Assembly: GCA_041648665.1 (NCBI GenBank)
Contig: JBAZOP010000003.1
Span: forward strand, 5,082 to 69,081
DNA from: a bacterium
GTDB taxonomy: Bacteria; UBA10199; 2-02-FULL-44-16; JAAZCA01
Direction of reading: 5' to 3'
Length of the DNA stretch: 64,000 nucleotides
The notes under the pieces were generated by a model. That model had not been told where the DNA came from. It ran no database searches and saw nothing but the letters and a program-made list of their open reading frames with translations. The stretch's first letter is position 1, and every line of letters starts with the position of its first letter. The position numbers and the translations under genes were made by a program. Positions 1 through 64,000 of the stretch are shown here, one piece after another.

Positions 1-162
1 CAGGGCGTGATCGAGCCCGGCGAGGAGATCGTCGTGGCCAAGCGCGGCCAGCCAGCCCAGGGACGGGTGAGCAGGATGCGAGGCCGGGTTGCGCAGCAGG
101 CAGAGGCGGAACCGACGAACAACGGTCGCGACGAAGAGCCGCCGCCGGATGATCTGCCGTGA
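1..162 (+). CDS. 3' end of an unknown gene (partial; runs off the window start)
   Basis: Frame 1 is open from base 1 to TGA at 160-162. Its stop overlaps the next start (GTGA), which is typical of this genome. Confidence 0.3.
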   Translation, partial: QGVIEPGEEIVVAKRGQPAQGRVSRMRGRVAQQAEAEPTNNGRDEEPPPDDLP

Positions 163-383
163 TCCTGTACGTGATCTACCGCCCGACCACCTCGGACCAC
201 TCTGGCAAGTGGGTTGTGCGAAAGCACTACATCCTGCCAGGGGTTCCGGTGGGCGTGCCCGACTCAACCGGAGCGGTGCTGGCCGACACCCTGGAGCAGG
301 CCCGTGCCCAAGTCCCCGCTGGGCTGGAGTGCATCGTGCGGCATCCCGACGACGATCCGGTGATCGAAGAGACTTGGCTGTGA
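159..383 (+). CDS. hypothetical protein (74 aa)
   Basis: ORF track 159..383 with balanced composition. GTG start overlaps the upstream stop. Confidence 0.4.
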   Translation: MILYVIYRPTTSDHSGKWVVRKHYILPGVPVGVPDSTGAVLADTLEQARAQVPAGLECIVRHPDDDPVIEETWL

Positions 384-396
384 TACCATCGATCGC

Positions 397-666
397 ATGA
401 GACTCGCCCTCGTCCTGCTCTGCACTTTCGTCTGCGGCTGCGGCAACTGCAATCCGGTCCACAACCCCGTCTCCTCCGAGTACCCCTGCGGCACCCGGGC
501 GCATGCGTGCTCGACAGCGCCGCTGAGCTGCTGCTGGAACGATCTCGTGTGCGGCGGAGAGGTCGGCAGCGGGTGCCCGGCTGGGATGTGCTGCTACGGT
601 GGGGACTCGTTCGCCGCGCGCCAGGACGGCGGCAACGCCGCACCGTCGAGGCAGTGGCAACCCTGA
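397..666 (+). CDS. small Cys-rich secreted protein or lipoprotein
   Basis: N-terminus MRLALVLLCTFVCGCGNC looks like a signal peptide plus lipobox. 14 Cys in 89 aa. Confidence 0.45.
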   Translation: MRLALVLLCTFVCGCGNCNPVHNPVSSEYPCGTRAHACSTAPLSCCWNDLVCGGEVGSGCPAGMCCYGGDSFAARQDGGNAAPSRQWQP

Positions 667-741
667 ATCGTTGTGGTACTCTTGAAGCAGTGGCACCGGC
701 TGACGCGGCCCCCCCCTCCGCGTCGTCGGTGCTGCTCTTTA

Positions 742-1266
742 TCAGAAGCCCATGCGGAAGGGCGAGTTCGGATCACTCTCGTGGCGGATCTCGTCCACAT
801 CGCCATCGCGATTCATCCCCTTGTAAAGCCGGTCTGGGAAGTTCACGACGAGCCCTGGAACCGCGCCCACGTTGCGGTACCCGTGCACGACCCCCGGGGG
901 AACGATCAGCATGCACGGGTTGGAATCGCCCATCCACAGCTTCATCGACTTGCCGTACGTGGGCGAGCCCTTCCGGTTGTCCCAGAGCATGATCAAGAAG
1001 TCTGACGGCCCTGTGAAGCAGAACATGTCCGTCTGCTCCTTATGCTCATGCGGCCCGCGGTCAACGCCGGGGCCGGTCATGGACAAGTAGCACATGGCAG
1101 GAACGGGGATGTTGTCGGACGCGAACTTCAGGTTCGCCCACTTCGCGCACCGCTTGATCTCGTCGTGCCTAAGAAGCTCGCACAGCCAGCCCCTATCGTC
1201 CGTGTGCTTGCTCAGGATCGCAAAGTATATACCCTCCAACCAGTTGCCTTCTTTTTTGAGTTCCAC
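742..1266 (-). CDS. rmlC: dTDP-4-dehydrorhamnose 3,5-epimerase
   Basis: Cupin motifs (WMGDSNPCMLIVPPGVVHGYRNVG, FTGPSDFLIMLWDNRKGSPTYG). GTG start at 1266 preceded by GGAGGT and immediately following the rmlA stop. Confidence 0.8.
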   Translation of the reverse strand: MELKKEGNWLEGIYFAILSKHTDDRGWLCELLRHDEIKRCAKWANLKFASDNIPVPAMCYLSMTGPGVDRGPHEHKEQTDMFCFTGPSDFLIMLWDNRKGSPTYGKSMKLWMGDSNPCMLIVPPGVVHGYRNVGAVPGLVVNFPDRLYKGMNRDGDVDEIRHESDPNSPFRMGF

Positions 1267-1268
1267 AA

Positions 1269-2348
1269 CTACCTCCTGCCGCACGTGATGACCGTGTCGT
1301 CCCCAACGGTGAGAGACAGCCCGCTGTGCGCCAGCGTGTCCTTGATGACTACGCGCCTTCCGACCAGAGCATCCTCCAGGCGGGGCACGCCGACAATCCG
1401 GCTGTCCTCCATGATGACCGAGTGCGACACGGTAGACTCGACGACGCACGCTCTGTCGCCAATCGACGTGAATGGGTCAATCCTTGAGTTGCAGATGCTC
1501 GCGCCCAAACCGATGATGACCGGGCCTCGGATCGTGGAGTTCTGGATAATGGCCCCGTTGCCAACGCGTACGCGGCCCCACAGCTTGCTCTTCTCATCTA
1601 TGTGCGCCCCTGCGCTACCAGACTCCAGGAGGCTGTCCAGAACCGTGTCGTTCGCGAGCAGGAGGTCGTCCTTCTTGCCGGTGTCGAGCCACCACGATGT
1701 GACCATCGAGTAGCCGACCTTGCCGCCCATCTCGATCAGCTCCTCGATCGCATCGGTGATCTCCAGCTCGCCTCGCTTCGACGGCTTGATTCGATCGATC
1801 GCCTCGAAGATGCGCGCGCGGAACAAGTAGATCCCCACGAGAGCGAGATTCGAGATGCGCTCCTTCGGCTTCTCGATCAGCTGGACGATCCCGCCATCCT
1901 TGTTGAGGACAGCAACGCCATACGATGCCGGGTTCGAGACCTCCTTGAGCATGACCGCCGCGTCCACGCCCTTCTGCCATACAAACTCCTGGACCGGAGC
2001 AACGATCGACGTGCCGATCAGGTTGTCTCCAAGGTACATGCAGAAGTCGCTGTCGCCCAGAAACGGCTTCGCCACCAGAACCGCGTGGGCAAGCCCAGCA
2101 GGCTGCTCCTGGCGGATGAATGTGAACTTCACGCCCCACTTAGTTCCGTCCCCGAGCGCTTGCTGAATCTCAAGCCCGGTCTCGGGCGAGATGATCACCC
2201 CGATGTCCCTGACGCTCGCGCGCGCGAGGCTCTCGATGACGTAGAACAGGATCGGCTTGTTCGCCACGGGCACGAGCTGCTTCGCTCCGCTGTACGTGAT
2301 CGGACGAAGTCGGGTTCCACAACCCCCCGCGAGGACGAGTCCCTTCAC
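1269..2348 (-). CDS. rmlA: glucose-1-phosphate thymidylyltransferase, long form with C-terminal left-handed beta-helix
   Basis: N-terminal GLVLAGGCGTRLRP nucleotidyltransferase motif and a C-terminal hexapeptide-repeat region. GTG start overlaps the rmlB stop (GTGA). Confidence 0.8.
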   Translation of the reverse strand: MKGLVLAGGCGTRLRPITYSGAKQLVPVANKPILFYVIESLARASVRDIGVIISPETGLEIQQALGDGTKWGVKFTFIRQEQPAGLAHAVLVAKPFLGDSDFCMYLGDNLIGTSIVAPVQEFVWQKGVDAAVMLKEVSNPASYGVAVLNKDGGIVQLIEKPKERISNLALVGIYLFRARIFEAIDRIKPSKRGELEITDAIEELIEMGGKVGYSMVTSWWLDTGKKDDLLLANDTVLDSLLESGSAGAHIDEKSKLWGRVRVGNGAIIQNSTIRGPVIIGLGASICNSRIDPFTSIGDRACVVESTVSHSVIMEDSRIVGVPRLEDALVGRRVVIKDTLAHSGLSLTVGDDTVITCGRR

Positions 2349-3409
2349 TTCGGCCCCACGCCGAGCCCCAAGCGCTCGCGGTTGTACTTTGCCTTGGCCT
2401 TCTCGCACCAGTCCAGGTGCTCCAGGTACCAGCGGACGGTGTGGCGTATGTCTTTCTCGAAGTCGCGCTTCGGCAACCACCCCGTATGCCTCCACAGCTT
2501 CGATGCTTCGATTGCGTAGCGAAAGTCGTGCCCCGGGCGATCCGTCACGAACCCGATCAGCCTGCGGTATCCGTTCTGGTTCTCTCGTAGCCAGCTGAGC
2601 GCGTCGCAGATCGAATGCACGACCTGTAGCGTGTTCCGCTCTTGGCTACTACCAATGTTGTAGACCTCCCCAGGCGTCCCATCGGTCGCCACACGTATGA
2701 GCGCTTCGCAGTGGTCGTCCACATGGATCCAGTCACGCACGTTCATGCCGTTGCCGTAGACCGGGATGGGCTTGCCCTCGATGGCGTTCAAGATCGTGAG
2801 CGGGATGAGCTTCTCGGGGAACTGGTAGGGGCCGTAGTTGTTCGAGCAGTGCGTGATGATCGTCGGCATCCCGTAGGTCTTGTTGTACGCGCGCACGAGG
2901 TGGTCCGACGCGGCCTTCGTCGCTGCGTAGGGTGAGTTGGGAGCATACGGGCTGTTCTCGGTGAACTTCGCGTCATCCATCCCAAGCGACCCGTAGACTT
3001 CATCGGTGGAGACGTGGATGAATCGGCACGAGCCTGAGCAGCCGCTGCCGCTGCTCCAGTAGTCCTTCACGGCGTTGAGCATCCTCGCTGTGCCCGCAAC
3101 GTTGGTTGACACGAACGGCATGACCCCGTCGATGGATCGGTCCACGTGGGTTTCAGCGGCGAGGTGGAACACGACCGTGGGCTTGAACCACGCAATCTCG
3201 TTGTAGAGATTGCCGGTCCTGATGTCCAGATCCGCAAACTCGAACCGAGGATCTTCAGCCACGTCGGCGAGGTTCTCCATGCTGCCCGCGTAGGTAAGCG
3301 CGTCAATGATGTACACGCTGACCTCGGGCTCCTTGAGCAGCATGCGCACAAGGTTCGATCCGATGAAGCCTGCGCCACCCGTTATGACGTACCTCTTTTC
3401 GCCGCTCAC
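2345..3409 (-). CDS. rmlB: dTDP-glucose 4,6-dehydratase
   Basis: Rossmann motif ITGGAGFIGSNL, catalytic YAATKAASD (YxxxK) and HVSTDEVYG. GTG start at 3409 overlaps the upstream stop. Confidence 0.85.
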   Translation of the reverse strand: MSGEKRYVITGGAGFIGSNLVRMLLKEPEVSVYIIDALTYAGSMENLADVAEDPRFEFADLDIRTGNLYNEIAWFKPTVVFHLAAETHVDRSIDGVMPFVSTNVAGTARMLNAVKDYWSSGSGCSGSCRFIHVSTDEVYGSLGMDDAKFTENSPYAPNSPYAATKAASDHLVRAYNKTYGMPTIITHCSNNYGPYQFPEKLIPLTILNAIEGKPIPVYGNGMNVRDWIHVDDHCEALIRVATDGTPGEVYNIGSSQERNTLQVVHSICDALSWLRENQNGYRRLIGFVTDRPGHDFRYAIEASKLWRHTGWLPKRDFEKDIRHTVRWYLEHLDWCEKAKAKYNRERLGLGVGPK

Positions 3410-3780
3410 TTTCCCGGCTCCCGCTCCCTGGCCTCCGCCGAGATGTTGAAGCGCTGCTCGTACTCGCGACACTTCTTCAGCAGCCGCGTGTTCTCGTTCT
3501 TGTACCAGCTGATCTTGTCCTGCATTGCCCAGTACCGTGAGGCGTACCAGCCCATCTTCTTGCTCAGCGGCGCGAGCACCTTGTACAGCACGTCCACGTC
3601 TCCCTTGGAGAGCTTGCCAAGGAGCACACCCGCAAGCAGAGCCTCCTTGGAGGCCTGCACATCGGCCCCATCCTGCTGGTCAGTGTAGCCAGCTGGCGGG
3701 GCCTCTGGGTACTCGTCCGGGAGACGCGCGGCCCGGTCAAGGTCGGCGGTCTCCACCACAGCTTTCTTCTTTTCAGTCAT
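3406..3780 (-). CDS. hypothetical protein (124 aa)
   Basis: ORF with ATG at 3780, three nucleotides after the SSB stop. Charged composition. Confidence 0.5.
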   Translation of the reverse strand: MTEKKKAVVETADLDRAARLPDEYPEAPPAGYTDQQDGADVQASKEALLAGVLLGKLSKGDVDVLYKVLAPLSKKMGWYASRYWAMQDKISWYKNENTRLLKKCREYEQRFNISAEAREREPGK

Positions 3781-4162
3781 CGCTTCCTCCGTCTCCCTCC
3801 GGAACATCGCCCCCGAGCTGATCTCGAATCGCCTGCGTAACGACCTCGAACGGCACCACCTGCTTGGGCCGGAAGTTGTACCGAGTGATTCGCTTGCCGT
3901 CGATCTCCTCGATCGAGGATCGGATCTCGCCCACAACGTGGACCCACATCCCCTTGCGCAGCCTGTCGGCCATCTTCACGGCGAAGTCCCCGAACCACGC
4001 GAACGTCACCCAGGTCGTGTCCTCCTCCCACTTGTCGTTCTTCAAGTAGGGGATGTTCGCGGCAGCAACGACCTGGAGCCGCTTCTGCCCGTTTAGAAGC
4101 GTCTTCATCGACGGATCTTTGGCGATCCGCCCGAGAAATGTGAACGTTGCGATTCCGCGCAT
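3773..4162 (-). CDS. ssb: single-stranded DNA-binding protein (OB fold)
   Basis: MRGIATFTFLGRIAKDP...WVTFAWFGDFAV...WVHVVGEI...RYNF is a classic SSB pattern, with an acidic C-tail DVPEGDGGSDD. ATG at 4160-4162. Confidence 0.7.
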   Translation of the reverse strand: MRGIATFTFLGRIAKDPSMKTLLNGQKRLQVVAAANIPYLKNDKWEEDTTWVTFAWFGDFAVKMADRLRKGMWVHVVGEIRSSIEEIDGKRITRYNFRPKQVVPFEVVTQAIRDQLGGDVPEGDGGSDD

Positions 4163-4233
4163 CGACGATCTCCTCGCTTTGGGAATATACGAGAGCGTAA
4201 AGCGTCGAAAGGGGCCTGTCAACAGGGAACGGA

Positions 4234-4980
4234 TCAGGCCGCGCGCTTGATGATCTGCGGTCCGAAGTGCTTTCCAGCGAGGTATCCGAGCCCGGCGAAG
4301 ACGAGCAGGGTGACGATCTTCCCCGTCGAGAAGCCGCCTGCGTAGTTCGGGGGCACGAGGCACTTGGGCCGGAACGGCAGAAGGTCGGGGTCCACGTGCC
4401 CCACGTACTGGATCTCGGACAGCTTGCGCTTCTTCGTGCTGATGTACTGGAGCCCGCCGTGATCCTTGTCGGTGTCTCCGCCATCCACGCTCTGAAGCCA
4501 GTCCTCCGCGGCGTTCATGTCCACGCAGGTGAACGTGTGCGTGAGCAGGCCCGAGCCGACGACGAGGTAGCAGCCGGGGAAGAAGGACCAGTCGGCCTTC
4601 CATGCGCCGAACTTCCGGGCGAAGTCGATGAAGCCCTTGTTGTTGCCGCCGCTGAACGCTGTGCCAGCTTCGTAGGGGAGCCACAGGTTCGGGTCTGCGA
4701 CCCCGCTTCGCCGCTGGTTGCCACGCACAACGAGGCCGCAGGTGGAGACGCCAACCGTTGCGTACGTCTCGTAGTTCTCGACGTGGAAGGGCCGGTCCAG
4801 GTCCCAGTAGGCACCAGGAGGTAGGGGGCCAAGGATGTCCTCGAACTCCGCACGCGCCGCAGGGTTGCCGCTCCACGCCGAGAGGCCGATCATGCTCTTG
4901 GCGTTCGCGATGATGACCTCGCGCCGCCCCGCCGGGGTGGAAGGAGTTGCGATCTCGCGGAGAGGAATTGCTGCACCCAT
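4234..4980 (-). CDS. hypothetical membrane-anchored protein (C-terminal TM)
   Basis: 248-aa ORF with C-terminal hydrophobic helix IVTLLVFAGLGYLAG. Tightly packed in the operon. Confidence 0.5.
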   Translation of the reverse strand: MGAAIPLREIATPSTPAGRREVIIANAKSMIGLSAWSGNPAARAEFEDILGPLPPGAYWDLDRPFHVENYETYATVGVSTCGLVVRGNQRRSGVADPNLWLPYEAGTAFSGGNNKGFIDFARKFGAWKADWSFFPGCYLVVGSGLLTHTFTCVDMNAAEDWLQSVDGGDTDKDHGGLQYISTKKRKLSEIQYVGHVDPDLLPFRPKCLVPPNYAGGFSTGKIVTLLVFAGLGYLAGKHFGPQIIKRAA

Positions 4981-4983
4981 GGG

Positions 4984-5688
4984 TTAGCCCGTGTACATGA
5001 TCGACGCGTCGTGCATGGCCTGCGCGAACGAATACGGTTTCGGATCGTCTTCGCTGAACATGCGCCTGTATGACCAGCTTCCATCCGGGGAGTAGATGAA
5101 GATGGTGTCGAAGAACCGCTCGAAATTGTCCGCGATCTCGAACACACCCTCGTCATCAACAGTGATGTGAAGTAGCTCCGTAACAAACCGCTGGTTTGCC
5201 GGATCGCTGAGCCACTTTTTCTTGGACATGTTGTCGTCCGCGCTCCACGACTTCGCCGCGTTGTCGAATACGGCTTCCACGAACCGACGAACTTCCTCTG
5301 GCAACGCGACGCCCTTTGCGGATCGCCTTACCGCCGCGGGACGGCTACGTTCCACATCGTACCCGAACTTCCCCCCGCGCGCTTTTCGTGTCGCTTTCTC
5401 GATCGCGTCCGCGTCGGCAGTGCTAGGCCCCCACGGAGGCCGCTCTTCACCAGCTTCGCGAGCAGCCGTAGAGAACGACACAATCGACCCGACAGCCATG
5501 GCGGCGATCTGGTCGTACGCCATTGGCTCTCGCGTATCCACGACAGTGCCGTACTCGTCCTCCCATGACTTTGGGGCCTGATCCTCGAAACCGATCTTGA
5601 TGCCACCTACCTCCACCGTACCGGAATATTTGGATCGACCAAGATATTCGACCCGGATCTTCGCGTCGCCAATGTACCGCGTTGCCAT
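4984..5688 (-). CDS. hypothetical protein
   Basis: ATG at 5688 (MATRYIGD...) directly after the stop of the esterase gene. The 319-aa track ORF has an Arg-rich, implausible N-extension. Confidence 0.5.
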   Translation of the reverse strand: MATRYIGDAKIRVEYLGRSKYSGTVEVGGIKIGFEDQAPKSWEDEYGTVVDTREPMAYDQIAAMAVGSIVSFSTAAREAGEERPPWGPSTADADAIEKATRKARGGKFGYDVERSRPAAVRRSAKGVALPEEVRRFVEAVFDNAAKSWSADDNMSKKKWLSDPANQRFVTELLHITVDDEGVFEIADNFERFFDTIFIYSPDGSWSYRRMFSEDDPKPYSFAQAMHDASIMYTG

Positions 5689-5689
5689 G

Positions 5690-6523
5690 CTACGCCGCCT
5701 TCCTCCACAACTGATGGAGCAGGAAACCAACGATCGCTCCGCCGACAACAGCCGCGACCTTCGCGCTGCCCCCACCCTTAGCGAACACCAGCTCACCGCG
5801 CGCCCACGGGGCCAGCAGCGTGCGCCACACGGCCTCCTGGCACTCGTTGGCTTGGTAGATGTGCGCCTGCTTGTCGTCGGGCGGGAAGTCCGGTGGGTAC
5901 ACGCCCAGGATGAACAGCGCACCGATCCCAATCGCTTCCGCAACGGGGATGCCCAGGTCGATGTCGATCGGTTTCGCGCCCACGCTGTCGCCCAACGACA
6001 GGGCCGTCTCGCGCGTCCCTGGGTAGGTGGGCGGCAGGATCTTGGAGTGCGTGACGATCATCATCTTCTCGCCGCGCGACGCGCTGGAGGCGAAATCGAG
6101 CCAGTGCTGCCCAACCTTCGTGACCCTCCAGGTCTCGCCCTTCGCTCGCTCTGCGTACGAGGGCTGCGCGCCCTTCCACCCGCCGTGCATGCCATCCACC
6201 ACGTACAACGCGCTCACCGCATCGGAGTCACCCGTGTTCTTGATGATCTGTCCGATGCCCCAGCCGCCTGCGGAAAAGCCCACAAGTCCGATGAGCCCGC
6301 TCGGGTCTGCGCCATGCTCTTCGATGAACGGACGCAGGAACTCGCCACCGTGCGCGTCCTGGTAGTTCTTGACCCAGGCCTGATGGTTGTCCGAGCCCGC
6401 AGCAGAGACGGGGATCGACAGCACGACCGGGCGCACAGATTCGTCAGGCCACAGCTCGCTCAGAAGCGGTCCGCAGATCGTCGGCGTGCAGGAGAAGTCG
6501 GTGATCAAGATGGGGCGGGGCAT
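5690..6523 (-). CDS. alpha/beta-hydrolase fold serine esterase with C-terminal TM anchor
   Basis: Nucleophile elbow GFSAGG (GxSxG) followed by DGMHGGW. AGGAAG RBS before ATG 6523. C-terminal hydrophobic helix. Confidence 0.6.
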   Translation of the reverse strand: MPRPILITDFSCTPTICGPLLSELWPDESVRPVVLSIPVSAAGSDNHQAWVKNYQDAHGGEFLRPFIEEHGADPSGLIGLVGFSAGGWGIGQIIKNTGDSDAVSALYVVDGMHGGWKGAQPSYAERAKGETWRVTKVGQHWLDFASSASRGEKMMIVTHSKILPPTYPGTRETALSLGDSVGAKPIDIDLGIPVAEAIGIGALFILGVYPPDFPPDDKQAHIYQANECQEAVWRTLLAPWARGELVFAKGGGSAKVAAVVGGAIVGFLLHQLWRKAA

Positions 6524-6533
6524 GTGGGTCTTC

Positions 6534-6830
6534 CTACTTCCAGTCGAACGCCTTCACCCAGAAGTCCAGCCCGGGTCCGTTGCCGAACGTGTGCTGAAGC
6601 CTCCTCGTGACAGCTTCCTCACACGCGGAGAAATTCGGCCCTACGCAGTCGATGTTCACCATCGTCACCAGTTGGTCTTCGTGACCCTTCTGCTTGCTGA
6701 AGTCCATACCCTTCGCAAGTACGTCCTGCGGAGCCCAAGCGTCCACAAGTTGGTAGTAGCGCTTCGTCTCGGAGATGACGGAGCTTTCCACTCGAACAAC
6801 GCAGCGAATTTTGCCATCTGACATTTTCAC
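6534..6830 (-). CDS. hypothetical protein (98 aa)
   Basis: GTG start at 6830 with AAGGAG RBS 7 nt upstream. Confidence 0.45.
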   Translation of the reverse strand: MKMSDGKIRCVVRVESSVISETKRYYQLVDAWAPQDVLAKGMDFSKQKGHEDQLVTMVNIDCVGPNFSACEEAVTRRLQHTFGNGPGLDFWVKAFDWK

Positions 6831-6842
6831 GATCGTTCTCCT

Positions 6843-7781
6843 TCACCGCTGGTGCGTCTTGTCCGTCAGCGAGTCGTAGTGCTCACCTTTGTGGCCCTCG
6901 TGCAGCGTGCAATAGTGCCACCGGCTTCCCGCCTGCCACGCGAACTGGCAGCGGTTCGTGGGGTCCAGGAAGGAGTAGCCGTGGCGAGCGTTCGGGATCA
7001 GACGCTGCGTCGCATCGTCACACAGCGAGTCCATGTGCTGTCCACTGTGCCCCTTCTCCCTGGTGCACATAAACGTTCGCTTGCCGCTCTTCCACGTGTA
7101 CTCGCACCGATTTGGGGGCTTCCAGCCCTGCGCCTTGGGATCCGTCAAGCGACTGTAGGCGTTGGGTGCCGCCCGGCCTGACAGAAACGACTTCACTTCA
7201 TCCGGCGTGCCCTCGAAGATGCGGTGCCACGCGGGTTCGTCCGGTGCCGAAAGCTCGACGACCAGGATCGGAGCCCCACGCTTCTCGGACCAGTAGGCGC
7301 ACTTCTTCAGGATGCGGACCTTGGCACCGGGGAAGCCCGCGACGTTGACGCCGCGGGAGTCGGTCGCGAACTTCTCCGCTTCCTGCGCGACCGTGGCAGC
7401 CTTCAAGGCTTCGATGCGAGGCACAGCGGCTTGAACTACGCGAGCGCTGACGTGAGAGCGCTGGGGAGTCTCGTTGTGACAAGCGTTCTTCTTCGCCCAC
7501 GCGCTTGGTACTTCCTGTGCGAAAACCGTGTAGGACTTGCCAAGACGCTCAGACAGCCTGTCTCGCACAGCGGACTCGCAGGCTTTCTCGCTTGGGTCAG
7601 AGCACTCGACCACAACCTGTGTGATCTCTCTCTCGCCTTTCGTCGAACCCATCGGCGCGGTTGTCCGCAGATACGGATCTGCGCTCTTGATGTCTTCTCT
7701 CTTGAAACAATCAAGAATCATCTGCAAGTTGTGCTTATAACACCTGTTGAAAGGCTGCTCGATAACAACATAACAGATCAT
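6843..7781 (-). CDS. hypothetical protein with tandem Cys/His repeat modules
   Basis: Two tandem copies of R-C-x-(F/Y)-x-W-x-x-G-x-R-x-x-x-C-T-x-x-x-G-H-x-G-(E/Q)-H-x-D-S-L, a Zn-binding-like pattern. GGAG RBS before ATG 7781. Confidence 0.5.
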   Translation of the reverse strand: MICYVVIEQPFNRCYKHNLQMILDCFKREDIKSADPYLRTTAPMGSTKGEREITQVVVECSDPSEKACESAVRDRLSERLGKSYTVFAQEVPSAWAKKNACHNETPQRSHVSARVVQAAVPRIEALKAATVAQEAEKFATDSRGVNVAGFPGAKVRILKKCAYWSEKRGAPILVVELSAPDEPAWHRIFEGTPDEVKSFLSGRAAPNAYSRLTDPKAQGWKPPNRCEYTWKSGKRTFMCTREKGHSGQHMDSLCDDATQRLIPNARHGYSFLDPTNRCQFAWQAGSRWHYCTLHEGHKGEHYDSLTDKTHQR

Positions 7782-7789
7782 GACAACTC

Positions 7790-8587
7790 CTATATCGTCT
7801 CGACTTCAACCACCGGAGGGTTCCCCTCCCGATGCCCAACGATTCTCATTCTCCTGCCGAACAAAACCGTCTCCCTGTCATGCGCGGTAGGGGCGGCGAG
7901 GAGCCATTCCGAATGCTCTGTCGTCACAAACACATCCGTCGTCGGGCACGTCAGCTCTGCCACAACCGGGTTGCCGCGCACGACCGTCATCACGTGCTTG
8001 CCATACGCGTACTCTGTCGCCGCCTCAAACGATGGCGTCCACGACTCAAGAGGCCTCGTCTCGACAATCGTTCCGACCTTCGATGACAAGAGCTTGCCAC
8101 CGTGCGCGCTGTGAAGACCTCGGTACACGGTGATGGTCGGCTTCCCGATTTTAGCTACCGTCTCGTCCGAAACCGCCTTCATTGCCAAAGCGATCTTCCT
8201 CGGATCGTAGTCCTCTTTCGCACGCTCGCCCGTGAACATGTCTCGCGTCGCGATCTGCATCTTGCCGGTGTCGTAGTGGTAGATCACGGTCCTGCTAAGC
8301 GCTCCTCGCGGGTCCAGCGTGAACCGGAACGTGCCGTCTTCGTCGTCGTACGGAGCCCCCGGTGTATCTGCCCCGGTGGCAAGCCCGCTCGCTTTCGCAA
8401 TGCTCATCATCACGAGCGTCGGCTCGCAAACCGCAGACGCCCTCCACTGGCTGACCATGAACTCAAGGATCTGGCGCGTCACCGGGTCCGCAGACCAGTT
8501 GCGTCGCGCGCTTCGACTCCTTCGGCCAGCCATGCCCAGGATTCTACAACGACTCGCCAAATTCGACACGCGGCGCGACCCCGCCAT
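7790..8587 (-). CDS. hypothetical protein
   Basis: 265-aa ORF. The start may instead be the internal MAGRRS Met near 8533. Confidence 0.4.
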   Translation of the reverse strand: MAGSRRVSNLASRCRILGMAGRRSRSARRNWSADPVTRQILEFMVSQWRASAVCEPTLVMMSIAKASGLATGADTPGAPYDDEDGTFRFTLDPRGALSRTVIYHYDTGKMQIATRDMFTGERAKEDYDPRKIALAMKAVSDETVAKIGKPTITVYRGLHSAHGGKLLSSKVGTIVETRPLESWTPSFEAATEYAYGKHVMTVVRGNPVVAELTCPTTDVFVTTEHSEWLLAAPTAHDRETVLFGRRMRIVGHREGNPPVVEVETI

Positions 8588-8611
8588 CGGCCTGTCGCGA
8601 GATCGTATTGG

Positions 8612-9091
8612 TTACCGCTCGCTCTGCCACAGATCGCAGCAGAACATCTGCGGAGAATACGGCAACTTGGAAGCATCCTTCGGCTTGATACCCGTCGAAA
8701 GCCGCCAGTTCTGGTACCCGACGTTCGCGCACTGCGCTTGCCGGTTGAGCCACCCGCAGTTGGCGCACATGGCCCCGCCGCTTGGCACGCGGGAGCCCCA
8801 CTTGTGGTCGGGCGGAAACGCGAACACCCCGTTCTTGATCCTGCACACGCACTGGCCACCGTCCGCGTGTGTCTCCATCTCGACGAGGTACGTGTAGTAG
8901 TGCTCGTTCTCGCGAATGTGCGCCATTGCGATGGCAAAGTAGACGAAGGGATCCCCGCGCGCGATGTCGGCGTGTTCCTGCTCCACCCACATGCCGACGA
9001 CCATCTGCTCGACCTGATCGTCGTTCAGCGCAACGCCCAGGCGCGAAGCGATGTGCTTCACGTCCGCGTTGCTGAAACGCTTGCGAGCCAT
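8612..9091 (-). CDS. hypothetical Cys-rich protein
   Basis: 159-aa ORF with CxC...CANCGW...C pairs. Confidence 0.45.
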   Translation of the reverse strand: MARKRFSNADVKHIASRLGVALNDDQVEQMVVGMWVEQEHADIARGDPFVYFAIAMAHIRENEHYYTYLVEMETHADGGQCVCRIKNGVFAFPPDHKWGSRVPSGGAMCANCGWLNRQAQCANVGYQNWRLSTGIKPKDASKLPYSPQMFCCDLWQSER

Positions 9092-9095
9092 GACC

Positions 9096-9620
9096 TTACT
9101 TGGAGATGAGCGTCTTGATCGACGCCGCCGCGACGAGCACGCCGACGACGGCTGCGCCCATGGCGATCGGCTTGGCGTACTTGGTGATCGTCAGCACGAT
9201 GCCCATGTACTTCTTCTCGTAGGCTGCGGCCAGCGTGTTGATCCGCTTCTCGGCGATCGGCAGCGCGATGTTCAGAAGCTCAGGGATCTTCGGCTTGGCT
9301 GCATCCACAAGTCCCGGGATCTTCGGCTTCACCACCGTGTCGATCACTTCGGCCAGCTTCGGCTTCGCCGTATCGATCAGCTCGGGCAGGCGTGCCTTCG
9401 CAACGTCGATCGCCATGTTCGCCACGACGGGGACGACCTGATTGATCTTCTCCTCGACGGGGGGCCACACCGCGCCCAGGATCTGCTGGGTCAGCTGGCT
9501 CGCGAGCGCCGACACGTCCAGCGACCCGGTGACGCTGAACCCGAGCCCCTGAAGGTTCGGGGCGGCTGAAAGTCTGCGAACGGGAGGAGCCTTGGGGTAG
9601 ACCCGGTACATCTCGTACAT
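9096..9620 (-). CDS. hypothetical membrane protein with internal AKPK(I/L)PEL repeats
   Basis: C-terminal TM (IAMGAAVVGVLVAAASI). Repeated TAKPKLAEVID / AAKPKIPELLN units are visible as DNA repeats (gggatcttcggctt). Confidence 0.45.
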   Translation of the reverse strand: MYEMYRVYPKAPPVRRLSAAPNLQGLGFSVTGSLDVSALASQLTQQILGAVWPPVEEKINQVVPVVANMAIDVAKARLPELIDTAKPKLAEVIDTVVKPKIPGLVDAAKPKIPELLNIALPIAEKRINTLAAAYEKKYMGIVLTITKYAKPIAMGAAVVGVLVAAASIKTLISK

Positions 9621-9641
9621 AGGCCTGATTCTACCGCAGGA

Positions 9642-10115
9642 TCACCGGAAACTGAAAGCGATCGGGTCCGCGATGAGAAGCTCGCCGGGCTGGGCTGGCG
9701 CAAGCGAAGCTCCCGCTCTGAACTCCACGCCCTTCCCGCTCTTGCCGAACAGCGTCAGCAGGGACCGCACGTCGGCCCAGGCGCTGTTGAACTCCGCAAA
9801 GACGGTCTTCAGGTCGGGGGCCTTGCACATCTCGATACAGGCCACCAGGACCGAGTTCGCGGCCTTCAGACCCGCGCCAGCCTTCGCCAGGGCGTCGCGC
9901 AAAGGGCCCTTCACGTTTTCGGGCATGGGCACCGTGTCCACGATGCTCTGCACCTGCGCGAGCGCGAAGGCAGCATCCGCAACGATGCTCTCGGTCTTCA
10001 CCAGCACCGGCATCACGACGTTGCACTTGTTGCATCCCGACGTGGTGATCGCCGCGCCGATCAGCCCGGTCACCACCAGCAGCCCAAGCATGAACGAAAC
10101 GAAGAAATGTCGCAT
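9642..10115 (-). CDS. hypothetical secreted protein or lipoprotein
   Basis: N-terminal signal peptide MRHFFVSFMLGLLVVTGLIGAAITTSGC. Confidence 0.45.
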   Translation of the reverse strand: MRHFFVSFMLGLLVVTGLIGAAITTSGCNKCNVVMPVLVKTESIVADAAFALAQVQSIVDTVPMPENVKGPLRDALAKAGAGLKAANSVLVACIEMCKAPDLKTVFAEFNSAWADVRSLLTLFGKSGKGVEFRAGASLAPAQPGELLIADPIAFSFR

Positions 10116-10124
10116 CCTGTCCTC

Positions 10125-10361
10125 CTATTCGGGCATCGGCGGCAGCATGATCCGCGGCACGATGTCGTGCGTGTGAAAGTTCGCGAAGTGCTCGATGCGC
10201 CAGTAGGCCATGTCGGGGCCACGAATGCAGACCCAGTCGAATAGCTCGCCGCACTTGTCGCACTCGGCGTGGATCTGGATCTGCCCGCGCCGCATCCCGA
10301 CCAGCGCGTACTGCACATGCTGCACGCGAGGGTGACGAACCATCTGCACTGCGTTGCTCAT
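10125..10361 (-). CDS. hypothetical protein (78 aa)
   Basis: ORF packed tightly between neighbours. Contains a CDKCGE pair. Confidence 0.35.
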   Translation of the reverse strand: MSNAVQMVRHPRVQHVQYALVGMRRGQIQIHAECDKCGELFDWVCIRGPDMAYWRIEHFANFHTHDIVPRIMLPPMPE

Positions 10362-10364
10362 TCC

Positions 10365-10580
10365 TCAGCCTGCCCCAATATCTTTGCAGAAGCCCCACTT
10401 GAGCTGCTTGCACGCGAGGTACAGTACCACGGCGAAGCTGCCCATGCCTAGAGCTGCCTTCTTGGCCTGCGCCACATCCTCGTTGCTCATCTCCGGAGCG
10501 TCCTGGACGATCTTGATTGCGGCGATCGCGCCCAGCCCAACGATGAGGCCTCCTGCGAGCTGTTGGCGGGTCAGCGTCAT
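10365..10580 (-). CDS. small two-TM membrane protein (holin-like topology)
   Basis: 71 aa (MTLTRQQLAGGLIVGLGAIAAIKIV...GSFAVVLYLAC). ATG overlaps the upstream stop (ATGA). Confidence 0.4.
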   Translation of the reverse strand: MTLTRQQLAGGLIVGLGAIAAIKIVQDAPEMSNEDVAQAKKAALGMGSFAVVLYLACKQLKWGFCKDIGAG

Positions 10581-11158
10581 TTGCTCGCACTCGCCGCCGG
10601 GACCGGCTTCGACGTTGTCCTGGCGACCGCGACGTTGACCGCGTAGGTCGCCACCGATCCGACGATGAGCATGGCGAGGCCCACAACGGCTGTGAACCGC
10701 GCCTTGCTCCACTCGAACTTCTGCGTCTTGAGCACCATCTGGCTCGCGTGCGCCGCTCCCAGCTTGCTCTCCAGGTCTCGGATATAGAACACCTTGCTGT
10801 TCTCGGACATGTCCTCCAACTTCTTGGTGATGTCCGTCTTGCCCTGCTCGACCGCCCCGAGCCGCTGCTCGATCCCGCCGTGCTTGAGCGAACACACGCG
10901 GTCCTGATCGAGCTTCATCTCGGTGAAGCGCCGATCCACTTGCTGGGTGTGGCTGGTCAGTGTGGAGTTCAGCGCGATGACACCGTCCGCGGCATGCGTG
11001 GTTGCGGCCATGATCTTGCCGAACATCTCCGTGATCTCACCGCCGCTGTCTCGCACACCCTGGAGTCCTTCCTTGATCTCCTTCAGCTCACGACCATGCG
11101 CCGCGAGAATCACGCTATGCTTCGCGACCGTTGTCTCAAGAGGTTCCGGAGGGGCCAT
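10577..11158 (-). CDS. membrane protein with coiled-coil segment
   Basis: 193 aa with a C-terminal TM (AVVGLAMLIVGSVATYAV). Confidence 0.45.
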   Translation of the reverse strand: MAPPEPLETTVAKHSVILAAHGRELKEIKEGLQGVRDSGGEITEMFGKIMAATTHAADGVIALNSTLTSHTQQVDRRFTEMKLDQDRVCSLKHGGIEQRLGAVEQGKTDITKKLEDMSENSKVFYIRDLESKLGAAHASQMVLKTQKFEWSKARFTAVVGLAMLIVGSVATYAVNVAVARTTSKPVPAASASK

Positions 11159-11468
11159 CGTTGTTACCTGCGTCTTTCGCGGTTGGTTTGTCGTCTGACA
11201 GAGGCGCGGCGGGCGATGCCTTCTGTGCGCTCAGCAGCGCCTTCACAATCACATCCAGAAGCCACGGCAGCTTGAACGTCCCCTTGCTCATGGCGGGCGT
11301 GACGACCAGAAGGAGCGCCGCATGCAGTCCGTTCCAGACCCTCGCCATCGTGTGGTTCTTGGGCTGGGGTAGCTGAGCCCAGGCGACGTTGAAGATCGCC
11401 CACGCGATGACCGCGACCTCCAGCGGGTGAGCCGAGATCCATGCCCAGATTGCCAACAGGTACGTCAT
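11136..11468 (-). CDS. small membrane protein
   Basis: Two hydrophobic helices (LLAIWAWISAHPLEVAVIAWAIF; LHAALLLVVTPAM). Confidence 0.45.
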   Translation of the reverse strand: MTYLLAIWAWISAHPLEVAVIAWAIFNVAWAQLPQPKNHTMARVWNGLHAALLLVVTPAMSKGTFKLPWLLDVIVKALLSAQKASPAAPLSDDKPTAKDAGNNDGPSGTS

Positions 11469-11471
11469 GTT

Positions 11472-12788
11472 CTACTCCGTGTACTTGTCCCACAGCAGCT
11501 TGCCGATGAGCCCGACGAGCGCGAAGCCGCCGACGATCTTGGCCTTCGCGATCAGCTTGGCCCGCTCGATTTCGTCCAGGCTGAACAGGTTCGTGAACAC
11601 GCCCTCCATGACGCAGGCTTCGGCGTCATCCTGTCCGAATGCGGATAGGCCTATCGGCACCAAGCGTTTCGGGTTGCGCTTGATGATGGTCCCCGTGGGG
11701 CCTCGCCTGGGCGCGACTAGCGAAGCGGCAGCTTGCAGCCCGAGAACCTTTCCGGACAGCCCTTCGAGCGCGCCCTTGGTGCATTCAGTCTTCCAGCGTT
11801 CGGCGAGCACGGTGCGCACGACTTCGCGCTGAATCACCTCGGCCTGGAACTCGTGGGCCGGGCCGCTGCTGATGACAGCGCGGCTGCACCCTGGTTCGGG
11901 TGACTGATCCTTCACGGCGACCCCAAGCGTGATGAAGTTGCCGATGGCCTCGGCGCGCGTGACGCCGTAGGGCGCGCGAAACATCGCCTTGTGCGGGCAC
12001 CCCTGCCACGCCGGGTACGGCTCCGTCCAGTACGTGCCCTGCTCGTCGGTATTGTAGCCAACGGGCCAGCTCTCCCGCGCCCCTTCCTCGACGAACAGTG
12101 CGGCTGGGTACAGAGACCCTTCGGGCCGATAGTCGCCAACGTCCTGCTTGACCAGCGAGATCAGCTTCGTGGCGGCTTCCGTGGTGGATGCGTAGGCATC
12201 ACCCGGCACCACCTGCGAGTGCGACACGACCATGCACTGCTTGCCCTTGGCCGCTTCGGCGGCAAAGGCCCTGATGTTGTCGAAGTCAGCGTCGCGTACG
12301 AAGTCTTGCACCAGCGCGCCATCGATTCGCTCGTTGAACTGACGCGCGCGCGCCATGTCCACCAGCTTCGTGTCCCACGACGCGTGCATGCCGTCGCAGT
12401 AGTACACGAAGTCCACGAGCGCGCGATCCGCCGGGTTCGCAAGGATCTCGCTCACCGCGCCGCACCCGGCTGAAAAACCCATGATGCCCACGCGACCGAT
12501 GGTGTAGCCCTTCGGGATCCTCAGAACTCCCGACGACCCGAGCACCCGCTTCTTCAGCCAAGGAGCGACGAACAGCCCGCCGTTCTCATCCTTGAACGAC
12601 TTGACGGCAGCTTTGTAGTGTCCGCTGCCAACCATGCCGCTCGTAGCGGGAAGCGGCACTTCGGTGACGATCGGCGTGGGGGCGTTGCCCACGCTGTACA
12701 TCCACAGCGTCTCAAGCCAGTCGCCCATCAGCGGCTTCGCCGAGTAGGCCGTGATCAGCACGTCGATGTACTTCGCCATGCCGCCCAT
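11472..12788 (-). CDS. alpha/beta-hydrolase fold serine esterase (paralog of 5690-6523) with C-terminal TM anchor
   Basis: GFSAGCG nucleophile elbow followed by CDGMHASW, the same arrangement as the other esterase. C-terminal TM (IVGGFALVGLIGKLLW). The track ORF begins at a TTG at 12815; ATG at about 12788 is preferred. Confidence 0.55.
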   Translation of the reverse strand: MGGMAKYIDVLITAYSAKPLMGDWLETLWMYSVGNAPTPIVTEVPLPATSGMVGSGHYKAAVKSFKDENGGLFVAPWLKKRVLGSSGVLRIPKGYTIGRVGIMGFSAGCGAVSEILANPADRALVDFVYYCDGMHASWDTKLVDMARARQFNERIDGALVQDFVRDADFDNIRAFAAEAAKGKQCMVVSHSQVVPGDAYASTTEAATKLISLVKQDVGDYRPEGSLYPAALFVEEGARESWPVGYNTDEQGTYWTEPYPAWQGCPHKAMFRAPYGVTRAEAIGNFITLGVAVKDQSPEPGCSRAVISSGPAHEFQAEVIQREVVRTVLAERWKTECTKGALEGLSGKVLGLQAAASLVAPRRGPTGTIIKRNPKRLVPIGLSAFGQDDAEACVMEGVFTNLFSLDEIERAKLIAKAKIVGGFALVGLIGKLLWDKYTE

Positions 12789-12828
12789 TGTACGCGCAGA
12801 CTCCGAAACGCCCAAATGGGGCGAGGTG

Positions 12829-13269
12829 TTACACCTTCTCGGGATCAGGACGCTTCGGAGGGACTTCGACCACGAAGCCGTCCGGGCATTTCTCGGGATT
12901 CACCGGGTGTTTCGGCTCAACGTGCAGGCTGTGCCAGTGCTCCTGGATCTTGCCGTCCATGAATGGCGTACCGTCCCACTGCCCGGCGATCTGCTTTCGC
13001 AGTTCATCGATTTTCTCGCACAGGACGTTCTGCGTGTGCTCGAAGTCCCGGCCCATCGCGTTCCAGAGGCGGTACCAGTAATCGCGCTGGTCCGACAGGT
13101 CGCACATCGCCTTGTTCAAACGAAGCATACGGGCGCGAAGCTCGGTCAGCTCCTTCACCATCGCAGGCACGTCGTCGAGCCTGCCAGCGAGCGCAGAGTA
13201 GGCGAGACCGATGCGCTGTGCGAAGACCTTGACGTTCACCAGCTGTTCTCCTTTTTGGGCGCGCACCAT
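12829..13269 (-). CDS. hypothetical protein
   Basis: Preferred start is MVRAQKGE. The upstream part of the track ORF is Arg-rich. An alternative Zn-ribbon ORF (CGLEIYKC...CRKCG) overlaps in another frame. Confidence 0.3.
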   Translation of the reverse strand: MVRAQKGEQLVNVKVFAQRIGLAYSALAGRLDDVPAMVKELTELRARMLRLNKAMCDLSDQRDYWYRLWNAMGRDFEHTQNVLCEKIDELRKQIAGQWDGTPFMDGKIQEHWHSLHVEPKHPVNPEKCPDGFVVEVPPKRPDPEKV

Positions 13270-13446
13270 TTGAGGTGCGTCTCGGCAACGACAGATGCCG
13301 CTGCCATCCCGCCGTGCTTGCCGCAGCGGGCCACGATGATTCCGCATTTGCGGCAGAACACCCCATCGGGGGTTTCCTCTGTACAACGAGGCCCCCCGGT
13401 CGGCTCATCCTCCCCATGGGTGCACTTGTAGATTTCCAAGCCGCAC

Positions 13447-14265
13447 CTACGCCTTCGCCGGTTCTTCCGGAGACGCCTCCGCCACAAGCTCCTCGTCCTT
13501 CTCGAAAGGGTTCTTCCCCTCGAACATCCGCCTGAGCTGCTTGTGTCGGAGAAAGACAAGCTGCGAAAAATCCTTCGAGTCGTCTTCCAGCTCGATACGG
13601 AAGCACGGGCACGGGACATCCTTGCGCGCCCTTGCGGCCACCGTCTCTCCCCAGTGTTCGCTCAGCTGCGAAGGCTCGATGGTTTCGATCCACTCCATCT
13701 TGTAGAGCTTCGTTCCGATGACCACGCTCACCCACGCGCCTATCTGCTGCGGAAAATGGACATAACCGTGCAGCGGCACGATGCTCATGGGAGCTTGGTA
13801 CGGTATCCCATCGTCGTCCTTCGGTTCCACGATCATGAGAGCGCGCCTAACGGCACCCTCTTCGTCGAGCGGCCCATCGAGAAGCAGCCGAATTTCATGA
13901 TCGCAGAAGTTCACAAACACGACGGCTTTGACGGTATCGGGTAGCCACTGGAGAAGCGCGTGTCGCTCATCAACCGGGTTGTCCCTGTGCGACTCCTTCG
14001 CCGGTTCTTCAGCAGCCGCTCCGTACCTTCGCTCCTCTGTCTCACAAGGGCACGGGAACACCACGGCGTCGAACGCCTCGCTTGCCTGAAGCCATGCCGA
14101 CAGCCTGTGGCGGGTCCTTCTGTCGAGCTTGCCGATGGTGCGCATGATGTCGAACTCGTCCAGAATGATCGTGGCCCGACGCTCCTCCGCAGACCCTGGC
14201 ATGTCCTCTGTGGGGATCGAAATGGTTTCTTCGGCAGGCCCATCGAAAATACCGTTGCCCATCAC
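13447..14265 (-). CDS. hypothetical acidic protein with CPC pairs
   Basis: 272 aa. Its C-terminus EASPEEPAKA resembles the C-terminus of the upstream 803-aa protein (EAAPEEPAKE). Confidence 0.5.
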   Translation of the reverse strand: MMGNGIFDGPAEETISIPTEDMPGSAEERRATIILDEFDIMRTIGKLDRRTRHRLSAWLQASEAFDAVVFPCPCETEERRYGAAAEEPAKESHRDNPVDERHALLQWLPDTVKAVVFVNFCDHEIRLLLDGPLDEEGAVRRALMIVEPKDDDGIPYQAPMSIVPLHGYVHFPQQIGAWVSVVIGTKLYKMEWIETIEPSQLSEHWGETVAARARKDVPCPCFRIELEDDSKDFSQLVFLRHKQLRRMFEGKNPFEKDEELVAEASPEEPAKA

Positions 14266-16677
14266 CTACTCCTTAGCCGGCTCTTCCGGAGCCGCCTCCG
14301 CCTCGGGCTCCTTCTGCTGCTTGGCGATGAATTCCGCCTGCACCTTCATGAGCACGCGCCACACGTCGTCCAGGTAGCGCTTGCCCTTGCCGGTTGCCAG
14401 GACAGTCCCGCTGGTCGCCGGGTCACTGCGCAGGCTCGCGACAAACCTGTCCTTCTCGATGACCTGGGGAATCATCACGACGGTGCTCTCGCCGTTCTGC
14501 TCGATGAATGTCTTGACCAACACCTCGGGCGGCACCCTGTGAGAGCACGCCTCCTTGATCGTATTCACGAGCCCAGCAACCTGCTCGCGGTTGATCCCTG
14601 GGATCCAGTCGAACGAGGACCACGGCTCCTTCTTCGGCGCGACGTTCTGCTTGGCCGCGGGCTGCGACACGGGGGTGTCTGCCGCAACGGCCTGAGCCGC
14701 CGTCACAGGCCCCTGCGGAGCCTGTTCGATGACCACTGGCGGCGGGTACTGGGGCTGCTGCACGGGCTGCTGCGGGGCCTGCCGCATCGGCTGCTGCGTG
14801 ATGGACGGCTGCGTCATCGGGTTGAACGGGACCGGAGGCATGCCGGGACTGCGCGACGACATGCGGTTGTGCTCGTCTGCGCTCACCTGCGGCCCCGGCA
14901 GGTTGTCGAACGAAGACTGCACGGCTGGCCCCTCGCTGTCGGCGAACTGCACCCGGTGCACACGCCTGGGCGGAGGCAGCATCTGACGAGCCTGCTGCAC
15001 GGGAGGCACCTGCTGCACCTGCACCTGCTGCACAGGAGGACTACCCTTCTGGAGCAAGTCCTTGATCTGTGGGATCAGCGTGTCGGCCTGGGAGATGGCC
15101 ATGAGGATGGCCTTCTGATACCAAGGCGCGTTCGCCGCAGCCGCCGCCATCGCGGCCTCTTCTGGAGTCGGCCCGCCTTCCTTCTCGTCTGTCGCGATCC
15201 CGAGCGCAACGGCGGTCTCCCGAAGCTCCTGCACCTTGTTCAGAAGCGGCTTGTTCTGCTCCGCGAGGTGGGCGTTGACGAGCTGCGCCTTGCTCTGGAG
15301 ATCCGCCACCGTCGCGGCAAGCTGGTTCTGAAGCGCGCGCACCTCGAATCCGTGCGCCGCATCGAGCGTCGTCTTGGTGTTCGTCTCGACCGCCTCGCGC
15401 ATACGCGTTTCGCGATCGTGACTGCGCTGGATGTCGTCGAGCCGCTGTTGCCCGATGCGCTGCGCTTCTTCCATCGACCGCTTGTGCTCTTCGCGAAGGT
15501 AGCGCTCACGCCGATCGAAGTCGTCCTTCAGCTCGCGCTCCCGGCGTTCGATGATCGTATCCTTGTCGCGCATGCGATCTTCAAGTGAAGCAACACGGGT
15601 CTGCATCTCGGACCGAACGCGCTCGACCTCGCGCTCCTTCTCTCTCTTCTCGATCTCGATCAGCCGCTCGAACTCCCGCTGCCTCATCTCCATCTCGCGT
15701 GCGTGCTGCTCCTGCACCGCGCGCATGTCATCGGAGTTCGCCCCGCCGCGCACCGACGAGTTGATCAGCGCAACGGCCTTGACCATCTCGACCATGTCGT
15801 TGGGCTTCTGGCCGATCTCGGCGATCTGCCTGCGCATCTCCATCATCTCGGCTTGCTTGGCTTCGAGCTGACGTTCCAGAAGCGCAACTTGCTGCTGCGC
15901 CATCTCCTTGGTCGAGTCGATCGCGCGCTCCTGCTGACGACCCATCACGCTGAAGACCGTATCGGGCAAGCCCTGCTGAGCCTGCTGCGGCCTGTTTGCC
16001 ATGCGCTCTGCGAAGCTCAGAAATGGCGCGTAGTCTTGCGGCTGCTGTTGCTGCGGCATCTGCATGCGCATGCCCGCGCCTCCGTAGGGGCTGCCACCAC
16101 CCGGGAACGTGAACACCATAGGTCCCTCACTACTCTCGCTGTCTGCGATCGGAAGGCTCTGCATGTTGGGATCGACAGGTACGGAGAACTCCGCAACGGC
16201 AACATCCACCAGCGCGGGAGGCCCGCCCATGTTCGAGCTGTCACCTTGCTCCATCACGCCGTAGACCCGGTACTTGTACCCGCCGTAGAGCCGCAAGAAC
16301 TCCTGCGTGCCGATCATCATGTTGTGCATGCCGACGATACCGGAAACGCGCTGGCGCTGCCCCGTGCCGGGATCGAGATGCCACTCGGGCTCGATGCGCT
16401 GTACGCGCAGCTTGCCGACCTTCCGGAGATCCGGGTACGCGCTGTACATCGTCTCAAGAGATGGGAACTTCGGCACGTTCATGCCGCCGCGGCGACGGCT
16501 GATCTCGGCACGCCGCTCGACATCCTCCATCGGCGCGCGCGACTCGGGAAGCGATCCCATGTCGATCCCGCCCATCGGATCGTACGAAGTAGCAGCAGGA
16601 CCGCCTGATCGACGGCGCGCGGGGAACGGGAGTTCGGGCAGCGGCTGTTCTTCAGCCGTCGTGGGTTCGTCGGCCAT
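14266..16677 (-). CDS. large coiled-coil, Gln/Pro-rich protein (scaffold-like or tape-measure-like)
   Basis: 803 aa. Central heptad-rich region (EMRRQIAEIG...RERELKDDFDRRERYLREEH). C-terminal region has PQQPVQQPQYPPP repeats. ATG preceded by GGTGAGGT and two copies of the 30-bp upstream repeat. Confidence 0.6.
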   Translation of the reverse strand: MADEPTTAEEQPLPELPFPARRRSGGPAATSYDPMGGIDMGSLPESRAPMEDVERRAEISRRRGGMNVPKFPSLETMYSAYPDLRKVGKLRVQRIEPEWHLDPGTGQRQRVSGIVGMHNMMIGTQEFLRLYGGYKYRVYGVMEQGDSSNMGGPPALVDVAVAEFSVPVDPNMQSLPIADSESSEGPMVFTFPGGGSPYGGAGMRMQMPQQQQPQDYAPFLSFAERMANRPQQAQQGLPDTVFSVMGRQQERAIDSTKEMAQQQVALLERQLEAKQAEMMEMRRQIAEIGQKPNDMVEMVKAVALINSSVRGGANSDDMRAVQEQHAREMEMRQREFERLIEIEKREKEREVERVRSEMQTRVASLEDRMRDKDTIIERRERELKDDFDRRERYLREEHKRSMEEAQRIGQQRLDDIQRSHDRETRMREAVETNTKTTLDAAHGFEVRALQNQLAATVADLQSKAQLVNAHLAEQNKPLLNKVQELRETAVALGIATDEKEGGPTPEEAAMAAAAANAPWYQKAILMAISQADTLIPQIKDLLQKGSPPVQQVQVQQVPPVQQARQMLPPPRRVHRVQFADSEGPAVQSSFDNLPGPQVSADEHNRMSSRSPGMPPVPFNPMTQPSITQQPMRQAPQQPVQQPQYPPPVVIEQAPQGPVTAAQAVAADTPVSQPAAKQNVAPKKEPWSSFDWIPGINREQVAGLVNTIKEACSHRVPPEVLVKTFIEQNGESTVVMIPQVIEKDRFVASLRSDPATSGTVLATGKGKRYLDDVWRVLMKVQAEFIAKQQKEPEAEAAPEEPAKE

Positions 16678-16692
16678 GAGCTACCTCACCTG

Positions 16693-16795
16693 TCGCAGAC
16701 ATCGGCCTGTACGCCGTTGGTTTTGATAGCTCATCGAGCTTGGCGAATCCGTCATCGAAGCCGTGTTGCAGATATCGGCCTGCGCGCCATTGGTT
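16693..16795 (-). promoter_or_regulatory. two copies of the 30-bp conserved upstream element, 73 bp apart, 15 nt upstream of the ATG of the 803-aa gene
   Basis: 16693-16722 and 16766-16795 match the consensus TTGCRGAYATCGGCCYGYRCGCCRTTGGTT on the plus strand. Confidence 0.5.
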
Positions 16796-16829
16796 TCGAT
16801 CGCTACGGGATCGTCGGCCATGATCCACC

Positions 16830-17282
16830 TCAGTTTGGTTCAGGCTCGTCGGGCTCTTCTTCGATGACGAGATCCTTGACACCCTCGATGACAGATTCAC
16901 CAAGCTCGATGAGATCGGCGAGCTGCGCAGCGATCGGAAGCCCCTGCTTCTTGGACTCCGCATGCTGCGCCTTGAAAATCTCAACGGCCTTCTCGACGAA
17001 GGCGAGGATCTTGTCGGCGTCTTCCTGTTCGAGCTGGCTCGCGCCTTCGGCCTCTTCGAGATCCGCGATCGCGTCTTCGTGGCGCACAACGGCGGCGGCG
17101 CACACTCGCACGTCTTCGGCCAGCATCTTGAGGTTCGGCAGAAGATCATCCTGGATGAAGTCGTGCAGATCGCGAGACCCCTCGTCGGTCTTCACGTCGT
17201 TGTCGATCTTCTTCGCGAGCTTGTCGAGATTCTCCAGCACCATGTCGATCTTCAGCACATCGCCTTCGGTCTCGTCACTCAT
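16830..17282 (-). CDS. hypothetical highly acidic protein
   Basis: 150 aa rich in D/E (coiled-coil-like). Confidence 0.5.
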   Translation of the reverse strand: MSDETEGDVLKIDMVLENLDKLAKKIDNDVKTDEGSRDLHDFIQDDLLPNLKMLAEDVRVCAAAVVRHEDAIADLEEAEGASQLEQEDADKILAFVEKAVEIFKAQHAESKKQGLPIAAQLADLIELGESVIEGVKDLVIEEEPDEPEPN

Positions 17283-17922
17283 CGGTCACCTCTTGGAACT
17301 CATCCTTGTCGAGAACCTTCTTGCCCGCTTCCACATCTTCCTTCGTCTTGAACATGCGGTAGCCCTTGATCTTGCGCGGAGCCTCGCGATCGCCAGAGCC
17401 CGCGCCCTCGACGATGACGCGCGCCTTGCCGATCTCGATCTTCTCCGCGTCGATCGCGTCCAGCACGTTCGTCGCCGCGGGATCAGGCGGATCGCGGAAC
17501 TCGCAATCGAAGATGGCCGAGTCCTTCAGACACATCGCTGCGCCATTGATACCGCGAAGCGCTTCGACGGTGCAGAACCGCTCGATGAGCGCAAGGTCGG
17601 GAATGTCCGGGCTGATCACGCGCTGCCTCTTGTAGAAGCGGCACTTACCGAGCCGGGTCAACCGGCCCTTCTTTGGATCTGGCTCTTGTTCCAGACACGA
17701 GAACGTTTGCGGGCACAGCGGAGGAGGAAGTGCCTGAGAGAAGGTCCACGGCGGATCCTTCTCGATCGGCATACCGTCCGGTCCGTCTCGGTACTCGGGC
17801 TGCGCAGGCCGGAATTGCTCGAAGATGCTGCCGCCGGGAGTCGGGCTTCCGGTTTCAGTCTCCTCTTCGTCGGCTTGTTCTGCTAGTGTCTCGTCCTGTT
17901 CGATCGTGGGGTCATCAGCCAT
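17275..17922 (-). CDS. hypothetical protein with acidic N-terminus
   Basis: Begins MADDPTIEQDE, similar to MADEPTTAEEQ at the start of 14266-16677. Two copies of the 30-bp repeat lie upstream. Confidence 0.5.
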   Translation of the reverse strand: MADDPTIEQDETLAEQADEEETETGSPTPGGSIFEQFRPAQPEYRDGPDGMPIEKDPPWTFSQALPPPLCPQTFSCLEQEPDPKKGRLTRLGKCRFYKRQRVISPDIPDLALIERFCTVEALRGINGAAMCLKDSAIFDCEFRDPPDPAATNVLDAIDAEKIEIGKARVIVEGAGSGDREAPRKIKGYRMFKTKEDVEAGKKVLDKDEFQEVTDE

Positions 17923-17964
17923 GACGCACGTTGTCGCAGGAAACGCACAGCGTGTCAACGACGA

Positions 17965-18291
17965 TTAGGGGGTGCCTGTTTTCCCGGAGGTTGCGGATAT
18001 CGGCCCGCACGCCGTTGGTTGATCGCCATGATCCTCGTTGATACGTCGCACGATACCTGCGAGTTGCGGATATCGGCCCGCACGCCGTTGGTTCTTGAGG
18101 CGCAGTATCCTCTTCGGGCGATAGCCGCAGCACAGATCGCACACGAGGAACGAGGGTTCCTTCACGGTCGAGCCCTTCAGATAGGGACCAGCGTAGAGCG
18201 TGGGGACGACGCGCCCGCACCACATGCACGGGCGATCGGGCACAACGTCGAAAGGTTCCCACTGCACGGGGATTTTGGGCCAGTGGCTCAT
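17965..18291 (-). CDS. possible small Zn-ribbon protein (doubtful)
   Basis: MSHWPKIPV...CMWCG...CDLCCGY. The 3' part runs through the non-coding 30-bp repeats, so the extent is uncertain. Confidence 0.2.
   Translation of the reverse strand: MSHWPKIPVQWEPFDVVPDRPCMWCGRVVPTLYAGPYLKGSTVKEPSFLVCDLCCGYRPKRILRLKNQRRAGRYPQLAGIVRRINEDHGDQPTACGPISATSGKTGTP
17991..18093 (-). promoter_or_regulatory. two further copies of the 30-bp element, 73 bp apart, upstream of gene 17275-17922
   Basis: 17991-18020 and 18064-18093 are identical copies TTGCGGATATCGGCCCGCACGCCGTTGGTT. A TTGACA hexamer lies between the repeat and the start. Confidence 0.5.
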
Positions 18292-18471
18292 GATGGGCCA
18301 GATGGTATCGCAGGGTCGTATAGTTGGCAAGGGGATGTGATGACAAATAGAGGACGCGCGGCACCAAGTGAGGGGGGGAGGACTCGGTCTGCCGCGCGCC
18401 AGATTTCGGCCCAAGGTCGCGATGCGTCTTCGTGGGCCTGAACGGTAGGGTATGCGCAACGGCCCCGCCCG

Positions 18472-18678
18472 TCAACTGTCGTCCACTTCCCACGTCCGAA
18501 CAATGGTGCTGCCGCAGGGGCAGTCCCGGTACTCCATCGCTTCGCCCCAGTCGAATACCGTGTAGCCGACCAAGTGGAGCTTCTGCCACTGGGCTTCGGT
18601 GTAGAGCTTGCCGCACGGGCACCGCTTGGGCATCGGGTCCAGGAGCTTGCCGAGGCGGATTGCGGGTGTCGTTGCCAT
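18472..18678 (-). CDS. small zinc-ribbon protein
   Basis: 68 aa with CPCG...CPCG. ATG is 6 nt after the stop of the NlpC/P60 gene. Confidence 0.5.
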   Translation of the reverse strand: MATTPAIRLGKLLDPMPKRCPCGKLYTEAQWQKLHLVGYTVFDWGEAMEYRDCPCGSTIVRTWEVDDS

Positions 18679-18684
18679 CTTCGA

Positions 18685-19257
18685 TCAGCCAAAGCGTCCG
18701 AGCGAGAACCCGGCTGTCCCCGCACGACGCCCCTCCGCGATGTCGGCAAGCGAGCAGAACCCCAGAAATCTCGTATCTACGCGGTGATCCGGGACTCGTT
18801 TGACAACCGCTCCGCGCTCCTGCGCGACCTCCGGGCTTGTCACGTCCACGTCGCCGTTCTGCGCGCCAATGCACGCTGCTCGCCCTTCGGGCGGGTACCA
18901 CTTCTCGACCAGCATGATGTGGACGGCCTTCTGTGCGCTTCCGAAGAGGGCAACGTCCCCTGGGGTGGGCTCCACAACCTGCGGAAGAGCATGCCAGATC
19001 GCGTTCGAGTTCATCTCCATCTCGAACCCGGCAGCGCGCGCGCAGTCGATGATGAGCCCCGAGCAGTCCAGGCCCCACGAGCTTACGCCCGCGTGCCCTC
19101 CGCCCCACTGGTAGAGCGTCCCAGCCTTCACATGCTCATCGGCGCGAGCAAGCATTGCCTTGCGCCACGGGGCCAGATTGGAGGCTCCCACGCGGCTCGC
19201 GTACACGATCGCTACGATGGCTGCGATGCCGAGAGCCCACGGAAGCGCGGGGTTCAT
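18685..19257 (-). CDS. NlpC/P60 (CHAP-like) cell-wall peptidase with N-terminal signal-anchor
   Basis: GLDCSGLI catalytic Cys motif with downstream His (AVHIM). N-terminal TM (WALGIAAIVAIVYA). Endolysin candidate. Confidence 0.6.
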   Translation of the reverse strand: MNPALPWALGIAAIVAIVYASRVGASNLAPWRKAMLARADEHVKAGTLYQWGGGHAGVSSWGLDCSGLIIDCARAAGFEMEMNSNAIWHALPQVVEPTPGDVALFGSAQKAVHIMLVEKWYPPEGRAACIGAQNGDVDVTSPEVAQERGAVVKRVPDHRVDTRFLGFCSLADIAEGRRAGTAGFSLGRFG

Positions 19258-19544
19258 CCTTGTCTTCCGCCTAGATACAAGTTCATGTCGCCGTGCTCAC
19301 CGTGCAGCCGGTACGGCATCTTGCCCTCCGCGATGAGCTTCATCCTCCAGATCGCCAACCACAGCAGCACGCCGACGAAGCCGACGACGACTACGCCCAC
19401 AATGGCCTTGGTCGCCGTGGAGGTCTCCTTCGCGCAACGGGGCTGGCCGTTCAGGTAGTACAAGGACTGCCCGGGTGGGCAGCTGGCCTGGGCGACCGTA
19501 GGCGGGTCCGCGCTGAGAGAGTGGGGGCGGGTAACCTGGATCAT
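19254..19544 (-). CDS. small single-TM protein (holin-like)
   Basis: 96 aa with TM (IVGVVVVGFVGVLLWLAIW). Immediately upstream of the peptidase, with start/stop overlap. Confidence 0.4.
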   Translation of the reverse strand: MIQVTRPHSLSADPPTVAQASCPPGQSLYYLNGQPRCAKETSTATKAIVGVVVVGFVGVLLWLAIWRMKLIAEGKMPYRLHGEHGDMNLYLGGRQG

Positions 19545-19567
19545 GCTGCCATCCTACCTCAACCGTC

Positions 19568-20005
19568 TCAAGCCACCAACTTGAGCCGCGCCCTGAACAG
19601 CCGGTTCTTGGTGGTCGAGTCGTTGGCCGCATCGGTCCCAAGCACGGCATCGACGATGGCGCTCCGATCCACAACGGGCATGGCGTCAACCTGCTTCAAC
19701 ACGCTAAGCAGTCTCGCCCGCGCCTCGATGAGGCTGTCGATGGTGCAGCTGGTCTCGAACTCGGGGACCACAACGGCGGCATGTCGGCAGCGGTCCCGCT
19801 TCACTTCGAGGCACTTCATGATGACGATGTGGTGCAGCCACGTGCTGACCTTGCACCTGCCATCGAAGGGAGCCGTGAGCGCCTTGATGAACGCCCACTG
19901 CACAATGTCCTCCGCATCCTCGCGGCTGGCCATGATGCGCTGCGCGGCAGCGACGAGCCGCGCCCGGTGCGCCCTGCATTCCCGATCCAACGCCTGCCTG
20001 TCCAT
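19568..20005 (-). CDS. ECF-type sigma-70 family RNA polymerase sigma factor
   Basis: Region-2-like EDAEDIVQWAFIKAL...STWLHHIVIMKCLEVKRDR and region-4-like AVLGTD...NRLFRARLKL. Preferred start is MDRQAL. Confidence 0.55.
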   Translation of the reverse strand: MDRQALDRECRAHRARLVAAAQRIMASREDAEDIVQWAFIKALTAPFDGRCKVSTWLHHIVIMKCLEVKRDRCRHAAVVVPEFETSCTIDSLIEARARLLSVLKQVDAMPVVDRSAIVDAVLGTDAANDSTTKNRLFRARLKLVA

Positions 20006-20399
20006 CGGACAACCGATGGTAAGCACGCGCCGCGCCGCTTGCAAGAGTCGCCGCGCGCATGGATACATGATCGAGCGTTCCGACGTTCCTACGATCCATA
20101 TCCTCTCATACGAGGTCGCGTCAGCGTTGTGGTAAATGCAAGCTCAACCCAAGCGCCTTCCGATCTCGCAGGCGAGGATCATGCTTTAGCGTTCTGGGTG
20201 AAGCAGAGGCTTCGATCCAACCATCCCGCTGAAGCGGCGTCCTCCCCTTCCGATGCCATCCTCTCGGAACGAGGATACACATATCACCAACTGATCCAGA
20301 TCCCGATTCGAGGAAACACCTCGGTCTCATCCAAACGTTCGTACCCTACGGGCACTCACTGGGAACACGAAGCGTTATGGCGAATCGGGAAATACGCCA

Positions 20400-21560
20400 C
20401 GACGTAAGGTAGATCCCTATTAGGCCAGAAAATGGATGGGGTCCACAAGTGAAAAGTGAACGTAGCGTGCCACGATTTCAAAATAGGTAGCATAATGTGA
20501 GCGCTATACACACAAAGCGCGCGACGGATTGGTTGATAGCTGGAAGCGTTCTAGTCGGGCTCGATCGCGATGGGATCGACGGGGCCTCGGCGCAAGGCTT
20601 CGGTCAATAGAACGGGCGCGAATTTATCGATCGCCACGTCCATCCCAATACCGATGCAGGCGTATCCAGGGAGCCATACGTCCGACTGGTTGAACCCGAA
20701 CTTGATTTGCAACTGCTTGGACGTGAGCGACTTGCAGTGGCTGATGAAGTTCAGAACGTTCGTTCCTATCGACGGAGATATGACGAGTTCGACCATGTTT
20801 CTGGTCACCGCTCCGGAATTGATGAGAACGCTGTCTGGTCTTTGTTGTCGGACGATGCTTCTGATGAGTTCCTTGTGCTCCATCTCGAAGACTGTAGGAG
20901 GCTTTGCTCGCCAGCAAATCCACAACGGGTTGTAGTAGAACGACGCTCTTTCGGAGTTGACGAGGTTCGACATGTCCGATGGATCCGGGCATCGTCGATA
21001 GAAAATCGTCCAGTCGTACGGCTCCTCTGGCGTAAATCCACTTCGTTTCAAAAGAGCAATGATCTCTGGCCCGGGAGCAAACCACTCTCCTCTGATTCTG
21101 TAGTGCGCAAAAACACGATGGAATTTGTGCTCCGTTTCAACGCCACCGGCAATGACTCCGACGACATTCAACTCCCATGGACACCCGGTCTGTATCTCGT
21201 TCTGACGGCTTTTCGCCGTTCCTGTTGTCGTCCCGATTTTGATTGGTCCACCCCCGGGAATTTGCATGAAGTAAACGCTCATAATGGCATGGTAGCCACG
21301 CATTAGGAGCATCTCAAGCTATCTCTCTCTACTCTGAGTGACACGTAACGTAGTGCCACGCATCGCCACGCATTCAACCTGATGTGCGTGATGTCACGGA
21401 CAGAAAATCATCGGTAAACAGGCTCGAAATGATTGACTGAACGGGCGTGGCTGCGTATCGTAGACGGTCCAGGCACAACGAGCGGGAGATAGTTGCAATG
21501 GCTACTGCAAGGTCAACGTGTCTCGACAGAAAGCCGCAAAAACATCCATGGGACGAGGGA
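20400..21560 (-). mobile_element. low-GC island carrying the GIY-YIG gene, flanked by direct repeats AACGTAG(C)GTGCCACG (about 20461 and about 21346)
   Basis: Base composition drops sharply relative to the flanks. A near-identical 15-16-bp direct repeat lies on both sides of the gene. Confidence 0.4.
20551..21312 (-). CDS. GIY-YIG family nuclease (T5orf172-like homing endonuclease)
   Basis: N-terminal VYFMQ...GGPIKIGTTT...RQNEIQTG...EHKFHRVFAHYRIRGEWF matches the GIY-YIG / T5orf172 pattern. The gene sits in a distinctly AT-richer island. Confidence 0.6.
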   Translation of the reverse strand: MLLMRGYHAIMSVYFMQIPGGGPIKIGTTTGTAKSRQNEIQTGCPWELNVVGVIAGGVETEHKFHRVFAHYRIRGEWFAPGPEIIALLKRSGFTPEEPYDWTIFYRRCPDPSDMSNLVNSERASFYYNPLWICWRAKPPTVFEMEHKELIRSIVRQQRPDSVLINSGAVTRNMVELVISPSIGTNVLNFISHCKSLTSKQLQIKFGFNQSDVWLPGYACIGIGMDVAIDKFAPVLLTEALRRGPVDPIAIEPD

Positions 21561-21580
21561 GGTGAGGCTCCTGCCCGTGG

Positions 21581-22663
21581 GTGGCGTCGATGACCCCCGA
21601 TCGTCTTGAGCTAGCCGTCCAGGTCATACGTCGTCTCAACCCCCATCCAGGCCGCTTCGCCTGCTACGTCCACCAGCGCAACCAGTACGTTCAGGTTCGC
21701 CGCGCCCCCACCGATCAAGAGGTGGTCGAGCACATACGCGGGCGTCGCCTGCTCGGAGCCGTGAGCGCAGACGACCAGGGGATGACGACAGCCGTGGGGC
21801 TGGATCTGGACGCACACGTGTCCGGTCAGCGCCCGTTGGCTGCGGCCAAGCGCTTCGTGCAAGCGTGTCAGGTGTTCGACATCCCGGTGCTCGTGCACAC
21901 CAGCAAGAGCGCCAAGGGCTGCCACGTCCGCACGCTGTTCAACAAGGAGACGCCCAGCTGGATGGCGCGAGCGATGTACGTCGCCCTCGCCGTCTCGTCC
22001 GACCTGAACCAGGACAGCGCCTGCGACAAGGTATGGCCACCGTCACATGGCTATGGGGTGCTCGCTCTGCCGTACCAGGGGCGGTACGCGGTGCAGAACG
22101 GCGGCACCATCGCTCTGAACCCGAACACGTGGCTCCCGTACCCGCAGGACGTGCAGCTCGACGTTGTGACCGAAGCCCGGGAGATGGACACCGACGACAT
22201 CGAGGGGGTGCTGCGCACCTTCGGTATCAACACCGAACGGCAGGCGAAGCTGCTGGCAGGAGCGGCCTTGAGCGGCCCCACGGAGCCGTCGTGCCGCGAT
22301 GGGACAGATGGCGGCGTGCAGGAGATGATCAACCACTGCGCCGCCGTGAAGCGGCTGGAGGAGGAGGCTGGGACCGTCCCGTACGTTTTCTGGTTCGGGA
22401 TGATGACCAACTTCCGCCCCTTCGCAAACGGCAGGGAGCTGTTCGAGGCGTATTGTGAGCTTGACCCAAAGCGTCACGATCCAAGGGCGCTAGACCGGAT
22501 GTGGAAGGCGATCACGGGGAGGCCTAGGATCTGCCTTCACCTTGACCCTCAGTGGACATGTCCGCTTCAGGGCAGGTGTCCCGCGAATGCCCCAGCCGGG
22601 TTGCCGTTCGCGGTCAAGAGAGCGCAGAAGAAGCGGGAGCAGGGCGACAAGAGCGAGGGGTAA
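21581..22663 (+). CDS. archaeo-eukaryotic primase (AEP) superfamily primase-polymerase
   Basis: GLDLDAH (DxD metal site) and VLVHTSKSAKGCHV (sGxGxH-like motif III). C-terminal Cys cluster CPLQGRC. GGGAGGTGAGG RBS upstream. Confidence 0.55.
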   Translation: MASMTPDRLELAVQVIRRLNPHPGRFACYVHQRNQYVQVRRAPTDQEVVEHIRGRRLLGAVSADDQGMTTAVGLDLDAHVSGQRPLAAAKRFVQACQVFDIPVLVHTSKSAKGCHVRTLFNKETPSWMARAMYVALAVSSDLNQDSACDKVWPPSHGYGVLALPYQGRYAVQNGGTIALNPNTWLPYPQDVQLDVVTEAREMDTDDIEGVLRTFGINTERQAKLLAGAALSGPTEPSCRDGTDGGVQEMINHCAAVKRLEEEAGTVPYVFWFGMMTNFRPFANGRELFEAYCELDPKRHDPRALDRMWKAITGRPRICLHLDPQWTCPLQGRCPANAPAGLPFAVKRAQKKREQGDKSEG

Positions 22664-22690
22664 TCATTCTCGGGAAGGGAGCAGGCAGAA

Positions 22691-23293
22691 ATGGCCAAAG
22701 GGAGACGTGTCAGCGCACATAGCGACACAGGCGTAGGGCACAAATCGACACAGACGGCAGAAGGTGGCTCACAAGGTGCCGAAAGTGGTGCCAAACTGTT
22801 CGATGGTCAGGCACAGTTTGTCACTGATGACATTTCTGAGCCAACAAATGAGCCACCTGTGCCTATCCAGTCGGATTCTGGTGACAATGTTGGCCAATCT
22901 GAGCCAGAAGTGACAAATGGGCCAGAATCGACTGAGCCAGTGGCACGCAGGTACAAGGACTGGGTGTCGGGTCCTCTGATTTGCCCCAAATGCGGCCTGA
23001 ACGAGCGCGCCTTCGGTATGAGGTGGTGCCGGGCCTGTAGAGCTGCTTACATGCGCGCAAACAGGCCAAAATACTCGGAATTGTCCGAAGAAGAGCGCCG
23101 ACGTAGTTGCTGTAGGTCATATACACACACGTTGATCAAGAGGGGCCAGTTGCAGAGGGAACCGTGTATTCGCTGCGGGTCTCCGTACGCGCAAGCCCAC
23201 CATCCTGACTACTCGGATCCAAGGAACATCGTTTGGATGTGCCGGGAATGTCACCTGCTTCTGCACGGAGTTTTGTTTGGAGGCCACCTATGA
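22691..23293 (+). CDS. Zn-ribbon plus HNH endonuclease
   Basis: ICPKCG...WCRACR followed by CIRCGSPYAQAHHPDYSDPRNIVWMCRECHLLLH (C-H-H-N-C-H HNH pattern). The N-terminal 100 aa are low-complexity. Confidence 0.6.
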   Translation: MAKGRRVSAHSDTGVGHKSTQTAEGGSQGAESGAKLFDGQAQFVTDDISEPTNEPPVPIQSDSGDNVGQSEPEVTNGPESTEPVARRYKDWVSGPLICPKCGLNERAFGMRWCRACRAAYMRANRPKYSELSEEERRRSCCRSYTHTLIKRGQLQREPCIRCGSPYAQAHHPDYSDPRNIVWMCRECHLLLHGVLFGGHL

Positions 23294-24714
23294 GCGCAGA
23301 CGATGCTGAATTTCCGGAGCCGGTAGACGAATCGATCAAGGAAGCAGACGAGCCGTCTCGGCGCATGCCCGGCGACGACTCGGAGGAACCTGCTGCGTTT
23401 CCGAGCCCTCGCGAGAGCAAGCGCCCGCCGCCGATGCCAGCGTTCGTGCAGGGCGTGGATGACGAGGACCGCATGGACCCGCCCGCGACGTTCGTCCCCA
23501 ACTCGGAGAAGATCCGGCAGATGGTCGAGGACAAGGCGAGCCCGGTGCGCGCGGGGGCCGACTACCCCATCGAGCGCAACTTCCCCAAGTGGAGGTCGGC
23601 CACAGACCTGAAGCGAGAGGCCAGCAAGCCCATCAACTGGCAGGTTTCCAATCTCTGGACCGAGCGGGCGAAGATTCTGCTGGCAGCAGAACAAAAGTCT
23701 GGAAAGACGTGGATCGTCTGCCATGCTGGAATATGCGTAGCAGCTGGTCGTCCGCTGTTCGGACACGACCGCTTCCGCATCCTGAAGGGAGGGCCCGTGG
23801 GCATCGTTGCGGGCGAGGACGACCCGGGCGAGATCGGGCGGCGCATGGACCGGATGTGCCGCGCCATGGGGCTTCTGATGTCGGACTTGCCGATCCACTT
23901 CCTCGAAGGCCATGGGATGCGCCTGAACCGCCAGCGGGATCAGGAGATGATGAAGTCGGCGGTGCGGTCGCTCGGCCTGAAGCTCATCATCTACGACCCG
24001 TTGGCGAGGCTCATGGACGGTGACGAGAACAGCAAGGAAGTCGTCTCGGCGCTGCTCAACCCCGCCAGCCAGCTCGCTCTGGACGAGGACGTGTCCGTGA
24101 TGGTGGTGCACCACTTGGGCAAGCAGAACAACGAGAACCCCCGCACATCCATCGCGCGCGTGCGCGGCAGCTCCGACATCACGTCGTGGTTCAGCTGCGG
24201 TCTGTTCCTGTCGGGGCAGATGCGCGGCGGCAAGCTCGACGTGGAGGTTGTACAGCGCACGAGCGGCAACGTGCCCAACGAGTTCCCGGTCCATGTCCGC
24301 GAGGACCAGGACACGAGCGTGTACGGCCTGGGGACGATGCGGCTGGAGGCAGACCTGTCCGCGCACGAGCAGGACCAACATGGGCGCAATCAGGCGTTGA
24401 TCGAGGAAGCTGCGCGTGAGATCCTCCTCCTGGTGCGAGGCAAGGCCGCTCACGGCGTGACGCTGTCCGAGATCCAGGTCCACCTGGGCTACGGGCGCGC
24501 GCTGACAAACGCGGCGGTGAAGAAGCTGGTGCGCGAGGAAGGCGCGATCGGGTTCGAGGACGCGGACGACATCCCGGAGAAGAAGGTGCTCATGCCGCGG
24601 ATGCAGCGCAGGCCAGTTGCGGAGCGGCCCGCCCCGGATCCCAAGAAGGAACGGGACGACGATGATGACGACTTCGACCCGCCCGATGGGCAGGGCGAGT
24701 TGCCGATCAACTGA
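23290..24714 (+). CDS. RecA-fold AAA_25/RepA-like ATPase (helicase or loader)
   Basis: Walker A AEQKSGKTW and Walker B LIIYDPLARLMDGDEN, with acidic N- and C-termini. ATG overlaps the HNH stop (ATGA). Confidence 0.55.
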   Translation: MSADDAEFPEPVDESIKEADEPSRRMPGDDSEEPAAFPSPRESKRPPPMPAFVQGVDDEDRMDPPATFVPNSEKIRQMVEDKASPVRAGADYPIERNFPKWRSATDLKREASKPINWQVSNLWTERAKILLAAEQKSGKTWIVCHAGICVAAGRPLFGHDRFRILKGGPVGIVAGEDDPGEIGRRMDRMCRAMGLLMSDLPIHFLEGHGMRLNRQRDQEMMKSAVRSLGLKLIIYDPLARLMDGDENSKEVVSALLNPASQLALDEDVSVMVVHHLGKQNNENPRTSIARVRGSSDITSWFSCGLFLSGQMRGGKLDVEVVQRTSGNVPNEFPVHVREDQDTSVYGLGTMRLEADLSAHEQDQHGRNQALIEEAAREILLLVRGKAAHGVTLSEIQVHLGYGRALTNAAVKKLVREEGAIGFEDADDIPEKKVLMPRMQRRPVAERPAPDPKKERDDDDDDFDPPDGQGELPIN

Positions 24715-24726
24715 GGGAGGGAAGCA

Positions 24727-25005
24727 ATGACGAAGCTGACAGACATCGAGGAACGCGTGTTGCCGGTCTCACTGGCCCAGCTGAACGGCAGGGTCACGAT
24801 AGCGATCATTCTCGCTGAGCACGAGCCCAACCCGGAGAACCAGCGACTCGCGTGGGCATCGGTCTCAGCCATCGAGGAAGAGATCGCGCTTCACAAAGAC
24901 GCGAGCGAGCAGGAGCGCAACATCGGCAGGCGCGGCGCAATCGAGGCGGCGATCAAGGCCGAATTGTACGGTCGCGCGAAGCACCTGTCGGACACGATGG
25001 GGTGA
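24727..25005 (+). CDS. hypothetical protein
   Basis: 92-aa ORF. Confidence 0.4.
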   Translation: MTKLTDIEERVLPVSLAQLNGRVTIAIILAEHEPNPENQRLAWASVSAIEEEIALHKDASEQERNIGRRGAIEAAIKAELYGRAKHLSDTMG

Positions 25006-25008
25006 AAA

Positions 25009-25293
25009 ATGTCCTGGCACTCCCCATCGAAGAAAGGCGGAAGGAAGATGGCAGACAAGCCGAAGCTCGACACGCGAGAAGCTCGACAGCTCACAAGCCG
25101 GGAGTGCTGCAAGATTCTGGGCGGCACGATCGGTGTCCTGGCGCAGATGGCGAGCCTTGAAGACGTGCGTACAGCGGTCCGGTGGTGGGCGGAGACAGAA
25201 GAGGTCTGGACTGCGTACGCGCTCGGAGCGCCCGCGGTCGATGCAGCAACTCAGGACGCCATCGCGAAGGTCCGAGGTTCCGGAGACAGCTGA
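25009..25293 (+). CDS. hypothetical protein
   Basis: 94-aa ORF. Confidence 0.4.
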   Translation: MSWHSPSKKGGRKMADKPKLDTREARQLTSRECCKILGGTIGVLAQMASLEDVRTAVRWWAETEEVWTAYALGAPAVDAATQDAIAKVRGSGDS

Positions 25294-25433
25294 TGACCCT
25301 GGAGTTCGCCAAGTTCGAGTTCAAGCTCCAGGACTTCTGGGTCGGCGTGTTCTGGAAGCGACGCGGCGAGTGGCTGGACGTGTGGATCTGTTTTCTCCCC
25401 TGCCTACCGCTTCACCTCGTCCTTCGCGTATAA
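25293..25433 (+). CDS. small hydrophobic protein (46 aa)
   Basis: ATG overlaps the upstream stop. FWVGVFWKRRGEWLDVWICFLPCL. Confidence 0.3.
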   Translation: MTLEFAKFEFKLQDFWVGVFWKRRGEWLDVWICFLPCLPLHLVLRV

Positions 25434-25440
25434 TCTCCGC

Positions 25441-25767
25441 ATGTTCATCGTCCAGCGCGACCCCTACCCTACTCGCCCGCTCTTCCACCATGCTGCGACC
25501 AGGGAGCCCGTGTTCGCCCCGAACCCGTGGTATCACCCCGGGTTGCATGGGCTCGGGCTCATGATCGTCCAGGACGACGCAGGCCGCACCACGGGCATCA
25601 TCAGGAAGTTCGAGAGCCCATACCACGCGTACCGGCACTACAACCCGGGCTTCCATGGGCTGGGCGAGATGGACACGAGCACCAAGATGCTCATCGGGTG
25701 CGGGGTCGCGCTTTGTACCTTGATTTTCGGCCTCGCTGTCATGGAAGGCGCGTACGGCAAGCGGTAG
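25441..25767 (+). CDS. small membrane protein with duplicated NPxYHPGxHGLG motif
   Basis: NPWYHPGLHGLG and YNPGFHGLG copies, with a C-terminal TM (LIGCGVALCTLIFGLAV). Confidence 0.45.
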   Translation: MFIVQRDPYPTRPLFHHAATREPVFAPNPWYHPGLHGLGLMIVQDDAGRTTGIIRKFESPYHAYRHYNPGFHGLGEMDTSTKMLIGCGVALCTLIFGLAVMEGAYGKR

Positions 25768-25805
25768 CCCGTTGACACCCGATTTCAAGATCGTATCATC
25801 TCGCA

Positions 25806-26120
25806 ATGAACTCAATCGACCGTGGCGTGCCCTGGAAAGTTGGAGAAGGACAGGCCGTCTATTACGGCTGCATGCCAGCCTATCCGCTGGAGCCCGGTAT
25901 CGGCCCGTGGCCTTCTGATGGCGATCCCGGCCCGGTCCCGCTTCCGATCAAACCGCTGAGCCCTGATGAGTTTGCCAAGATGATGGCTGCGCTCACGCCC
26001 ATCCTTGACGAGTTCGCCATCATGCGCGCGCTCGACAAGCTCGACGACGCAGCCAAGCGACGAGTGCAAGCGTGGCTCAACGCCCGTTGCGACATGACCC
26101 CGAGTGCGGTGCCACGATAG
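25806..26120 (+). CDS. hypothetical protein
   Basis: 104-aa ORF. Confidence 0.4.
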   Translation: MNSIDRGVPWKVGEGQAVYYGCMPAYPLEPGIGPWPSDGDPGPVPLPIKPLSPDEFAKMMAALTPILDEFAIMRALDKLDDAAKRRVQAWLNARCDMTPSAVPR

Positions 26121-26161
26121 GCCTTGCAACGTATCGCCGTTTCGCAGTACCCTTCCCAACC

Positions 26162-26839
26162 ATGGCCGACGAAGAACCCGCTACTTCCGTGCGAAGTGTA
26201 CTCGATGCCCTGCTCACCCATCTCCGGTTGGCGCGTGACAACAGAATACGGACTCACAAAGCGAAGCTCATGGAGGAGTTCGGAACGGCGCGCAAGCTGC
26301 TGAAGGACGCGTACAGGGACTACGACCCGCAGGACGTTCCAATCGACATGAACCGGGTGATTCGCGATCTGGAGATCGACCGGGACTCCACGCTCGATGA
26401 GGACTGCGAGCAGATCGAGTCTGAGTACCGGGTCGCCATCGCGATCCTGGGCGAGGTCGCGGACAAGCATCCGGACATCTACCAGCGCGCGGTCGAGAAG
26501 GCGTCGGCGAGCCCGCGGTCCTGGAGACATCCCGCGCGCCCGGTGCAGGTGAGGCGCACCCCGGTCAACGGGATGCCCCTTTCGATTGTGATGCACCTGA
26601 CCGCCGTTGAGCAGGCGAAGATCATCCGGGGCCTCATGGAGAACCGCGAGGGGCTGTACCTCCCCAAGCTCTGCGCGCTCACGTCCGACAAGAAGAGCCC
26701 GTTCAAGAAGAAGGCCGTGCGGCAGTTCATGGGGTTTTTGCGAGGGTCCGGGCACGTCAAGGTCGTCGGCACCGGGCGAGCCGCGCGCTACGTGGGGGCC
26801 GCGTCCCTCAAGCAGTACAAGAAACTGTCGCAGCAGTAG
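26162..26839 (+). CDS. hypothetical protein (possible wHTH at C-terminus)
   Basis: Preferred start is MADEEPATS, avoiding overlap with the upstream gene. Confidence 0.4.
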   Translation: MADEEPATSVRSVLDALLTHLRLARDNRIRTHKAKLMEEFGTARKLLKDAYRDYDPQDVPIDMNRVIRDLEIDRDSTLDEDCEQIESEYRVAIAILGEVADKHPDIYQRAVEKASASPRSWRHPARPVQVRRTPVNGMPLSIVMHLTAVEQAKIIRGLMENREGLYLPKLCALTSDKKSPFKKKAVRQFMGFLRGSGHVKVVGTGRAARYVGAASLKQYKKLSQQ

Positions 26840-26842
26840 ACC

Positions 26843-28021
26843 ATGGCCATCAGCCTGCGGCTCTACCAGAGGGAGGCGGTGCTCGGCACGCGTGTCCAGT
26901 GGCGCGCGGGTAGCATCCACACCCTCATCGCCTTGCCAGTTGCAACTGGGAAAACATGGATATTCTGCTTTATGATCCACGCGATTCGCGCGAACGGGCT
27001 GCGCTGCCTCGTTCTGGTGAATCGTGACGAACTCGTCGAGCAGACGGTTCAGAAGCTCGCGCGCATCGGGATCCGTCCTGGGATCGTCAAGGCAGACCGC
27101 AACGAGTGGTCACGCGACGTTGTGGTGGCTTCCGTGCAGACGCTCTGGAGCAAGCGCAGGCTCTACATCATCCCGCCGAACCGCTTCTCGCTCGTCGTTG
27201 TGGATGAGTGTCATTACGCGAACTCCCCCGGCTATCAGCGCGTCCTTCAATACTTCGGCGAGGCCTACCACCTGGGGTGCACGGCGACGCCCTTCCGCGG
27301 CGATCACAAATCCCTGGCCGACGCGGGCTGGCAGAGCGTCGCCTACGTCTACCCGTGGCACAAAGCGGTCGAGGACGGCTGGCTGGCCCCGCTGCGCGTC
27401 GAGCGGCTCCAGACGACAACGACCCTGGTTGGCGTGTCCTCGAAGTCCGACGCGATGACCGGACAGACGGACTTTACGGCGAGTCGCCTTTCCTCGCGCA
27501 TCAACACGCCGACTCGGAACGACGCTATCGTGCAGGCATGGATCGATAGGATTTCCCCGCGCCGCACGCTTGGGTTCTGCGCAACGGTCGAGCACACCGT
27601 GTCGCTCGCGAACGCCTTTCGTCGCAGGGGTATCGAAGCGCACGCGATCTACGGCGAGATGGGGCCGCGCGAACGCCGCGTGCTCATCGATGGGCACAAG
27701 CGGGGCCGCTTCCTCGTGCTGATAAACTGCCAAGTTCTCACGCACGGCTACGACGACCCGGGTATTCAGGCGATCATCATGGCGAAGCCGACGCAGAGCA
27801 AGGTGCTCTACATCCAGTGCGTCGGGCGCGGTCTGCGACCCGACCGAGACCACGGCAAGCAGGACTGCGTTCTTCTCGACGTTGTGGACATCTCCGATGA
27901 GCACTCGATGGCGATCAACGCAGAGGTGGCGGGGCTGCTCGGGGAGTTCGGCCAAGATCGCGCGATTGCCGATGGCGCGGTTCCGGAGCTGAAGGGGCCG
28001 GAAAGTTGTGAGGAAACTTGA
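26843..28021 (+). CDS. SF2 DEAD/DEAH-box helicase (Res-subunit-like)
   Basis: LYQREAV (Q motif), LPVATGKT (motif I), VVDECHY (motif II), TATPFR (motif III) and QCVGRGLR (motif VI). Confidence 0.7.
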   Translation: MAISLRLYQREAVLGTRVQWRAGSIHTLIALPVATGKTWIFCFMIHAIRANGLRCLVLVNRDELVEQTVQKLARIGIRPGIVKADRNEWSRDVVVASVQTLWSKRRLYIIPPNRFSLVVVDECHYANSPGYQRVLQYFGEAYHLGCTATPFRGDHKSLADAGWQSVAYVYPWHKAVEDGWLAPLRVERLQTTTTLVGVSSKSDAMTGQTDFTASRLSSRINTPTRNDAIVQAWIDRISPRRTLGFCATVEHTVSLANAFRRRGIEAHAIYGEMGPRERRVLIDGHKRGRFLVLINCQVLTHGYDDPGIQAIIMAKPTQSKVLYIQCVGRGLRPDRDHGKQDCVLLDVVDISDEHSMAINAEVAGLLGEFGQDRAIADGAVPELKGPESCEET

Positions 28022-28041
28022 TCATCATGTAGGATACCGCC

Positions 28042-29913
28042 ATGGGTAACGGCATCTACTCACCTAGGTATTTTGCTCTTCCTGACATCATCGGGCTCGC
28101 GACCCACCTGGAGGACGATCCAGCGGTCAGCGGGGACCGCGGCGTTTTCGCCCTGGCGGTGCGAAACGACCTTGCCGCGACAATTCTCACAAGCGCGAAC
28201 GGCGACTACAGCGGGATTGCCGTAGACGACCGGGGGCGGCTTTTCACGCTCAGTGGTCCGTCCCCGGCGGGGACGTGGCAGACGCTGCGTGTCTTCGCCG
28301 CGACCATCGCTGACGTTGCGACGCCTGCGGTGATTCAGGTGCTTGGCCCTGGCGCTGTCAACTTGGCCGGTCTCGTCTACCCCGTGAACGCTCTCATCGG
28401 CTTGACCGTCACGATCAACGGGCAGACGTGCACGTTCATCGCGGCTGACGTTGTCAGCCAAGCGGCAATCCTCAACGCGCTCAACGTCGGCATGCCCGAC
28501 ATAACGTGGACGGACCCTGGGAACTTCCTGCTCGCCACGAAGGACACGCCCGGCAACATCGTTCTCAGCGGCACTGCGCTGGTGATCCTCGGGCTCAATC
28601 TGCTGCCAGCTACGACGGGTCCGTGGGTGGCGTTCCCGGTCAGCTCTCCGATGATCGAGATCGGATACCCTCCTGGCTTCAGCGTGGCGAACGCTCCGCA
28701 GGAAGTCATCCTTCGGGTGTGGCGGCTGAGCGGGGCCACGGGGGGTGTTGCGGACATCTGCGGAGAGATGCGGATGAACGCGACGGACATCAACTCGCAG
28801 GAGTCGCGCCGGTTCAGCTTCGACGGGACACACGCCTACGCGACTGTGGAGTTCGTGGGGGGCACAGCTCCGACGATCACTGGCACGCTCGACATCCGTC
28901 CGGTGTTCGATGGCGACCAAGCAATCGAGGCCCCGACGTTCCACGCGGTTGGCCCGAGCATTCTCGCCCACGACTTCTGGGACAACGCCCCGACGCAGGC
29001 CGTCTACAACTACTCGACCCTCAAGGGTGACGGCACGGCGGTTCGGCTGGCGAACACCACGATCACGTTCACCATCACGCCCGGCCTGACGGCTCCGATT
29101 TCGTCGCAGCTTTGCCGGGTGCGCGTGTTCATTGATGCGACCACCAAGCCGCTTGTGTGGGAGCAGGGGCGCAACGCGATCCTGAGCATCGCGGCGGGAG
29201 TCATCACGGTCAACGCGCTCGACGGCACTGTCATCACTGTGCCCGTTGCAGCAACGCTCGTGGAGGTGATGTGGAGCGGGCCGGAGAAGGGCGTAGCGTT
29301 GGAAGACAGCGCGCACGTATCCGGCGAGTACATCACCAAGGGCGGGCGTGTGCGGCGGGACGTGCCCGTGAACAGCGCGGGATCGGATGGCGAATGGTGC
29401 GCGCCGGGCACTGACGCAGACGGATACGACTACACGCGCGACAAGGCGTATGACGCGGCTGGCAACGACAACCGCGTTGCGGAGATCGCGCCTTTGTGGT
29501 CGAAAAATGTACTGACTCCCATCAACGTGATTGCGGCGGCGCAGAACATCGCTGTGGCGTGGGCAGACCTCGGCCCTGAGATCGGTTGCCAGGGGTACAA
29601 GACGTTCTGTCTCCAGGTGGACGTGGACATCAACACCTGCGTCAACGTGAGGTTCCGTGCACTTGCCCTCACGTCGGCTGGTGGCGCGAAGGAGTTTGCG
29701 CTGCCGTGCAAGGTCGTGGATTCGACAGCAGCAGCGTGGCTCGTGAAGGTGCAGCCGCACGTCTACGAGCTTGACCTGGACGTAGACCAGAAGCAACTCC
29801 TGGACTGGGTGACGGACAACGCGATATCGACCATTCAGTTTCAGGTTAGTTGTGAGTCCATGCCCGGGGCTGCGGGCCAAGTCCTCACGGCTGAACTCAC
29901 CTACGGGTACTAG
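28042..29913 (+). CDS. large beta-rich virion structural protein candidate
   Basis: 623 aa, Gly/Thr/Val/Ala-rich with low charge, typical of capsid or vertex proteins. Located at the head of a structural-looking module. Confidence 0.35.
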   Translation: MGNGIYSPRYFALPDIIGLATHLEDDPAVSGDRGVFALAVRNDLAATILTSANGDYSGIAVDDRGRLFTLSGPSPAGTWQTLRVFAATIADVATPAVIQVLGPGAVNLAGLVYPVNALIGLTVTINGQTCTFIAADVVSQAAILNALNVGMPDITWTDPGNFLLATKDTPGNIVLSGTALVILGLNLLPATTGPWVAFPVSSPMIEIGYPPGFSVANAPQEVILRVWRLSGATGGVADICGEMRMNATDINSQESRRFSFDGTHAYATVEFVGGTAPTITGTLDIRPVFDGDQAIEAPTFHAVGPSILAHDFWDNAPTQAVYNYSTLKGDGTAVRLANTTITFTITPGLTAPISSQLCRVRVFIDATTKPLVWEQGRNAILSIAAGVITVNALDGTVITVPVAATLVEVMWSGPEKGVALEDSAHVSGEYITKGGRVRRDVPVNSAGSDGEWCAPGTDADGYDYTRDKAYDAAGNDNRVAEIAPLWSKNVLTPINVIAAAQNIAVAWADLGPEIGCQGYKTFCLQVDVDINTCVNVRFRALALTSAGGAKEFALPCKVVDSTAAAWLVKVQPHVYELDLDVDQKQLLDWVTDNAISTIQFQVSCESMPGAAGQVLTAELTYGY

Positions 29914-29922
29914 GAGATCGTC

Positions 29923-30444
29923 ATGGCTATCGGTGCGACGGGCTTCCGCTCTGGCATCAACGACACGATCATTCTTTCCGCCAACCTCAAGACGCTGGTG
30001 GGGGCGCTCGGCACCATCTACGTGCCTGTGTTCCGCATCACCGGGGTGCTGCGCATCCTGCGGTTGTGGGGCATCGTGAGCACACAGATCGGCGCGAATC
30101 ACACAGCCGCCAGCTTCCGCTTGAACGACGCGGGAGGTGCCCCCAAGCAGATTTCGTTGTTGGCTGGGCCGGACCTCAGCGGGAAGGTCGCCGGGACGTG
30201 CATCAATCGCAAGGGGCTTGTCACCCTGGCACTGGCCGTATGCGACGCTGCGGCGTGCGGCTTCACCGACCCGGTATACGAAGGCAGCACGGCTGACACC
30301 GAGTTCATCGTGCAGCAGAAGTTCGGCGTGAACACGGACATCGAGTACGTCTACACCACGACGGACAACCCGACGACCGGGGCCATCCAGTTCTACTGCG
30401 AGTACCAGCCCAGGAACGTAGACGGCTCTATTGCGGTTATCTGA
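29923..30444 (+). CDS. small beta-rich structural protein candidate
   Basis: 173 aa with jelly-roll-like composition. Confidence 0.3.
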   Translation: MAIGATGFRSGINDTIILSANLKTLVGALGTIYVPVFRITGVLRILRLWGIVSTQIGANHTAASFRLNDAGGAPKQISLLAGPDLSGKVAGTCINRKGLVTLALAVCDAAACGFTDPVYEGSTADTEFIVQQKFGVNTDIEYVYTTTDNPTTGAIQFYCEYQPRNVDGSIAVI

Positions 30445-30452
30445 GGTGAATC

Positions 30453-30797
30453 ATGGCGAAGACGATTGCAGAGTTGGCCCCGACGCTGGTTGCAGGCGGG
30501 CTGAGCGAGACCGAGATCAAGGACGCTGCGCACGCAGAGCCGGTGGTGAAGCCGCCTGCGCAGGATGCGCCCATTCAGCCGAAGCGATACCGGGAGGCGA
30601 TGGCGCTGCTGCTTGCGGAGCCGGGCATCAGCGATGCGGACGTGGTGAAGCGCGTTGCATCAATGCGGCTCGACGTGGTGGCGAAGCTGCGCGGCGAGGT
30701 GGCGGCGGTGAAGGCAGACAAGACAGCCGTCGTCACGCCGGTCGAGGAAGCGAAGCCGCTGGAGCCGGTTGAGGGCGACCCCAAGGTGATCGGATGA
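30453..30797 (+). CDS. hypothetical Ala/Glu/Lys-rich protein
   Basis: 114-aa ORF. Confidence 0.4.
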   Translation: MAKTIAELAPTLVAGGLSETEIKDAAHAEPVVKPPAQDAPIQPKRYREAMALLLAEPGISDADVVKRVASMRLDVVAKLRGEVAAVKADKTAVVTPVEEAKPLEPVEGDPKVIG

Positions 30798-31462
30798 GCA
30801 TCCAGCCCGTACACGTCGCTGGGGATGGACTGGTCTGGTCCTGCGAGTTCTACAACTCGCTGTGCGTCTCGGACCAGGGAGGCGTGGTCATAGCTGGTGC
30901 GCCGGTCATCAACAAGGGCGTGACGGCGAGCGGGGACAACACGGACCTGATCCGGTTCAGCGGCAACGCTACGAACCTGCTCATCGGCGCGACGCGGGCG
31001 ACGTGGCGCGTGAAGTTCCGCACGGGGGCGAACGTCTTCAATGACAACATGCCGCTGACTCGCTACACAGCAGCGGGCAATGGTTCGTTCTGGTTTGGTT
31101 CGTATGGGGCAGGCGTTTTGGATGGTCGTCTCGCCAATCCCGCAGGAGCAGATCGTATTCATCGTTACACGGGCATCTTGGCGAACTCGGAGTACGATTT
31201 CACCTTCACGTACAGTGGACCTGGGGCACGCTTTCTTGCGTACCTCAACGGTGCTCCGGTCGCGTTTCCTTCTGCTTCTGGAGCCTTCCCCGCGTCATTG
31301 AACATCTACAACGGCCCGCTGGAAGTGTTCGGGCTGGCCGGGGTGAAGTACGCGCGCACTGGCTTCAAGCTCTACGCTGCCTACGTGTTCGATTTCGAGA
31401 TGGACGCTGCCGCAGTTGCGGACTGGTACGCGAAGACCACGAACCGGGAGATCACGCCGTGA
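30794..31462 (+). CDS. concanavalin/LamG-like structural protein candidate
   Basis: 222 aa, beta-rich. Translationally coupled to its neighbours. Confidence 0.3.
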   Translation: MSIQPVHVAGDGLVWSCEFYNSLCVSDQGGVVIAGAPVINKGVTASGDNTDLIRFSGNATNLLIGATRATWRVKFRTGANVFNDNMPLTRYTAAGNGSFWFGSYGAGVLDGRLANPAGADRIHRYTGILANSEYDFTFTYSGPGARFLAYLNGAPVAFPSASGAFPASLNIYNGPLEVFGLAGVKYARTGFKLYAAYVFDFEMDAAAVADWYAKTTNREITP

Positions 31463-32124
31463 GCCGCCCCCTCATCTGGTTGCCGCTGCAAGTAGCGTAC
31501 GTCGATGCGGGGCTCATGGTCACGCCCAACCTGGGCTCGGCCAGTAGCACGGTTCTCGTTGGTGACGGAACGACGGCTGCGAGGATGCCCGCGTTGGTCA
31601 GCCCCAGCGTCAACCTGCGCCACGGGATGACATGCCCGACGAATTTGCGTTATCTGCGCGGGACTATTCCAGCGCTCGGAAGTGACGGCACGCTGGTTTG
31701 CCAATGGATATTTCCAGACACGCAGGCCGCAGCATCAGCTTCCATCATGCAGATAGGTACGGGAGTTATCGGTGCCGGGGAGGTGCTTCTCTACGTTGTG
31801 TATGGCACCAAAACCCTCTATGGCTTTTGGGGCGGGGTGGCTGGCCCAGTGACAGCAGCGGTCTTCATGGCTGGACTGCACACTCTAATGCTTTCGTCGG
31901 CTGCCGGTCTCGCTTCTCTGTACTGGGACGGTCGGTTGGTTGCTGGTCCAGGCGCTATTGCCGCTCCTGTTACGGCTACGGACTGGTGCGCCATGGGAGA
32001 CCCCGTGGTCGCATACGATACGACGGCTGGCATCATGGCGCACGCTTCCGTCTGGCCCTTCGGCTTCACGGGCCAGCAGGCGAGCATCATGCACCAACGG
32101 TTGACGAAAGACCTCTCATGCTAG
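31459..32124 (+). CDS. hypothetical beta-rich protein
   Basis: 221-aa ORF. Confidence 0.35.
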   Translation: MSRPLIWLPLQVAYVDAGLMVTPNLGSASSTVLVGDGTTAARMPALVSPSVNLRHGMTCPTNLRYLRGTIPALGSDGTLVCQWIFPDTQAAASASIMQIGTGVIGAGEVLLYVVYGTKTLYGFWGGVAGPVTAAVFMAGLHTLMLSSAAGLASLYWDGRLVAGPGAIAAPVTATDWCAMGDPVVAYDTTAGIMAHASVWPFGFTGQQASIMHQRLTKDLSC

Positions 32125-32264
32125 ATCGCCCCAAGCTGGTCTCTGACCTCCCCGACCCGCCCGTGCTCACGGAAGCGGACATCGAGCGCTTGTACGCGCA
32201 GGAGCGCGCGTGGACTGAGTGGCTGCGGGAGAAGAAGGAAGCGATGGAGGCGATCCGTGGCTGA
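32118..32264 (+). CDS. small protein (48 aa)
   Basis: ATG is in frame and couples to the next gene. Confidence 0.25.
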   Translation: MLDRPKLVSDLPDPPVLTEADIERLYAQERAWTEWLREKKEAMEAIRG

Positions 32265-34845
32265 CACGATGGTCAACGAGTTGCGCGCGGCCTCCCGGCT
32301 GCAACTGGAGCTTCGCTACCAGCGTGGGAGTCTGCTCGACCTGAGCCCGTCTCCGCTTGCTGCGCCTGCCCTGGCTGATACGCCCATGTGGATCGAAAGC
32401 GAGAAGGGCCGGGGCATTGCAACGCCGATTGCGCGCGGGAGCCTGAACTACGGAGCCGCTGCGAAGCTCGACTTCGGGGCCACCGGAGCGTTCTTCTGCG
32501 CCTTCGTTGCGCCGCCTTCCGGTGTGGACCACGCGCTGTTCCGCAAGATGAACTACGGTGCTGGGACGAACGGCTACTGCTTCTTCGTTGGTGCAGGTGG
32601 TGGGTTGGTGTTTCAAGTGGGGGATGCGATAGGCAATGTTCTTGCGGTCAACAGATCGCTCACGCCCGAGATGGCTAGGATGCGCGCGAACACATGGTGC
32701 GTGCGCTGGACTGGCGGGCAGGTGTGGGCTGATTTCAACGGGGGGAACGTCGTATCTGCGGCTGCCATGGTGAAGACACCGACGCCAGCGGGTCAGAACT
32801 TCATCGTGGGGCGTGATGCGGTGGTTGATTTCGCGAACCCGTCGCCGCTGCTGGAGCTTGTGGCGAGCAACACGTTCCTAACGGCAGCGGAGTCGGCGCG
32901 GCTCTATTCTGACTGGCTACGCGAGACGTATCCGAAGGATCTGGCGAGGCGTGGCTTCGTCTACAAGTACCCCTCCAAGAACGCGACCGAGTACGCGGCG
33001 GCGGGGATCGCGCTGGACACCGACTTCGGATCCGAGATGAACGGCACCACGCGCCGGATCCGTGACCTGACGAACAACTACCCGGGGACGATCACGGGCG
33101 TCGTCATCCCGGGGCAGAACGGGGAGGGGCAGAAGACATCTTCTACTAATGATGGTGTAGACTGGGGTGCGTTTACTCCACTAAACAGCGCGGCGTATTT
33201 CAGCCTGGAACACTGGCTCGAATTTCCCGCTGGAAACATTGCCGTGGGCTACATTGATTGGAGAATCAGTGGCGCTGACGGTTGTGCCATAGGTAACATC
33301 ATTGCTGCTGCCAACCCGCAGAAACTTGCATTTCGCGTCATCAACGGAACTGGTGATGCGGCGACGACGACAGCACAGTTGCGCGGAGGAACGCGACAGC
33401 ATTTGCTGTGCGTGTTCAACGGCCCTGGAGCGACGAATCCGGAAAAGGGTCAGGTCTACATTGACGGCGAGTCGGTGCCACTAACCTTCGCCTCGAACTT
33501 CCCGGCCACAACGGCTAATCTGGCAGCGCGCCAGTTGTACACCGGGCAGGGCCTTGGAGTGGCAGGACTTCCAGCAACGCATCACGGCCTACGTTTTTAT
33601 TCAGGCGTTGCCCTGACCCCCACCCAAGCTCGCGCCGCCTACGTGAACAACTTCGCCAAGAAGCTGCTCCTTCGCGAGACTCTTGAGGACGTGCCCGTGT
33701 CCCTGGTGGCGTCCGTGGGAGCGGGCGGCAAGATCGGGCCGTGGGATGTTATCTATGGCACCTGGAAGTGTAGCGAGACCTCGGACGGCAAGAGGTGGCT
33801 GGAGTGCGTGACGGCTGGAGATGCTGTCGTGCCTATCCCGGACTGCTCGTTCGGTACGCACACCTTCTACGTGCAGAAGCACCAGTTGCCCTCTGACACA
33901 CGCATTGTCCTGGGGACATCGCGCTCGCCTGTAGGCACTGCGCTCGCCGGGTCGAATGGGTACTGCACGATCCTCGACGACAACCGGCGCGTGAGAATGA
34001 GCCGCTACACTGCGGGCATCATCGACGCAAACCTGTGGGTGACCGCCAACAATTTCTACGCTGTGGACACGACGTACCAGTTCACCGTTGCGCGTCGCGT
34101 GTCCGATGGTCGCTTCCAGCAATGGATCAAGGGCGGCGCGTACACGGTTGACACAACCACGGGTGGCCCAGCGGCTGACGCGACGTACACGGGGCTGGCG
34201 TGGCTGCACTTCCAAGGTGGAGCAGGCGACAAGCTCTGCCTGTACGACCCTCGCGATCCCACCGTTGCGTTCAGCGTGTACCAGGGCTGCTTGAACCCCA
34301 CGATGGGCGAATTGCCCTCGTCCGTTTTGCTGAACATGCTGCGCTACAGCGAGCAGTTCGACAACGCGCTGTGGACGAAGGCGAACCTGACCGTCACACC
34401 GAACGTGGCTGCGAGCCCGTTCGGTACGCCAAGCGTCGTTGACCTTCTCACCGCAACGGCAGGCGCATCGACAGCCGTCATCGGGCAGTCCGTCACCGCC
34501 AACCCCGCTGCGCAGTACACGCAGTCGGTCTACACGAAGGCATCCGTGGGGACGGCCTTCACGCTGCACCTCGCAGACACCGTGACCGGCGAATGCTCAG
34601 CGGTCTTCAACCCGGCAACGGGCGCGCTGACCACGCTGACCGCAGGAGTCTACGGCAACGTGTCGGCGGGCTCAGAGGCTCTCCCCGGCGGCTGGTGGCG
34701 CTACTGGATCAGCGGCTCGCAACCGGCAGCACAGACCACCCTGCGCTCGTACACGTCGCTGCCGAACAACGCGGACGCGATCTACTACTACGCAGAGCAG
34801 CTTGTGCAGGGACCGTGCGCGGGCGCTTACAGGGAGACGCAGTAG
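32257..34845 (+). CDS. large fibre/receptor-binding-like protein
   Basis: 862 aa, Gly/Thr/Ala/Asn-rich with lectin-like composition and a C-terminal WWRYW motif. Confidence 0.4.
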   Translation: MADTMVNELRAASRLQLELRYQRGSLLDLSPSPLAAPALADTPMWIESEKGRGIATPIARGSLNYGAAAKLDFGATGAFFCAFVAPPSGVDHALFRKMNYGAGTNGYCFFVGAGGGLVFQVGDAIGNVLAVNRSLTPEMARMRANTWCVRWTGGQVWADFNGGNVVSAAAMVKTPTPAGQNFIVGRDAVVDFANPSPLLELVASNTFLTAAESARLYSDWLRETYPKDLARRGFVYKYPSKNATEYAAAGIALDTDFGSEMNGTTRRIRDLTNNYPGTITGVVIPGQNGEGQKTSSTNDGVDWGAFTPLNSAAYFSLEHWLEFPAGNIAVGYIDWRISGADGCAIGNIIAAANPQKLAFRVINGTGDAATTTAQLRGGTRQHLLCVFNGPGATNPEKGQVYIDGESVPLTFASNFPATTANLAARQLYTGQGLGVAGLPATHHGLRFYSGVALTPTQARAAYVNNFAKKLLLRETLEDVPVSLVASVGAGGKIGPWDVIYGTWKCSETSDGKRWLECVTAGDAVVPIPDCSFGTHTFYVQKHQLPSDTRIVLGTSRSPVGTALAGSNGYCTILDDNRRVRMSRYTAGIIDANLWVTANNFYAVDTTYQFTVARRVSDGRFQQWIKGGAYTVDTTTGGPAADATYTGLAWLHFQGGAGDKLCLYDPRDPTVAFSVYQGCLNPTMGELPSSVLLNMLRYSEQFDNALWTKANLTVTPNVAASPFGTPSVVDLLTATAGASTAVIGQSVTANPAAQYTQSVYTKASVGTAFTLHLADTVTGECSAVFNPATGALTTLTAGVYGNVSAGSEALPGGWWRYWISGSQPAAQTTLRSYTSLPNNADAIYYYAEQLVQGPCAGAYRETQ

Positions 34846-34893
34846 GGCGACGGCGCGCGTGACGAAATTCGTAACACGGGGTACTATTCGGCC

Positions 34894-35520
34894 ATGGATG
34901 AGTTCACTTACGAAGGCGCTGGGCAGAGGCAATGGTCGGATTCCGAGCTTTTCCCGAGGGCTCCTCTTCAGATCCCGGGCATGGATGCCGGTCCTCCGCA
35001 GCAGACCTTCCAGCAGCCCATGCAGCCGCAGATGCAGCAGCAGCCCATGGCTCAGCCTGGGCAGGGCAGTCCGCGCCAGCAGGAGCCGCTGTTCGTGGCT
35101 CCGGGGACCAACCCACAGAACGACCCGTTCGCGCCCCCATCCGCTCGCAGCTACGCGCACCCCAGGCTTGCCCCCACGTGGCAGCACGCCTCTGTGGGGG
35201 CCGTTGCGGGCACGGACACAGTAGATGCTGTGCACCGCCTGCTGGTCATCGGTCTGGGGGTGGGACTAGGCTACGCCGCCACGGGCAGCTGGAAGGGCGC
35301 TGCTTCGGGCGGGCTTCTGGGCATCGGCGTGAACCAGATCGGGCAGTTTGCGCTGACGAAGTCGCTCCCGAGGCTTCTGGCCGGGCTCGGCGGGCTCGGC
35401 GGGGGCGGCTACTGGATGTGGAAGCTCAAGGGAGGCCGTCTGCCTGCTGCGATCGCCAACCACACGCCGAAGTGGCTCAAGCCGTGCACAGAAAACTGCG
35501 GTGACGGCCCCGAGGAATGA
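34894..35520 (+). CDS. membrane protein with Gln/Pro-rich N-terminus
   Basis: QQPMQPQMQQQPMAQP low-complexity segment followed by two Gly-rich TM helices. Confidence 0.45.
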   Translation: MDEFTYEGAGQRQWSDSELFPRAPLQIPGMDAGPPQQTFQQPMQPQMQQQPMAQPGQGSPRQQEPLFVAPGTNPQNDPFAPPSARSYAHPRLAPTWQHASVGAVAGTDTVDAVHRLLVIGLGVGLGYAATGSWKGAASGGLLGIGVNQIGQFALTKSLPRLLAGLGGLGGGGYWMWKLKGGRLPAAIANHTPKWLKPCTENCGDGPEE

Positions 35521-35551
35521 TCGTACAATACGCGCCTCCGGAGGTGATCAC

Positions 35552-36598
35552 GTGACAGCAAGGAAGAGTACGGCAGAACTCGGTACCGAGCGGCTACTTC
35601 GTCCCGGTTGGAACTTCGAGATCGACTACGACGGCATCGGCGGGAACGTCCCAGTCGTTTTCACATGGCCCACGCCCGCGGTCCCGCTTGCTGTCAACAC
35701 GCCGGATCTGTCGGTCCTCGACGATGAAGCGAGAAGCGATCCTCCCCCGGACGGGATTTCTCCCGTACTGACGAAGTTCGTGCCGGTCGCATGCGGTTCG
35801 ACGATGCTTTTCTTCATCCCGATCGTACCTGCCGAGAACCCGGCCCCGGCAGACAAGTGGATGTACGTTTGGAAGATCCTCTTCCGGTGGCGCAGCGCCG
35901 CGGACTGGGTGCGCAACAGGCGGAAACGCAAGGCCTACCAGATTGGCAAGACGACGCTTGCCTGCCCCGATACGCGTGTCGATACCGTCTACGGGCGCAT
36001 CAGCCAAGTCACGGGCGTCCAGCTCCTGGTTGCGGGCAACCGTTACCTCATGCCCGTGACGAGCGAAGCTATCATCTACGGCAAGCCCGAGCAGAACATG
36101 ATCCCCGCGGTGCCACCTGCGTACCCACCGCAGCTGGACACGATCCTGCCCGACAGCGCATCGGTCCCGGCGAGCGCGAGCATGGTCGGGGCCTCTCCCT
36201 TGTACCCGGGCTATTCGCTGATGGCGGCTGGCGACATGCACACGATGGATCATCAGCAGGGCGTGCTCGATCCGAACTTCCCTGGCATCACGCCCGCTCC
36301 AGCAAATCCCAACGGCTTCAGGCCGACGCAGGCCACGCACCTGACCAAGTGGATCAAGAGCGCTGGCAACGAGTTCGTGGTCGAGGTCTTCAAGTTCAAC
36401 TACGTGGACCCGGCTCAGCCGCAGACGTTCACGCCCCGCAACTGGGACTTCAACATCGCCGCTGGCATCCCGCAGCCGGGCTCCGAAGACTACCCGTTCA
36501 GCGTCATGTTCGGCATCGGTGGGCAATCGTCCGTGCCCGCGCATACGATCACCCCGTACACAGGCGTGAGGGTTGTATCGGGCCTCGCGCCGTTGTAG
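35552..36598 (+). CDS. structural protein candidate
   Basis: GTG start 8 nt after GGAGGTGA. 348 aa, beta-rich. Confidence 0.35.
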   Translation: MTARKSTAELGTERLLRPGWNFEIDYDGIGGNVPVVFTWPTPAVPLAVNTPDLSVLDDEARSDPPPDGISPVLTKFVPVACGSTMLFFIPIVPAENPAPADKWMYVWKILFRWRSAADWVRNRRKRKAYQIGKTTLACPDTRVDTVYGRISQVTGVQLLVAGNRYLMPVTSEAIIYGKPEQNMIPAVPPAYPPQLDTILPDSASVPASASMVGASPLYPGYSLMAAGDMHTMDHQQGVLDPNFPGITPAPANPNGFRPTQATHLTKWIKSAGNEFVVEVFKFNYVDPAQPQTFTPRNWDFNIAAGIPQPGSEDYPFSVMFGIGGQSSVPAHTITPYTGVRVVSGLAPL

Positions 36599-36623
36599 TA
36601 GTTGGACGATAGGAGAACCGAAC

Positions 36624-37082
36624 ATGGCGAAAGAACTCAACCCATCCCAGTACGGCATTTTTGCCGGTTCCGAAGCGCTCGGCGATATGGACGACCCCGC
36701 TCCTTCGAGCGATGGGACCGGCTACAAGAAGCGCCGCTACTGCGAGTATTGCTCTGCGGTCAATCAGGTCGAGATGACATGGGCGGAGCTGTACTGCTTG
36801 AGCTACGGCCTGCTGCCGCAGCAGGTTGGCCAGAGGATCCACAGGCCCGACATCTTCCCGACCATCTGGCAGTACAACCAGAAGCACCAGTGCTTTCACC
36901 CGCGCGCGTTCTGCCAGTGCGGCGACCCTCGCGCGATGCTGCTGTTCGACATGACCCCGACCGAAGCCGAACGGCTCGTGAGCACGGCGGCGCGCAACGG
37001 CGTCATGTCGCAGGAGCAGAAGGCCATCATCGGCGGCATCCAGCCGGTCGTCACAGAGCTTTCGGCCAACCGGCGGGGGTAG
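36624..37082 (+). CDS. Cys-rich protein
   Basis: AGGAGA RBS upstream. CEYCS...C...C...CQC. Confidence 0.4.
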   Translation: MAKELNPSQYGIFAGSEALGDMDDPAPSSDGTGYKKRRYCEYCSAVNQVEMTWAELYCLSYGLLPQQVGQRIHRPDIFPTIWQYNQKHQCFHPRAFCQCGDPRAMLLFDMTPTEAERLVSTAARNGVMSQEQKAIIGGIQPVVTELSANRRG

Positions 37083-37085
37083 TTC

Positions 37086-37595
37086 GTGGTCGAGCGAGCA
37101 ATCTCCGACGAAGAAGCGTGGGAGGTGCTGGAGCCTCACTGGCGGCTCGTCACCGAACGGTTCGAGAGGAAGGGCTTCGACGTGGACGGCTTCGGTCGGT
37201 TGGTGATCGATAGCTCGGCGCACGACTCGTGCAGGCACTTCGCCAAGACGTACACGGACGCGAGCGAGGTCATGCTCGCCCCCGAGATGGTGCACCTGCC
37301 CGTGCCGTCGATCCAGGCCATCATGGCTCACGAGCTGGGCCACGTTGTGGATGTGTCCAGGCCTGGGTACTGCTGGTACCGCAAAGGGGCGCTGGTCATC
37401 CTGCCCGAGCTTCCATCGAAAGGACTCCGCAAGCTCCTGCGTCAGTGGCAAGAGCGATCGGACGATGAGGTGGAGCGTGTGGCCGATGCGATTGCAGAGG
37501 TCGCAATGGGGCAAAAGATCGGCTATGTTGGCTCAAGCTCCTGCCTCGTCGAATGTCTCGGCAAGGGCAAGGCGCGACCAAAGGGGCTTCGATGA
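37086..37595 (+). CDS. HExxH zinc metallopeptidase-like protein
   Basis: IMAHELGHVVD. Confidence 0.45.
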   Translation: MVERAISDEEAWEVLEPHWRLVTERFERKGFDVDGFGRLVIDSSAHDSCRHFAKTYTDASEVMLAPEMVHLPVPSIQAIMAHELGHVVDVSRPGYCWYRKGALVILPELPSKGLRKLLRQWQERSDDEVERVADAIAEVAMGQKIGYVGSSSCLVECLGKGKARPKGLR

Positions 37596-37963
37596 ACAAT
37601 AGCAGCGTCGATACGAAAGAGGCGGAGAGCGCGCCCGTTTTTCCGGCGAGCGTTATCGGTGCGATGGCCGATGCGGTGAAGGATGATGAGTCCGAGCCGA
37701 TGTCGGACGAGGAGTTCTGGGCGAAGCTGACGGAGATGGCCACCCGGCTCGTCAAGCTCTGTGAAATCGAGCGCGACGTGATCAACGCGCACGAGCAGCG
37801 TGTCCTGGCTGCGCGAAGGTTTGCCGCAGCGATGAAGCGCGGGGACAAGCAGGACGCGACCGCGCAGCTGATTCGGTGGAGTCAGCTTGCCCCTCGCGTC
37901 GAGCATCACACCAGCCGTCTGACCACCGCGGCAGCGGAAGCACTTGCCGAGATCGAGGGTTGA
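37592..37963 (+). CDS. hypothetical protein
   Basis: Start is MNNSSV, overlapping the previous stop. Confidence 0.35.
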   Translation: MNNSSVDTKEAESAPVFPASVIGAMADAVKDDESEPMSDEEFWAKLTEMATRLVKLCEIERDVINAHEQRVLAARRFAAAMKRGDKQDATAQLIRWSQLAPRVEHHTSRLTTAAAEALAEIEG

Positions 37964-37965
37964 GG

Positions 37966-38418
37966 ATGGACGCCGATCGCATCACGGGGAATCTGTGGGT
38001 GGGCAGCGCGCCTCCGCCGAGTACGGGGCTTCGCCAGAAGTTCGACGTGCTCGTGCTGTGCGCGGAGGAGTACCAGCCGAAGTCGTACAACTTCCCGGGC
38101 GTGACCGTTGTGCATGCGGGGTTCGACGACACGCAGGAGCTGAGCCGCAAGGACAAGCAGGTTGTGCAGTCCGCGGCGTACCTCGTTCGGCAAGCGCTCG
38201 ACCGGAACATGCGTGTACTTGTCACCTGTCACGCCGGGCTCAACCGTTCAGCGCTTGTCGCGGGGCTCGCGCTGCGGCTCCCCGGGCGCGGGCGGTCCAC
38301 GCCTTCCTGTATGAATGGGGACGAGGTCGTGCACTTGCTGAAGTCGCGACGCGACCCCAACGCGCTGATGAACCCCCTCTTCCAGAAGATCGTTCGGCGG
38401 GCTCAGGTGTGTCGATAG
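37966..38418 (+). CDS. dual-specificity / Cys-based protein phosphatase
   Basis: VLVTCHAGLNRSA is a CX5R P-loop signature, in a protein of DUSP size (150 aa). Confidence 0.6.
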   Translation: MDADRITGNLWVGSAPPPSTGLRQKFDVLVLCAEEYQPKSYNFPGVTVVHAGFDDTQELSRKDKQVVQSAAYLVRQALDRNMRVLVTCHAGLNRSALVAGLALRLPGRGRSTPSCMNGDEVVHLLKSRRDPNALMNPLFQKIVRRAQVCR

Positions 38419-38567
38419 ATTGTTCGATACCCGGCCTTGACGCCGCGCGATCGATGCGTACTATGCGGGTAGCAGCTTGCTCCTGCTTGAGTGGCCCGAT
38501 CGCCCGCAACGGCGATCGGGCTTCTCGCTATTTGGGGTTCTGAGCGCCATCGCGTAGAATCAGGGGC

Positions 38568-39107
38568 ATGCCGCTCCTCCTGACGAACGACGGGACCGCC
38601 TCCCTGGGCACTTTCAAGGGCACCCCGCAAACCGTTGCGCTGATGCGGGACTACGCGCTCGGCCCTGATGGCGAGCAGAACTTCTTCGTGCGGCAGTGCA
38701 CAGAAGCGATCATCCGGGACGTTTCGCCCAAGGACTACCTCTCCGAGATCCTGGCGCTGTACGGCTGGGCGAAGTCGCCCTTCCTGCGGTACACGAACGA
38801 CGCGCTGCATGTCGAGCAGGTGAAGTCTCCCTTCCGGGTCCTCACCGAGGTCCAGAAGACCGGCAAGGCCCTGGTGGACTGCGACTGCGTGACCGTGCTG
38901 CTCGCGACCATGGGGCTCGTGCTGGGCAGGGAAGTCGAGTTCGTCGTGGCGGGGTTCATGACCCCCGGCGTTTACACCCACGTGTTCCCTAGAATCCGTG
39001 AGCCGCGAAGCAAGGAATGGATCATCCTGGACACAGTTGCGGGCACCCGGGACGCTGAGATGGCCAGAAAGATCGTCACTTTCAAGACGTACCCCGTGGA
39101 TTCCTGA
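38568..39107 (+). CDS. putative transglutaminase-like / Cys peptidase-fold protein
   Basis: VDCDCVTVLLATMG is a candidate catalytic Cys segment. Confidence 0.25.
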   Translation: MPLLLTNDGTASLGTFKGTPQTVALMRDYALGPDGEQNFFVRQCTEAIIRDVSPKDYLSEILALYGWAKSPFLRYTNDALHVEQVKSPFRVLTEVQKTGKALVDCDCVTVLLATMGLVLGREVEFVVAGFMTPGVYTHVFPRIREPRSKEWIILDTVAGTRDAEMARKIVTFKTYPVDS

Positions 39108-39155
39108 GCGTGTCGAAACTTTGAGGATCTGGGGTTGCAGTATAGAATCTGCGCC

Positions 39156-39500
39156 ATGACCACAGTGTTTATCCCGGCGAAGAAGGCTCCGAGGACGCGG
39201 CTTTCCGGTTTCGGCGGCGTTTCGAGCCAGTCAATCTTCATGGCGACAAATAGGCCGAAGCCGATTCCTCGCGGGATGGGCGCGGCTGACGGCGCGGCGC
39301 TGGTGTCCGCAGCTCTGCGTCGTCCGCTTCAGGGTCTCGGCGCGCAGATGATCGCGGCCAAGTTCAACCCGATCCAGGCGCAGTTCACGCCCGTGAGCAC
39401 GTCTACAGACGGCGGCTCCACGACGGCGTGGCTGATCGGCGGGGTGGTCATCATCGCAGCGGTTGGTGGGCTCGTCTACCTGAGCACGAGGAAGAGGTAG
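39156..39500 (+). CDS. small tail-anchored membrane protein (TM followed by STRKR)
   Basis: C-terminal TM (WLIGGVVIIAAVGGLVYL) followed by a basic end. Confidence 0.4.
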   Translation: MTTVFIPAKKAPRTRLSGFGGVSSQSIFMATNRPKPIPRGMGAADGAALVSAALRRPLQGLGAQMIAAKFNPIQAQFTPVSTSTDGGSTTAWLIGGVVIIAAVGGLVYLSTRKR

Positions 39501-39504
39501 CGTC

Positions 39505-40377
39505 ATGAAGGTAGCCCGCTTCGGCCCTACTCCGATTTGCGGCGAGCCGCCCGCTGTGCCGAGTCCGTACGACGTGCAGCCCGGCGGCATGAACATGCAG
39601 GCGATGAGGCAAAGTACCATGCAATACGGAAGGCAGCTTCGTGGGCTCGGGGGCGGAGGCCACCATGGGGGCGGCGGTCATCACGGTGGGGGTGGCCACG
39701 GTGGCGGCGGAGGTCACCACTGGGGTGGCGGCGGGATGTACTGGGGTGGCTACCCGTACTACGACGGTCCGCGCACGGGCTTCTTCGAGACCGTGGTTGC
39801 CGACTGCGGTCCGAACTGCATCTGGGACGGCTACTCATGCCTGTGCCCGGACATGCCTCCGAAGCCGATCAAGCCCGAGGCCCCTGCCGCGGTGAAGGGT
39901 CTGCTCGGCCTGGGCGCGGTGCCACGATCGAAGTACCACCACGACTCGTGGTCGGGCGACGATCCCGCGGTGCTCGAAGCCGATGAGCAGGACGACGCGG
40001 TCGGCAACGGCATCTTCGACGGCGCGGGCGCGGCCCCTGTGCAGCACGCTGGCAACGGCGTGTTCGAGGCGAGCTACGCGGAGCCGGGCTACCTCTACAG
40101 GGAGCGCTTCGGGCAGCCCAGCGAGATCCTGGACGCGACAACGGGCAACCCCATCGTCTACCACCCCAACGCGGGACAGTCCTCGCACGAAGACATCCTG
40201 CGCACGTATCGCAGGTGGGACCTGGAGACGCCGCGGCACTACGGTCCCGCGCGCACGCCGCTCCAGGGGCTCGGGCAAGGGGCTTCCGAGACGACAGCTC
40301 TTCTGCCGTACGCCGTGGGAGGGATCCTTCTCGGCGTCGCGGCAGGCATCCTCTACACGGTCGTGAAAGGCAAGTGA
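39505..40377 (+). CDS. Gly/His-repeat protein with C-terminal TM
   Basis: Low-complexity GGGGHHGGGGHHGGGGHGGGGGHHWGGGG. C-terminal TM (LLPYAVGGILLGVAAGILYTVV). Confidence 0.45.
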   Translation: MKVARFGPTPICGEPPAVPSPYDVQPGGMNMQAMRQSTMQYGRQLRGLGGGGHHGGGGHHGGGGHGGGGGHHWGGGGMYWGGYPYYDGPRTGFFETVVADCGPNCIWDGYSCLCPDMPPKPIKPEAPAAVKGLLGLGAVPRSKYHHDSWSGDDPAVLEADEQDDAVGNGIFDGAGAAPVQHAGNGVFEASYAEPGYLYRERFGQPSEILDATTGNPIVYHPNAGQSSHEDILRTYRRWDLETPRHYGPARTPLQGLGQGASETTALLPYAVGGILLGVAAGILYTVVKGK

Positions 40378-40378
40378 C

Positions 40379-40753
40379 ATGGACGGCCTTGGCTCATACT
40401 TCAAGTCCTCGCCTCTCGACGGCGTTGCGATGGGTGCCTACTACGCTTCGCCGGTCCCGGCGATCGTCGCGCCCACCCCGATCCTCACCAAGTCGATCCA
40501 GCCCATCTCGTCTCTCGCAGGGACGAGCGGTCTGAGTTCGTTCGGGACAGGATCAATCCTGACCGTGGTGATTGCTGCGGCAGCCGGGTACTTCGTCGGC
40601 AAGCAGCTGGGCTACCCGGTCGCAGGCGCAGTCGCAACGGGGCTGCTCGGCTTGCCCGGCATGCTCGGCGTTGCGGTGTACTCCTCCTACAAGAGGAAGG
40701 GGCTCGCGGTTGCCAACCGCCGTCGCAGCCGTCGTCGTAGGAGCCGCCGATGA
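40379..40753 (+). CDS. Arg-tail membrane protein family member
   Basis: TM helix followed by YKRKGLAVANRRRSRRRRSRR. Confidence 0.5.
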   Translation: MDGLGSYFKSSPLDGVAMGAYYASPVPAIVAPTPILTKSIQPISSLAGTSGLSSFGTGSILTVVIAAAAGYFVGKQLGYPVAGAVATGLLGLPGMLGVAVYSSYKRKGLAVANRRRSRRRRSRR

Positions 40754-41367
40754 GCAAGAATCTCGCATGCTCGAACTGGTGCCAGTTGAACAGCAAGGGC
40801 AGCAGCGACGCGTACCTGCTGTGCCTCAACAAGTGCCCGCAGGAAGGCGTGAAGTGGTCGCCGCCGTCCTCGCTCACGTTCACGGGCAAGACGACTTCCG
40901 GGGTCAGCGTGCCCAGCCCGGTGGCCACGGCCTCCAAGACGATCTCGTCTTCGTCGATCACCCGGCTGCTTCCGACGAAGCCCGCGCCCAGCTTGGTCAT
41001 CGCGGGCAAGGCCTCTTCGGCGACCGCTGAGCAGAGCGCGCCGCTTCCCGACAGCATCTCCCCGTCGCTGGACCCGGGCCCAGGTCCGGGGATGGAGGCT
41101 GAGCTTCCGCCGTCCTGGCTTTCGCAAAACAAGCTGCTGGTCGCGGGGATCGCAGCCGCTGCCATCTTCGCGGGCGTGATGGTCGTGAGAAGCCGGAAGC
41201 GCGCTGTGGCGAATGGGGTAGCGTGGATCGACCGCCTGATTGCCCAGCTGGATGAGCCCAGCAAGCCGATAACGAAAGCCGAGATGAGGGCTCTCAAAGC
41301 CAAGCTCAGGAAGCGATTCAAGCCCGAGACGGGAAAGAGGAAGCGTCAGAAGAGGAGCGGTAGATGA
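40750..41367 (+). CDS. Cys-rich membrane protein with basic C-terminus
   Basis: TM (LLVAGIAAAAIFAGVMVV) followed by SRKRAVANG and a KRKRQKRSGR end. Confidence 0.45.
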   Translation: MSKNLACSNWCQLNSKGSSDAYLLCLNKCPQEGVKWSPPSSLTFTGKTTSGVSVPSPVATASKTISSSSITRLLPTKPAPSLVIAGKASSATAEQSAPLPDSISPSLDPGPGPGMEAELPPSWLSQNKLLVAGIAAAAIFAGVMVVRSRKRAVANGVAWIDRLIAQLDEPSKPITKAEMRALKAKLRKRFKPETGKRKRQKRSGR

Positions 41368-41720
41368 ACGCACTTGGAGCAGCCTTTGGCATATACGACC
41401 CTGCAAAAGTCGTTCGCGCGGCGAAGAACTTCATGGCCGTCACGGGCGGCGACGTGTCCACGCATGTCGTTGCAGCGCGGGCAGGGCTTCGCGGTCTCGG
41501 TGCGGATCCTGCCCCGGCCCCGGCTCCTGCAACGAGCACGGCAGGGGCGGGCACGGTGCTCGCCGTTGTGGGCGGGATCGTGCTGGTGGTGGTCGCGCTA
41601 CGCGGGGCAGCGGGCTGGTACATCGGCAAGCAGTTCAAGCGCCCGTATCTGGGGATCGCCGCGGGTGCGATCGGCGGCGCTCCTGGTCTCGGAATCCTTT
41701 CTCTCTTCCCCGGTAGGTGA
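41364..41720 (+). CDS. small membrane protein
   Basis: 118 aa with two hydrophobic segments. Confidence 0.4.
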   Translation: MNALGAAFGIYDPAKVVRAAKNFMAVTGGDVSTHVVAARAGLRGLGADPAPAPAPATSTAGAGTVLAVVGGIVLVVVALRGAAGWYIGKQFKRPYLGIAAGAIGGAPGLGILSLFPGR

Positions 41721-41723
41721 TTC

Positions 41724-42452
41724 ATGCCGCGCTACCTCCCCATCCGTTCGCCCTTCTACGCGCAGTTCGAGCGCTGGCCGTACACGCGCGGGCCGAACTA
41801 CACGCGGGCGATGTTCCGCGAGCAGGGGCCGGGCGGGTACTTCACGGCGCAGCCGATGAACCGGATGCCACCGCTTCTGGGGCTCGGGTACGTGGGGACG
41901 GGGGAGACTCCTGAGAACTGCACGAAGATTTGCACCGATGGGTGTGGGTCGCTCGACAAGGACTGCTTCAACGGCTGCTACAGCCAGTGTATGGGCATTT
42001 CGGTCCCTGTGACCCCCGACAACAAGAGGGAAGGCGAGACCATCGACTGCAACGCCGCGTGTGCTGGGAAGACCGGAGAGGCGCTCTCCAGGTGCGTGTT
42101 CGATTGCGGCACCGGACGCGCTGTACCGAAGTCTGCGCAGGCCGGTTTCTTCGCGGACTTCTGGTCGAGCCCGGTCAAGATGGTCGGCACGCTCGCCGTT
42201 GTGGGCGGGCTGCTGTGGTGGGTGACGAGCAGGAAGCGAGCGACGGCGAACCCTACGAAGCTCCGCGCTGGGGACACGGTTTATTTTCTGAGCGGGGAAA
42301 GAGAAGGGAAGCTCGCTCGCGTATCGAAGCGGTGGAAGGACAAAAACGGGCACGTTTGGGTGATCTTGAGGGAGCGCGAACCGGGCGCTTGGCAATGGCG
42401 CGCGCGCGAAAGGGATGTTCTCCGGTACGCGGTGAGCGTAGCAACTTTCTGA
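41724..42452 (+). CDS. Cys-rich membrane protein, family-related (SRKRATANP after TM)
   Basis: Multiple CxxxC pairs, a TM (LAVVGGLLWWV), then SRKRATANP and an extra C-terminal domain. Confidence 0.45.
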   Translation: MPRYLPIRSPFYAQFERWPYTRGPNYTRAMFREQGPGGYFTAQPMNRMPPLLGLGYVGTGETPENCTKICTDGCGSLDKDCFNGCYSQCMGISVPVTPDNKREGETIDCNAACAGKTGEALSRCVFDCGTGRAVPKSAQAGFFADFWSSPVKMVGTLAVVGGLLWWVTSRKRATANPTKLRAGDTVYFLSGEREGKLARVSKRWKDKNGHVWVILREREPGAWQWRARERDVLRYAVSVATF

Positions 42453-42462
42453 GGAAATCACG

Positions 42463-43116
42463 ATGAACAAGCACGGCGGCATCTTCAACGCTCTGTCTTC
42501 TCTCGGCTGCGCAGTCGGCTTGGGCGCAGACGCTCCGATCAAGAAGTCGTGTACGTTCGCGACGGGTCTGTACTCCGAGGGCGCGAAGGCGATCCAGCAG
42601 GTGCTCATCAGTCGCGGGGCCACCAAGCTCAAGGCTGACGGGCTGTGGGGACCGTGTTCCGAGAGCGCGTTCGAGAAGGTGACAGGCGGCAAGCTGACCC
42701 AGGCATCGATCCTGGCGCAGTTCAACATCAGCTGTAGCCCGTACATCAAGAACGTGATCGGCACGTCGTGCAGCAACGGCACCGACGCCTATACGCCGCC
42801 TGCCGTGAGCCCGGACGACATCTCGCCCAACATCCCGCCTACCGAGAAGGCTCCTCCTGTCGGCACCGTCGTGTGCCCCCCTGGCACCGATCCGATCATG
42901 CAAGGCACCCAGGTCATGTGCCAAGCGCCGGTCGTGGCGAACCAGCCTCCTCCCCCCGTTGTGGCCCCCGTGCGCGCGAACCTGATTCCCGGCGTGCCCA
43001 ACATGTACCTGGGCATCGGAGTCGGCGTGCTGGTGCTCGGCGGGCTTGCGTACTTCATGCTCAAGCCGAAGACGGCGGCGGCGAATAGGCGGCGGCACCG
43101 AAGGCATCACAGGTAG
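42463..43116 (+). CDS. Arg-tail family: PG-binding-like Cys-rich protein, TM, then AAANRRRHRRHHR
   Basis: N-terminal MNKHGGIFNALSSLG, DGLWGPCSESAFEKV (PG_binding_1-like), TM helix and poly-Arg/His tail. Confidence 0.55.
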   Translation: MNKHGGIFNALSSLGCAVGLGADAPIKKSCTFATGLYSEGAKAIQQVLISRGATKLKADGLWGPCSESAFEKVTGGKLTQASILAQFNISCSPYIKNVIGTSCSNGTDAYTPPAVSPDDISPNIPPTEKAPPVGTVVCPPGTDPIMQGTQVMCQAPVVANQPPPPVVAPVRANLIPGVPNMYLGIGVGVLVLGGLAYFMLKPKTAAANRRRHRRHHR

Positions 43117-43173
43117 CCGATGGATGGCGTCTTCAACACCAACTCGAATCGGTCGTAGACAAAGGACACGGAC

Positions 43174-43938
43174 ATGTCGATTTTTGGAAGCCGAAAGAAG
43201 CAGCTGCGCGGATGCGGATGCCAGGGCGTCGGCCTGGGCGCAGTCGAAGTGCCGTGGTGGTGCTGGAGTACCGAGGGCTTCAAGGCATGTTCCGACGAGT
43301 CCCTCTCTTGGGCGCAGAACGCGTGCAAGGCCGACTGGGAGAACGGTGAGAAGGTCACCAACTCGGTCAACAACGAGCCGTACGCGAACTACGCCGACTG
43401 TGTGGCGCGCACTCAGCAGTACAGGTTCGAGAATGGCTGCATGCCCAAGTGCCCCTCGCAGCAGCCTGGGACGGCGACCACGGCAACGACAACCGGCGGC
43501 TCCGTCGTGTGCCCTCCTGGCCAGTGGCCCGACGCGTCATTCAACAGCTGCGTGAAAAGCTCTGGGGCGTGCTCCGACGCGAACGTGATCAAGAGCGTGC
43601 AGGCGCAGATCGGCACCACGGTGGACGGCAAGTGGGGTCCGAACAGCGCAGCAGCTCTCAAGGCATCCGGCAAGACGTACCAGCAGCTTGCCCCCGGGTG
43701 CTCAGGAGCGGTGCCCGGCGGCGGCACGGGTGGAGGGAGCGGCACGTACAAGCCCCCTGCGACAACCAAGACGCCGATCGGTACGCAACCGGGAGTCGCG
43801 CAGGCCAGCGGTTTTCTCGGCATCCCGCTCATCGCGTGGGCCGGGGTCGCAGCAGTCGCGGGCGTACTGCTGTACGCGAAGTCGAGGAAGAAGCAGGCGG
43901 TCGCAAACAGGCGTCGTCGGCGTCACCATCGCAGGTAG
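43174..43938 (+). CDS. Arg-tail family member (AVANRRRRRHHRR)
   Basis: VDGKWGPNSAAALK PG-binding-like segment, TM and tail. Confidence 0.55.
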   Translation: MSIFGSRKKQLRGCGCQGVGLGAVEVPWWCWSTEGFKACSDESLSWAQNACKADWENGEKVTNSVNNEPYANYADCVARTQQYRFENGCMPKCPSQQPGTATTATTTGGSVVCPPGQWPDASFNSCVKSSGACSDANVIKSVQAQIGTTVDGKWGPNSAAALKASGKTYQQLAPGCSGAVPGGGTGGGSGTYKPPATTKTPIGTQPGVAQASGFLGIPLIAWAGVAAVAGVLLYAKSRKKQAVANRRRRRHHRR

Positions 43939-43947
43939 GAGACCACA

Positions 43948-44694
43948 ATGAGTCGCATGGGAATCTTCACGGCGCTCAACGGCGCAGGCTTCGGCGGCTT
44001 CCTGGGGCTCGGCCTGACGCCAGCAGAGCAGTACGCGGCAACGTGCAAGCAGAACTGCGAGAACATCCCCGGCACGCAGACCGTTGCGGAGTGCCAAGCC
44101 GACTGCGACAAGTTCACCGCCGCTGCGGTGACATGCGCTCCAGCGTGCGCACAGTTTCGCCAGGACTCGAACGAGTGGGTCTACTGCATCCAGAAGTGCC
44201 ACGGGCTGACCCCTTCGCAGGCGTACGACGAAGCGCAGAAGTCGCTGTGTTCCAAGCAGGGCATGACGTACTCGTGGCTTGAGAACAAGTGCGTCGATAC
44301 GAACGCGTATAAGAGCTGTCCCGCTGGGACCGTCTACGCGATCTACCCTGACGGCAATCGGTGCATCGGCATCAACACCGATCTGACGAAGACGACGTGC
44401 CCTGCTGGCACCTCTCTGAAGATCGTGCCGTCCACGACTGGGGGGCCATCGGGGCAGGCATGTGTGTCCCCTGTGACGCCGACCCCTGCGAAGAAGACGC
44501 CTGTTCCGGTGAAGCCCAATCCTGTCATCGTAGGAGACGGTGGCGGCGGGGGCGGGACCTTGCTTGCTGGCATGGGCACCGGCTGGATGCTCGTGGGCGT
44601 CGGCGCGCTTGCGCTCATCGGAATCGTCGTGCTCGCGAAGAAAAAGAAGAAGCCGCTGGGCGCTGCGCCCAACAGGCGGCGAAGAAGGAGATAG
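43948..44694 (+). CDS. Arg-tail family member (AAPNRRRRRR)
   Basis: MSRMGIFTALNGAG N-terminus, Cys-rich domain, Gly run, TM, KKKKK and tail. Confidence 0.55.
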   Translation: MSRMGIFTALNGAGFGGFLGLGLTPAEQYAATCKQNCENIPGTQTVAECQADCDKFTAAAVTCAPACAQFRQDSNEWVYCIQKCHGLTPSQAYDEAQKSLCSKQGMTYSWLENKCVDTNAYKSCPAGTVYAIYPDGNRCIGINTDLTKTTCPAGTSLKIVPSTTGGPSGQACVSPVTPTPAKKTPVPVKPNPVIVGDGGGGGGTLLAGMGTGWMLVGVGALALIGIVVLAKKKKKPLGAAPNRRRRRR

Positions 44695-44696
44695 TC

Positions 44697-45350
44697 ATGC
44701 GTGAGGGCGGCATTTTTGATCTTCCGTCAGCGCTCGGCATCGAAGTCGCGATGAGCGACGCCGTCACCGAGATGGACAGCTGCAACCTCTCCGGGACGTT
44801 CTCTGAATCGGCCCAGTGGCTCCAGAACCTCCTGAAGGAGAAGGGCGCACTGTCCCTCGTCGTGGACGGCAAGTGGGGGCCGTGCTCCGAGAGCGCGTTC
44901 TACGGACTGTTCGGCGTTCGCACGAGCCAAGCCTCCGTTGCGGAGAAGACCGGCCTGTCGTGTGCGAAGTTCGTGAACTACTACGGTACCGTTGGCGGAA
45001 ACTGCAACGGCAGCGACATCATCTACGAGCAGCAGGGTACGCCGCCTCCCGCTCCGACCGGGACGAAGAAGGTCGCCGTCATCAAGAAGGCTGAGCCCAA
45101 GCCGGTCAGCCTTTCCGTGGTGAAGTCCCCGTTCAAAATGGCGACGGCAACGCCCCCCACACAGGTCGTGCAAGCCGACACAGCTGGCACTTCCAAGACG
45201 TGGATCTACGTGATCGGAGGGCTCGCGCTGCTCGGCATCGTCGGCTTTTTCTTCCTCAAGAAGAAGTCCCCTGCTCCGGTCGCGCCGCCCCCCGCCATCC
45301 CCAACAGGCGTCATCGCCGCCGGTCTCACCGCATTCGGCTTCTCAAGTAA
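44697..45350 (+). CDS. Arg-tail family member (AIPNRRHRRRSHR)
   Basis: MREGGIFDLPSALG N-terminus, VVDGKWGPCSESAF, TM and tail. Confidence 0.55.
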   Translation: MREGGIFDLPSALGIEVAMSDAVTEMDSCNLSGTFSESAQWLQNLLKEKGALSLVVDGKWGPCSESAFYGLFGVRTSQASVAEKTGLSCAKFVNYYGTVGGNCNGSDIIYEQQGTPPPAPTGTKKVAVIKKAEPKPVSLSVVKSPFKMATATPPTQVVQADTAGTSKTWIYVIGGLALLGIVGFFFLKKKSPAPVAPPPAIPNRRHRRRSHRIRLLK

Positions 45351-45514
45351 CCCGCGCCAGACGACCGTCTCTTGTTGGAACGGGCCACTGTCCTGCGTCT
45401 TCGGGGCGATTGAGTCCGGGCTTCGACATGGGCCGCGGAATCTAGCCGTTGCGGGCTCAGTGTCAAGGCCTCGTGCGCTGGACGAAACCCGTCATCCCGT
45501 GGATAATCAGGCCC

Positions 45515-46384
45515 ATGGCTAATCGTGGTGGCATCTTCAAGGGTACGGCTCTCGGGCTTCTTGGCGCTGGCAGCATCGAATGCACGGGCACGACGCTGTT
45601 CAACGCGGTCAAGGCTGCACTTGTGGCCAAGGGCTACACCGGGCTCGCTCTCAAGAACAGCTGGGACGGCTGCTTCCAGGCGGCGATCGTCAAGGAGCTT
45701 GGTCATCCGATGCTCACGGTCGGCGACGTGCGTACGCTCACCGGCAGCGGCTGCACGAAGGGCTACTTCGATGCGGGCCTGAACGACATGAACCCGCTCG
45801 TCGCGGGCGCTGGGCCGACCGACGTGGCCTCGTGCTCGGACGGAAGCGACGTGAAGGGCAAGCTGCCGACGACGATCGATCCGTCTGGACCGCTGAGCAC
45901 GGACTGCTTGGGTGGCTGCGCGAAGCTGCCGTTTCTGTCTGCGGACTGGCAGGGGTGCGTCACCAAGTGCGGCGGCAGCATCCTTCAGCCCCCGGCTCCT
46001 ACGCCCGGCACTCCCGCGTGCGCTCCCGGGATGTTCTACGACACGAACGCGGCCAGCTGCATGCTCATGATCGATCCGCTCAACTGCGGATCGAAGTGCA
46101 ACCAGTTCCCGGCGTTCAGCTCCGAGTGGGTACAGTGCATGGTCAACTGCGGCGCGAAGGCAGTCGGTCCGCAGGGCACCCCCGTTGTGGTGCCCGGCAC
46201 GAACCCTCCCGTGAAGACCGGCATGTCGATGGCAGACGTGTTCGGCAAGAACTGGCTGGTCATCGCCGCAGCGCTTGCGATCGGTGTCGGCGCAGTCGTC
46301 TACTTCAACAACAAGAAGCGGAAGGAACGACTGGGGGCAGTCGCAGCGCCGAACCGAAGGCGTCGCCGTCGTCATCACCGCTAG
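45515..46384 (+). CDS. Arg-tail family member (AAPNRRRRRRHHR)
   Basis: MANRGGIFKGTALG N-terminus, Cys-rich domain, TM and tail. Confidence 0.55.
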   Translation: MANRGGIFKGTALGLLGAGSIECTGTTLFNAVKAALVAKGYTGLALKNSWDGCFQAAIVKELGHPMLTVGDVRTLTGSGCTKGYFDAGLNDMNPLVAGAGPTDVASCSDGSDVKGKLPTTIDPSGPLSTDCLGGCAKLPFLSADWQGCVTKCGGSILQPPAPTPGTPACAPGMFYDTNAASCMLMIDPLNCGSKCNQFPAFSSEWVQCMVNCGAKAVGPQGTPVVVPGTNPPVKTGMSMADVFGKNWLVIAAALAIGVGAVVYFNNKKRKERLGAVAAPNRRRRRRHHR

Positions 46385-46393
46385 GAGATCACC

Positions 46394-47395
46394 ATGCCGC
46401 TGTCCGATGTCGAATCGTTGGCGAAGCAGGTGCAGCCGCTCTACCCGGAGATGGCGACGCCGGAAGATCGGCTCATGGCGGCGTACAAGGCCGCGCGCGC
46501 AGCGTTGATCGAGACGTTGCCCAAAGGCACGACCGTTGATCCGTTGGCAGCAACGATCGCGCAGCAGACCGTGGAGCAGCAGTTCGATGCGCGCGTCCCG
46601 GCTCTTCAGTCGTCCTTCCAGAACAACACCGATCTCTCGGCTGACGATGCGGCGAAGCTGACCGCTGAGCAGAGCAGGCAGCACTACCTGTACAAGTACC
46701 TCATCGCGTGCGACGGGCTCGGCCTGTACGCGAGCGGGTACGCAAAGCAGCTCGATGCCAACGGGGAGTTCCCGGGCGACTACAACAAGAGCGTCGAGGA
46801 CAGAATCCGCATCTTTTCCGAGATCACGCATGCGCACGGGACAGGGGCACTCGTCGGTCTGGTGAACAACGAAGCCGTCGTGCAGCAGGCTGCCCAGCGA
46901 GCCGCGATGTCGGGGCTCGGCGGAGTCGGGCAGGGGCAGGTGACCACGTTCATCGGATCCAAGGGCATGACGATCACCCTGCCGTCTTCGAGCGGCGCAG
47001 CCGGGCTGGGCGCACCCTTGCCATGGCAGGCCTGGGTTTTGATCGGTGTCGGCACCATCGTCGCAGGCGTCGTCATCTACCTGCTGGGAAGCAAGCGGAT
47101 CGAGACGACAGCTGAGACGACCAGAATCATCTGCCTCAAGCTCATCGAGAGCGGGGACAAGGCAGCCGCCAAGAGCTGCATCGACCTCCAGAAGGAAGCG
47201 ACAAACATCGGCGGCGTTGGCGACATCATTGGCAAGGAGACCATGCAGACGCTCACGAAGTACGCGTTCGTCGGTGGTCTGCTCATCCTCACCGTGATGT
47301 TCCTGCCGACGATCGTGGGCTCCGTCACCCAGGCGCAGACGACGTACCAGATGCACAAGGCTGTGCGCGCGGCAGCGAACCGTCGAAGGCGATGA
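46394..47395 (+). CDS. Arg-tail family member, divergent (AAANRRRR)
   Basis: 333 aa with two TM helices and a C-terminal KAVRAAANRRRR. Confidence 0.5.
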   Translation: MPLSDVESLAKQVQPLYPEMATPEDRLMAAYKAARAALIETLPKGTTVDPLAATIAQQTVEQQFDARVPALQSSFQNNTDLSADDAAKLTAEQSRQHYLYKYLIACDGLGLYASGYAKQLDANGEFPGDYNKSVEDRIRIFSEITHAHGTGALVGLVNNEAVVQQAAQRAAMSGLGGVGQGQVTTFIGSKGMTITLPSSSGAAGLGAPLPWQAWVLIGVGTIVAGVVIYLLGSKRIETTAETTRIICLKLIESGDKAAAKSCIDLQKEATNIGGVGDIIGKETMQTLTKYAFVGGLLILTVMFLPTIVGSVTQAQTTYQMHKAVRAAANRRRR

Positions 47396-47796
47396 TGCGG
47401 TACTCGGTCCACAACGTGATGCGCGGCGGGTTCGACTACTACGACGGGCCGGATGTCACTCCGATCAACGATGACCAGCCCACGCCCTCGTTCGACTCCT
47501 CCATCCGCACCCCGCTCGGGATCCCCGCGAGCCTCGCAGGCAGGCCTCTGCCTCCCAACGCCTCCATCCGCGGGCACGGCGCGACGGCGCAAGGCGCGGT
47601 GTCTTCGGGCAAGCGCGGATCGTGGTCCACCACCGCAGCCAGGAATGGCGGCATGCCGTCTGGCATCGGCGCTGCGCTCGGGCTCGACGACTCCACGAGC
47701 AGGATGCTCCAGGCCGTTGTGGGCATCGTGGGGTTCGCCGGAATCTTCTATCTCATCACCCGTTTCGGCGACAGGGAGCGTAAACGTGTCCGCTAG
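47392..47796 (+). CDS. small membrane protein with basic C-terminus
   Basis: TM (VVGIVGFAGIFYLI) followed by GDRERKRVR. Confidence 0.4.
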   Translation: MMRYSVHNVMRGGFDYYDGPDVTPINDDQPTPSFDSSIRTPLGIPASLAGRPLPPNASIRGHGATAQGAVSSGKRGSWSTTAARNGGMPSGIGAALGLDDSTSRMLQAVVGIVGFAGIFYLITRFGDRERKRVR

Positions 47797-48355
47797 CCGC
47801 AACTTCTCGACCGAGCCGTCGCGTCGCACCGTTGTTCTCGACCTACCCGAGATATACGAACGTGCAAAGCAGATGCGCAAGGTCTTCCAGGGTGAGAAGC
47901 CAAAGAAGCGCGTAGAGATGCCATTTACGTGGCCCAGCTACTTCGTGTACGTGGGCCGCGCGCTCTCCGAGCTGTACTTCTCCGACAAGAAGCTCAACGG
48001 CGGGAAGTGGGAGATTTACAAGCACGTTGCGGAGGCTGGGCAGGATCTCTACGTCAATCCGAAGATCACGACGCTCATCAAGGATGACGGGCGCAAGATG
48101 CAGTACCGCGGCGACCGCTTCTGTCTGGAGGGCGCGATGCCGAAGGACATCGCCGTGCTCGCAGAGAACAGGGGCGTGCAGGTTGTGACGAAGAGCGGCG
48201 AATACTACGAGATTCGCATGCCGCACTCCACAACGGCGGCAGCGGTGCACCCCGAGACGGGCGAGACGTTCCTGCTTGTCTACTCGAAGGAAGGTGTGCA
48301 TTTCATCATCACGGGCGACGAGCTGACGATTGGGAAGGACGGCATTGCCGGATGA
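47786..48355 (+). CDS. hypothetical protein
   Basis: GTG start 8 nt after GGGAG, overlapping the upstream gene by 11 nt. Confidence 0.4.
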   Translation: MSASRNFSTEPSRRTVVLDLPEIYERAKQMRKVFQGEKPKKRVEMPFTWPSYFVYVGRALSELYFSDKKLNGGKWEIYKHVAEAGQDLYVNPKITTLIKDDGRKMQYRGDRFCLEGAMPKDIAVLAENRGVQVVTKSGEYYEIRMPHSTTAAAVHPETGETFLLVYSKEGVHFIITGDELTIGKDGIAG

Positions 48356-48714
48356 GAGCCAACGACGCGCAGGTGCTTCAGGTGTGGACCGCCGCGTGGT
48401 CCTGGAAGGATGCTGCGGAGCCCTGCGAGTACGTGTTCGCCAGGACGGAGTCGGAGTGCCTGGGTCTTCTCGGGCGCAGACTTCACAAGGCCAAGAATGT
48501 GCTCGTGAGGCTCAAGATCGTGCGCAACGGGAAGCTGGCGTCCACATACTTGAAGGACGCGAAGCCCAGGGTTGTGGACATCTTCGACCCCGAGCTTCGG
48601 GATTTCGCCAAGGACTTGCTGCCCGACTTCAACAGGGCGGGTGCGGCGGTCCGAAGTTCGGACGAATACGCCGATCTCGTCGAGTGCGCCGACCTCAGTC
48701 TCGGCGACCTCTGA
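48352..48714 (+). CDS. hypothetical protein
   Basis: ATGA-coupled to the upstream gene. 120 aa. Confidence 0.45.
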   Translation: MRANDAQVLQVWTAAWSWKDAAEPCEYVFARTESECLGLLGRRLHKAKNVLVRLKIVRNGKLASTYLKDAKPRVVDIFDPELRDFAKDLLPDFNRAGAAVRSSDEYADLVECADLSLGDL

Positions 48715-48832
48715 GCGCGCCCTCGGGAACTTGACACCGTTGCGGATCTTGCCGTAGACTGCCTCTCACGTAGCAAGAGCCTCGTTGGCCCAGGGTGACG
48801 AGTTCAGCTCCCGCGAACTGAGCGGAGTTGTA

Positions 48833-48862
48833 TTCCAACGGCGTGCAGGCCGATATCTGCAA
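48833..48862 (+). promoter_or_regulatory. fifth copy of the 30-bp element (reverse-complement orientation, so on the coding strand), 10 nt upstream of the ATG of the polybasic gene
   Basis: TTCCAACGGCGTGCAGGCCGATATCTGCAA is the reverse complement of the repeat consensus. Confidence 0.5.
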
Positions 48863-48872
48863 TCATCACCCG

Positions 48873-51305
48873 ATGGCACGAGGAAGGATTTTCCGGATCA
48901 CGAAGGCCCAGGCAAAGGCCTACGAAATCCTGGATCCGCCCTCGACGCGCTCGGCCCGCCCGAACCCAGGCGTCACGGCCATCATGGGGATCACCAACGG
49001 TCGCGGAGCTGCGAAGCGCGGGGCTCGCAAGGGCAAGGCTCGCAAGTCGGTCCGCATGCTCGGCGGCATCAGCTGCCCCAAGACGGCTCCGAAGAAGCAC
49101 CGCATGGCAGGGGCGACGAAGCGCTCAGACTACGCGCTGCCGCAGTGCTTCCACTACCCGGTGCGCACGCGCGGCAAGGCTTCCGTCTTGAAGATCCGGC
49201 GAGCCCTGACCCGCTACGGCACGCACAAGAGCAGGTACTCGCCCGCCGTCCGCAGGCAGATCGAGCGCGGGATCGCGAAGGCTGCGAAAGAAGCCGGGAT
49301 GACGAGTCCCGTGGCGATGAAGTACCGCAAGAAGTTCGCACTGGCGAATGCAAAAGGAGAAAGCCCCATGTTCGTCGTCCCCAATGCCGCGCGCAAGCGC
49401 GCAAGGCGCAAGTCCAAGTCGCGCAAGCTGTCCCCGGCTCATGCCTTCTTCTTGTACCCGACCACCAAGGGCAAGATCGGCGCGTCGGCGTCCCCGAACC
49501 GCAAGCGCAAGGCGCGCAAGGCCCGGAAGGGTGCTCGCAAGCTGAAGTTTGGCTCGCCCGCATGGCAGAAGAAGTTCAACCCGCTGTACGGCGGCAAGGG
49601 CAAGACGCGCAAGGGCAAGAAGTCGACTGCCAAGCGTCGGACCGCGCGTCGGATGGTTACGTCGGGCGTTCGTCGCGTGACCGTTCGTCGTGGCAAGGGC
49701 AAGCGCCGCAGCGGTCTGAGCGTCGCTCTGCGCAACATGTCGATCCTTCCTGCGGTGCCGAACAAGCGTCGCCGCTCGACCAAGAAGTACAGCGCCGCGT
49801 GGCATCGCAAGATGACGCATGCGGTCGCGAACCGCTATCGTCGGCGCGCTCGGCGCAACGCAGAGGGCGAGGGGATCTTCTTCCCGGGCGAGGGCGGAGG
49901 TTCGTTCATGGACGAGCCCTCCACCATCATGTCCGAGGCGCAGGAGAAGAAGCTCGCTGCTGCCGCCACTGCCGAAGGCATCGCTCAAGACATGTTCAAG
50001 ACTCAGGCGGATTTCGACGCGTGGTTCGCGAACATGTACAAGAGCAAGACGTTCCGCAAGTTCTACATGTCATTCAGACGAAGGCGCACTGCGCTCTCCA
50101 AGCGAGGTAGGAAGATGGCAACCAGGAAGAAGGGCAAGAAGGCTGCGGGCCGCAAGCCTCGCAAGGGCAAGAAGGCTCGCAAGGCACGCAAGGGAACCCG
50201 CAAGCTGAAGTTCGGCTCGCCCGCATGGCGCAAGAAGTACGCGCGCAAGATCGCGGCGGGTCGGCGCAAGGCGAAGCGGCACGGCACGCGCAAGGCTGCG
50301 AAGCGTCGCAAGAGCGGCTCGCGCAGCAAGCGCCGGGTCACGCGTCGTCGAGGCACCGCACGTCGTCGGAGCGCAGCGCGCCGCCGCACGGGTGGTCGTA
50401 GGCTCAAGTTCGGCTCGAAGGCGTACAACAAGAAGTACGCGGCCAAGCGCAAGCGCAACCTTCGGTCGGCGAAGCGTCACGGCAAGCGCAGGGCTCGCCG
50501 GAACTTCAGCTTCCGTGCCATCCCGAACCAGCTGCTCATGCGCGTCAAGGCCATGGCGATCCCTGGGCTCATCGCGCTCGGTGGCTACGCCATCCATCGC
50601 GTTGTGACCAAGGTTCTGTCCAAGGCCATCGGCGGCACGGTCACGAGCTACGCCGAACCCCTGAGCGGGCTCGTCGCGATCGCGGCTGGCACCTGGGCGG
50701 TTGGCAAGTTCCTGCCGCAGCACTCTCATGCTGCGATCATGGGCATGGCCGTCAGCTTCGGCGCGTTGCTCCTCAAGAGCTTCCTGCCCGACGTTGCGAC
50801 CTACCTGGGCATGGGCTCGGTCGGATCGCAGAACCAGCGCGTGCGCTGGGGCATGCAGGGACCGGAGTTCATGCAGGCGGCTGCTGGCCCGGAGTTCATG
50901 CAGGCGGCTGCTGGCCCGGGGTTCCTCCAGGCGGCTGCTGACTACTACCAGCCCGCGAGCGGGATCGGCGAGTACGTCAGCGATGGTTCGCTCTCTCCCG
51001 TGAGCGACTTCGGCGAGTACGTCGCGAGCAATCTCGACGTGAGCGGCTGGGGTGACTACGAGGTGAGCACCCAGTACCAGACCGGCGCGGACGGCTACGG
51101 AGCCATCAACGACGGGATCCAGCCGGGCGGCAATCTCGATCAGCAGTTCAACATCATGGAAGCGGCGGCGGGGCTCGGTCTGAACAGCCCCGGCAGCTCG
51201 TCCACCTACGTCCCGCACGAGGGCATGCGCAACGTGGCCTCTGCGGAATCGAGCGACAGCTCGGGCGTGTTCGATGTCGGCGGAGGCAACGGCGTCCTGG
51301 GCTGA
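48873..51305 (+). CDS. 810-aa polybasic (protamine/histone-like) repeat protein with TM segments and an acidic C-terminal domain
   Basis: The first ~550 aa are extremely Lys/Arg-rich, with three ARKARKGxRKLKFGSPAW(Q/R)KK(F/Y)-type repeats. These are followed by hydrophobic helices and then GPEFMQAAAGPEFMQAAAGPGFLQAAA repeats in an acidic tail. The 30-bp element lies 10 nt upstream. Confidence 0.6.
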   Translation: MARGRIFRITKAQAKAYEILDPPSTRSARPNPGVTAIMGITNGRGAAKRGARKGKARKSVRMLGGISCPKTAPKKHRMAGATKRSDYALPQCFHYPVRTRGKASVLKIRRALTRYGTHKSRYSPAVRRQIERGIAKAAKEAGMTSPVAMKYRKKFALANAKGESPMFVVPNAARKRARRKSKSRKLSPAHAFFLYPTTKGKIGASASPNRKRKARKARKGARKLKFGSPAWQKKFNPLYGGKGKTRKGKKSTAKRRTARRMVTSGVRRVTVRRGKGKRRSGLSVALRNMSILPAVPNKRRRSTKKYSAAWHRKMTHAVANRYRRRARRNAEGEGIFFPGEGGGSFMDEPSTIMSEAQEKKLAAAATAEGIAQDMFKTQADFDAWFANMYKSKTFRKFYMSFRRRRTALSKRGRKMATRKKGKKAAGRKPRKGKKARKARKGTRKLKFGSPAWRKKYARKIAAGRRKAKRHGTRKAAKRRKSGSRSKRRVTRRRGTARRRSAARRRTGGRRLKFGSKAYNKKYAAKRKRNLRSAKRHGKRRARRNFSFRAIPNQLLMRVKAMAIPGLIALGGYAIHRVVTKVLSKAIGGTVTSYAEPLSGLVAIAAGTWAVGKFLPQHSHAAIMGMAVSFGALLLKSFLPDVATYLGMGSVGSQNQRVRWGMQGPEFMQAAAGPEFMQAAAGPGFLQAAADYYQPASGIGEYVSDGSLSPVSDFGEYVASNLDVSGWGDYEVSTQYQTGADGYGAINDGIQPGGNLDQQFNIMEAAAGLGLNSPGSSSTYVPHEGMRNVASAESSDSSGVFDVGGGNGVLG

Positions 51306-51434
51306 GCCAGGGCGAAGTGATCGGATCCGGATAGTGGCAGGAGCAAGCTAGGAAACGTCAGTCTGGAGAGCCAGCGGCATAGAGGAACCAGCCTCTCAAA
51401 TCATGGTACCGCTGGCAGAAAGAGAAACGCAGTC

Positions 51435-52199
51435 ATGGCAAAGATTCTCAACATCCGCGAACGTGTTCATCAACCCTTTCGTGACGCGCTGTGTCGGACA
51501 GCCGGTCTGTTTCAGGGTGCCCTGAATCAGACGACCGACTTGTTCATCACGCAGGGGCGTGACGAGGGCTTCACGAACCTCAAGACGAGCGCCGTGCTTC
51601 CGAACGACTCGTCCATGATCATCCTCGCGGCGAGGGTGCTTCAGTGGTTCCGCGCTCCGGTGCGCCGCAACTTCAATCCGGATGGCACCGTTCTGACGAA
51701 CGGCGACTACGGTCCCATCGGCCTCGCGGCGTGGGTGTGGCCGAACGGTGCGGGCGCAGTCGCGCTCGGCAACGCCCCGGCGAACTACGAGGACGTGTAC
51801 CGCATGCACTGGCAGTGCGCCGAGGGTCTGTTCTGGACGATCGGCGCTGGCGAGAAGGACTCGCTGCGCAGCATGCCGACGATGTACTTCCCCATGGGCG
51901 GCGGTCTGCACGGGGACATCGGCGGGGCGACGGACCTCATCCACTTCAACAACGGCTCACCGAGCCACACGTCGATCCTTCGGATCGCGCGCGCTATCAC
52001 CATCACCCCGCGCCAGCTGATCAAGGCGCAGGTGACCGCCGTGTCGTACCCGGCTGGTGGAAACCAGACGATCTTCGGCACTTCGACGGCGCAGGGGCGC
52101 GACATGCTGAACCCGATCAGCAACCTGAACTGCGTCGATGCGATGGGCAAGGTCGTTGCCCTCGTGATCGACGGGTTGCTGAGCCGCGACGTTCAGTAA
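51435..52199 (+). CDS. candidate coat protein (paralog A)
   Basis: 254 aa starting MAKILNIRERVHQPFRDALCRTAGL. About 70 % identical to the next gene by eye. Confidence 0.35.
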   Translation: MAKILNIRERVHQPFRDALCRTAGLFQGALNQTTDLFITQGRDEGFTNLKTSAVLPNDSSMIILAARVLQWFRAPVRRNFNPDGTVLTNGDYGPIGLAAWVWPNGAGAVALGNAPANYEDVYRMHWQCAEGLFWTIGAGEKDSLRSMPTMYFPMGGGLHGDIGGATDLIHFNNGSPSHTSILRIARAITITPRQLIKAQVTAVSYPAGGNQTIFGTSTAQGRDMLNPISNLNCVDAMGKVVALVIDGLLSRDVQ

Positions 52200-52277
52200 C
52201 CAGAACAGGGCAGCCGCCCCGGAGACCCGATCTCGCGCTCCGGGGCGTCGGTCCATCACTGGAAAGGAAGGCTCCTC

Positions 52278-53096
52278 GTGGCCAAGATTCTGAACATTCG
52301 AGAGAGGGTTCACCAGCCCTTTCGCGACGCGCTGTGCCGCACGGCGGGCCTCTCGCGAGGCAACCTGAACCAGACAACCGACCTGTTCATCGCGCAGGGC
52401 CGGGACGAAGGTTTCACGAACCTCAAGACGAGCGCCGTACTTCCGAACGACGCGTCCATGATCATCCTCGCGGCCCGCGTCATGCAGTGGTTCCGCAGGC
52501 CGGTCCCTCGCGATATGGCCGATGCCACCAACGTCACCCTGAACGGTGACTACGGGATGATCGACGGAACGGTCCCGTTCGCGTGGCCGAATGCGGTCGG
52601 TGGCGTAGCAGAGGGAAACGCTCCTGGGCTACACAACGATGTGTACCGGTTGCACTGGCAGTGCGCCGAAGGTCTGTTCTGGACGATCGGCGCTGGCGAG
52701 AAGGACTCGCTGCGCAGCATGCCGACGATGTACTTCCCGGCAGGTGGCGGGCTTCACGGCAAGATCGGCGCAAGAACAGGCATCATCTGGTGGTTCGACA
52801 GGCAGGGGCAGTACGTCCACTTCCATGCCCCGCTGATCCACTACAACAACGGCTGTCCGACGCACACCGCGATTTTGCGGCTCGCGCGCGCCATCACCAT
52901 CACCCCGCGCCAGCTGATCAAGGCGCAGGTGACGGCGGTCCGCTATCCCGATGGCGGCAACGCCACGCTTTTCGGGACAACGACCGCCAATGGCCGGGAC
53001 ATGCTCAACCCGATCGACAACCTCAACGCCGTCGATGCGTGCGGCAAGGTCGTGTCCCTGATCCTGGACGGCCTCCTGAGCCGTGACGTGCAGTAG
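52278..53096 (+). CDS. candidate coat protein (paralog B)
   Basis: GTG start after GGAAAGGAAGG. 272 aa, same N-terminus as paralog A. Confidence 0.35.
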   Translation: MAKILNIRERVHQPFRDALCRTAGLSRGNLNQTTDLFIAQGRDEGFTNLKTSAVLPNDASMIILAARVMQWFRRPVPRDMADATNVTLNGDYGMIDGTVPFAWPNAVGGVAEGNAPGLHNDVYRLHWQCAEGLFWTIGAGEKDSLRSMPTMYFPAGGGLHGKIGARTGIIWWFDRQGQYVHFHAPLIHYNNGCPTHTAILRLARAITITPRQLIKAQVTAVRYPDGGNATLFGTTTANGRDMLNPIDNLNAVDACGKVVSLILDGLLSRDVQ

Positions 53097-53198
53097 CCGG
53101 ATGCGGGCAGACGCGCCCGTAAACGGTCCTCAAGTCTGATTGGTCTCGCGCCGGGCGGCAGCGTCGGCCACCCGGCGCTCCGCAAGGAGCGAACCAAA

Positions 53199-54185
53199 GT
53201 GATCAACGAAGCGGCACTTCAGCAATTTCTCAACCAGATCCAATCCGCCGCCAACGGGGCAGCGAAGATGGCCCGAGACGGCCTCGCCGCTGCGCAGGAC
53301 GCGCGGGCCACGGCTGCGCAGCTCCGTGGTGAGCACGCGGAAGCACAGAAGAAGATGCAGGAGTGGGACTCCAAGGTTGGGGGTCTCAAGATCCGGTCTT
53401 CGGTCGGCGCGGGCATGGGGCGACCCGACCTCCTGATGATCGAGGACATCCCCGGTCGCCGGATCCCGTTCGACGTGATCGTTCCGCTCGGCATCCCCGC
53501 GAACCTGACAACGTCGGTGCCGGGGACCTATCAGGTCTCGATGGACGGGCCGTTCGTGGCGACGAGTCGGTTCGCCATCTTCGTGTCGAGCTACACGTTC
53601 CAGGTCACGGTCCAGTCTTCGACGACGCGGTTCGTGGGCCGGTCGTTCGGCAGGCAGAGGCCGATCAGCTCCGTGAACGACATCATGGACGCGATGAGCG
53701 GCTGGGCCAACACGAACTTCGACGCGGACACCTGGGCATGCCCGGCAACGCTTCCTCAAGAGGCGTCGATGGCGATCCCGGTCAACAAGTCCGGGTTCCG
53801 CACCATGGAAGGTGACTTCTACATCCAGGTGCGCGATCAGGCATACCCCCGACAGAACCAAGCCGTTCCGTCTGGCGTGTGGGCTCCTGGCTTCAAGCAG
53901 TCGATGGGCCTGTCGGTGCTCGACTACTGGGAGAAGGGCACGACGATCCAGATCGATGTCGAGCCCGCTCACGTCAACAACCCGCCCAACGGCAACATCG
54001 CATCGCTGTTCGGTACCTATCCGTACCTGGACTCGCAGTACGACGTGCACGAGGGCATCATGTACCCGCCGTATGCGTGCACTGGCGTGACGAGCGATTC
54101 GGTCACGCGTAACCCGATCGGGACACTGATCTGCGGCTACCACGGCTTCCGGATCCTGCATCCCGCAGGCGTTGCGGTGAGGTAA
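53199..54185 (+). CDS. beta-rich structural protein candidate
   Basis: AAGGAG RBS followed by a GTG start. 328 aa. Confidence 0.35.
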   Translation: MINEAALQQFLNQIQSAANGAAKMARDGLAAAQDARATAAQLRGEHAEAQKKMQEWDSKVGGLKIRSSVGAGMGRPDLLMIEDIPGRRIPFDVIVPLGIPANLTTSVPGTYQVSMDGPFVATSRFAIFVSSYTFQVTVQSSTTRFVGRSFGRQRPISSVNDIMDAMSGWANTNFDADTWACPATLPQEASMAIPVNKSGFRTMEGDFYIQVRDQAYPRQNQAVPSGVWAPGFKQSMGLSVLDYWEKGTTIQIDVEPAHVNNPPNGNIASLFGTYPYLDSQYDVHEGIMYPPYACTGVTSDSVTRNPIGTLICGYHGFRILHPAGVAVR

Positions 54186-54186
54186 C

Positions 54187-54960
54187 ATGGCCCAGTATCC
54201 CCCGGCCAACGTGTGCCCGGCCACCCCGGTCGGCCCGACTTCTGCGATGCCCGGCGGCGGGATCGCACCCGGAGACATCAAGCGAACGCTGGAGCTTGCG
54301 GGGCCGTTCTCTGCGTACACGCGGCACCCTGAGCTTGAAGACTTCGAGCAGATGTTCCGCGTCGAGCCAGACGACAGCTGGTTCTCGGTCGATAGGTCAC
54401 CGAACAGCCCGATCCAGTTCGAGATCGCGGCGGTGACGACGGGCGACAACCAGATGCTCTTCATCTACGACTACTCGGTGCAGGTGTTCGGCTTCTCCGG
54501 GATCAACGCTCACGACTTCGAGCCGTTGGAGGACGGGCGGCACTCGGGCGCGTTCGGCTACGTGCTCAGAATCAACGGACGGTCCCCCGGGGCCCTTCAC
54601 TACCGGCTCGACCCGGTCTCCCCGAACCTTCGCCCGATCGCTATCCAGCTTCAGGGTGCGTGGCCGAACCCTACGGCCATCCCCGGGCCCGACCCGTACG
54701 CGCGGGCCCTCGCGGACCAGTTCGCGTCCTCTGCTGGCTTCGGCGCATCCATCCATCCCCAGAGCCCGGGGAGGTTCGGCGCGCACAACGCGAAGTTCAC
54801 GCTGTTCGTACAGCCGAATCAGGCCCTGGACGTGACAGGCGTGATCTTCAACATGATCGAGAGCCCCATCGCATTCATCCAGGCGAGACTCAGCGGCTAC
54901 GTGTGCTCGGTCAACCTTGGCAACAAGATTCTGGCTGACATGCGATCCTGCCTGCGCTAG
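54187..54960 (+). CDS. hypothetical protein
   Basis: GTGAGGTAAC immediately precedes the ATG. 257 aa. Confidence 0.4.
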   Translation: MAQYPPANVCPATPVGPTSAMPGGGIAPGDIKRTLELAGPFSAYTRHPELEDFEQMFRVEPDDSWFSVDRSPNSPIQFEIAAVTTGDNQMLFIYDYSVQVFGFSGINAHDFEPLEDGRHSGAFGYVLRINGRSPGALHYRLDPVSPNLRPIAIQLQGAWPNPTAIPGPDPYARALADQFASSAGFGASIHPQSPGRFGAHNAKFTLFVQPNQALDVTGVIFNMIESPIAFIQARLSGYVCSVNLGNKILADMRSCLR

Positions 54961-55057
54961 TTTGGGATCTTCCGGCCCTGGTGTAGAATCGAGACTCCTG
55001 CGGAGGCAGCGCAAAAGCCCGAGCAGACCCTGGATCGATCTACATCGGGGCCACTTC

Positions 55058-56005
55058 ATGCAAACACCCGCATCGTCAGGATTCAATCTCACGCGCTGGT
55101 ACTTCTACGCAGACGCGGAGAGTACGAAGCAGGCCGCGTGGTCCGTGGACAGGGACGCGCTGTACGTCGTGCGCTTCTTCGTCAAGAACTGGAGCCGGGA
55201 GTCGCAGCTCTCAACGAGCGGGGGAGCAAGCGGCAGCAGCTGGAAGCTGTTCAAGAACCTGTGCGGCGTTCTCGCGCGAAGCATCGAGCGGTACACGGTG
55301 CGCGGCGTGACGATGCTGCATGTCGCGAAGATGACCGATCAGATCGGCGTGCTCGCCCCCCTCTGGAGCCTTGATCGTCTTGGATGGATGGACACGGACG
55401 AAGGCTCGTGGATCATCGATCTGGTGATCAGGGCAGATGACGACCAGACCATCTTCAAGCCAGAACTCGGGGTATGGACCGCCGAAGTTGCAAAAGCGCT
55501 TGCGGGAGCAGGGTACCAAAGCCCTTCTGTCCACGTCATGGGCATCGTTACGCTTCATTGCGGACCGAGCACTTCGGTATGCAGGCTCAACACCCCACAG
55601 GACTCCACTCCGGAAATCACAGCCGAGGTCGAGTCGTACTGGATGGGGATGCCAGACCTGATACGCGTCACGCTTCCGAAGGCGGAGCTGGATGCCGGGA
55701 AGACCGAGCCCCATACCGAGCTTCTCGACCCGTACGTGGACTGGTCAACGAAAAGGAGCTGCATCGGCTACGGCGGCGCGCAGTACGCTATCGGGCTTCA
55801 CGACCACATCGGCCTGTACGGCGAGCTGAAGCCCATCTTCGAGTGCTCTGGGACGAAAGAGACGATCCTGGACGACATCGCGAAGGCGGTGCCGAAGGCC
55901 GCTGCCACCGTGGCTGGCTTTTCGACGAGCCAGAAGATCGTGGTCGGGATTTTTGTCCTCGCGGGCTTCGTGATTGGAGTGAAATGGCGTAGAATGCGCG
56001 TATGA
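55058..56005 (+). CDS. protein with C-terminal TM and basic end
   Basis: Start MQTPASSGF. C-terminus KIVVGIFVLAGFVIGVKWRRMRV. Confidence 0.4.
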   Translation: MQTPASSGFNLTRWYFYADAESTKQAAWSVDRDALYVVRFFVKNWSRESQLSTSGGASGSSWKLFKNLCGVLARSIERYTVRGVTMLHVAKMTDQIGVLAPLWSLDRLGWMDTDEGSWIIDLVIRADDDQTIFKPELGVWTAEVAKALAGAGYQSPSVHVMGIVTLHCGPSTSVCRLNTPQDSTPEITAEVESYWMGMPDLIRVTLPKAELDAGKTEPHTELLDPYVDWSTKRSCIGYGGAQYAIGLHDHIGLYGELKPIFECSGTKETILDDIAKAVPKAAATVAGFSTSQKIVVGIFVLAGFVIGVKWRRMRV

Positions 56006-56427
56006 GTTGCCCATCCTGCATCATGGCCCTATCCGGGACGGACGGTTTCGACCCCTCCCCTACCAAGAACACCGCCCTGGGCGCAGTGGTTGGCGCTGCG
56101 GCAGGCTTCCTGCTGGCCGGAAGGCGATACCGCTGGGCTGGCCTCGCCGCCGGGGCAGTTGCGGGCTATCTGCTGGCCCCAACCGTCGTGCAGAGGGTCG
56201 CCAGCGCCTCCAGCCGCCCCGCTGCGGCCCCCGCTGCCCAGCCCCCGCCTCCTGAGCTGCTGCCGCCAGGAGGACGGCCTCCAGCCGCCAAGCTGACATC
56301 TCAGGCGATCCGCATCATGCCCGCCACAGCCTTGCAGCCTCCGCCCGAAATCACGCAGCAGACCGAGACGGACTCGTTTCTGGATGAGTGGATGCGGGGG
56401 CCTGACTCGGGGCCGCTTTCGTACTGA
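56002..56427 (+). CDS. Gly/Ala/Pro-rich membrane protein
   Basis: ATGA-coupled to the upstream gene. Two Gly-zipper TM helices. Confidence 0.4.
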   Translation: MSCPSCIMALSGTDGFDPSPTKNTALGAVVGAAAGFLLAGRRYRWAGLAAGAVAGYLLAPTVVQRVASASSRPAAAPAAQPPPPELLPPGGRPPAAKLTSQAIRIMPATALQPPPEITQQTETDSFLDEWMRGPDSGPLSY

Positions 56428-56441
56428 TCGGAGAATCGACC

Positions 56442-57419
56442 ATGGACCTGAAGTGCGTTGCAATCAACGTCGGTGCGGTAGCTCTCGGGGCGTATGCGGG
56501 GTACAGGTTCGTGCCCGGCCACAAGAAGGTTGGCGCTGCGGCGGGTGCTGCGGGAGGATTCGCGATTGCGTCCTTCTTGCTCGGCTGCAAGCTCTGGGAT
56601 GAAACCCCGGTCATGGTCGCACTGCCTGCGACGCCTGAAGGTGTCCCGACGACGCCTCCGATCCTTCAAGCGATCAGCCCGGACGGAGCGCCGATGCTCA
56701 CTCCCAAGCCGCTGATCGTTCCGGCGAAGACGTTCAAGCTGCCGTTGACGTTCAGCAAGACTGTCATGCCCACCCAGATTGCCCCGAGCGGGTCCGGGCT
56801 CTCCACACTCGTCGCGAGGTTGCAGGCCGGGATCGCAAGCGCGATGCCGGGGGCGAAAAAGGTCGCCGTCATCAAGCAGACGCAGCCCGTCAGCATCAAG
56901 CCCGCGGGAGTCATCACGCAAGAGCAGCTGTACAAGACTTGCTACGACGGGTGCATCGTCGAGCACAAGGGCCAGTGGAGCCCGAACATGTGGCTCTACT
57001 GCGAGAGGACATGCAAGGAGCAGACTGGCCTGCCTCAACCGGTCAGCCAAGTGCAAGGGGCGCAGATGAAAGACCCCGCGTGCATGAAGGCGTGCAGCGA
57101 CAATAACCCAGCCGACTTCATTGCCTCGGGCATGTGCAAAGACCGCTGTCCCGTGATCACCGTCTCGTCAGGGACGCTCTCCAATCTACTTGCGCGCGCC
57201 TCCGCGGTCCTGACGCCATCGAAGACTACGGCTTCCCCGGCGGCTGTGCCCGCGTACGCCCCGAAGCAGACTCCTTCGGCGGTATCCACCACAAGCTCTG
57301 TGGTGGCTCCGTCCTCGACGGGCGTGTTCCGTCTGGTTGCTGCCCCCACGACGAACACGTCGAAGACGAGCATCCCAGCTGGGACTTCGGCTGGGGTGCA
57401 GCCGGTGCCGGTGACCTGA
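56442..57419 (+). CDS. Cys-rich membrane protein
   Basis: N-terminal TM helices, then a Cys-rich region (CYDGC...C...C...C). Confidence 0.45.
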   Translation: MDLKCVAINVGAVALGAYAGYRFVPGHKKVGAAAGAAGGFAIASFLLGCKLWDETPVMVALPATPEGVPTTPPILQAISPDGAPMLTPKPLIVPAKTFKLPLTFSKTVMPTQIAPSGSGLSTLVARLQAGIASAMPGAKKVAVIKQTQPVSIKPAGVITQEQLYKTCYDGCIVEHKGQWSPNMWLYCERTCKEQTGLPQPVSQVQGAQMKDPACMKACSDNNPADFIASGMCKDRCPVITVSSGTLSNLLARASAVLTPSKTTASPAAVPAYAPKQTPSAVSTTSSVVAPSSTGVFRLVAAPTTNTSKTSIPAGTSAGVQPVPVT

Positions 57420-57619
57420 TGCTGGGCGCTCTTCTCATGAACGGGCGGGTACAGAAGTACGCCAAGTTCGCGTTCGGTCTGAGAGGCAGCGACGTGCGCG
57501 ACCTGGACAGCTACGGCATCCCCGTCTGGTCGGTCGTGCTCGCATCGTTCGTCATCGGCGGCTACGTGACCCTGCGGTTCGCACCGAACTTTCTGGTGGG
57601 ATGGGTGCGACCGAAGTGA
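57419..57619 (+). CDS. small membrane protein (66 aa)
   Basis: In-frame ATG overlapping the upstream stop. TM (VWSVVLASFVIGGYV). Confidence 0.3.
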   Translation: MLGALLMNGRVQKYAKFAFGLRGSDVRDLDSYGIPVWSVVLASFVIGGYVTLRFAPNFLVGWVRPK

Positions 57620-57630
57620 GAGGATAGGGG

Positions 57631-58323
57631 ATGCCCGGACTTCTGGAGTTCTTCCGATCGGCTATCAAGGGCGGCAACGGTGCCGGTGGCCCAGAGGACT
57701 TTCGTGCAGCTGCGAACCTCATCGACGGCGCAACGTTCGTGCAGCAGACCGTGAGTGCGCTGTCTGGCGAGCGCGCGCAGGCGCTGCTGTTCGAGGTGCT
57801 GCTTCCGTGGGCGGGGCAGGTTGCGGGCTTGGCCGTGAACAGATGGACCTCGATGCGATCGGGTCGGCGATCGCACTGCCGCCTTCAGGTGAAGGGTGAG
57901 CCGTGCCGCAGAGCGAGCGCCTCAACCTGCTTCGGTTGCGGCAAGCCCGTGTGTCTCGAACACGCGTTCGTCGGATCGGACTCGACGCTGGTGTGTTGGG
58001 AGTGCATGCGCGTCGGGGTGAACACCGCCGTCAAGGGGCGCAAGCATTCGGAGCATCAGCCGCCGCCCGAGAACTGGAACTGGGACAACTCCGCCGCTCC
58101 GTCTCCGGAGGAGCAGCAGAAGAAGGACATCGGCTGGGCATACGCAACCATCGGCGTGGCCGAAACAGCGACCGATGACGAGATCAAGTCCGCGTACCGC
58201 AAGGCGAGCGCGAAGTGGCACCCGGACCGCGCGAAGGACCCGCAGGAAGCCAAGAGCCACGCGGAGATGTTCAAGTCGATTCAGCTCGCGATGCAGACCA
58301 TCAGGCAGCAGCGCAACGTCTAG
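57631..58323 (+). CDS. J-domain (DnaJ-like) protein with N-terminal CxxC cluster
   Basis: C-terminal IKSAYRKASAKWHPDRAKDPQEAKSHAEMFKSIQLAMQTI contains the diagnostic HPD tripeptide. CFGCGKPVC and CWEC lie upstream. Confidence 0.6.
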   Translation: MPGLLEFFRSAIKGGNGAGGPEDFRAAANLIDGATFVQQTVSALSGERAQALLFEVLLPWAGQVAGLAVNRWTSMRSGRRSHCRLQVKGEPCRRASASTCFGCGKPVCLEHAFVGSDSTLVCWECMRVGVNTAVKGRKHSEHQPPPENWNWDNSAAPSPEEQQKKDIGWAYATIGVAETATDDEIKSAYRKASAKWHPDRAKDPQEAKSHAEMFKSIQLAMQTIRQQRNV

Positions 58324-58332
58324 GAGATCGCG

Positions 58333-58728
58333 ATGTTCTACAAACACCAAGCAATCCAGCCGACCCCAGGCCTCGCGTTCGAGGCCTTCGATCGCCGGTA
58401 TCGCAACCCGATGATGCCCCAGCAGGCATACAGGCCGCGCGCGGCGGGCCCGGAGTTCCTGGCCACAGACGGGACCGACCACGCGTACATGACCGCGTTC
58501 CGGAGCCGCAACCCGGTGAACCTTCGAGGCTTCGGGCTCGACGTGAACCAGCTGCTCGGGGATCAGGTGGGTCAGGTCATCGACGCGGCGATCGAGCGTA
58601 GCTGGCCCAAGATCCAGGTGAAGCTCAACGAGAGCCTCAAGCCCGTCATGTACATGCTCGGAGCCGCCGTCCTGCTTTCTGCCGCGGGCGCGACGCTGTC
58701 CTACCTCACGTACTCGAAAAGGGCTTGA
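58333..58728 (+). CDS. hypothetical membrane protein
   Basis: C-terminal TM (VMYMLGAAVLLSAAGATLSYL). Confidence 0.4.
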   Translation: MFYKHQAIQPTPGLAFEAFDRRYRNPMMPQQAYRPRAAGPEFLATDGTDHAYMTAFRSRNPVNLRGFGLDVNQLLGDQVGQVIDAAIERSWPKIQVKLNESLKPVMYMLGAAVLLSAAGATLSYLTYSKRA

Positions 58729-58761
58729 CGGTTGCCCTAGCGACGTGAGACCTTTCGGCTC

Positions 58762-59460
58762 ATGTCGCAGCCCCCGCCGAAGGTCGAAACGCCTACCCCT
58801 TCCGCCGATACCTTGAACGATAGCCCAGCCGAAACAATTCCCGCTCCTTCGCCTGCGGAAGCGCCGAAAGATGAGCTTGAGGCAATGGCCGAAGGGTGCG
58901 AGGCCAACCTCTCGATCATGGTGCGTGGGGGGACGAGCACCTACGCCCACGACATGGCCGAAAAGAAGCGCTGGGCGGAAGCCGAAGCGCGCCGCGACAT
59001 GCTGGAGCGCTATCAGCAGATCGCCAACACGCCCATCGAAAAGGGCGGCGGCGTCATGTACTCGAAGCAGTTCGCCGATCCGCTTTCGTCTCCGCGTGTG
59101 CTTCTTCGATACGTCAACTCGAAGAAGGAAACGCTTTGCGAGATGCTCTGCGAGCTGATCGAAAGCGACACGACGGGCGATCTCATCCTTCAGTTCGTGT
59201 GCCCGGAGTGCGTGAAGCGCGGCGTACACATGGATGCGGCGCAGTGCACGGTGCGAGACACGCACCGCAAGTGGTTCGTCGATACGAAGTGCACCGGGGA
59301 GATGCGCAAGGCAGAGACCGTGGACATGCGCGGGAACAAGATCCTGGAGCCGTATCTGCACGCCGGGGACATCGTGGACACGGAGATGCTCACCTGCGAC
59401 AGGTGCGCGACGGCGTACAAGATCCACAAGAACATGCTTTACCGCGTATGGGGCAAGTGA
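58762..59460 (+). CDS. hypothetical protein with CPEC...C...C pairs
   Basis: 232-aa ORF. Confidence 0.4.
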   Translation: MSQPPPKVETPTPSADTLNDSPAETIPAPSPAEAPKDELEAMAEGCEANLSIMVRGGTSTYAHDMAEKKRWAEAEARRDMLERYQQIANTPIEKGGGVMYSKQFADPLSSPRVLLRYVNSKKETLCEMLCELIESDTTGDLILQFVCPECVKRGVHMDAAQCTVRDTHRKWFVDTKCTGEMRKAETVDMRGNKILEPYLHAGDIVDTEMLTCDRCATAYKIHKNMLYRVWGK

Positions 59461-60806
59461 TGGGTCTCGAAGAGTTCATCATCGACGAGCAGTGCGAAGG
59501 CTCTATCGAGCAGCAGCTCGCAGAGCACGGCGACATGTGGAAGGAAGGGCGGGCCGCGAAGCACGAGCGAGGCATCGTCTACAAGGCCCCGTGGGAGACG
59601 CAGCACGACGGCGTGTGCATCGCGGCGCGTCGGCATGCGCGCGCGCTCCGGATGACGGGCGTGCCGGTGTTCCTGCAATCGGACAGCTTCACCCACTCGA
59701 ACCTGGGCGTTGTGTCGGAGGTCGAGTATTTCAGCCTCCCCGGGCTGGTGCGCGCGGAGGTGGATGGCATCACGCAGGTGGATCACGGACAGTCGCTTCT
59801 GCTCATCCGGCACTGCGTGCCGACGCGCGGGGCTCTTGAAGCTCTCGTCTATCCTCCCGTGATGCGGCTTCTGAACCATGAGCAGCTCACAGTGGTCCGC
59901 AAGGCGATGATCTTGTTCAGCGCGTTCGAGACCGACAAGCTCGACGAAGACGCCGTGCGGTACATGAACATGCTCGGGCGCGTCTGGGTAACGTGCGACA
60001 AGAACAAGCAGTGGCTCTCGGCAGCAGGCGTGGACGAGGCCCACATCGTTGTGGTGCCCCACCCCTTCTACGGCAAGGACCCGATGGCGCAGCCCAGGAC
60101 TGGCAAGCGCACGGGACTCTTCAGGTTTCTCAACGTCTCGAAGTGGGAGCCCCGCAAAGCGCAGCACGACCTTATCGGCGGATTCCTGCTGGCTTTCGGC
60201 CCAGCCGATGACGCAGAGCTGGTCCTGAAGTGCAACCCGTTCGCACGCGTCGAGGGCTACCCCGCGGACTGGCAGGCCTCCATCGAGCAGTGGGCCGCGA
60301 ACGAGAAGGTTTCCGCACGTTGGACCAAGGAGAAGATATACGAACGCGTAAAGGTGCTATGGAAAGCCCACATGACGCGTGCAGAGCTGGCGCAGCTCTA
60401 CCGTGAGTGCGACGTGTACGTGAGCACTGGGCGGGCCGAAGGCTTCGATTTGCCCGCATTCGACGCGAAGCTCTCGGGGATGAGAATGATCCATGCAGCG
60501 AGCGGCGGGCCTGAGATGTTTCACCAGCCGGGCGTGGATGTGCTGATCGATCCGACTGCGGAGACGCAGCCGTTCCACCCGATCTACAACGCCGCCCCGG
60601 ATGCGAGGTGGTGTGGGTTCGACGCGACGCACGTGAGCCACGCGCTGATGGCTGCGTACGCGTGCTTCCGCGATCCGATCCCTGCGTTCGACCGGAGCAG
60701 GTACACGATGAAGGCAGTCGGGGCCGTGATGCGCCAGTCGTGCAACGAGCTTCTGAAGGAGCACGGTACGGACATCTCGAACGTGAACGTGGACGCCTCG
60801 CCATGA
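59460..60806 (+). CDS. GT-B fold glycosyltransferase (GT4-like)
   Basis: C-terminal STGRAEGFDLPAFDAKLSGMRMI matches the E-x7-E-type donor-binding region. Confidence 0.5.
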   Translation: MGLEEFIIDEQCEGSIEQQLAEHGDMWKEGRAAKHERGIVYKAPWETQHDGVCIAARRHARALRMTGVPVFLQSDSFTHSNLGVVSEVEYFSLPGLVRAEVDGITQVDHGQSLLLIRHCVPTRGALEALVYPPVMRLLNHEQLTVVRKAMILFSAFETDKLDEDAVRYMNMLGRVWVTCDKNKQWLSAAGVDEAHIVVVPHPFYGKDPMAQPRTGKRTGLFRFLNVSKWEPRKAQHDLIGGFLLAFGPADDAELVLKCNPFARVEGYPADWQASIEQWAANEKVSARWTKEKIYERVKVLWKAHMTRAELAQLYRECDVYVSTGRAEGFDLPAFDAKLSGMRMIHAASGGPEMFHQPGVDVLIDPTAETQPFHPIYNAAPDARWCGFDATHVSHALMAAYACFRDPIPAFDRSRYTMKAVGAVMRQSCNELLKEHGTDISNVNVDASP

Positions 60807-61120
60807 AGCAAGTCTTCCCCCACAGGTTCTCAGCAGCGTTGGGGCTGAAGGTGCTCAGGCTTGCCGAAGCGCAGCTGCGAGAGCAGCATCCGGCTCTCGG
60901 GCTGACGACGATATGGGAAGAGCAGAAGAGCCGCGTGGGGTTCGGGTTCACCGCTTTGACGACACGGTTTGCTGGGGTGATCACGTCGAAGGATCGAGGT
61001 CTGCACCTGGAGATGGACGTGCCGACGATCTTCAAAGCGTGGATCCCTCTCGCCAAGCAGGTGATCGAACGCGAGGTCGGCAAGTGGATCGCGCGTGTCG
61101 AGAAGGGGGAACTCGGATGA
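60803..61120 (+). CDS. hypothetical protein
   Basis: ATGA-coupled to the upstream gene. 105 aa. Confidence 0.4.
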   Translation: MKQVFPHRFSAALGLKVLRLAEAQLREQHPALGLTTIWEEQKSRVGFGFTALTTRFAGVITSKDRGLHLEMDVPTIFKAWIPLAKQVIEREVGKWIARVEKGELG

Positions 61121-62277
61121 GCAAGGAGATTGGCCTCGCGTACCCCGGATGCTCCTATGCAGTTCGAGACCACGGAGTACAACCCATGAGTCTCTGCGTC
61201 TACGGTCCCAAGATCGGCTACTCCAGCCTGGAAGTCGTCACGCGCGGCATGATCGAGGCCGGGATCGAGCACGGCGTGTTCTCGGGGCACGTTCCGACCG
61301 GGCGGTCCTACGACGATCACGATCTGTATCGGGGCAGGGACGCGAGCTGTGCCGTGCTGTGCGGCGGGTACCCAGAGATGCCGATCCTCGAATACGGCGT
61401 CCACCGCTACCGATCGTTCATGCTCGCCGCGAACAGCACGTGGGTTCCGGATGCGTTCTGGGCTCACTCAAGATCGCAACTGACGGAGATCCTGACGCCT
61501 TCGGAGTGGAGCAAGCAGCAGATCGAGTCAGCTCGCCCCAGCAGCGTCGGCCTTCCCGTGCGCGTTGTGCCTCACGGCGTGCTCGCTGGCTTCAAGCCGG
61601 TGGAGCCAGGGGAGAGTCCGAAGGTCAACGTGTGCGGACCGCCGGGGAAGTTCGTTGTGACGCACTTCGCTGGCTCAAGCGACGAGCGCAAGGGAAGCCT
61701 GGAGCTGGTCAAGGCGTTCATGGCGTGGCCGAAGCGCGACGATGCGTTCCTGTTTCTCTGCATGAACAGCATGCAGGTGCACGTGTTCACGATGAAGGTG
61801 CTCGACTTGTTTGGCGAAGAGGCGCAGAAGCACATGGCGATTGTCCCGCAGCTCAACGCGGAGCCCGAGACAATGCGCTGGGTCTACGCCGCCTCCGATC
61901 TGGTCTGCCAGCCTTCACGGGCGGAGGGCTTCGGCCTCGTTCCTCTTGAGGCGCTCTGTTGCGGGACTCCGATCGCGGCCACAAAATCGACTGGCCATCT
62001 GCAATGGATGCTCGGCGCGAGGGGCGAGGTTGGGGCTGGTATTGTGCCGATCGAGGTAGAAGCGCCGCGCAAGATTGACTACGATCCGGGCGGCATGGCA
62101 CCGCATGTGAGCGTGGACGCGATCGCCGCTGCGCTGGACTTCGCATTCACGCACATCGAGGTGCTGCGCAGGGAAGCGATGGAGTTTGCGAGCGATCGTC
62201 GCTCGTGTTGGTCGTGGGCGAATCAGACACGCGCGTGGGTGTCACAACTGAAGGAAAGGTATGTGAGCGATGGTTGA
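61117..62277 (+). CDS. GT-B fold glycosyltransferase (GT4-like)
   Basis: QPSRAEGFGLVPLEALCCGTPIAA is the classic GT4 motif. Confidence 0.6.
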   Translation: MSKEIGLAYPGCSYAVRDHGVQPMSLCVYGPKIGYSSLEVVTRGMIEAGIEHGVFSGHVPTGRSYDDHDLYRGRDASCAVLCGGYPEMPILEYGVHRYRSFMLAANSTWVPDAFWAHSRSQLTEILTPSEWSKQQIESARPSSVGLPVRVVPHGVLAGFKPVEPGESPKVNVCGPPGKFVVTHFAGSSDERKGSLELVKAFMAWPKRDDAFLFLCMNSMQVHVFTMKVLDLFGEEAQKHMAIVPQLNAEPETMRWVYAASDLVCQPSRAEGFGLVPLEALCCGTPIAATKSTGHLQWMLGARGEVGAGIVPIEVEAPRKIDYDPGGMAPHVSVDAIAAALDFAFTHIEVLRREAMEFASDRRSCWSWANQTRAWVSQLKERYVSDG

Positions 62278-62611
62278 TCTCGAACCCTATGTGGGAGAAG
62301 TCGTGCTTCTCATGCTGGCCAAGCCCCTGCCGTACGTCCTCAAGCAGGGCCTCCAGTTCGCGCCGGTAATGGTCAGCAAACAGCTTCAACCGAATGAGCC
62401 CCCGGTGCAAATCCCGGCCCTGACGGAGATGTTGCAGGGCAAGGTCGAGAAGCGCGGCAACAACTACGTGATGTCGTACTCCAACCCCACCAAGGACGGG
62501 ACACGCATGTCCATTGCCATCGATCCCAACATGGTGGACGCCGTGTACTCGCACAGCGGGATCGCTGTCGTCAGTCCTCTGATGGAGATTCCGGGGTCTC
62601 CGGGACAGTAA
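62270..62611 (+). CDS. hypothetical protein
   Basis: 113-aa ORF overlapping the upstream stop. Confidence 0.4.
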   Translation: MVDLEPYVGEVVLLMLAKPLPYVLKQGLQFAPVMVSKQLQPNEPPVQIPALTEMLQGKVEKRGNNYVMSYSNPTKDGTRMSIAIDPNMVDAVYSHSGIAVVSPLMEIPGSPGQ

Positions 62612-63131
62612 GACGGATCCGGGCTACCGTTCCGTCGTCTCCATAGGAGATGACGGGCGAGATCCTCAAGTCCCTGTCCCCGAGCCGCGCGCACGCTCCG
62701 ACCTGACCATTCGCACAACGGAACGACCCTCCGGGCCTGCTCTCCCTGCGGCACGCCTGGAGGGCCCGCTCGCGCTCTTCGTAGGATGACTCGTTGCCGT
62801 AGAAGAAGGACGGGTCGCCGACGAAGAGCATGGCGAGCGTGCCCCAGACGTGGCCCACCTGTAGGAACTCCGACTCCGGGTGGACGGCGGGCGGGCTCGG
62901 GTCAGGTCCGAGCGACAGCTCGATGACCCTGTGCTTCTTGGGCTTGGTCGGATGCTTGACGACATGGAGCCCCACGAACAGCTTGTCGCCGCCGAAGGGC
63001 AGGTACAGGCAAAACTCGTCCATCGGGTGGTGGAGCTTGCGGGCTACGGGGACGATGAGCAGCCTGCCCGACTCGACAGCCAGCTCGCCTCCCGTTGTGG
63101 GCTCAGAAGTGCTGGGGTATGATGAGGCCAT
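62571..63131 (-). CDS. hypothetical protein
   Basis: Preferred start is MASSYPSTSE. Converges on the previous plus gene with a 41-nt overlap. Confidence 0.35.
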   Translation of the reverse strand: MASSYPSTSEPTTGGELAVESGRLLIVPVARKLHHPMDEFCLYLPFGGDKLFVGLHVVKHPTKPKKHRVIELSLGPDPSPPAVHPESEFLQVGHVWGTLAMLFVGDPSFFYGNESSYEERERALQACRRESRPGGSFRCANGQVGACARLGDRDLRISPVISYGDDGTVARIRLTVPETPESPSED

Positions 63132-63347
63132 GGCACGAACTCTCGTTGGGACAATCACACGGATGACGGCAAGCGTGTACGTGGCTGAGCGCGTGCCGCC
63201 CTACGGAACCGACTCGGTGATCAGGGGCTCGTTCCCGGAGGCCAAGCTGTGGCTCAAGGGGTGCGTGAACGACGATCTGACGGAGACTCGCAACGCGAAC
63301 GCGCTGCCTCCCGAGATCGTCTACCTGTACACCCCCGGATGACGACA

Positions 63348-63986
63348 TCAGGTGACCCACTGCTCCGCAAACACCAGCATCACAGGGTCAGGTAGCTCGT
63401 CGGTGAACGTCTCGGAGAAGTTGGGCTTGGCTCTGCGCCTCACGATCGGCTGCTTGAACTTGGCAGTCTCCTGCTTCGCCTCCTCTTTGCTCTGCCACGC
63501 CCGCGAGGTTTGCTCTTCGTAGCTGCGGCCCGCCGGTATGCCGCCGTGCGCTTCCTGCGATTCCTCGAACTCCGTCTCCACCTCGGCGTACCTTTCGGCC
63601 TTCTTGCCAACGGCCATTTGCAGGCGTCGAGCCACCTCAACGTCGCCGACTTTCTCCTCGGCAAGCTCGCCGCGGTCCTTGAGCATCTGCGTCACGGTCT
63701 GTCCCCAGGCCTCGGCGATGACATCTCGCATCCGCTCGGCGCTGTGCGCCGCCATGTCAGCAGGATGAAGCCGACGAAGTTCTTCTTCGATGGCGGCAGG
63801 GCAGGGCACGATGTACGCGAGCCATGCGTAGTAGTGCCTTCGGATCATGTCGTGATGCTCTTGAGCGTCGGGGCCACGCTTGCCCATGGCCTCCTTGTGA
63901 CGCTCCCACAGGTTGCGAGCGATGCGCCGAAGGACGCACTCGGAATCGGTGCCGTGTCTGCGCCAGAACTCCTCCTTCGTCCGCAT
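63348..63986 (-). CDS. hypothetical charged protein
   Basis: 212-aa ORF. Confidence 0.45.
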   Translation of the reverse strand: MRTKEEFWRRHGTDSECVLRRIARNLWERHKEAMGKRGPDAQEHHDMIRRHYYAWLAYIVPCPAAIEEELRRLHPADMAAHSAERMRDVIAEAWGQTVTQMLKDRGELAEEKVGDVEVARRLQMAVGKKAERYAEVETEFEESQEAHGGIPAGRSYEEQTSRAWQSKEEAKQETAKFKQPIVRRRAKPNFSETFTDELPDPVMLVFAEQWVT

Positions 63987-64000
63987 GTCGTGAACGATGG

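Follow-up and report, generated by a model that had tools for sequence, protein, structure and literature searches.

Cysteine-based dual-specificity phosphatases are well studied in viruses of eukaryotes, as exemplified by VH1, which poxviruses package in their virions, and the fold of these enzymes serves RNA 5'-end, lipid and nucleotide substrates alike. Metallopeptidase domains of the DUF4157/eCIS_core type ride on contractile injection particles. For bacterial viruses, our literature searches on phage phosphatases turned up no functional study of phage-encoded dual-specificity phosphatases. A phage J-domain protein is already known: Rki (ORF 057w) of the T4-like phage RB43, for which stimulation of the DnaK ATPase has been shown (PMC3486835).

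The genes described here lie in a 134,065-bp contig of about 63% GC, the phage-like genome of an uncultivated bacterial virus, which also encodes an AEP primase, helicases, RecT/YqaJ, SSB, a sigma factor and a head-spike-fibre domain. We analysed a 64-kb stretch of DNA (the window), in which an initial annotation had proposed a cluster of host-manipulation enzymes composed of an HExxH metallopeptidase, a CX5R dual-specificity phosphatase (DSP) and a Cys-peptidase-like protein (TGL), with a J-domain protein further away. The four individual calls were borne out and, as their signals are conserved at the family level, they are not chance short motifs. The proposed grouping was not: HExxH, DSP and TGL are neighbours on one strand, but they are not a functional cluster, and the J gene is 19 kb away. 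The four genes have different evolutionary histories and do not form one host-manipulation cluster. The interval is probably a mosaic of genes inside a phage-like genome, and the explanation that we prefer, with moderate confidence, combines an operon containing HExxH, ORF X and DSP, a mobile DSP, a core TGL and an independent J co-chaperone. Domain identity, catalytic-residue conservation, gene order, promoter-like signals and distribution were computed here, and from these we infer every substrate and biological role. The features are listed in Table 1. The window is rich in membrane proteins, and PADLOC gave no hits in it.

Table 1. Features of the window discussed in the text
Feature	Position	Strand	Remarks
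Fibre-like virion protein, 862 aa	32257..34845	+	NCBIfam NF048003 'phage head spike fiber domain', 1.8e-24, residues 693-858
g35501, 365-aa protein	35501..36598	+	syntenic with HExxH gene in sub-clade
g36573, 169-aa Cys-rich protein	36573..37082	+	directly upstream of HExxH gene
HExxH zincin-like protein, 169 aa, GTG start	37086..37595	+	H82-E83-L-G-H86 = nt 37329-37343
ORF X, 123 aa	37592..37963	+	ATG overlaps HExxH stop (ATGA)
DSP, Cys-based dual-specificity-type phosphatase (predicted), 150 aa	37966..38418	+	D55, C88, R94, S95
Intergenic spacer, 149 bp, promoter-like sites	38419..38567	+	between DSP and TGL
TGL, transglutaminase-fold Cys-His-Asp enzyme (predicted), 179 aa	38568..39107	+	C105 = nt 38880-38882
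Tail-anchored membrane protein, 114 aa	39156..39500	+	own TAGAAT box 7 nt before ATG
g39505, Gly/His-rich protein, 290 aa	39505..40377	+	C-terminal TM segment, residues 264-289
J protein, 230 aa, Cys-rich middle region and C-terminal J domain	57631..58323	+	Pfam DnaJ PF00226

The Cys-peptidase-like call proved to concern a transglutaminase-fold protein with an invariant catalytic triad (C105, H138 and D155, 29/29), a predicted active site of the transglutaminase/papain type. The window TGL has no Pfam match at E ≤ 1, and a precomputed match to PF01841 (Transglut_core) is carried by 7 of the 52 homologues tabulated; 6 ORFs of relatives also match, and the family members P0289, P0296 and P0283 match PF01841 at 43-59 bits. 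The AF2 model of TGL (pLDDT 89, pTM 0.84) is matched by Foldseek with a probability of 1.00 to 3ISR, PNGase and BDI_1141, and of 0.98-0.99 to LapG and PeiW. The family has an N-terminal three-helix region with an invariant PKDYLSE motif, and Hint + LAGLIDADG inteins interrupt five sequenced members (P0152, P0154, P0155, P0159 and P0173) at the position exactly preceding the catalytic Cys. It comprises 4,955 representatives (E ≤ 1e-3), and 24 IMG/VR contigs, 20-180 kb in length, carry TGL; tblastn detected no match in cultured phages. In about 20 loci of the clade the gene order is the same (4-Cys protein, coiled-coil protein of about 850 aa, TGL, g39505-like membrane protein, w47453 domain), the 4-Cys, coiled-coil and membrane proteins being the ancestral neighbours of TGL, and by tblastn a g39505-type protein was detected in 28 loci, always 0.2-4 kb downstream of TGL. 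TGL is thus a core gene of an undescribed clade of viruses of about 95-180 kb, and it is probably not an accessory host-manipulation gene.

The spacer that precedes TGL carries two promoter-like sites. The first is TTGACG-16-TACTAT at 38437-38464; the second, TTTGGG...TAGAAT, has its box at 38555-38560 and ends 7 nt before the TGL ATG, as in promoters of the leaderless type. Among ORFs with 100 codons or more, 11 have a TAnnAT box 6-7 nt ahead of their ATG, compared with 0-3 at control spacings, and the seven TAGAAT occurrences are all on the local coding strand, five of them ending 6-7 nt before the ATG of a long ORF. TGL would have a leaderless-type promoter of its own and would be the first in a series of genes for tail-anchored membrane proteins. 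Its product would most likely act as a protease, an isopeptidase or a cross-linker, in virion- or envelope-associated assembly or on the cell wall. As no capsid, portal, terminase or tail family was recognised within the 64-kb window, this role has no anchor in a known morphogenetic module.

Among the alternatives, the one that survives best, although we consider it unlikely, makes TGL a lysis enzyme (a peptidoglycan endo- or isopeptidase) with the downstream tail-anchored proteins as holin- or spanin-like partners. The fold matches of TGL do include the pseudomurein endoisopeptidases PeiW and PeiP, with the enzyme of phage psiM2 among them, the approximately 70 window proteins showed no other lysin family, and TGL, which has its own promoter, is universal in the clade with a membrane protein always behind it. 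However, generic transglutaminase-fold proteases, PNGase and Rad4 match the fold better, and TGL lacks a cell-wall-binding domain. Furthermore, in relatives GH25 and PG_binding_1 proteins are encoded less than 10 kb from TGL, which indicates that they have conventional lysins too, and in most of them TGL follows the large coiled-coil protein rather than standing in a lysis cassette. A broader possibility, which we regard as equally doubtful, is that the clade consists of viruses of about 100-180 kb infecting high-GC bacteria, with capsid, portal, terminase and tail proteins that match no Pfam family, PHROG or cultured phage and about one fifth of their proteins being tail-anchored membrane proteins; TGL, a core component of enough importance to be a host of inteins at its catalytic Cys, would then work in a machinery for assembly or entry that is associated with membranes and differs from those of known tailed phages, and the phosphatase and the zincin would be accessory effectors inserted beside it. 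If this were true, the VH1-like phosphatase could erase kinase-based host defence signalling. Whichever function it has, TGL provides a handle, as a marker gene with a testable active site, on a viral clade whose structural genes are unrecognisable.

The phosphatase signature VLVTCHAGLNRSA is present in DSP, with Cys88 encoded at nt 38227-38229 and Arg94 at nt 38245-38247. Translated from the ATG at 37966, DSP is identical to NCBI protein WC683_02390; a GTG start at 37876 was rejected, the ATG agreeing with this entry. In the P-loop, C88-HAGLN-R94-S95, the C, G, N, R and S residues are invariant in 26/26 aligned homologues; the loss of Cys or Arg that the initial annotation had advised looking for is therefore seen in none of them. 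Asp55, 33 residues N-terminal to Cys88, is invariant in the same 26 sequences and aligns with the D-loop region of VH1. Particular to the family are an invariant Thr (T87) before the catalytic Cys, where His is usual, an invariant LCAEExQP motif and a C-terminal ALxNxxF motif. The Pfam DSPc profile (PF00782) scores 26.7 bits on the window DSP, under the gathering score of 33.5 bits, and most homologues carry precomputed PF00782 matches; DSP also matches PHROG 10650 'dual specificity phosphatase' (1.4e-10). The profile of the family matches solved PTP, DUSP, PRL and VH1 chains with E values from 5e-12 to 1e-5, in agreement with the dual-specificity phosphatase call. These properties suggest that DSP is probably a catalytically competent phosphatase of the VH1/atypical-DUSP type, with Cys88 as the predicted nucleophile, Arg94 and Ser95 as P-loop residues and Asp55 as general acid. 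It would most likely be made inside the infected cell and strip phosphate from host (or viral) proteins phosphorylated on Ser, Thr or Tyr, an action that would blunt kinase-based signalling or kinase-based defence. Interference of DSP with host signalling would be plausible. The window showed no kinase gene, which leaves the idea of a viral kinase/phosphatase pair unsupported.

The substrate of DSP might instead be non-protein, namely RNA 5'-tri- or diphosphate ends, as for baculovirus BVP and PIR1, an anionic lipid, as for PTPMT1 and PTEN, or a phospho-nucleotide signal used in defence. Enzymes with this fold act on all of these, the profile matches include PTPMT1 (E 5e-5), a weak Pfam match links DSP to the polymorphic-toxin DSP-PTPase family, and membrane proteins are abundant in the window. 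We nevertheless judge this rather improbable, because the invariant Asp 33 residues before the Cys is the general acid expected for phosphomonoester (protein) substrates, because the P-loop, CxxGLNRS, has none of the extra basic residues of the PTEN/PTPMT1 type and resembles the CVAGVNRS of VH1, and because there are no PADLOC hits. The RNA-triphosphatase branch is not known to have the general-acid Asp.

The HExxH protein was also correctly recognised: the motif and D89 are invariant in 16/16 homologues. The family alignment has 38 invariant columns, which include HExxH, D89, H46, C49, R50, H51 and C153, and the family has its own invariant motifs, HDxCRH and DDEVERVAD, as well as a near-invariant C-terminal RPKGLR. 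In the AF2 model (pLDDT 84.5), H82, E83 and H86 sit on helix 73-91, and D89, E128 and E130, all invariant, are candidates for the third metal ligand. No significant sequence match to any solved structure was found in the PDB, including by a family-profile search. The best Foldseek matches of the model are minigluzincins (selecase and abylysin), and they are weak (E 0.025, probability 0.99, TM 0.37/0.55), as are those to Wss1, ImmA/IrrE-like proteins, CapP and ArdC. We take this protein, with moderate confidence, to be a putative small soluble zincin-type metallopeptidase.

It is improbable that HExxH and DSP, possibly with TGL, are packaged in the virion and delivered with the genome. The 862-aa fibre-like protein, encoded on the same strand 2.2 kb upstream and also matching phrog_34853 (8.8e-9), carries a head-spike-fibre domain, and its homologue in L005/L006 carries Laminin_G_3. 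It is, however, the sole recognisable structural gene near the three enzyme genes, which are not flanked by recognisable capsid or tail genes. When DSP is searched as a single sequence, its top match in the PDB is the poxvirus H1/VH1 protein, over its full length (E 0.007), but with the family profile archaeal PTPs, DUSPs and PRLs outscore VH1. Similarly, the HExxH protein barely reaches the cut-off for Pfam eCIS_core (DUF4157, PF13699; 22.6 bits for a cut-off of 22), but only 2 of the 16 family members match it (E ≤ 0.01), and no contractile-injection genes were recognised near the HExxH gene. The RPKGLR tail could be a docking signal. Finally, in L001-L004, DSP lies among small ORFs, HTH regulators or an integrase, surroundings typical of early or accessory regions. 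Similarly improbable is that the HExxH protein, instead of acting as a general peptidase, is a regulatory protease of the ImmA/IrrE/CapP type whose target would be a repressor or sensor, such as a host regulator or the product of g36573. Foldseek does list PprI/IrrE, Mycobacterium ImmA-like regulators and CapP (E 0.1-1.4), and in three lineages the 169-aa Cys-rich protein always accompanies HExxH on its upstream side. However, none of these matches reaches significance and the minigluzincins match better, the PDB profile search gives nothing significant and no HTH partner was recognised.

The HExxH gene has companions of its own. The stop codon of g36573 ends 3 nt ahead of the HExxH GTG, and homologues of g36573 are directly upstream of HExxH in L005/6 and L007/9/37. 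Homologues of g35501, the product of which has no match in Pfam, PHROG, NCBIfam or PADLOC, were detected by tblastn, with synteny, in these lineages and in L039. HExxH goes together with the two upstream genes and is confined to a sub-clade, it occurs without DSP in L038 and L039, and in L007 about eight extra genes, including RusA, separate the g35501 homologue from HExxH. The region between g35501 and TGL is a variable island. ORF X, which ends 2 nt before DSP, has no domain match in Pfam, PHROG, NCBIfam or PADLOC, and no tblastn match in related, syntenic loci. Because of the 3-nt gap, the ATGA overlap and the 2-nt gap, followed by the 149-bp promoter-like spacer before TGL, we propose that g35501, g36573, HExxH, X and DSP would form a tightly packed, translationally coupled operon.

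DSP is found far beyond this operon, in at least 107 IMG/VR viral contigs of 6-529 kb, and the viral loci that carry it are mostly high-GC (median 62%). Across 83 such loci it has no conserved neighbour, the best recurrent neighbour family being present in 11. The window DSP is 45% and 36% identical to those of its syntenic relatives, and 47% identical to DSPs of unrelated phage-like contigs, of which one encodes an integrase and another a beta clamp; in other genomes of the TGL clade DSP is 25-80 kb from TGL. It thus probably stands alone, as an accessory gene that moves horizontally among large phages, most of them high-GC. Similar DSPs are present in 8 of 50,697 cultured phage records, all of actinophages, which infect Mycobacterium or Rhodococcus; the window DSP belongs to a metagenomic family separate from these. 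With an intact active site and its presence in at least 107 contigs, the family is a candidate means by which phages would counter Ser/Thr/Tyr phosphorylation in bacteria, kinase-based defence included.

The J domain of the fourth protein spans residues 171-226 (nt 58141-58308), matches Pfam DnaJ at 1.3e-13 (51.2 bits for a cut-off of 27.8) and has its HPD at H197-P198-D199 (nt 58219-58227), in accordance with the J-domain call. The protein also matches the NCBIfam DnaJ and DjlA J-domain models, and PF00226 is present in the precomputed L120 gene call. A scan of IMG/VR by peptide pattern, the reach of which is limited to close relatives, detected no relative of the J protein. At 19 kb from HExxH, DSP and TGL, the gene is outside any physical cluster, and its product would be an independent accessory co-chaperone, the HPD of which would stimulate the host DnaK ATPase as for Rki; DnaK recruitment would be plausible. 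The view that phosphatases and J domains are uncommon in bacterial viruses holds for cultured records, in which J-domain genes are found in 36 of 50,697, but this DSP family is not rare in uncultivated viruses, and Rki is a phage precedent for the J domain.

These distributions bear on the model first put forward, in which HExxH, DSP, TGL and the J protein are one module that rewires Ser/Thr/Tyr signalling and proteostasis in an actinobacterial or myxobacterial host, a model that we now find very improbable. Three adjacent genes on the same strand, in an order that recurs in two related lineages (L005/6 and L007/9/37), have intact catalytic motifs, the cultured phages with similar DSPs infect Mycobacterium or Rhodococcus, and leaderless-type promoters fit Actinobacteria. 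Against it, TGL is a clade core gene with a separate promoter, and in about 20 other clade members its neighbours are other, conserved core genes and neither HExxH nor DSP; no gene accompanies DSP consistently across the 83 loci, and L038 and L039 have HExxH without DSP; and the J gene is distant and had no relative in the IMG/VR pattern scan. Relatives are binned (MAGs) to four different phyla (Pseudomonadota, Pirellulales, Saccharibacteria and Nitrospirota), so that the suggested host stays a guess, even though all cultured phages with a similar DSP are actinophages and DSP loci are mostly GC-rich. Since the three enzymes differ in distribution and in transcription signals, annotation should not equate adjacency with function.

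The analysis brings out a coherent DSP family in uncultivated phages and TGL as a core gene of a sizeable viral clade. Like VH1/H1, atypical DUSPs (VHR/DUSP3, DUSP22 and DUSP26), PRLs and archaeal PTPs (Tk-PTP), DSP is a single domain of about 150 aa. It shares with VH1 a C-X5-R-S P-loop with G-x-N-R-S, a general-acid Asp about 32-33 residues upstream, a full-length alignment to H1 and a viral origin, but differs from VH1 and the DUSPs by the Thr that replaces the conserved His before the Cys, by its own LCAEExQP and ALxNxxF motifs, by a score under the DSPc gathering threshold and by its bacterial host. The actinophage genes (Mycobacterium phage Wildcat gp96 group, prophiGD54-2 gp95 and Rhodococcus phage NiceHouse gp258) share with it the P-loop region and the C-terminal half at 31-45% identity, and only that of prophiGD54-2 aligns over most of its length; they and PHROG 10650 are likewise phage-encoded accessory genes, annotated 'dual specificity phosphatase / PTPc tyrosine phosphatase' in databases. 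The HExxH protein resembles minigluzincins (selecase, abylysin and jannalysin), Wss1/SprT, ImmA/IrrE and ArdC in being small and soluble, with the motif on an active-site helix after a short beta-sheet, but it is about 60 residues longer than minigluzincins, aligns to them with a TM of only 0.36-0.55 and has its own invariant motifs. TGL has the Cys-His-Asp triad on the transglutaminase core fold (probability 0.98-1.00) of PF01841 enzymes such as C. hutchinsonii 3ISR, PNGase, LapG, PeiW and PeiP, from which it differs by the lack of a Pfam match of its own, the PKDYLSE region, its status as a viral core gene and the inteins at the Cys in some members. The J protein, like Rki and DjlA, has a J domain with HPD that stands alone and is joined to an unrelated region, C-terminal as in DjlA, and like Rki it is phage-encoded and expected to work via host DnaK; unlike in Rki, the J domain follows a Cys-rich, zinc-ribbon-like region, and no sequence relationship between the two is seen outside the J domain.

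The four domain observations of the initial annotation, namely an HExxH motif, a C-X5-R phosphatase, a Cys enzyme and a J domain, were confirmed at the flagged sites by motifs and profiles, and third-position GC supports the four ORFs of the flagged interval (Table); the interpretation placed on these observations is partly supported. The proposal that the enzyme genes form a cluster is not borne out, since gene-order comparisons give three different histories, which would be those of a core gene for the transglutaminase-fold Cys-His-Asp enzyme (TGL), of a gene of the sub-clade (the window and its syntenic relatives) for the HExxH protein and of a mobile gene for the dual-specificity-type phosphatase (DSP).

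The DSP gene starts at ATG 37966. A longer ORF proposed earlier, from GTG 37876, is not the gene, as the product from ATG 37966 is the NCBI protein, identical to 'MAG: hypothetical protein WC683_02390 [bacterium]' from a 134,065-bp contig. The Pfam DSPc score is 26.7 bits, under the 33.5-bit cut-off, PHROG 10650 'dual specificity phosphatase' matches at 1.4e-10, and the top single-sequence PDB matches are poxvirus H1/VH1, with a full-length alignment (E 0.007). We found 81 homologues. The profile of a 26-sequence alignment matches solved archaeal PTPs (5e-12), DUSPs, PRLs and VH1; D55, C88, G91, N93, R94 and S95 are invariant in it, as are a family-specific LCAEExQ motif and the C-terminal N136/F139. 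Loss of the P-loop Cys or Arg was looked for in this alignment, and C88 and R94 are kept in 26/26 sequences. Protein-directed DSPs are told apart from the RNA-triphosphatase and lipid-phosphatase branches by established family knowledge; here the Asp is 33 residues N-terminal to the Cys and extra basic residues are absent from the P-loop, from which we infer the protein-directed pattern. The substrate may instead be other than a protein; the Asp spacing and P-loop point away from the RNA-triphosphatase and lipid-phosphatase branches, and we favour an accessory, intracellular phosphatase that would act on proteins. Three homologues (P0008, P0028 and P0038) carry an N-terminal Cys/His-rich extension of ~50 residues (C..P..GC...FC..H...APAGQRGGWLSAEKRR) that may be a zinc finger or a domain for targeting. 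Literature searches on phage DSPs and on anti-defence phosphatases returned nothing relevant.

The DSP family is recurrent among uncultivated viruses: in an alignment-based scan, at least 107 IMG/VR contigs (6-529 kb) carry it, and the DSP-bearing loci have a median G+C of 62%. Among 50,697 records of cultured phages, 8 have a DSP-like gene, all of them Mycobacterium or Rhodococcus phages, and 36 have a J domain, many being jumbo phages. The claim that such proteins are uncommon in bacterial viruses thus stands for cultured phages but, for the DSP, not for uncultivated ones. The DSP gene adjoins the TGL gene only in the window and in the syntenic relatives L005/6 and L007/9/37; the two are 25-80 kb apart in other genomes of the clade (the viruses that share TGL as a core gene), and unrelated phage-like contigs also have a DSP gene, next to an integrase, an HTH gene or small ORFs. 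No conserved partner of the DSP, such as a kinase, was found, the top neighbour family being present in 11/83 loci. Larger antisense 'families' near the DSP were rejected as neighbours, being shadow ORFs of the DSP gene itself. The window DSP is 45% and 36% identical to those of the syntenic relatives, compared with 47% to DSPs of unrelated contigs, and along the same synteny the HExxH and TGL proteins are better conserved (41-58% identity). On gene order and identity, the DSP gene appears to be mobile.

The HExxH protein has 16 homologues (45-99% identity), in which H82, E83, H86, D89, an HDxCRH motif and DDEVERVAD are invariant; the extreme C-terminus bears a near-invariant RPKGLR, which might serve for docking or recognition. 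For the confident AF2 model (pLDDT 84.5), the closest folds are the minimal zincins selecase, abylysin and jannalysin (E 0.025-0.1, prob up to 0.99), followed by Wss1, ImmA/IrrE-like proteins, CapP and ArdC. Because these structural matches are weak, we call the protein zincin-like. It may be an ImmA-like protease, as ImmA/IrrE-like proteins are among the next matches; the closest folds are those of the minimal zincins, and a small predicted zincin peptidase is the reading that we retain. Membership of eCIS_core is not robust: the window protein scores 22.6 against 22 bits, but only 2/16 members match. The gene is accompanied by the two genes upstream of it (35501-36598 and 36573-37082) in the window sub-clade and in locus L039, is found without a DSP gene in L038 and L039, and appears from these comparisons to be sub-clade-specific.

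Pfam gives no match for the window TGL protein. Its 52 close homologues keep C105, H138 and D155 invariant, the AF2 model has a pLDDT of 89, and its fold matches (Foldseek) transglutaminase-fold cysteine proteases, PNGase, Rad4, LapG and PeiW/PeiP; viral proteins in BFVD resemble the model with a TM of up to 0.78, and a search of 1.84 billion representative proteins yields 4,955 relatives at E<=1e-3. Several relatives are interrupted by an insert of 150-350 residues with Hint and LAGLIDADG domains (Table). The sequences read place the insertion point of the intein directly after the Asp and directly before the catalytic Cys (...D / C-intein...(Q/N) / CDD...). Inteins typically occupy active sites of conserved, important proteins, and their position exactly at the catalytic Cys speaks for a functional Cys105 and for strong constraint on the TGL gene. 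The literature search on inteins within transglutaminase-like proteins yielded no relevant paper.

In about 20 loci the core gene order is a 4-Cys protein, a coiled-coil protein of ~850 aa, TGL, a tail-anchored membrane protein and, ~5 kb on, the domain encoded in the window from 47453; the window sub-clade is rearranged, the genes for the 4-Cys and ~850-aa proteins having moved to the other arm. TGL thus appears, from gene order, to be a core gene of a viral clade. The three other core genes (Table) keep a fixed order with TGL in ~20 relatives (L010-L034) and are dispersed in the window. A PDB profile search yields only a low-complexity coiled-coil match for the ~850-aa protein and no match for the domain encoded from 47453, and the searches gave none of the three a function. 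Where relatives have additional genes between TGL and the membrane protein, an HNH endonuclease is the only Pfam match among them. The membrane protein always follows TGL and is conserved across the clade only at residues ~133-257; it has a Gly/His low-complexity tract (GGGGHHGGGGHHGGGGHGGGGGHHWGGGG) at residues ~48-80. The stretch from the gene at 35501-36598 to TGL is variable, L007 having about eight additional genes, RusA among them. Tail-anchored proteins, with a single C-terminal TM segment, account for 15/73 predicted proteins of the window, a share that is unusual for a tailed phage and reminiscent of membrane-containing viruses. TGL would be a core cysteine enzyme tied to the run of tail-anchored proteins downstream of it, with a role probably in assembly, entry or cell-wall cleavage. 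It may alternatively be a lysin, with PeiW/PeiP among its fold matches and the membrane protein as its constant neighbour, or the enzymes may be delivered by the virion; of these readings we prefer the core enzyme associated with the membrane proteins.

The genes for the HExxH protein, protein X and the DSP are packed, with a 3-nt junction, an overlap (HExxH stop and X ATG as ATGA) and a 2-nt junction. In the 149-bp gap before TGL lie TTGACG-16-TACTAT and a TAGAAT box with its end 7 nt upstream of the ATG. The window has seven copies of TAGAAT, all of them on the strand that is coding at that point; in five, the box ends at a distance of 6-7 nt upstream of the start ATG of a long ORF. As a globally enriched word it was rejected (7 observed, 4.9 expected); only where it stands with respect to start codons is TAGAAT non-random. 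Upstream of ORFs of at least 100 codons, a TAnnAT box at a distance of 6-7 nt from the ATG is found in 11 cases, against 0-3 at six control spacings; the variants at boxed ATGs are TAGAAT, TATAAT, TAGGAT, TACTAT and TACAAT, and most TAGAAT sites have a TTTGGG/TTTGAG-like element ~17 nt upstream of the box. A box at this spacing has the signature of a leaderless mRNA, and one stands before TGL and one before the next gene (ATG 39156). Such boxes may reflect leaderless translation in the host or a sigma factor of the virus. Because of the gap, the promoter-like sites and its own leaderless-type box, TGL is very probably transcribed separately from the DSP operon.

The window has a G+C of ~63%; up to ~20.1 kb its genes lie on the minus strand, whereas those from ~21.5 kb onwards lie on the plus strand. 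Recognised functions include an AEP primase, an AAA_25 helicase, a ResIII/DEAD helicase, 2-3 glycosyltransferases, RmlA/RmlB-type enzymes and a sigma-70-type factor, and Pfam and PHROGs matches among ~70 window proteins are confined to replication, sugar-nucleotide enzymes, glycosyltransferases, the sigma factor, a fibre domain and DUF5661. The same searches show none of the capsid, portal, terminase and tail families among these ~70 proteins, and NCBIfam is limited to two matches, the J domain and a fibre domain: the 862-aa protein whose C-terminus is a GTA/phage head-spike-fibre domain (NF048003, 1.8e-24) is the sole recognisable virion component in 64 kb. No tRNA gene was found in the window, and PADLOC gave 0 matches for 10 proteins. 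Megablast of 24 kb of the window gave 0 matches in the 50,697 phage records, as did tblastn for TGL, a 447-aa protein and an 803-aa protein in cultured phages. Through TGL, relatives are 24 IMG/VR viral contigs, mostly of 95-180 kb. Because of the recognised functions and these viral relatives, together with the lack of structural families and of cultured-phage DNA matches, the source element appears to be a phage-like bacterial virus of an uncultured lineage. The 134,065-bp contig (ENA ERZ27247363 k141_1124820) contains the window in reversed orientation, roughly at positions 65,000-129,000. Beyond the window, one side of the contig carries RmlC, RecT, a YqaJ exonuclease, an RNase_T-type exonuclease and an HTH protein (an SSB gene of the same gene-call table maps inside the window), and the opposite side a 1301-aa Phage_integrase-domain protein, then a MazG-like (PRA-PH) protein and a 698-aa SNF2 helicase. 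The dTDP-sugar enzymes are virus-encoded (RmlA-like, RmlB-like, and RmlC just past the window start), and the glycosyltransferases are GT4-type, one matching a 'GT4-conflict' family; the sugar genes suggest glycosylation of virion, DNA or host surface. One window protein matches Sigma70_r2 (4.4e-10) and PHROG 1740 'RNA polymerase sigma factor'; its ORF was not located within the window by a simple motif search.

Features of the window and of related sequences
Feature	Position	Strand	Remark
HExxH (zincin-like) protein	37086-37595	+	169 aa; last six codons (RPKGLR) 37575-37592
Protein X	37592-37963	+	123 aa
DSP	37966-38418	+	150 aa
TGL	38568-39107	+	179 aa
Membrane protein after TGL	39505-40377
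~800-aa core protein (~850 aa across clade)	14266-16677	-	R/E-rich coiled coil, Pro-rich linker
~230-aa core protein	17275-17958	-	four invariant Cys
~190-aa core domain	47453-48355	+
Boxed ATGs	25441, 28042, 34894, 38568, 39156, 56002	+
Boxed ATGs	8533, 9620, 12779, 19544	-
Tail-anchored protein genes	39156-47796 (~7 genes), 25182-25767, 54917-56005, 57134-57619, 58333-58728		~7 genes lie downstream of TGL
Tail-anchored protein genes	9096-9620, 10577-11158	-
Fibre protein	32257-34845
J protein	57631-58323
Sugar-pathway and glycosyltransferase genes	1269-3472	-
Sugar-pathway and glycosyltransferase genes	58896-62277	+
Sugar-pathway and glycosyltransferase genes	L121 13715-14239
DUF5661 match	8612-9091	-	via L121
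SSB gene	~3.8-4.2 kb
1301-aa Phage_integrase-domain protein and genes after it	L120 11079-14984		contig past window end
TGL homologues with intein before catalytic Cys			P0152, P0154, P0155, P0159, P0173; metagenomic; Hint, some with LAGLIDADG
Further intein-bearing TGL homologues			P0167, P0179; domain matches

An actinobacterial host would fit the high G+C, the leaderless-type promoters and the matches to actinophages. Host assignment from the MAG bins of relatives was rejected, these bins being contradictory (Pseudomonadota, Pirellulales, Saccharibacteria, Nitrospirota). In the J protein, the Pfam DnaJ domain (51.2 bits) covers residues 171-226, with HPD at 197-199, and is preceded by a Cys-rich stretch at residues 83-125 (C83 to a CWEC motif); a peptide-pattern scan of IMG/VR, able to reach close relatives only, found none. 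The less expected result is TGL and its viral clade, which lay outside the initial claim, and the phosphatase and the J domain fall into already known kinds. Usual DSPs have a His before the catalytic Cys, whereas all members of the window DSP family have a Thr there, and the J protein would be an independent DnaK co-chaperone, by analogy with Rki of phage RB43, a phage DnaK co-chaperone of the J-domain kind (PMC3486835).

Follow-up and report, generated by a model that had tools for sequence, protein, structure and literature searches.

A polybasic protein encoded beside a jelly-roll capsid-like gene: a candidate tether between DNA and membrane in large, probably tailless bacterial viruses

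The stretch of DNA analysed here (the window, 64,000 nt) encodes an 810-aa protein that combines a long polybasic region, weakly hydrophobic helices and an acidic tail. By analogy with known viral DNA-condensing proteins, we propose that it is a structural protein that ties viral DNA to the viral membrane in large tailless bacterial viruses, and we put the probability of this reading at about 0.5. The initial annotation of this DNA had suggested a membrane-tethered, DNA-condensing virion protein, which is our first-ranked reading too and is partly supported. We favour it because of the conserved architecture of the protein, its linkage to a capsid gene, its position in a membrane-rich module that lacks tailed-phage hallmarks, and the existence of a functional analogue, ascovirus P64. 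Its place in the virion, its insertion and topology in the membrane, its binding to DNA and its docking to the capsid are what we infer from these observations.

The gene and its upstream signals are as follows:
48873–51305, plus strand: coding sequence of the polybasic/hydrophobic/acidic-tail protein, 810 aa
48731–48760, plus strand: sigma-70-like promoter box, TTGACA-18-TAGACT, 10 of 12 consensus matches
48835–48862, plus strand: conserved 28-bp element CCAACGGCGTGCAGGCCGATATCTGCAA, which stops 10 nt 5' of the target ATG

The product has a mass of 88.9 kDa and a pI of 11.8, and a protein annotated in the NCBI MAG (WC683_02475) is identical to it. Reading the frame from an upstream TTG at 48828 would give 825 aa, but homologue N-termini read MA.GRIFKITK, which supports the ATG. 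Long ORFs do arise spuriously in GC-rich DNA, and the locus is overlapped by several in other frames, so one could ask whether the gene is a chance open frame or a low-complexity pseudogene. The family conservation data refute this, and we regard it as having almost no chance of being right: GC3 is 0.84, like that of the other coding frames of the window, the annotated protein is identical, several segments are confidently modelled by AF2, and 16 homologues, then 320 family representatives, share conserved motifs. The 810-codon ORF is therefore genuine.

The initial annotation had also placed a conserved element of about 30 bp before the gene, and this is borne out as 28 bp present in five copies in the window. 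It carries an inverted repeat, GCAG-N8-CTGC. The four other copies, located by word-7 blastn, share 92% identity and lie on the minus strand (16695–16720, 16766–16793, 17991–18018 and 18064–18091), upstream of the genes at 14266–16677(-) and 17275–17958(-). Both of those genes encode non-membrane proteins that are net-acidic overall (-14 and -16). We considered the 803-aa protein that shares the element as a stoichiometric counter-ion or chaperone and rejected the idea, as a charge of -14 makes it only mildly acidic. The element was not found in related loci, and the exact 36-mer around the sigma-70-like box has no second copy in the window.

The basic N-terminal region contains these features:
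48873–49013, plus strand: N-terminal motif conserved in the family alignment, residues 1–47, GRIF.ITK.QA..Y ... NPGVTAIMGITNGRGA
49050–49352, plus strand: folded alpha/beta domain, residues ~60–160, AF2 pLDDT 84–95
49509–49575, plus strand: basic repeat copy 1 (ARKARKGARKLKFGSPAWQKKF), the reference copy (100%)
49926–50102, plus strand: helical segment, residues ~352–410, AAA..EGIA..MF..Q.DFD.WF..M.KSKTFRK.Y, pLDDT 80–96, conserved in the alignment
50172–50238, plus strand: basic repeat copy 2, 87% nucleotide identity to copy 1
50370–50436, plus strand: basic repeat copy 3, degenerate, 61% nucleotide identity

Lysine and arginine make up 23% of the whole protein. Residues 1–545 hold 179 K+R against 17 D+E, which gives a net charge of about +162 and a pI of 12.0, so the K/R-rich region of roughly 550 residues described in the initial annotation stands as to charge. 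However, it is not uniform: it contains folded modules and, in the charge profile, a net-acidic stretch (residues 331–390) that the helical segment overlaps. AlphaFold, which that annotation had named as a check, returned folded modules and three helices, but its confidence for residues 1–47 was low; for this N-terminal motif, an NPGVT-like pattern occurs in 39 of 166 family members. The alpha/beta domain is kept in closer relatives only (P0003–P0007 in the alignment) and had no Pfam, PDB or fold match. Three long ARKARKG-type repeats had been reported, and we confirmed them in the protein (KLKFGSPAWQKKF at residue 223, KLKFGSPAWRKKY at 444 and RLKFGSKAYNKKY at 510) and in the DNA, where they sit in the 67-nt copies listed above.

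The remainder of the protein contains the following:
50517–50783, plus strand: three Gly/Ala-rich hydrophobic helices, a putative membrane anchor, residues 549–586, 594–613 and 615–637 (AF2)
50823–51302, plus strand: disordered acidic tail, Gly- and aromatic-rich, residues 651–810, pI 4.05, ending SGVFDVGGGNGVLG
50859–50939, plus strand: tandem 27-nt repeat in three copies, GPEFMQAAA / GPEFMQAAA / GPGFLQAAA
50967–51071, plus strand: acidic-aromatic motifs GIGEYVSDG, DFGEYVASN and WGDYEVST

The membrane segments claimed at the outset appear as three hydrophobic helices in the AF2 model, the last two of them one residue apart, but they are weakly hydrophobic and only marginal transmembrane candidates: one window reaches KD >= 1.6, and crude Hessa-type sums run from +2.4 to +6.6. 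On the model, they are likely but not certain to be membrane segments. The tail repeats are present as described, i.e., the threefold GPEFMQAAA-type repeat and three acidic SDG/EYV motifs, of which GEYV, GEYV and GDYEV start at residues 701, 716 and 729.

The protein belongs to a large family. Our first homologue search found 16 members, and an exhaustive profile search using the C-terminal domain found 320 representatives at 50% identity (207 at E <= 1e-30), all from metagenomes. The shared architecture is a variable polybasic N-region, then two or three helices that are Gly/Ala-rich and weakly hydrophobic, then a disordered acidic tail. The C-terminal domain is always C-terminal and the N-regions are uniformly polybasic, alignable within close relatives only. 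The target has the same C-terminal domain and polybasic N-extension and, as in its relatives, lies directly upstream of a jelly-roll gene. Family tails have a net charge of -10.5 +/- 5.5 and contain roughly three motifs each of the QAAAG and GEY types, and the G[ETD]Y count per member has a mode of 3 (156 members).

Among 123 full-length members, N-regions average 400 aa and a net charge of +125 (sd 28), and their charge tracks their length (r = 0.74; CV 0.22 vs 0.25). We had considered whether total charge was held constant despite length drift, and dropped this: charge simply scales with length, so the total is not specially conserved. Internal duplication enlarges the basic regions (e.g., the 67-nt unit in three copies in the target and a GGKRKARKSRK run in P0012), a pattern that would fit if charge and length, and not the sequence as such, were under selection.

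Searches of reference collections found no Pfam, PHROG or PDB relative of the protein. Pfam-A was scanned at E <= 0.01 with the full-length protein and at E <= 10 with five sub-segments, and the sole match was NikA-like, with an E-value of 0.075 that lies well below that family's cut-off. The target and nine neighbours matched 0 families among the 38,880 profiles of PHROGs v4, and tblastn against 50,697 phage records left the target unmatched. We found no account of the virus clade or of the polybasic protein family in the published literature.

The two genes downstream are:
51435–52199, plus strand: 254-aa single-jelly-roll protein, the probable major capsid protein
52278–53096, plus strand: tandem jelly-roll paralogue, 272 aa, 74% identical

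In the window and in 27 of the 27 related loci with upstream DNA, the jelly-roll gene directly follows the polybasic gene on the same strand, and in the window no terminator-like site was detected between the pair. The jelly-roll protein was the most conserved of the proteins examined. Its best matches (SPV1 VP4 and VP10, P23-77 VP17/VP16, HCIV-1 VP7 and HHIV-2) are capsid proteins of internal-membrane viruses. A neighbouring gene for a jelly-roll-fold, probable major capsid protein is a feature that the target's locus shares with the virion modules of SPV1- and Sphaerolipoviridae-like viruses. The jelly-roll gene occurred on MAG contigs only, with conflicting bins (Myxococcales, Methanomicrobiales, Pseudomonadales and Pirellulales), and was absent from isolate genomes and from the 50,697 phage records.

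Predicted membrane proteins abound in the surrounding module: there are at least 12, eight of which carry [AP]NRRRR-type tails, and this combination of Asn with a basic run is also 6-fold enriched in the target family. The Arg-tail array comprises at least eight genes between 40379 and 47796 with tails like ANRRRRRHHR. The target had been placed directly after this array, which is approximate: the array exists, but two soluble genes (47843–48355 and 48352–48714) intervene. Arg-tailed membrane proteins gave eight matches in 29 related loci, which are short and do not span the equivalent region. Of the 73 window ORFs, none matched a terminase, portal, HK97 capsid or tail family. An FtsK/HerA-type packaging ATPase is present in Sphaerolipoviridae and PRD1-like viruses, while for SPV1 we know of no reported packaging enzyme. 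Here, no Pfam or PHROG match to such an ATPase and no convincing Walker-A protein was found in the structural module, but the window covers 64 of 134 kb, so the enzyme may be encoded elsewhere in the genome. PG-binding domains in a related contig and the sigma-70-like boxes suggest a bacterial host. The lineage is sampled by 25 IMG/VR contigs of 54–182 kb, and the source is probably an uncultivated lineage of large (about 110–180 kb), tailless, membrane-containing bacterial viruses.

The closest functional analogue, which we propose without homology, is ascovirus P64 (SfAV-1a ORF048), which has been shown experimentally to condense a 100–200 kb viral genome (PMC6163548). Both proteins are large (64 vs 89 kDa) and extremely basic (pI 12.2 vs 11.8), both join tandem basic repeats to a non-repeat module, and the viruses of both have dsDNA genomes of 100–200 kb. 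However, the target shows no match to vs2C-ad, the defining motif of P64 (pfam08793, as cited in PMC6163548). The P64 repeats are Ser/Arg-rich, SPSQRRSTS(V/K)(A/S)RR, whereas those of the target are Lys/Arg/Ala-rich and of the ARKARKG.RKLKFGSPAW type. P64 has not been described with hydrophobic helices or an acidic QAAAG/GEY tail, both of which the target has, and its host is an insect rather than a bacterium.

Other virus-encoded polycations also neutralise packaged dsDNA, including adenovirus VII, V and mu, baculovirus P6.9, and chlorovirus A278L, A282L and A437L. These are soluble, mostly small proteins of eukaryotic viruses with no membrane anchor, whereas the target has a putative one, and it matched none of the adenovirus core (pVII, V, pX), baculovirus or chlorovirus polycation families in Pfam. 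Histone H1 C-terminal domains, protamines, Hc1 and AlgP are Lys/Arg/Ala-rich, disordered and condense DNA via charge neutralisation. The initial annotation had called the target protamine- or H1-like, which holds by composition only: no linker-histone, protamine or adenovirus core family matched in Pfam, and the target has embedded folded domains as well as hydrophobic helices and an acidic tail. The SPV1 virion has a jelly-roll shell, a lipid layer and, inside the membrane, a VP1-DNA nucleoprotein core. SPV1 (Portogloboviridae) is a 20-kb archaeal virus, unlike the large bacterial-virus lineage of the target, and a comparison of the target with PDB chains gave no meaningful match. Chlorovirus DNA is neutralised by basic virion proteins, while the packaged DNA of dsDNA phages is generally considered to be neutralised by small cations and polyamines, not proteins (PMC3281028). 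Adenovirus protein V also bridges core and capsid (PMC10081844).

In the tethering model, the protein would be abundant in the virion, and its central Gly/Ala-rich helices would fix it in the viral lipid membrane or at its surface. The arm of about 545 residues (~+162) would act as a polycation in non-specific contact with the phosphate backbone of the genome, neutralising part of its charge, so that the DNA would be both condensed and tethered to the membrane. The neighbouring single-pass membrane proteins may do the same through their Arg-rich tails. The disordered acidic tail, with its roughly three QAAAG and three GEY motifs, could act as a multivalent docking module, its partners being perhaps the jelly-roll capsomers or other proteins of the virion. 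Several considerations weigh against this model, among them the weakness of the helices as transmembrane candidates, the lack of special conservation of total charge, and the chance that a packaging ATPase is encoded outside the window. By the positive-inside rule, basic segments stay on the cytoplasmic face, which in PRD1-type assembly is the capsid-facing one, so in a PRD1-style assembly the basic arm and Arg tails would face the capsid and not the DNA. Phages are also not known to use basic proteins for neutralisation (PMC3281028), which makes a DNA-neutralising role less likely a priori.

The topology argument fits an alternative that we think unlikely, in which the protein is a capsid-membrane linker, matrix, scaffold or tape-measure whose arm lies between membrane and capsid without touching DNA. 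Such an arm would bind the inner capsid surface as well as anionic lipid head groups (PG, cardiolipin), and would organise or size the shell. The strict co-location with the capsid gene fits this, as do the long predicted helices, the repeated docking-like motifs, and an N-region that ranges from 150 to 700 aa across a clade whose contig sizes vary too. There are also precedents: SPV1 has a sub-capsomer protein array between membrane and shell, and the minor capsid proteins of PRD1 (P16/P30), PBCV-1 and ASFV are encoded beside capsid genes and link membrane to shell as extended, partly disordered chains. Unlike the target, though, those minor capsid proteins are not known to be polybasic, nor are tape-measure proteins such as PRD1 P30, and no sequence or fold similarity between them and the target was detected. 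Docking to lipid or protein needs far less than the charge of +125 to +185 that each molecule carries, which resembles that of known nucleic-acid polycations, and the jelly-roll proteins are near neutral (+2 and +4).

Processing and location raise two further possibilities, each with a small chance of being correct. The protein could be a precursor polyprotein from which a viral protease releases small protamine-like core peptides and a membrane/tail fragment. The model for this is adenovirus pVII and pX; adenain cleaves adenovirus core proteins at (M/I/L)XGG-X sites. Candidate cut sites are Asn-Arg runs or Gly-Gly: Asn precedes 23% of basic runs in the target family vs 3.8% in the background (a 6-fold enrichment), RRN just before the hydrophobic helices is nearly invariant, protein termini within the module carry GG-containing G-[IV]-F motifs (N-terminal GGIF motifs were essentially absent from related loci), and the layout is modular, with folded islands among basic tracts. 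However, the window ORFs yielded no match to a protease family, the family alignment shows no conserved consensus for a cleavage site, and Asn before Arg runs is equally explicable as a helix N-cap; such processing would in any case be compatible with a DNA-condensing role rather than opposed to it. Alternatively, the protein might work as a membrane-associated polycation inside the infected cell and not in the virion, for example compacting or sequestering host nucleoid or RNA or organising a membrane-bound replication or assembly site. Its composition would presumably bind any nucleic acid, and the 28-bp element shared with two net-acidic non-membrane proteins points to a regulon that is not purely "capsid". 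Against this, the capsid-like gene is adjacent on the same strand in all 27 related loci with upstream DNA, and the target lies inside the membrane-protein and capsid module, outside the replication module at 21581–28021.

If the tethering model is right, the protein, with its conserved arm of 60 kDa, would be the first bacterial-virus candidate for genome condensation that is both protein-mediated and membrane-tethered; protein-mediated condensation is otherwise known from large eukaryotic DNA viruses (ascovirus P64, adenovirus, chlorovirus) and archaeal SPV1. More tentatively, and with the balance somewhat against it, this widespread clade may assemble around a protein-neutralised, membrane-tethered nucleoid instead of pumping naked DNA into a preformed shell. 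It is similarly doubtful, if conceivable, that the tethers would be the anchor protein, with its charge of about +160, together with the Arg-tailed membrane proteins. Such chromatin-like assembly in the style of SPV1 or ascoviruses would, if true, be undescribed for any bacterial virus. The N-region could serve as an expressible reagent for DNA-condensation assays, and the tail motifs yield predictions on how the membrane is coupled to the jelly-roll lattice. The polybasic protein also offers a hallmark gene with which to find and classify what appears to be an undescribed lineage of large tailless viruses.

The polybasic gene lies at 48873..51305 (+) as initially annotated, encoding 810 aa counted from the ATG with a GC3 of 0.84, in line with the rest of the coding frames in the window (63% GC). 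Starting from the in-frame TTG at 48828 would instead give an 825-aa product, but homologues in the family alignment open with MA.GRIFKITK, which supports the ATG. The product is 88.9 kDa with a pI of 11.8, and has an identical database twin ('MAG: hypothetical protein WC683_02475 [bacterium]') on a 134,065-bp contig. By composition, it falls into three parts:

Residues 1-545: 179 K+R against 17 D+E, pI 12.0
Residues 546-650: hydrophobic, rich in Gly/Ala
Residues 651-810: acidic, pI 4.05, rich in Gly and aromatics

Basic residues dominate the long N-region, but not uniformly: in the AF2 model, residues ~60-160 form a confident alpha/beta domain and ~352-410 a confident helical segment, the latter overlapping a net-acidic stretch (331-390) in the charge profile. 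Hydrophobic helices are also present, but as transmembrane candidates they are marginal. All of the repeats in the initial annotation were recovered:

K/RLKFGS.A(W/Y)..KK(F/Y): residues 223, 444, 510
67-nt DNA copies bearing these repeats: 49509, 50172, 50370 (+), the third degenerate
GPEFMQAAA x3, a tandem 27-nt array: 50859-50939 (+)
GEYV, GEYV and GDYEV: residues 701, 716, 729

The protein had no match in Pfam (searched whole and as five pieces at E <= 10), PHROGs, 50,697 phage records or PDB sequences. A word-indexed search gave 16 homologues. Searching exhaustively with HMMER, using a profile built on the last 270 residues, recovered 320 representatives (50% clustering level), of which 207 scored E <= 1e-30. 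A family of this size, together with the GC3, excludes an artefactual ORF. The conserved domain is at the extreme C-terminus in every case, and the architecture is constant across members (N-region figures from 123 full-length members; helix, tail and motif figures from 156):

Mean length of the N-region: 400 aa
N-region net charge: mean +125, sd 28
Sequence preceding the helices in the alignment: RRN, nearly invariant
Gly/Ala-rich hydrophobic stretches: two or three in 88% of members
Net charge of the tail: -10.5 +/- 5.5
Copies of G[ETD]Y per tail: mode 3
Copies of [QE]A[AN]AG per tail: mode 3-4

By BLAST coverage and alignment, N-regions can be aligned among close relatives only, and they grow by internal duplication, e.g., the 67-nt repeats here and a GGKRKARKSRK run in the homologue P0012. 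This is the pattern of a segment selected for composition, not sequence. The idea that total N-region charge is conserved irrespective of length was rejected (r = 0.74).

The gene's neighbours include a jelly-roll gene, probably encoding the major capsid protein, and many membrane proteins; elsewhere the window holds a replication module and sugar-metabolism genes:

40379-40753, 42463-43116, 43174-43938, 43948-44694, 44361-45350, 45449-46384, 46394-47395, 47392-47796 (+): Arg-tail membrane-protein array
51435-52199 and 52278-53096 (+): jelly-roll capsid-like gene and tandem duplicate (74% aa identity; DNA repeats 77-81%)
21581-28021 (+): replication module (AEP primase, AAA_25 helicase, ResIII/DEAD helicase)
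2345-3472 (-) and 58896-62277 (+): sugar-metabolism genes

A family member sits directly upstream of the jelly-roll gene, on the same strand, in the window and in 27/27 other loci (24 IMG/VR contigs having upstream DNA and three other metagenomic loci). This linkage places the polybasic gene in the capsid/membrane module as a conserved member. In IMG/VR, 25 viral contigs of 54-182 kb bear the jelly-roll gene, clustering at about 110-180 kb; some relatives carry a single copy, others two (L002, L005, L007), and the best structural match of its product is SPV1 VP4. Upstream of the polybasic gene lie the genes of at least 12 predicted membrane proteins. Eight of these are single-pass proteins with a C-terminal TM helix followed by an [AP]NRRRR(R)HHR-type tail end, and in several of them the N-terminal domain is rich in Cys (10-15 residues). 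The polybasic gene had been placed directly after this array, which is real, but two soluble genes intervene. In the polybasic family, Asn stands before 23% of basic runs against a 3.8% background (6-fold enrichment), and the resulting N-(R)n motif is common to these runs and the membrane-protein tail ends, which suggests a shared interaction mode, possibly N-capped basic helices.

None of the 73 predicted ORFs of the 64-kb window was recognised as a terminase, a portal, an HK97 capsid or tail protein, or a packaging ATPase of the FtsK/HerA type; a sigma factor and DnaJ are recognisable. The sugar genes (GDP-mannose 4,6-dehydratase, a dTDP-sugar epimerase-type match and two GT4 glycosyltransferases) suggest possible glycosylation of virion or host components. 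The jelly-roll gene was absent from the isolate phages and isolate genomes searched, and is confined to MAG contigs with contradictory bin taxonomies (Myxococcales, Methanomicrobiales, Pseudomonadales, Pirellulales; L030-L034), most likely through mis-binning of free viral contigs. A bacterial host is suggested by sigma-70-like boxes and by PG-binding domains encoded on a related contig. The related 177-kb contig L004 carries a Cas12f1-like_TNB (TnpB-type) gene at 2816-4276 (+), 3 kb upstream of an 876-aa homologue (7201-9831, +) with about a dozen xNRRRR(R) repeats. Searches of the accessible literature turned up no account of this clade or protein family.

The conserved element reported upstream of the gene, there given as 30 bp, is real:

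48835-48862 (+): 28-bp element CCAACGGCGTGCAGGCCGATATCTGCAA, ending 10 nt short of the ATG
16695-16720, 16766-16793, 17991-18018, 18064-18091 (-): four further copies, 92% identity
48731-48760 (+): sigma-70-like box TTGACA-18-TAGACT, upstream of the element

All five occurrences in the window are just upstream of a start codon, and the genes behind them are the polybasic gene, an 803-aa coiled-coil gene (14266-16677, -) and an acidic ~215-aa gene (17275-17958, -). The element contains GCAG-N8-CTGC, which in two copies is GCGG-N8-CCGC, i.e., changed on both sides. The element may be a late promoter, an operator or a hairpin in the 5'-UTR. It was not found in the related loci. A Sigma70_r2 protein is also encoded in the window. 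The 803-aa protein has a long charged coiled-coil centre (REMEMRQREFERLIEIEKREKEREVERVR...) with Q/P-rich flanks; it matched no known family and looks like a scaffold.

A G-[IV]-F-[polar] motif recurs near protein termini across the structural module, with 9 matches against 2.5 expected in shuffles (e.g., MNKHGGIFNAL, MSRMGIFTAL, MANRGGIFKG, MREGGIFDL, MGNGIFDG, NGIFDGAG, SGVFDVGGG):

42463, 43948, 45515, ~44694: N-termini
39505-40377: two internal sites
13447-14265 (-): N-terminus
Polybasic protein: residues 797-800

It could be a docking, signal-like or cleavage motif; none was seen in short related loci. The protein at 39505-40377 (+) has a Gly/His repeat, GGGGHHGGGGHHGGGGHGGGGGHH, that could bind metal; beyond it come the motifs NGIFDG and NGVFE and, at the C-terminus, a TM helix.

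Beyond membership of the module, we infer the following role. The polybasic protein would be present in the virion in large amounts, its helices anchoring it in or on the viral membrane. Its polycationic arm would bind the genome non-specifically, neutralising part of its charge and tethering it to the membrane, with the Arg tails of neighbouring membrane proteins acting on DNA alongside it. The acidic tail, which is disordered and has roughly three copies of each of two short motifs, would serve for multivalent docking, possibly of pseudo-hexameric jelly-roll capsomers. In terms of charge the proposal is plausible: a 134-kb genome has 268,130 phosphates, which ~1,650 copies would neutralise entirely and a few hundred to a substantial fraction (arithmetic on a hypothetical copy number).

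In a PRD1-like pathway, the cytoplasmic face of the membrane is turned to the capsid and away from the DNA. The positive-inside rule would make the arm and Arg tails cytoplasmic and thus capsid-facing; the polybasic protein would then act as a matrix, linker or tape-measure protein binding anionic lipids, a reading we consider doubtful. Enriched Asn-Arg junctions and GG-containing motifs are what a precursor polyprotein might show; we think this improbable, and it is compatible with a core role. Action outside the virion, in the infected cell, is similarly hard to credit because the linkage to the capsid gene is invariant.

For the proposed genome-condensing role, ascovirus P64 is a direct precedent: this 64 kDa virion protein (pI 12.2) has tandem basic repeats, equals the capsid protein in abundance and, as experiments show, condenses a genome of 100-200 kb (PMC6163548). 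Further analogues are the core proteins of chlorovirus and adenovirus and the nucleoprotein core of SPV1, and the proposed mode of work resembles that of protamines. Pfam scans did not find the defining domains of the P64, adenovirus core or protamine families, so the protein belongs to none of them. What is new is a polybasic arm of very large size joined to a hydrophobic anchor and a tail of acidic repeats, the protein's status as a universal clade hallmark adjoining a single-jelly-roll capsid gene, and an apparently bacterial host. Bacterial viruses are not generally held to neutralise their genomes with proteins (PMC3281028). If the proposed role is true, the protein counts as a viral genome-condensing polycation, a kind already known elsewhere. 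A bolder reading, to which we give a probability of about 0.3, has the whole bacterial virus lineage assembling around a membrane-tethered, protein-neutralised nucleoid.
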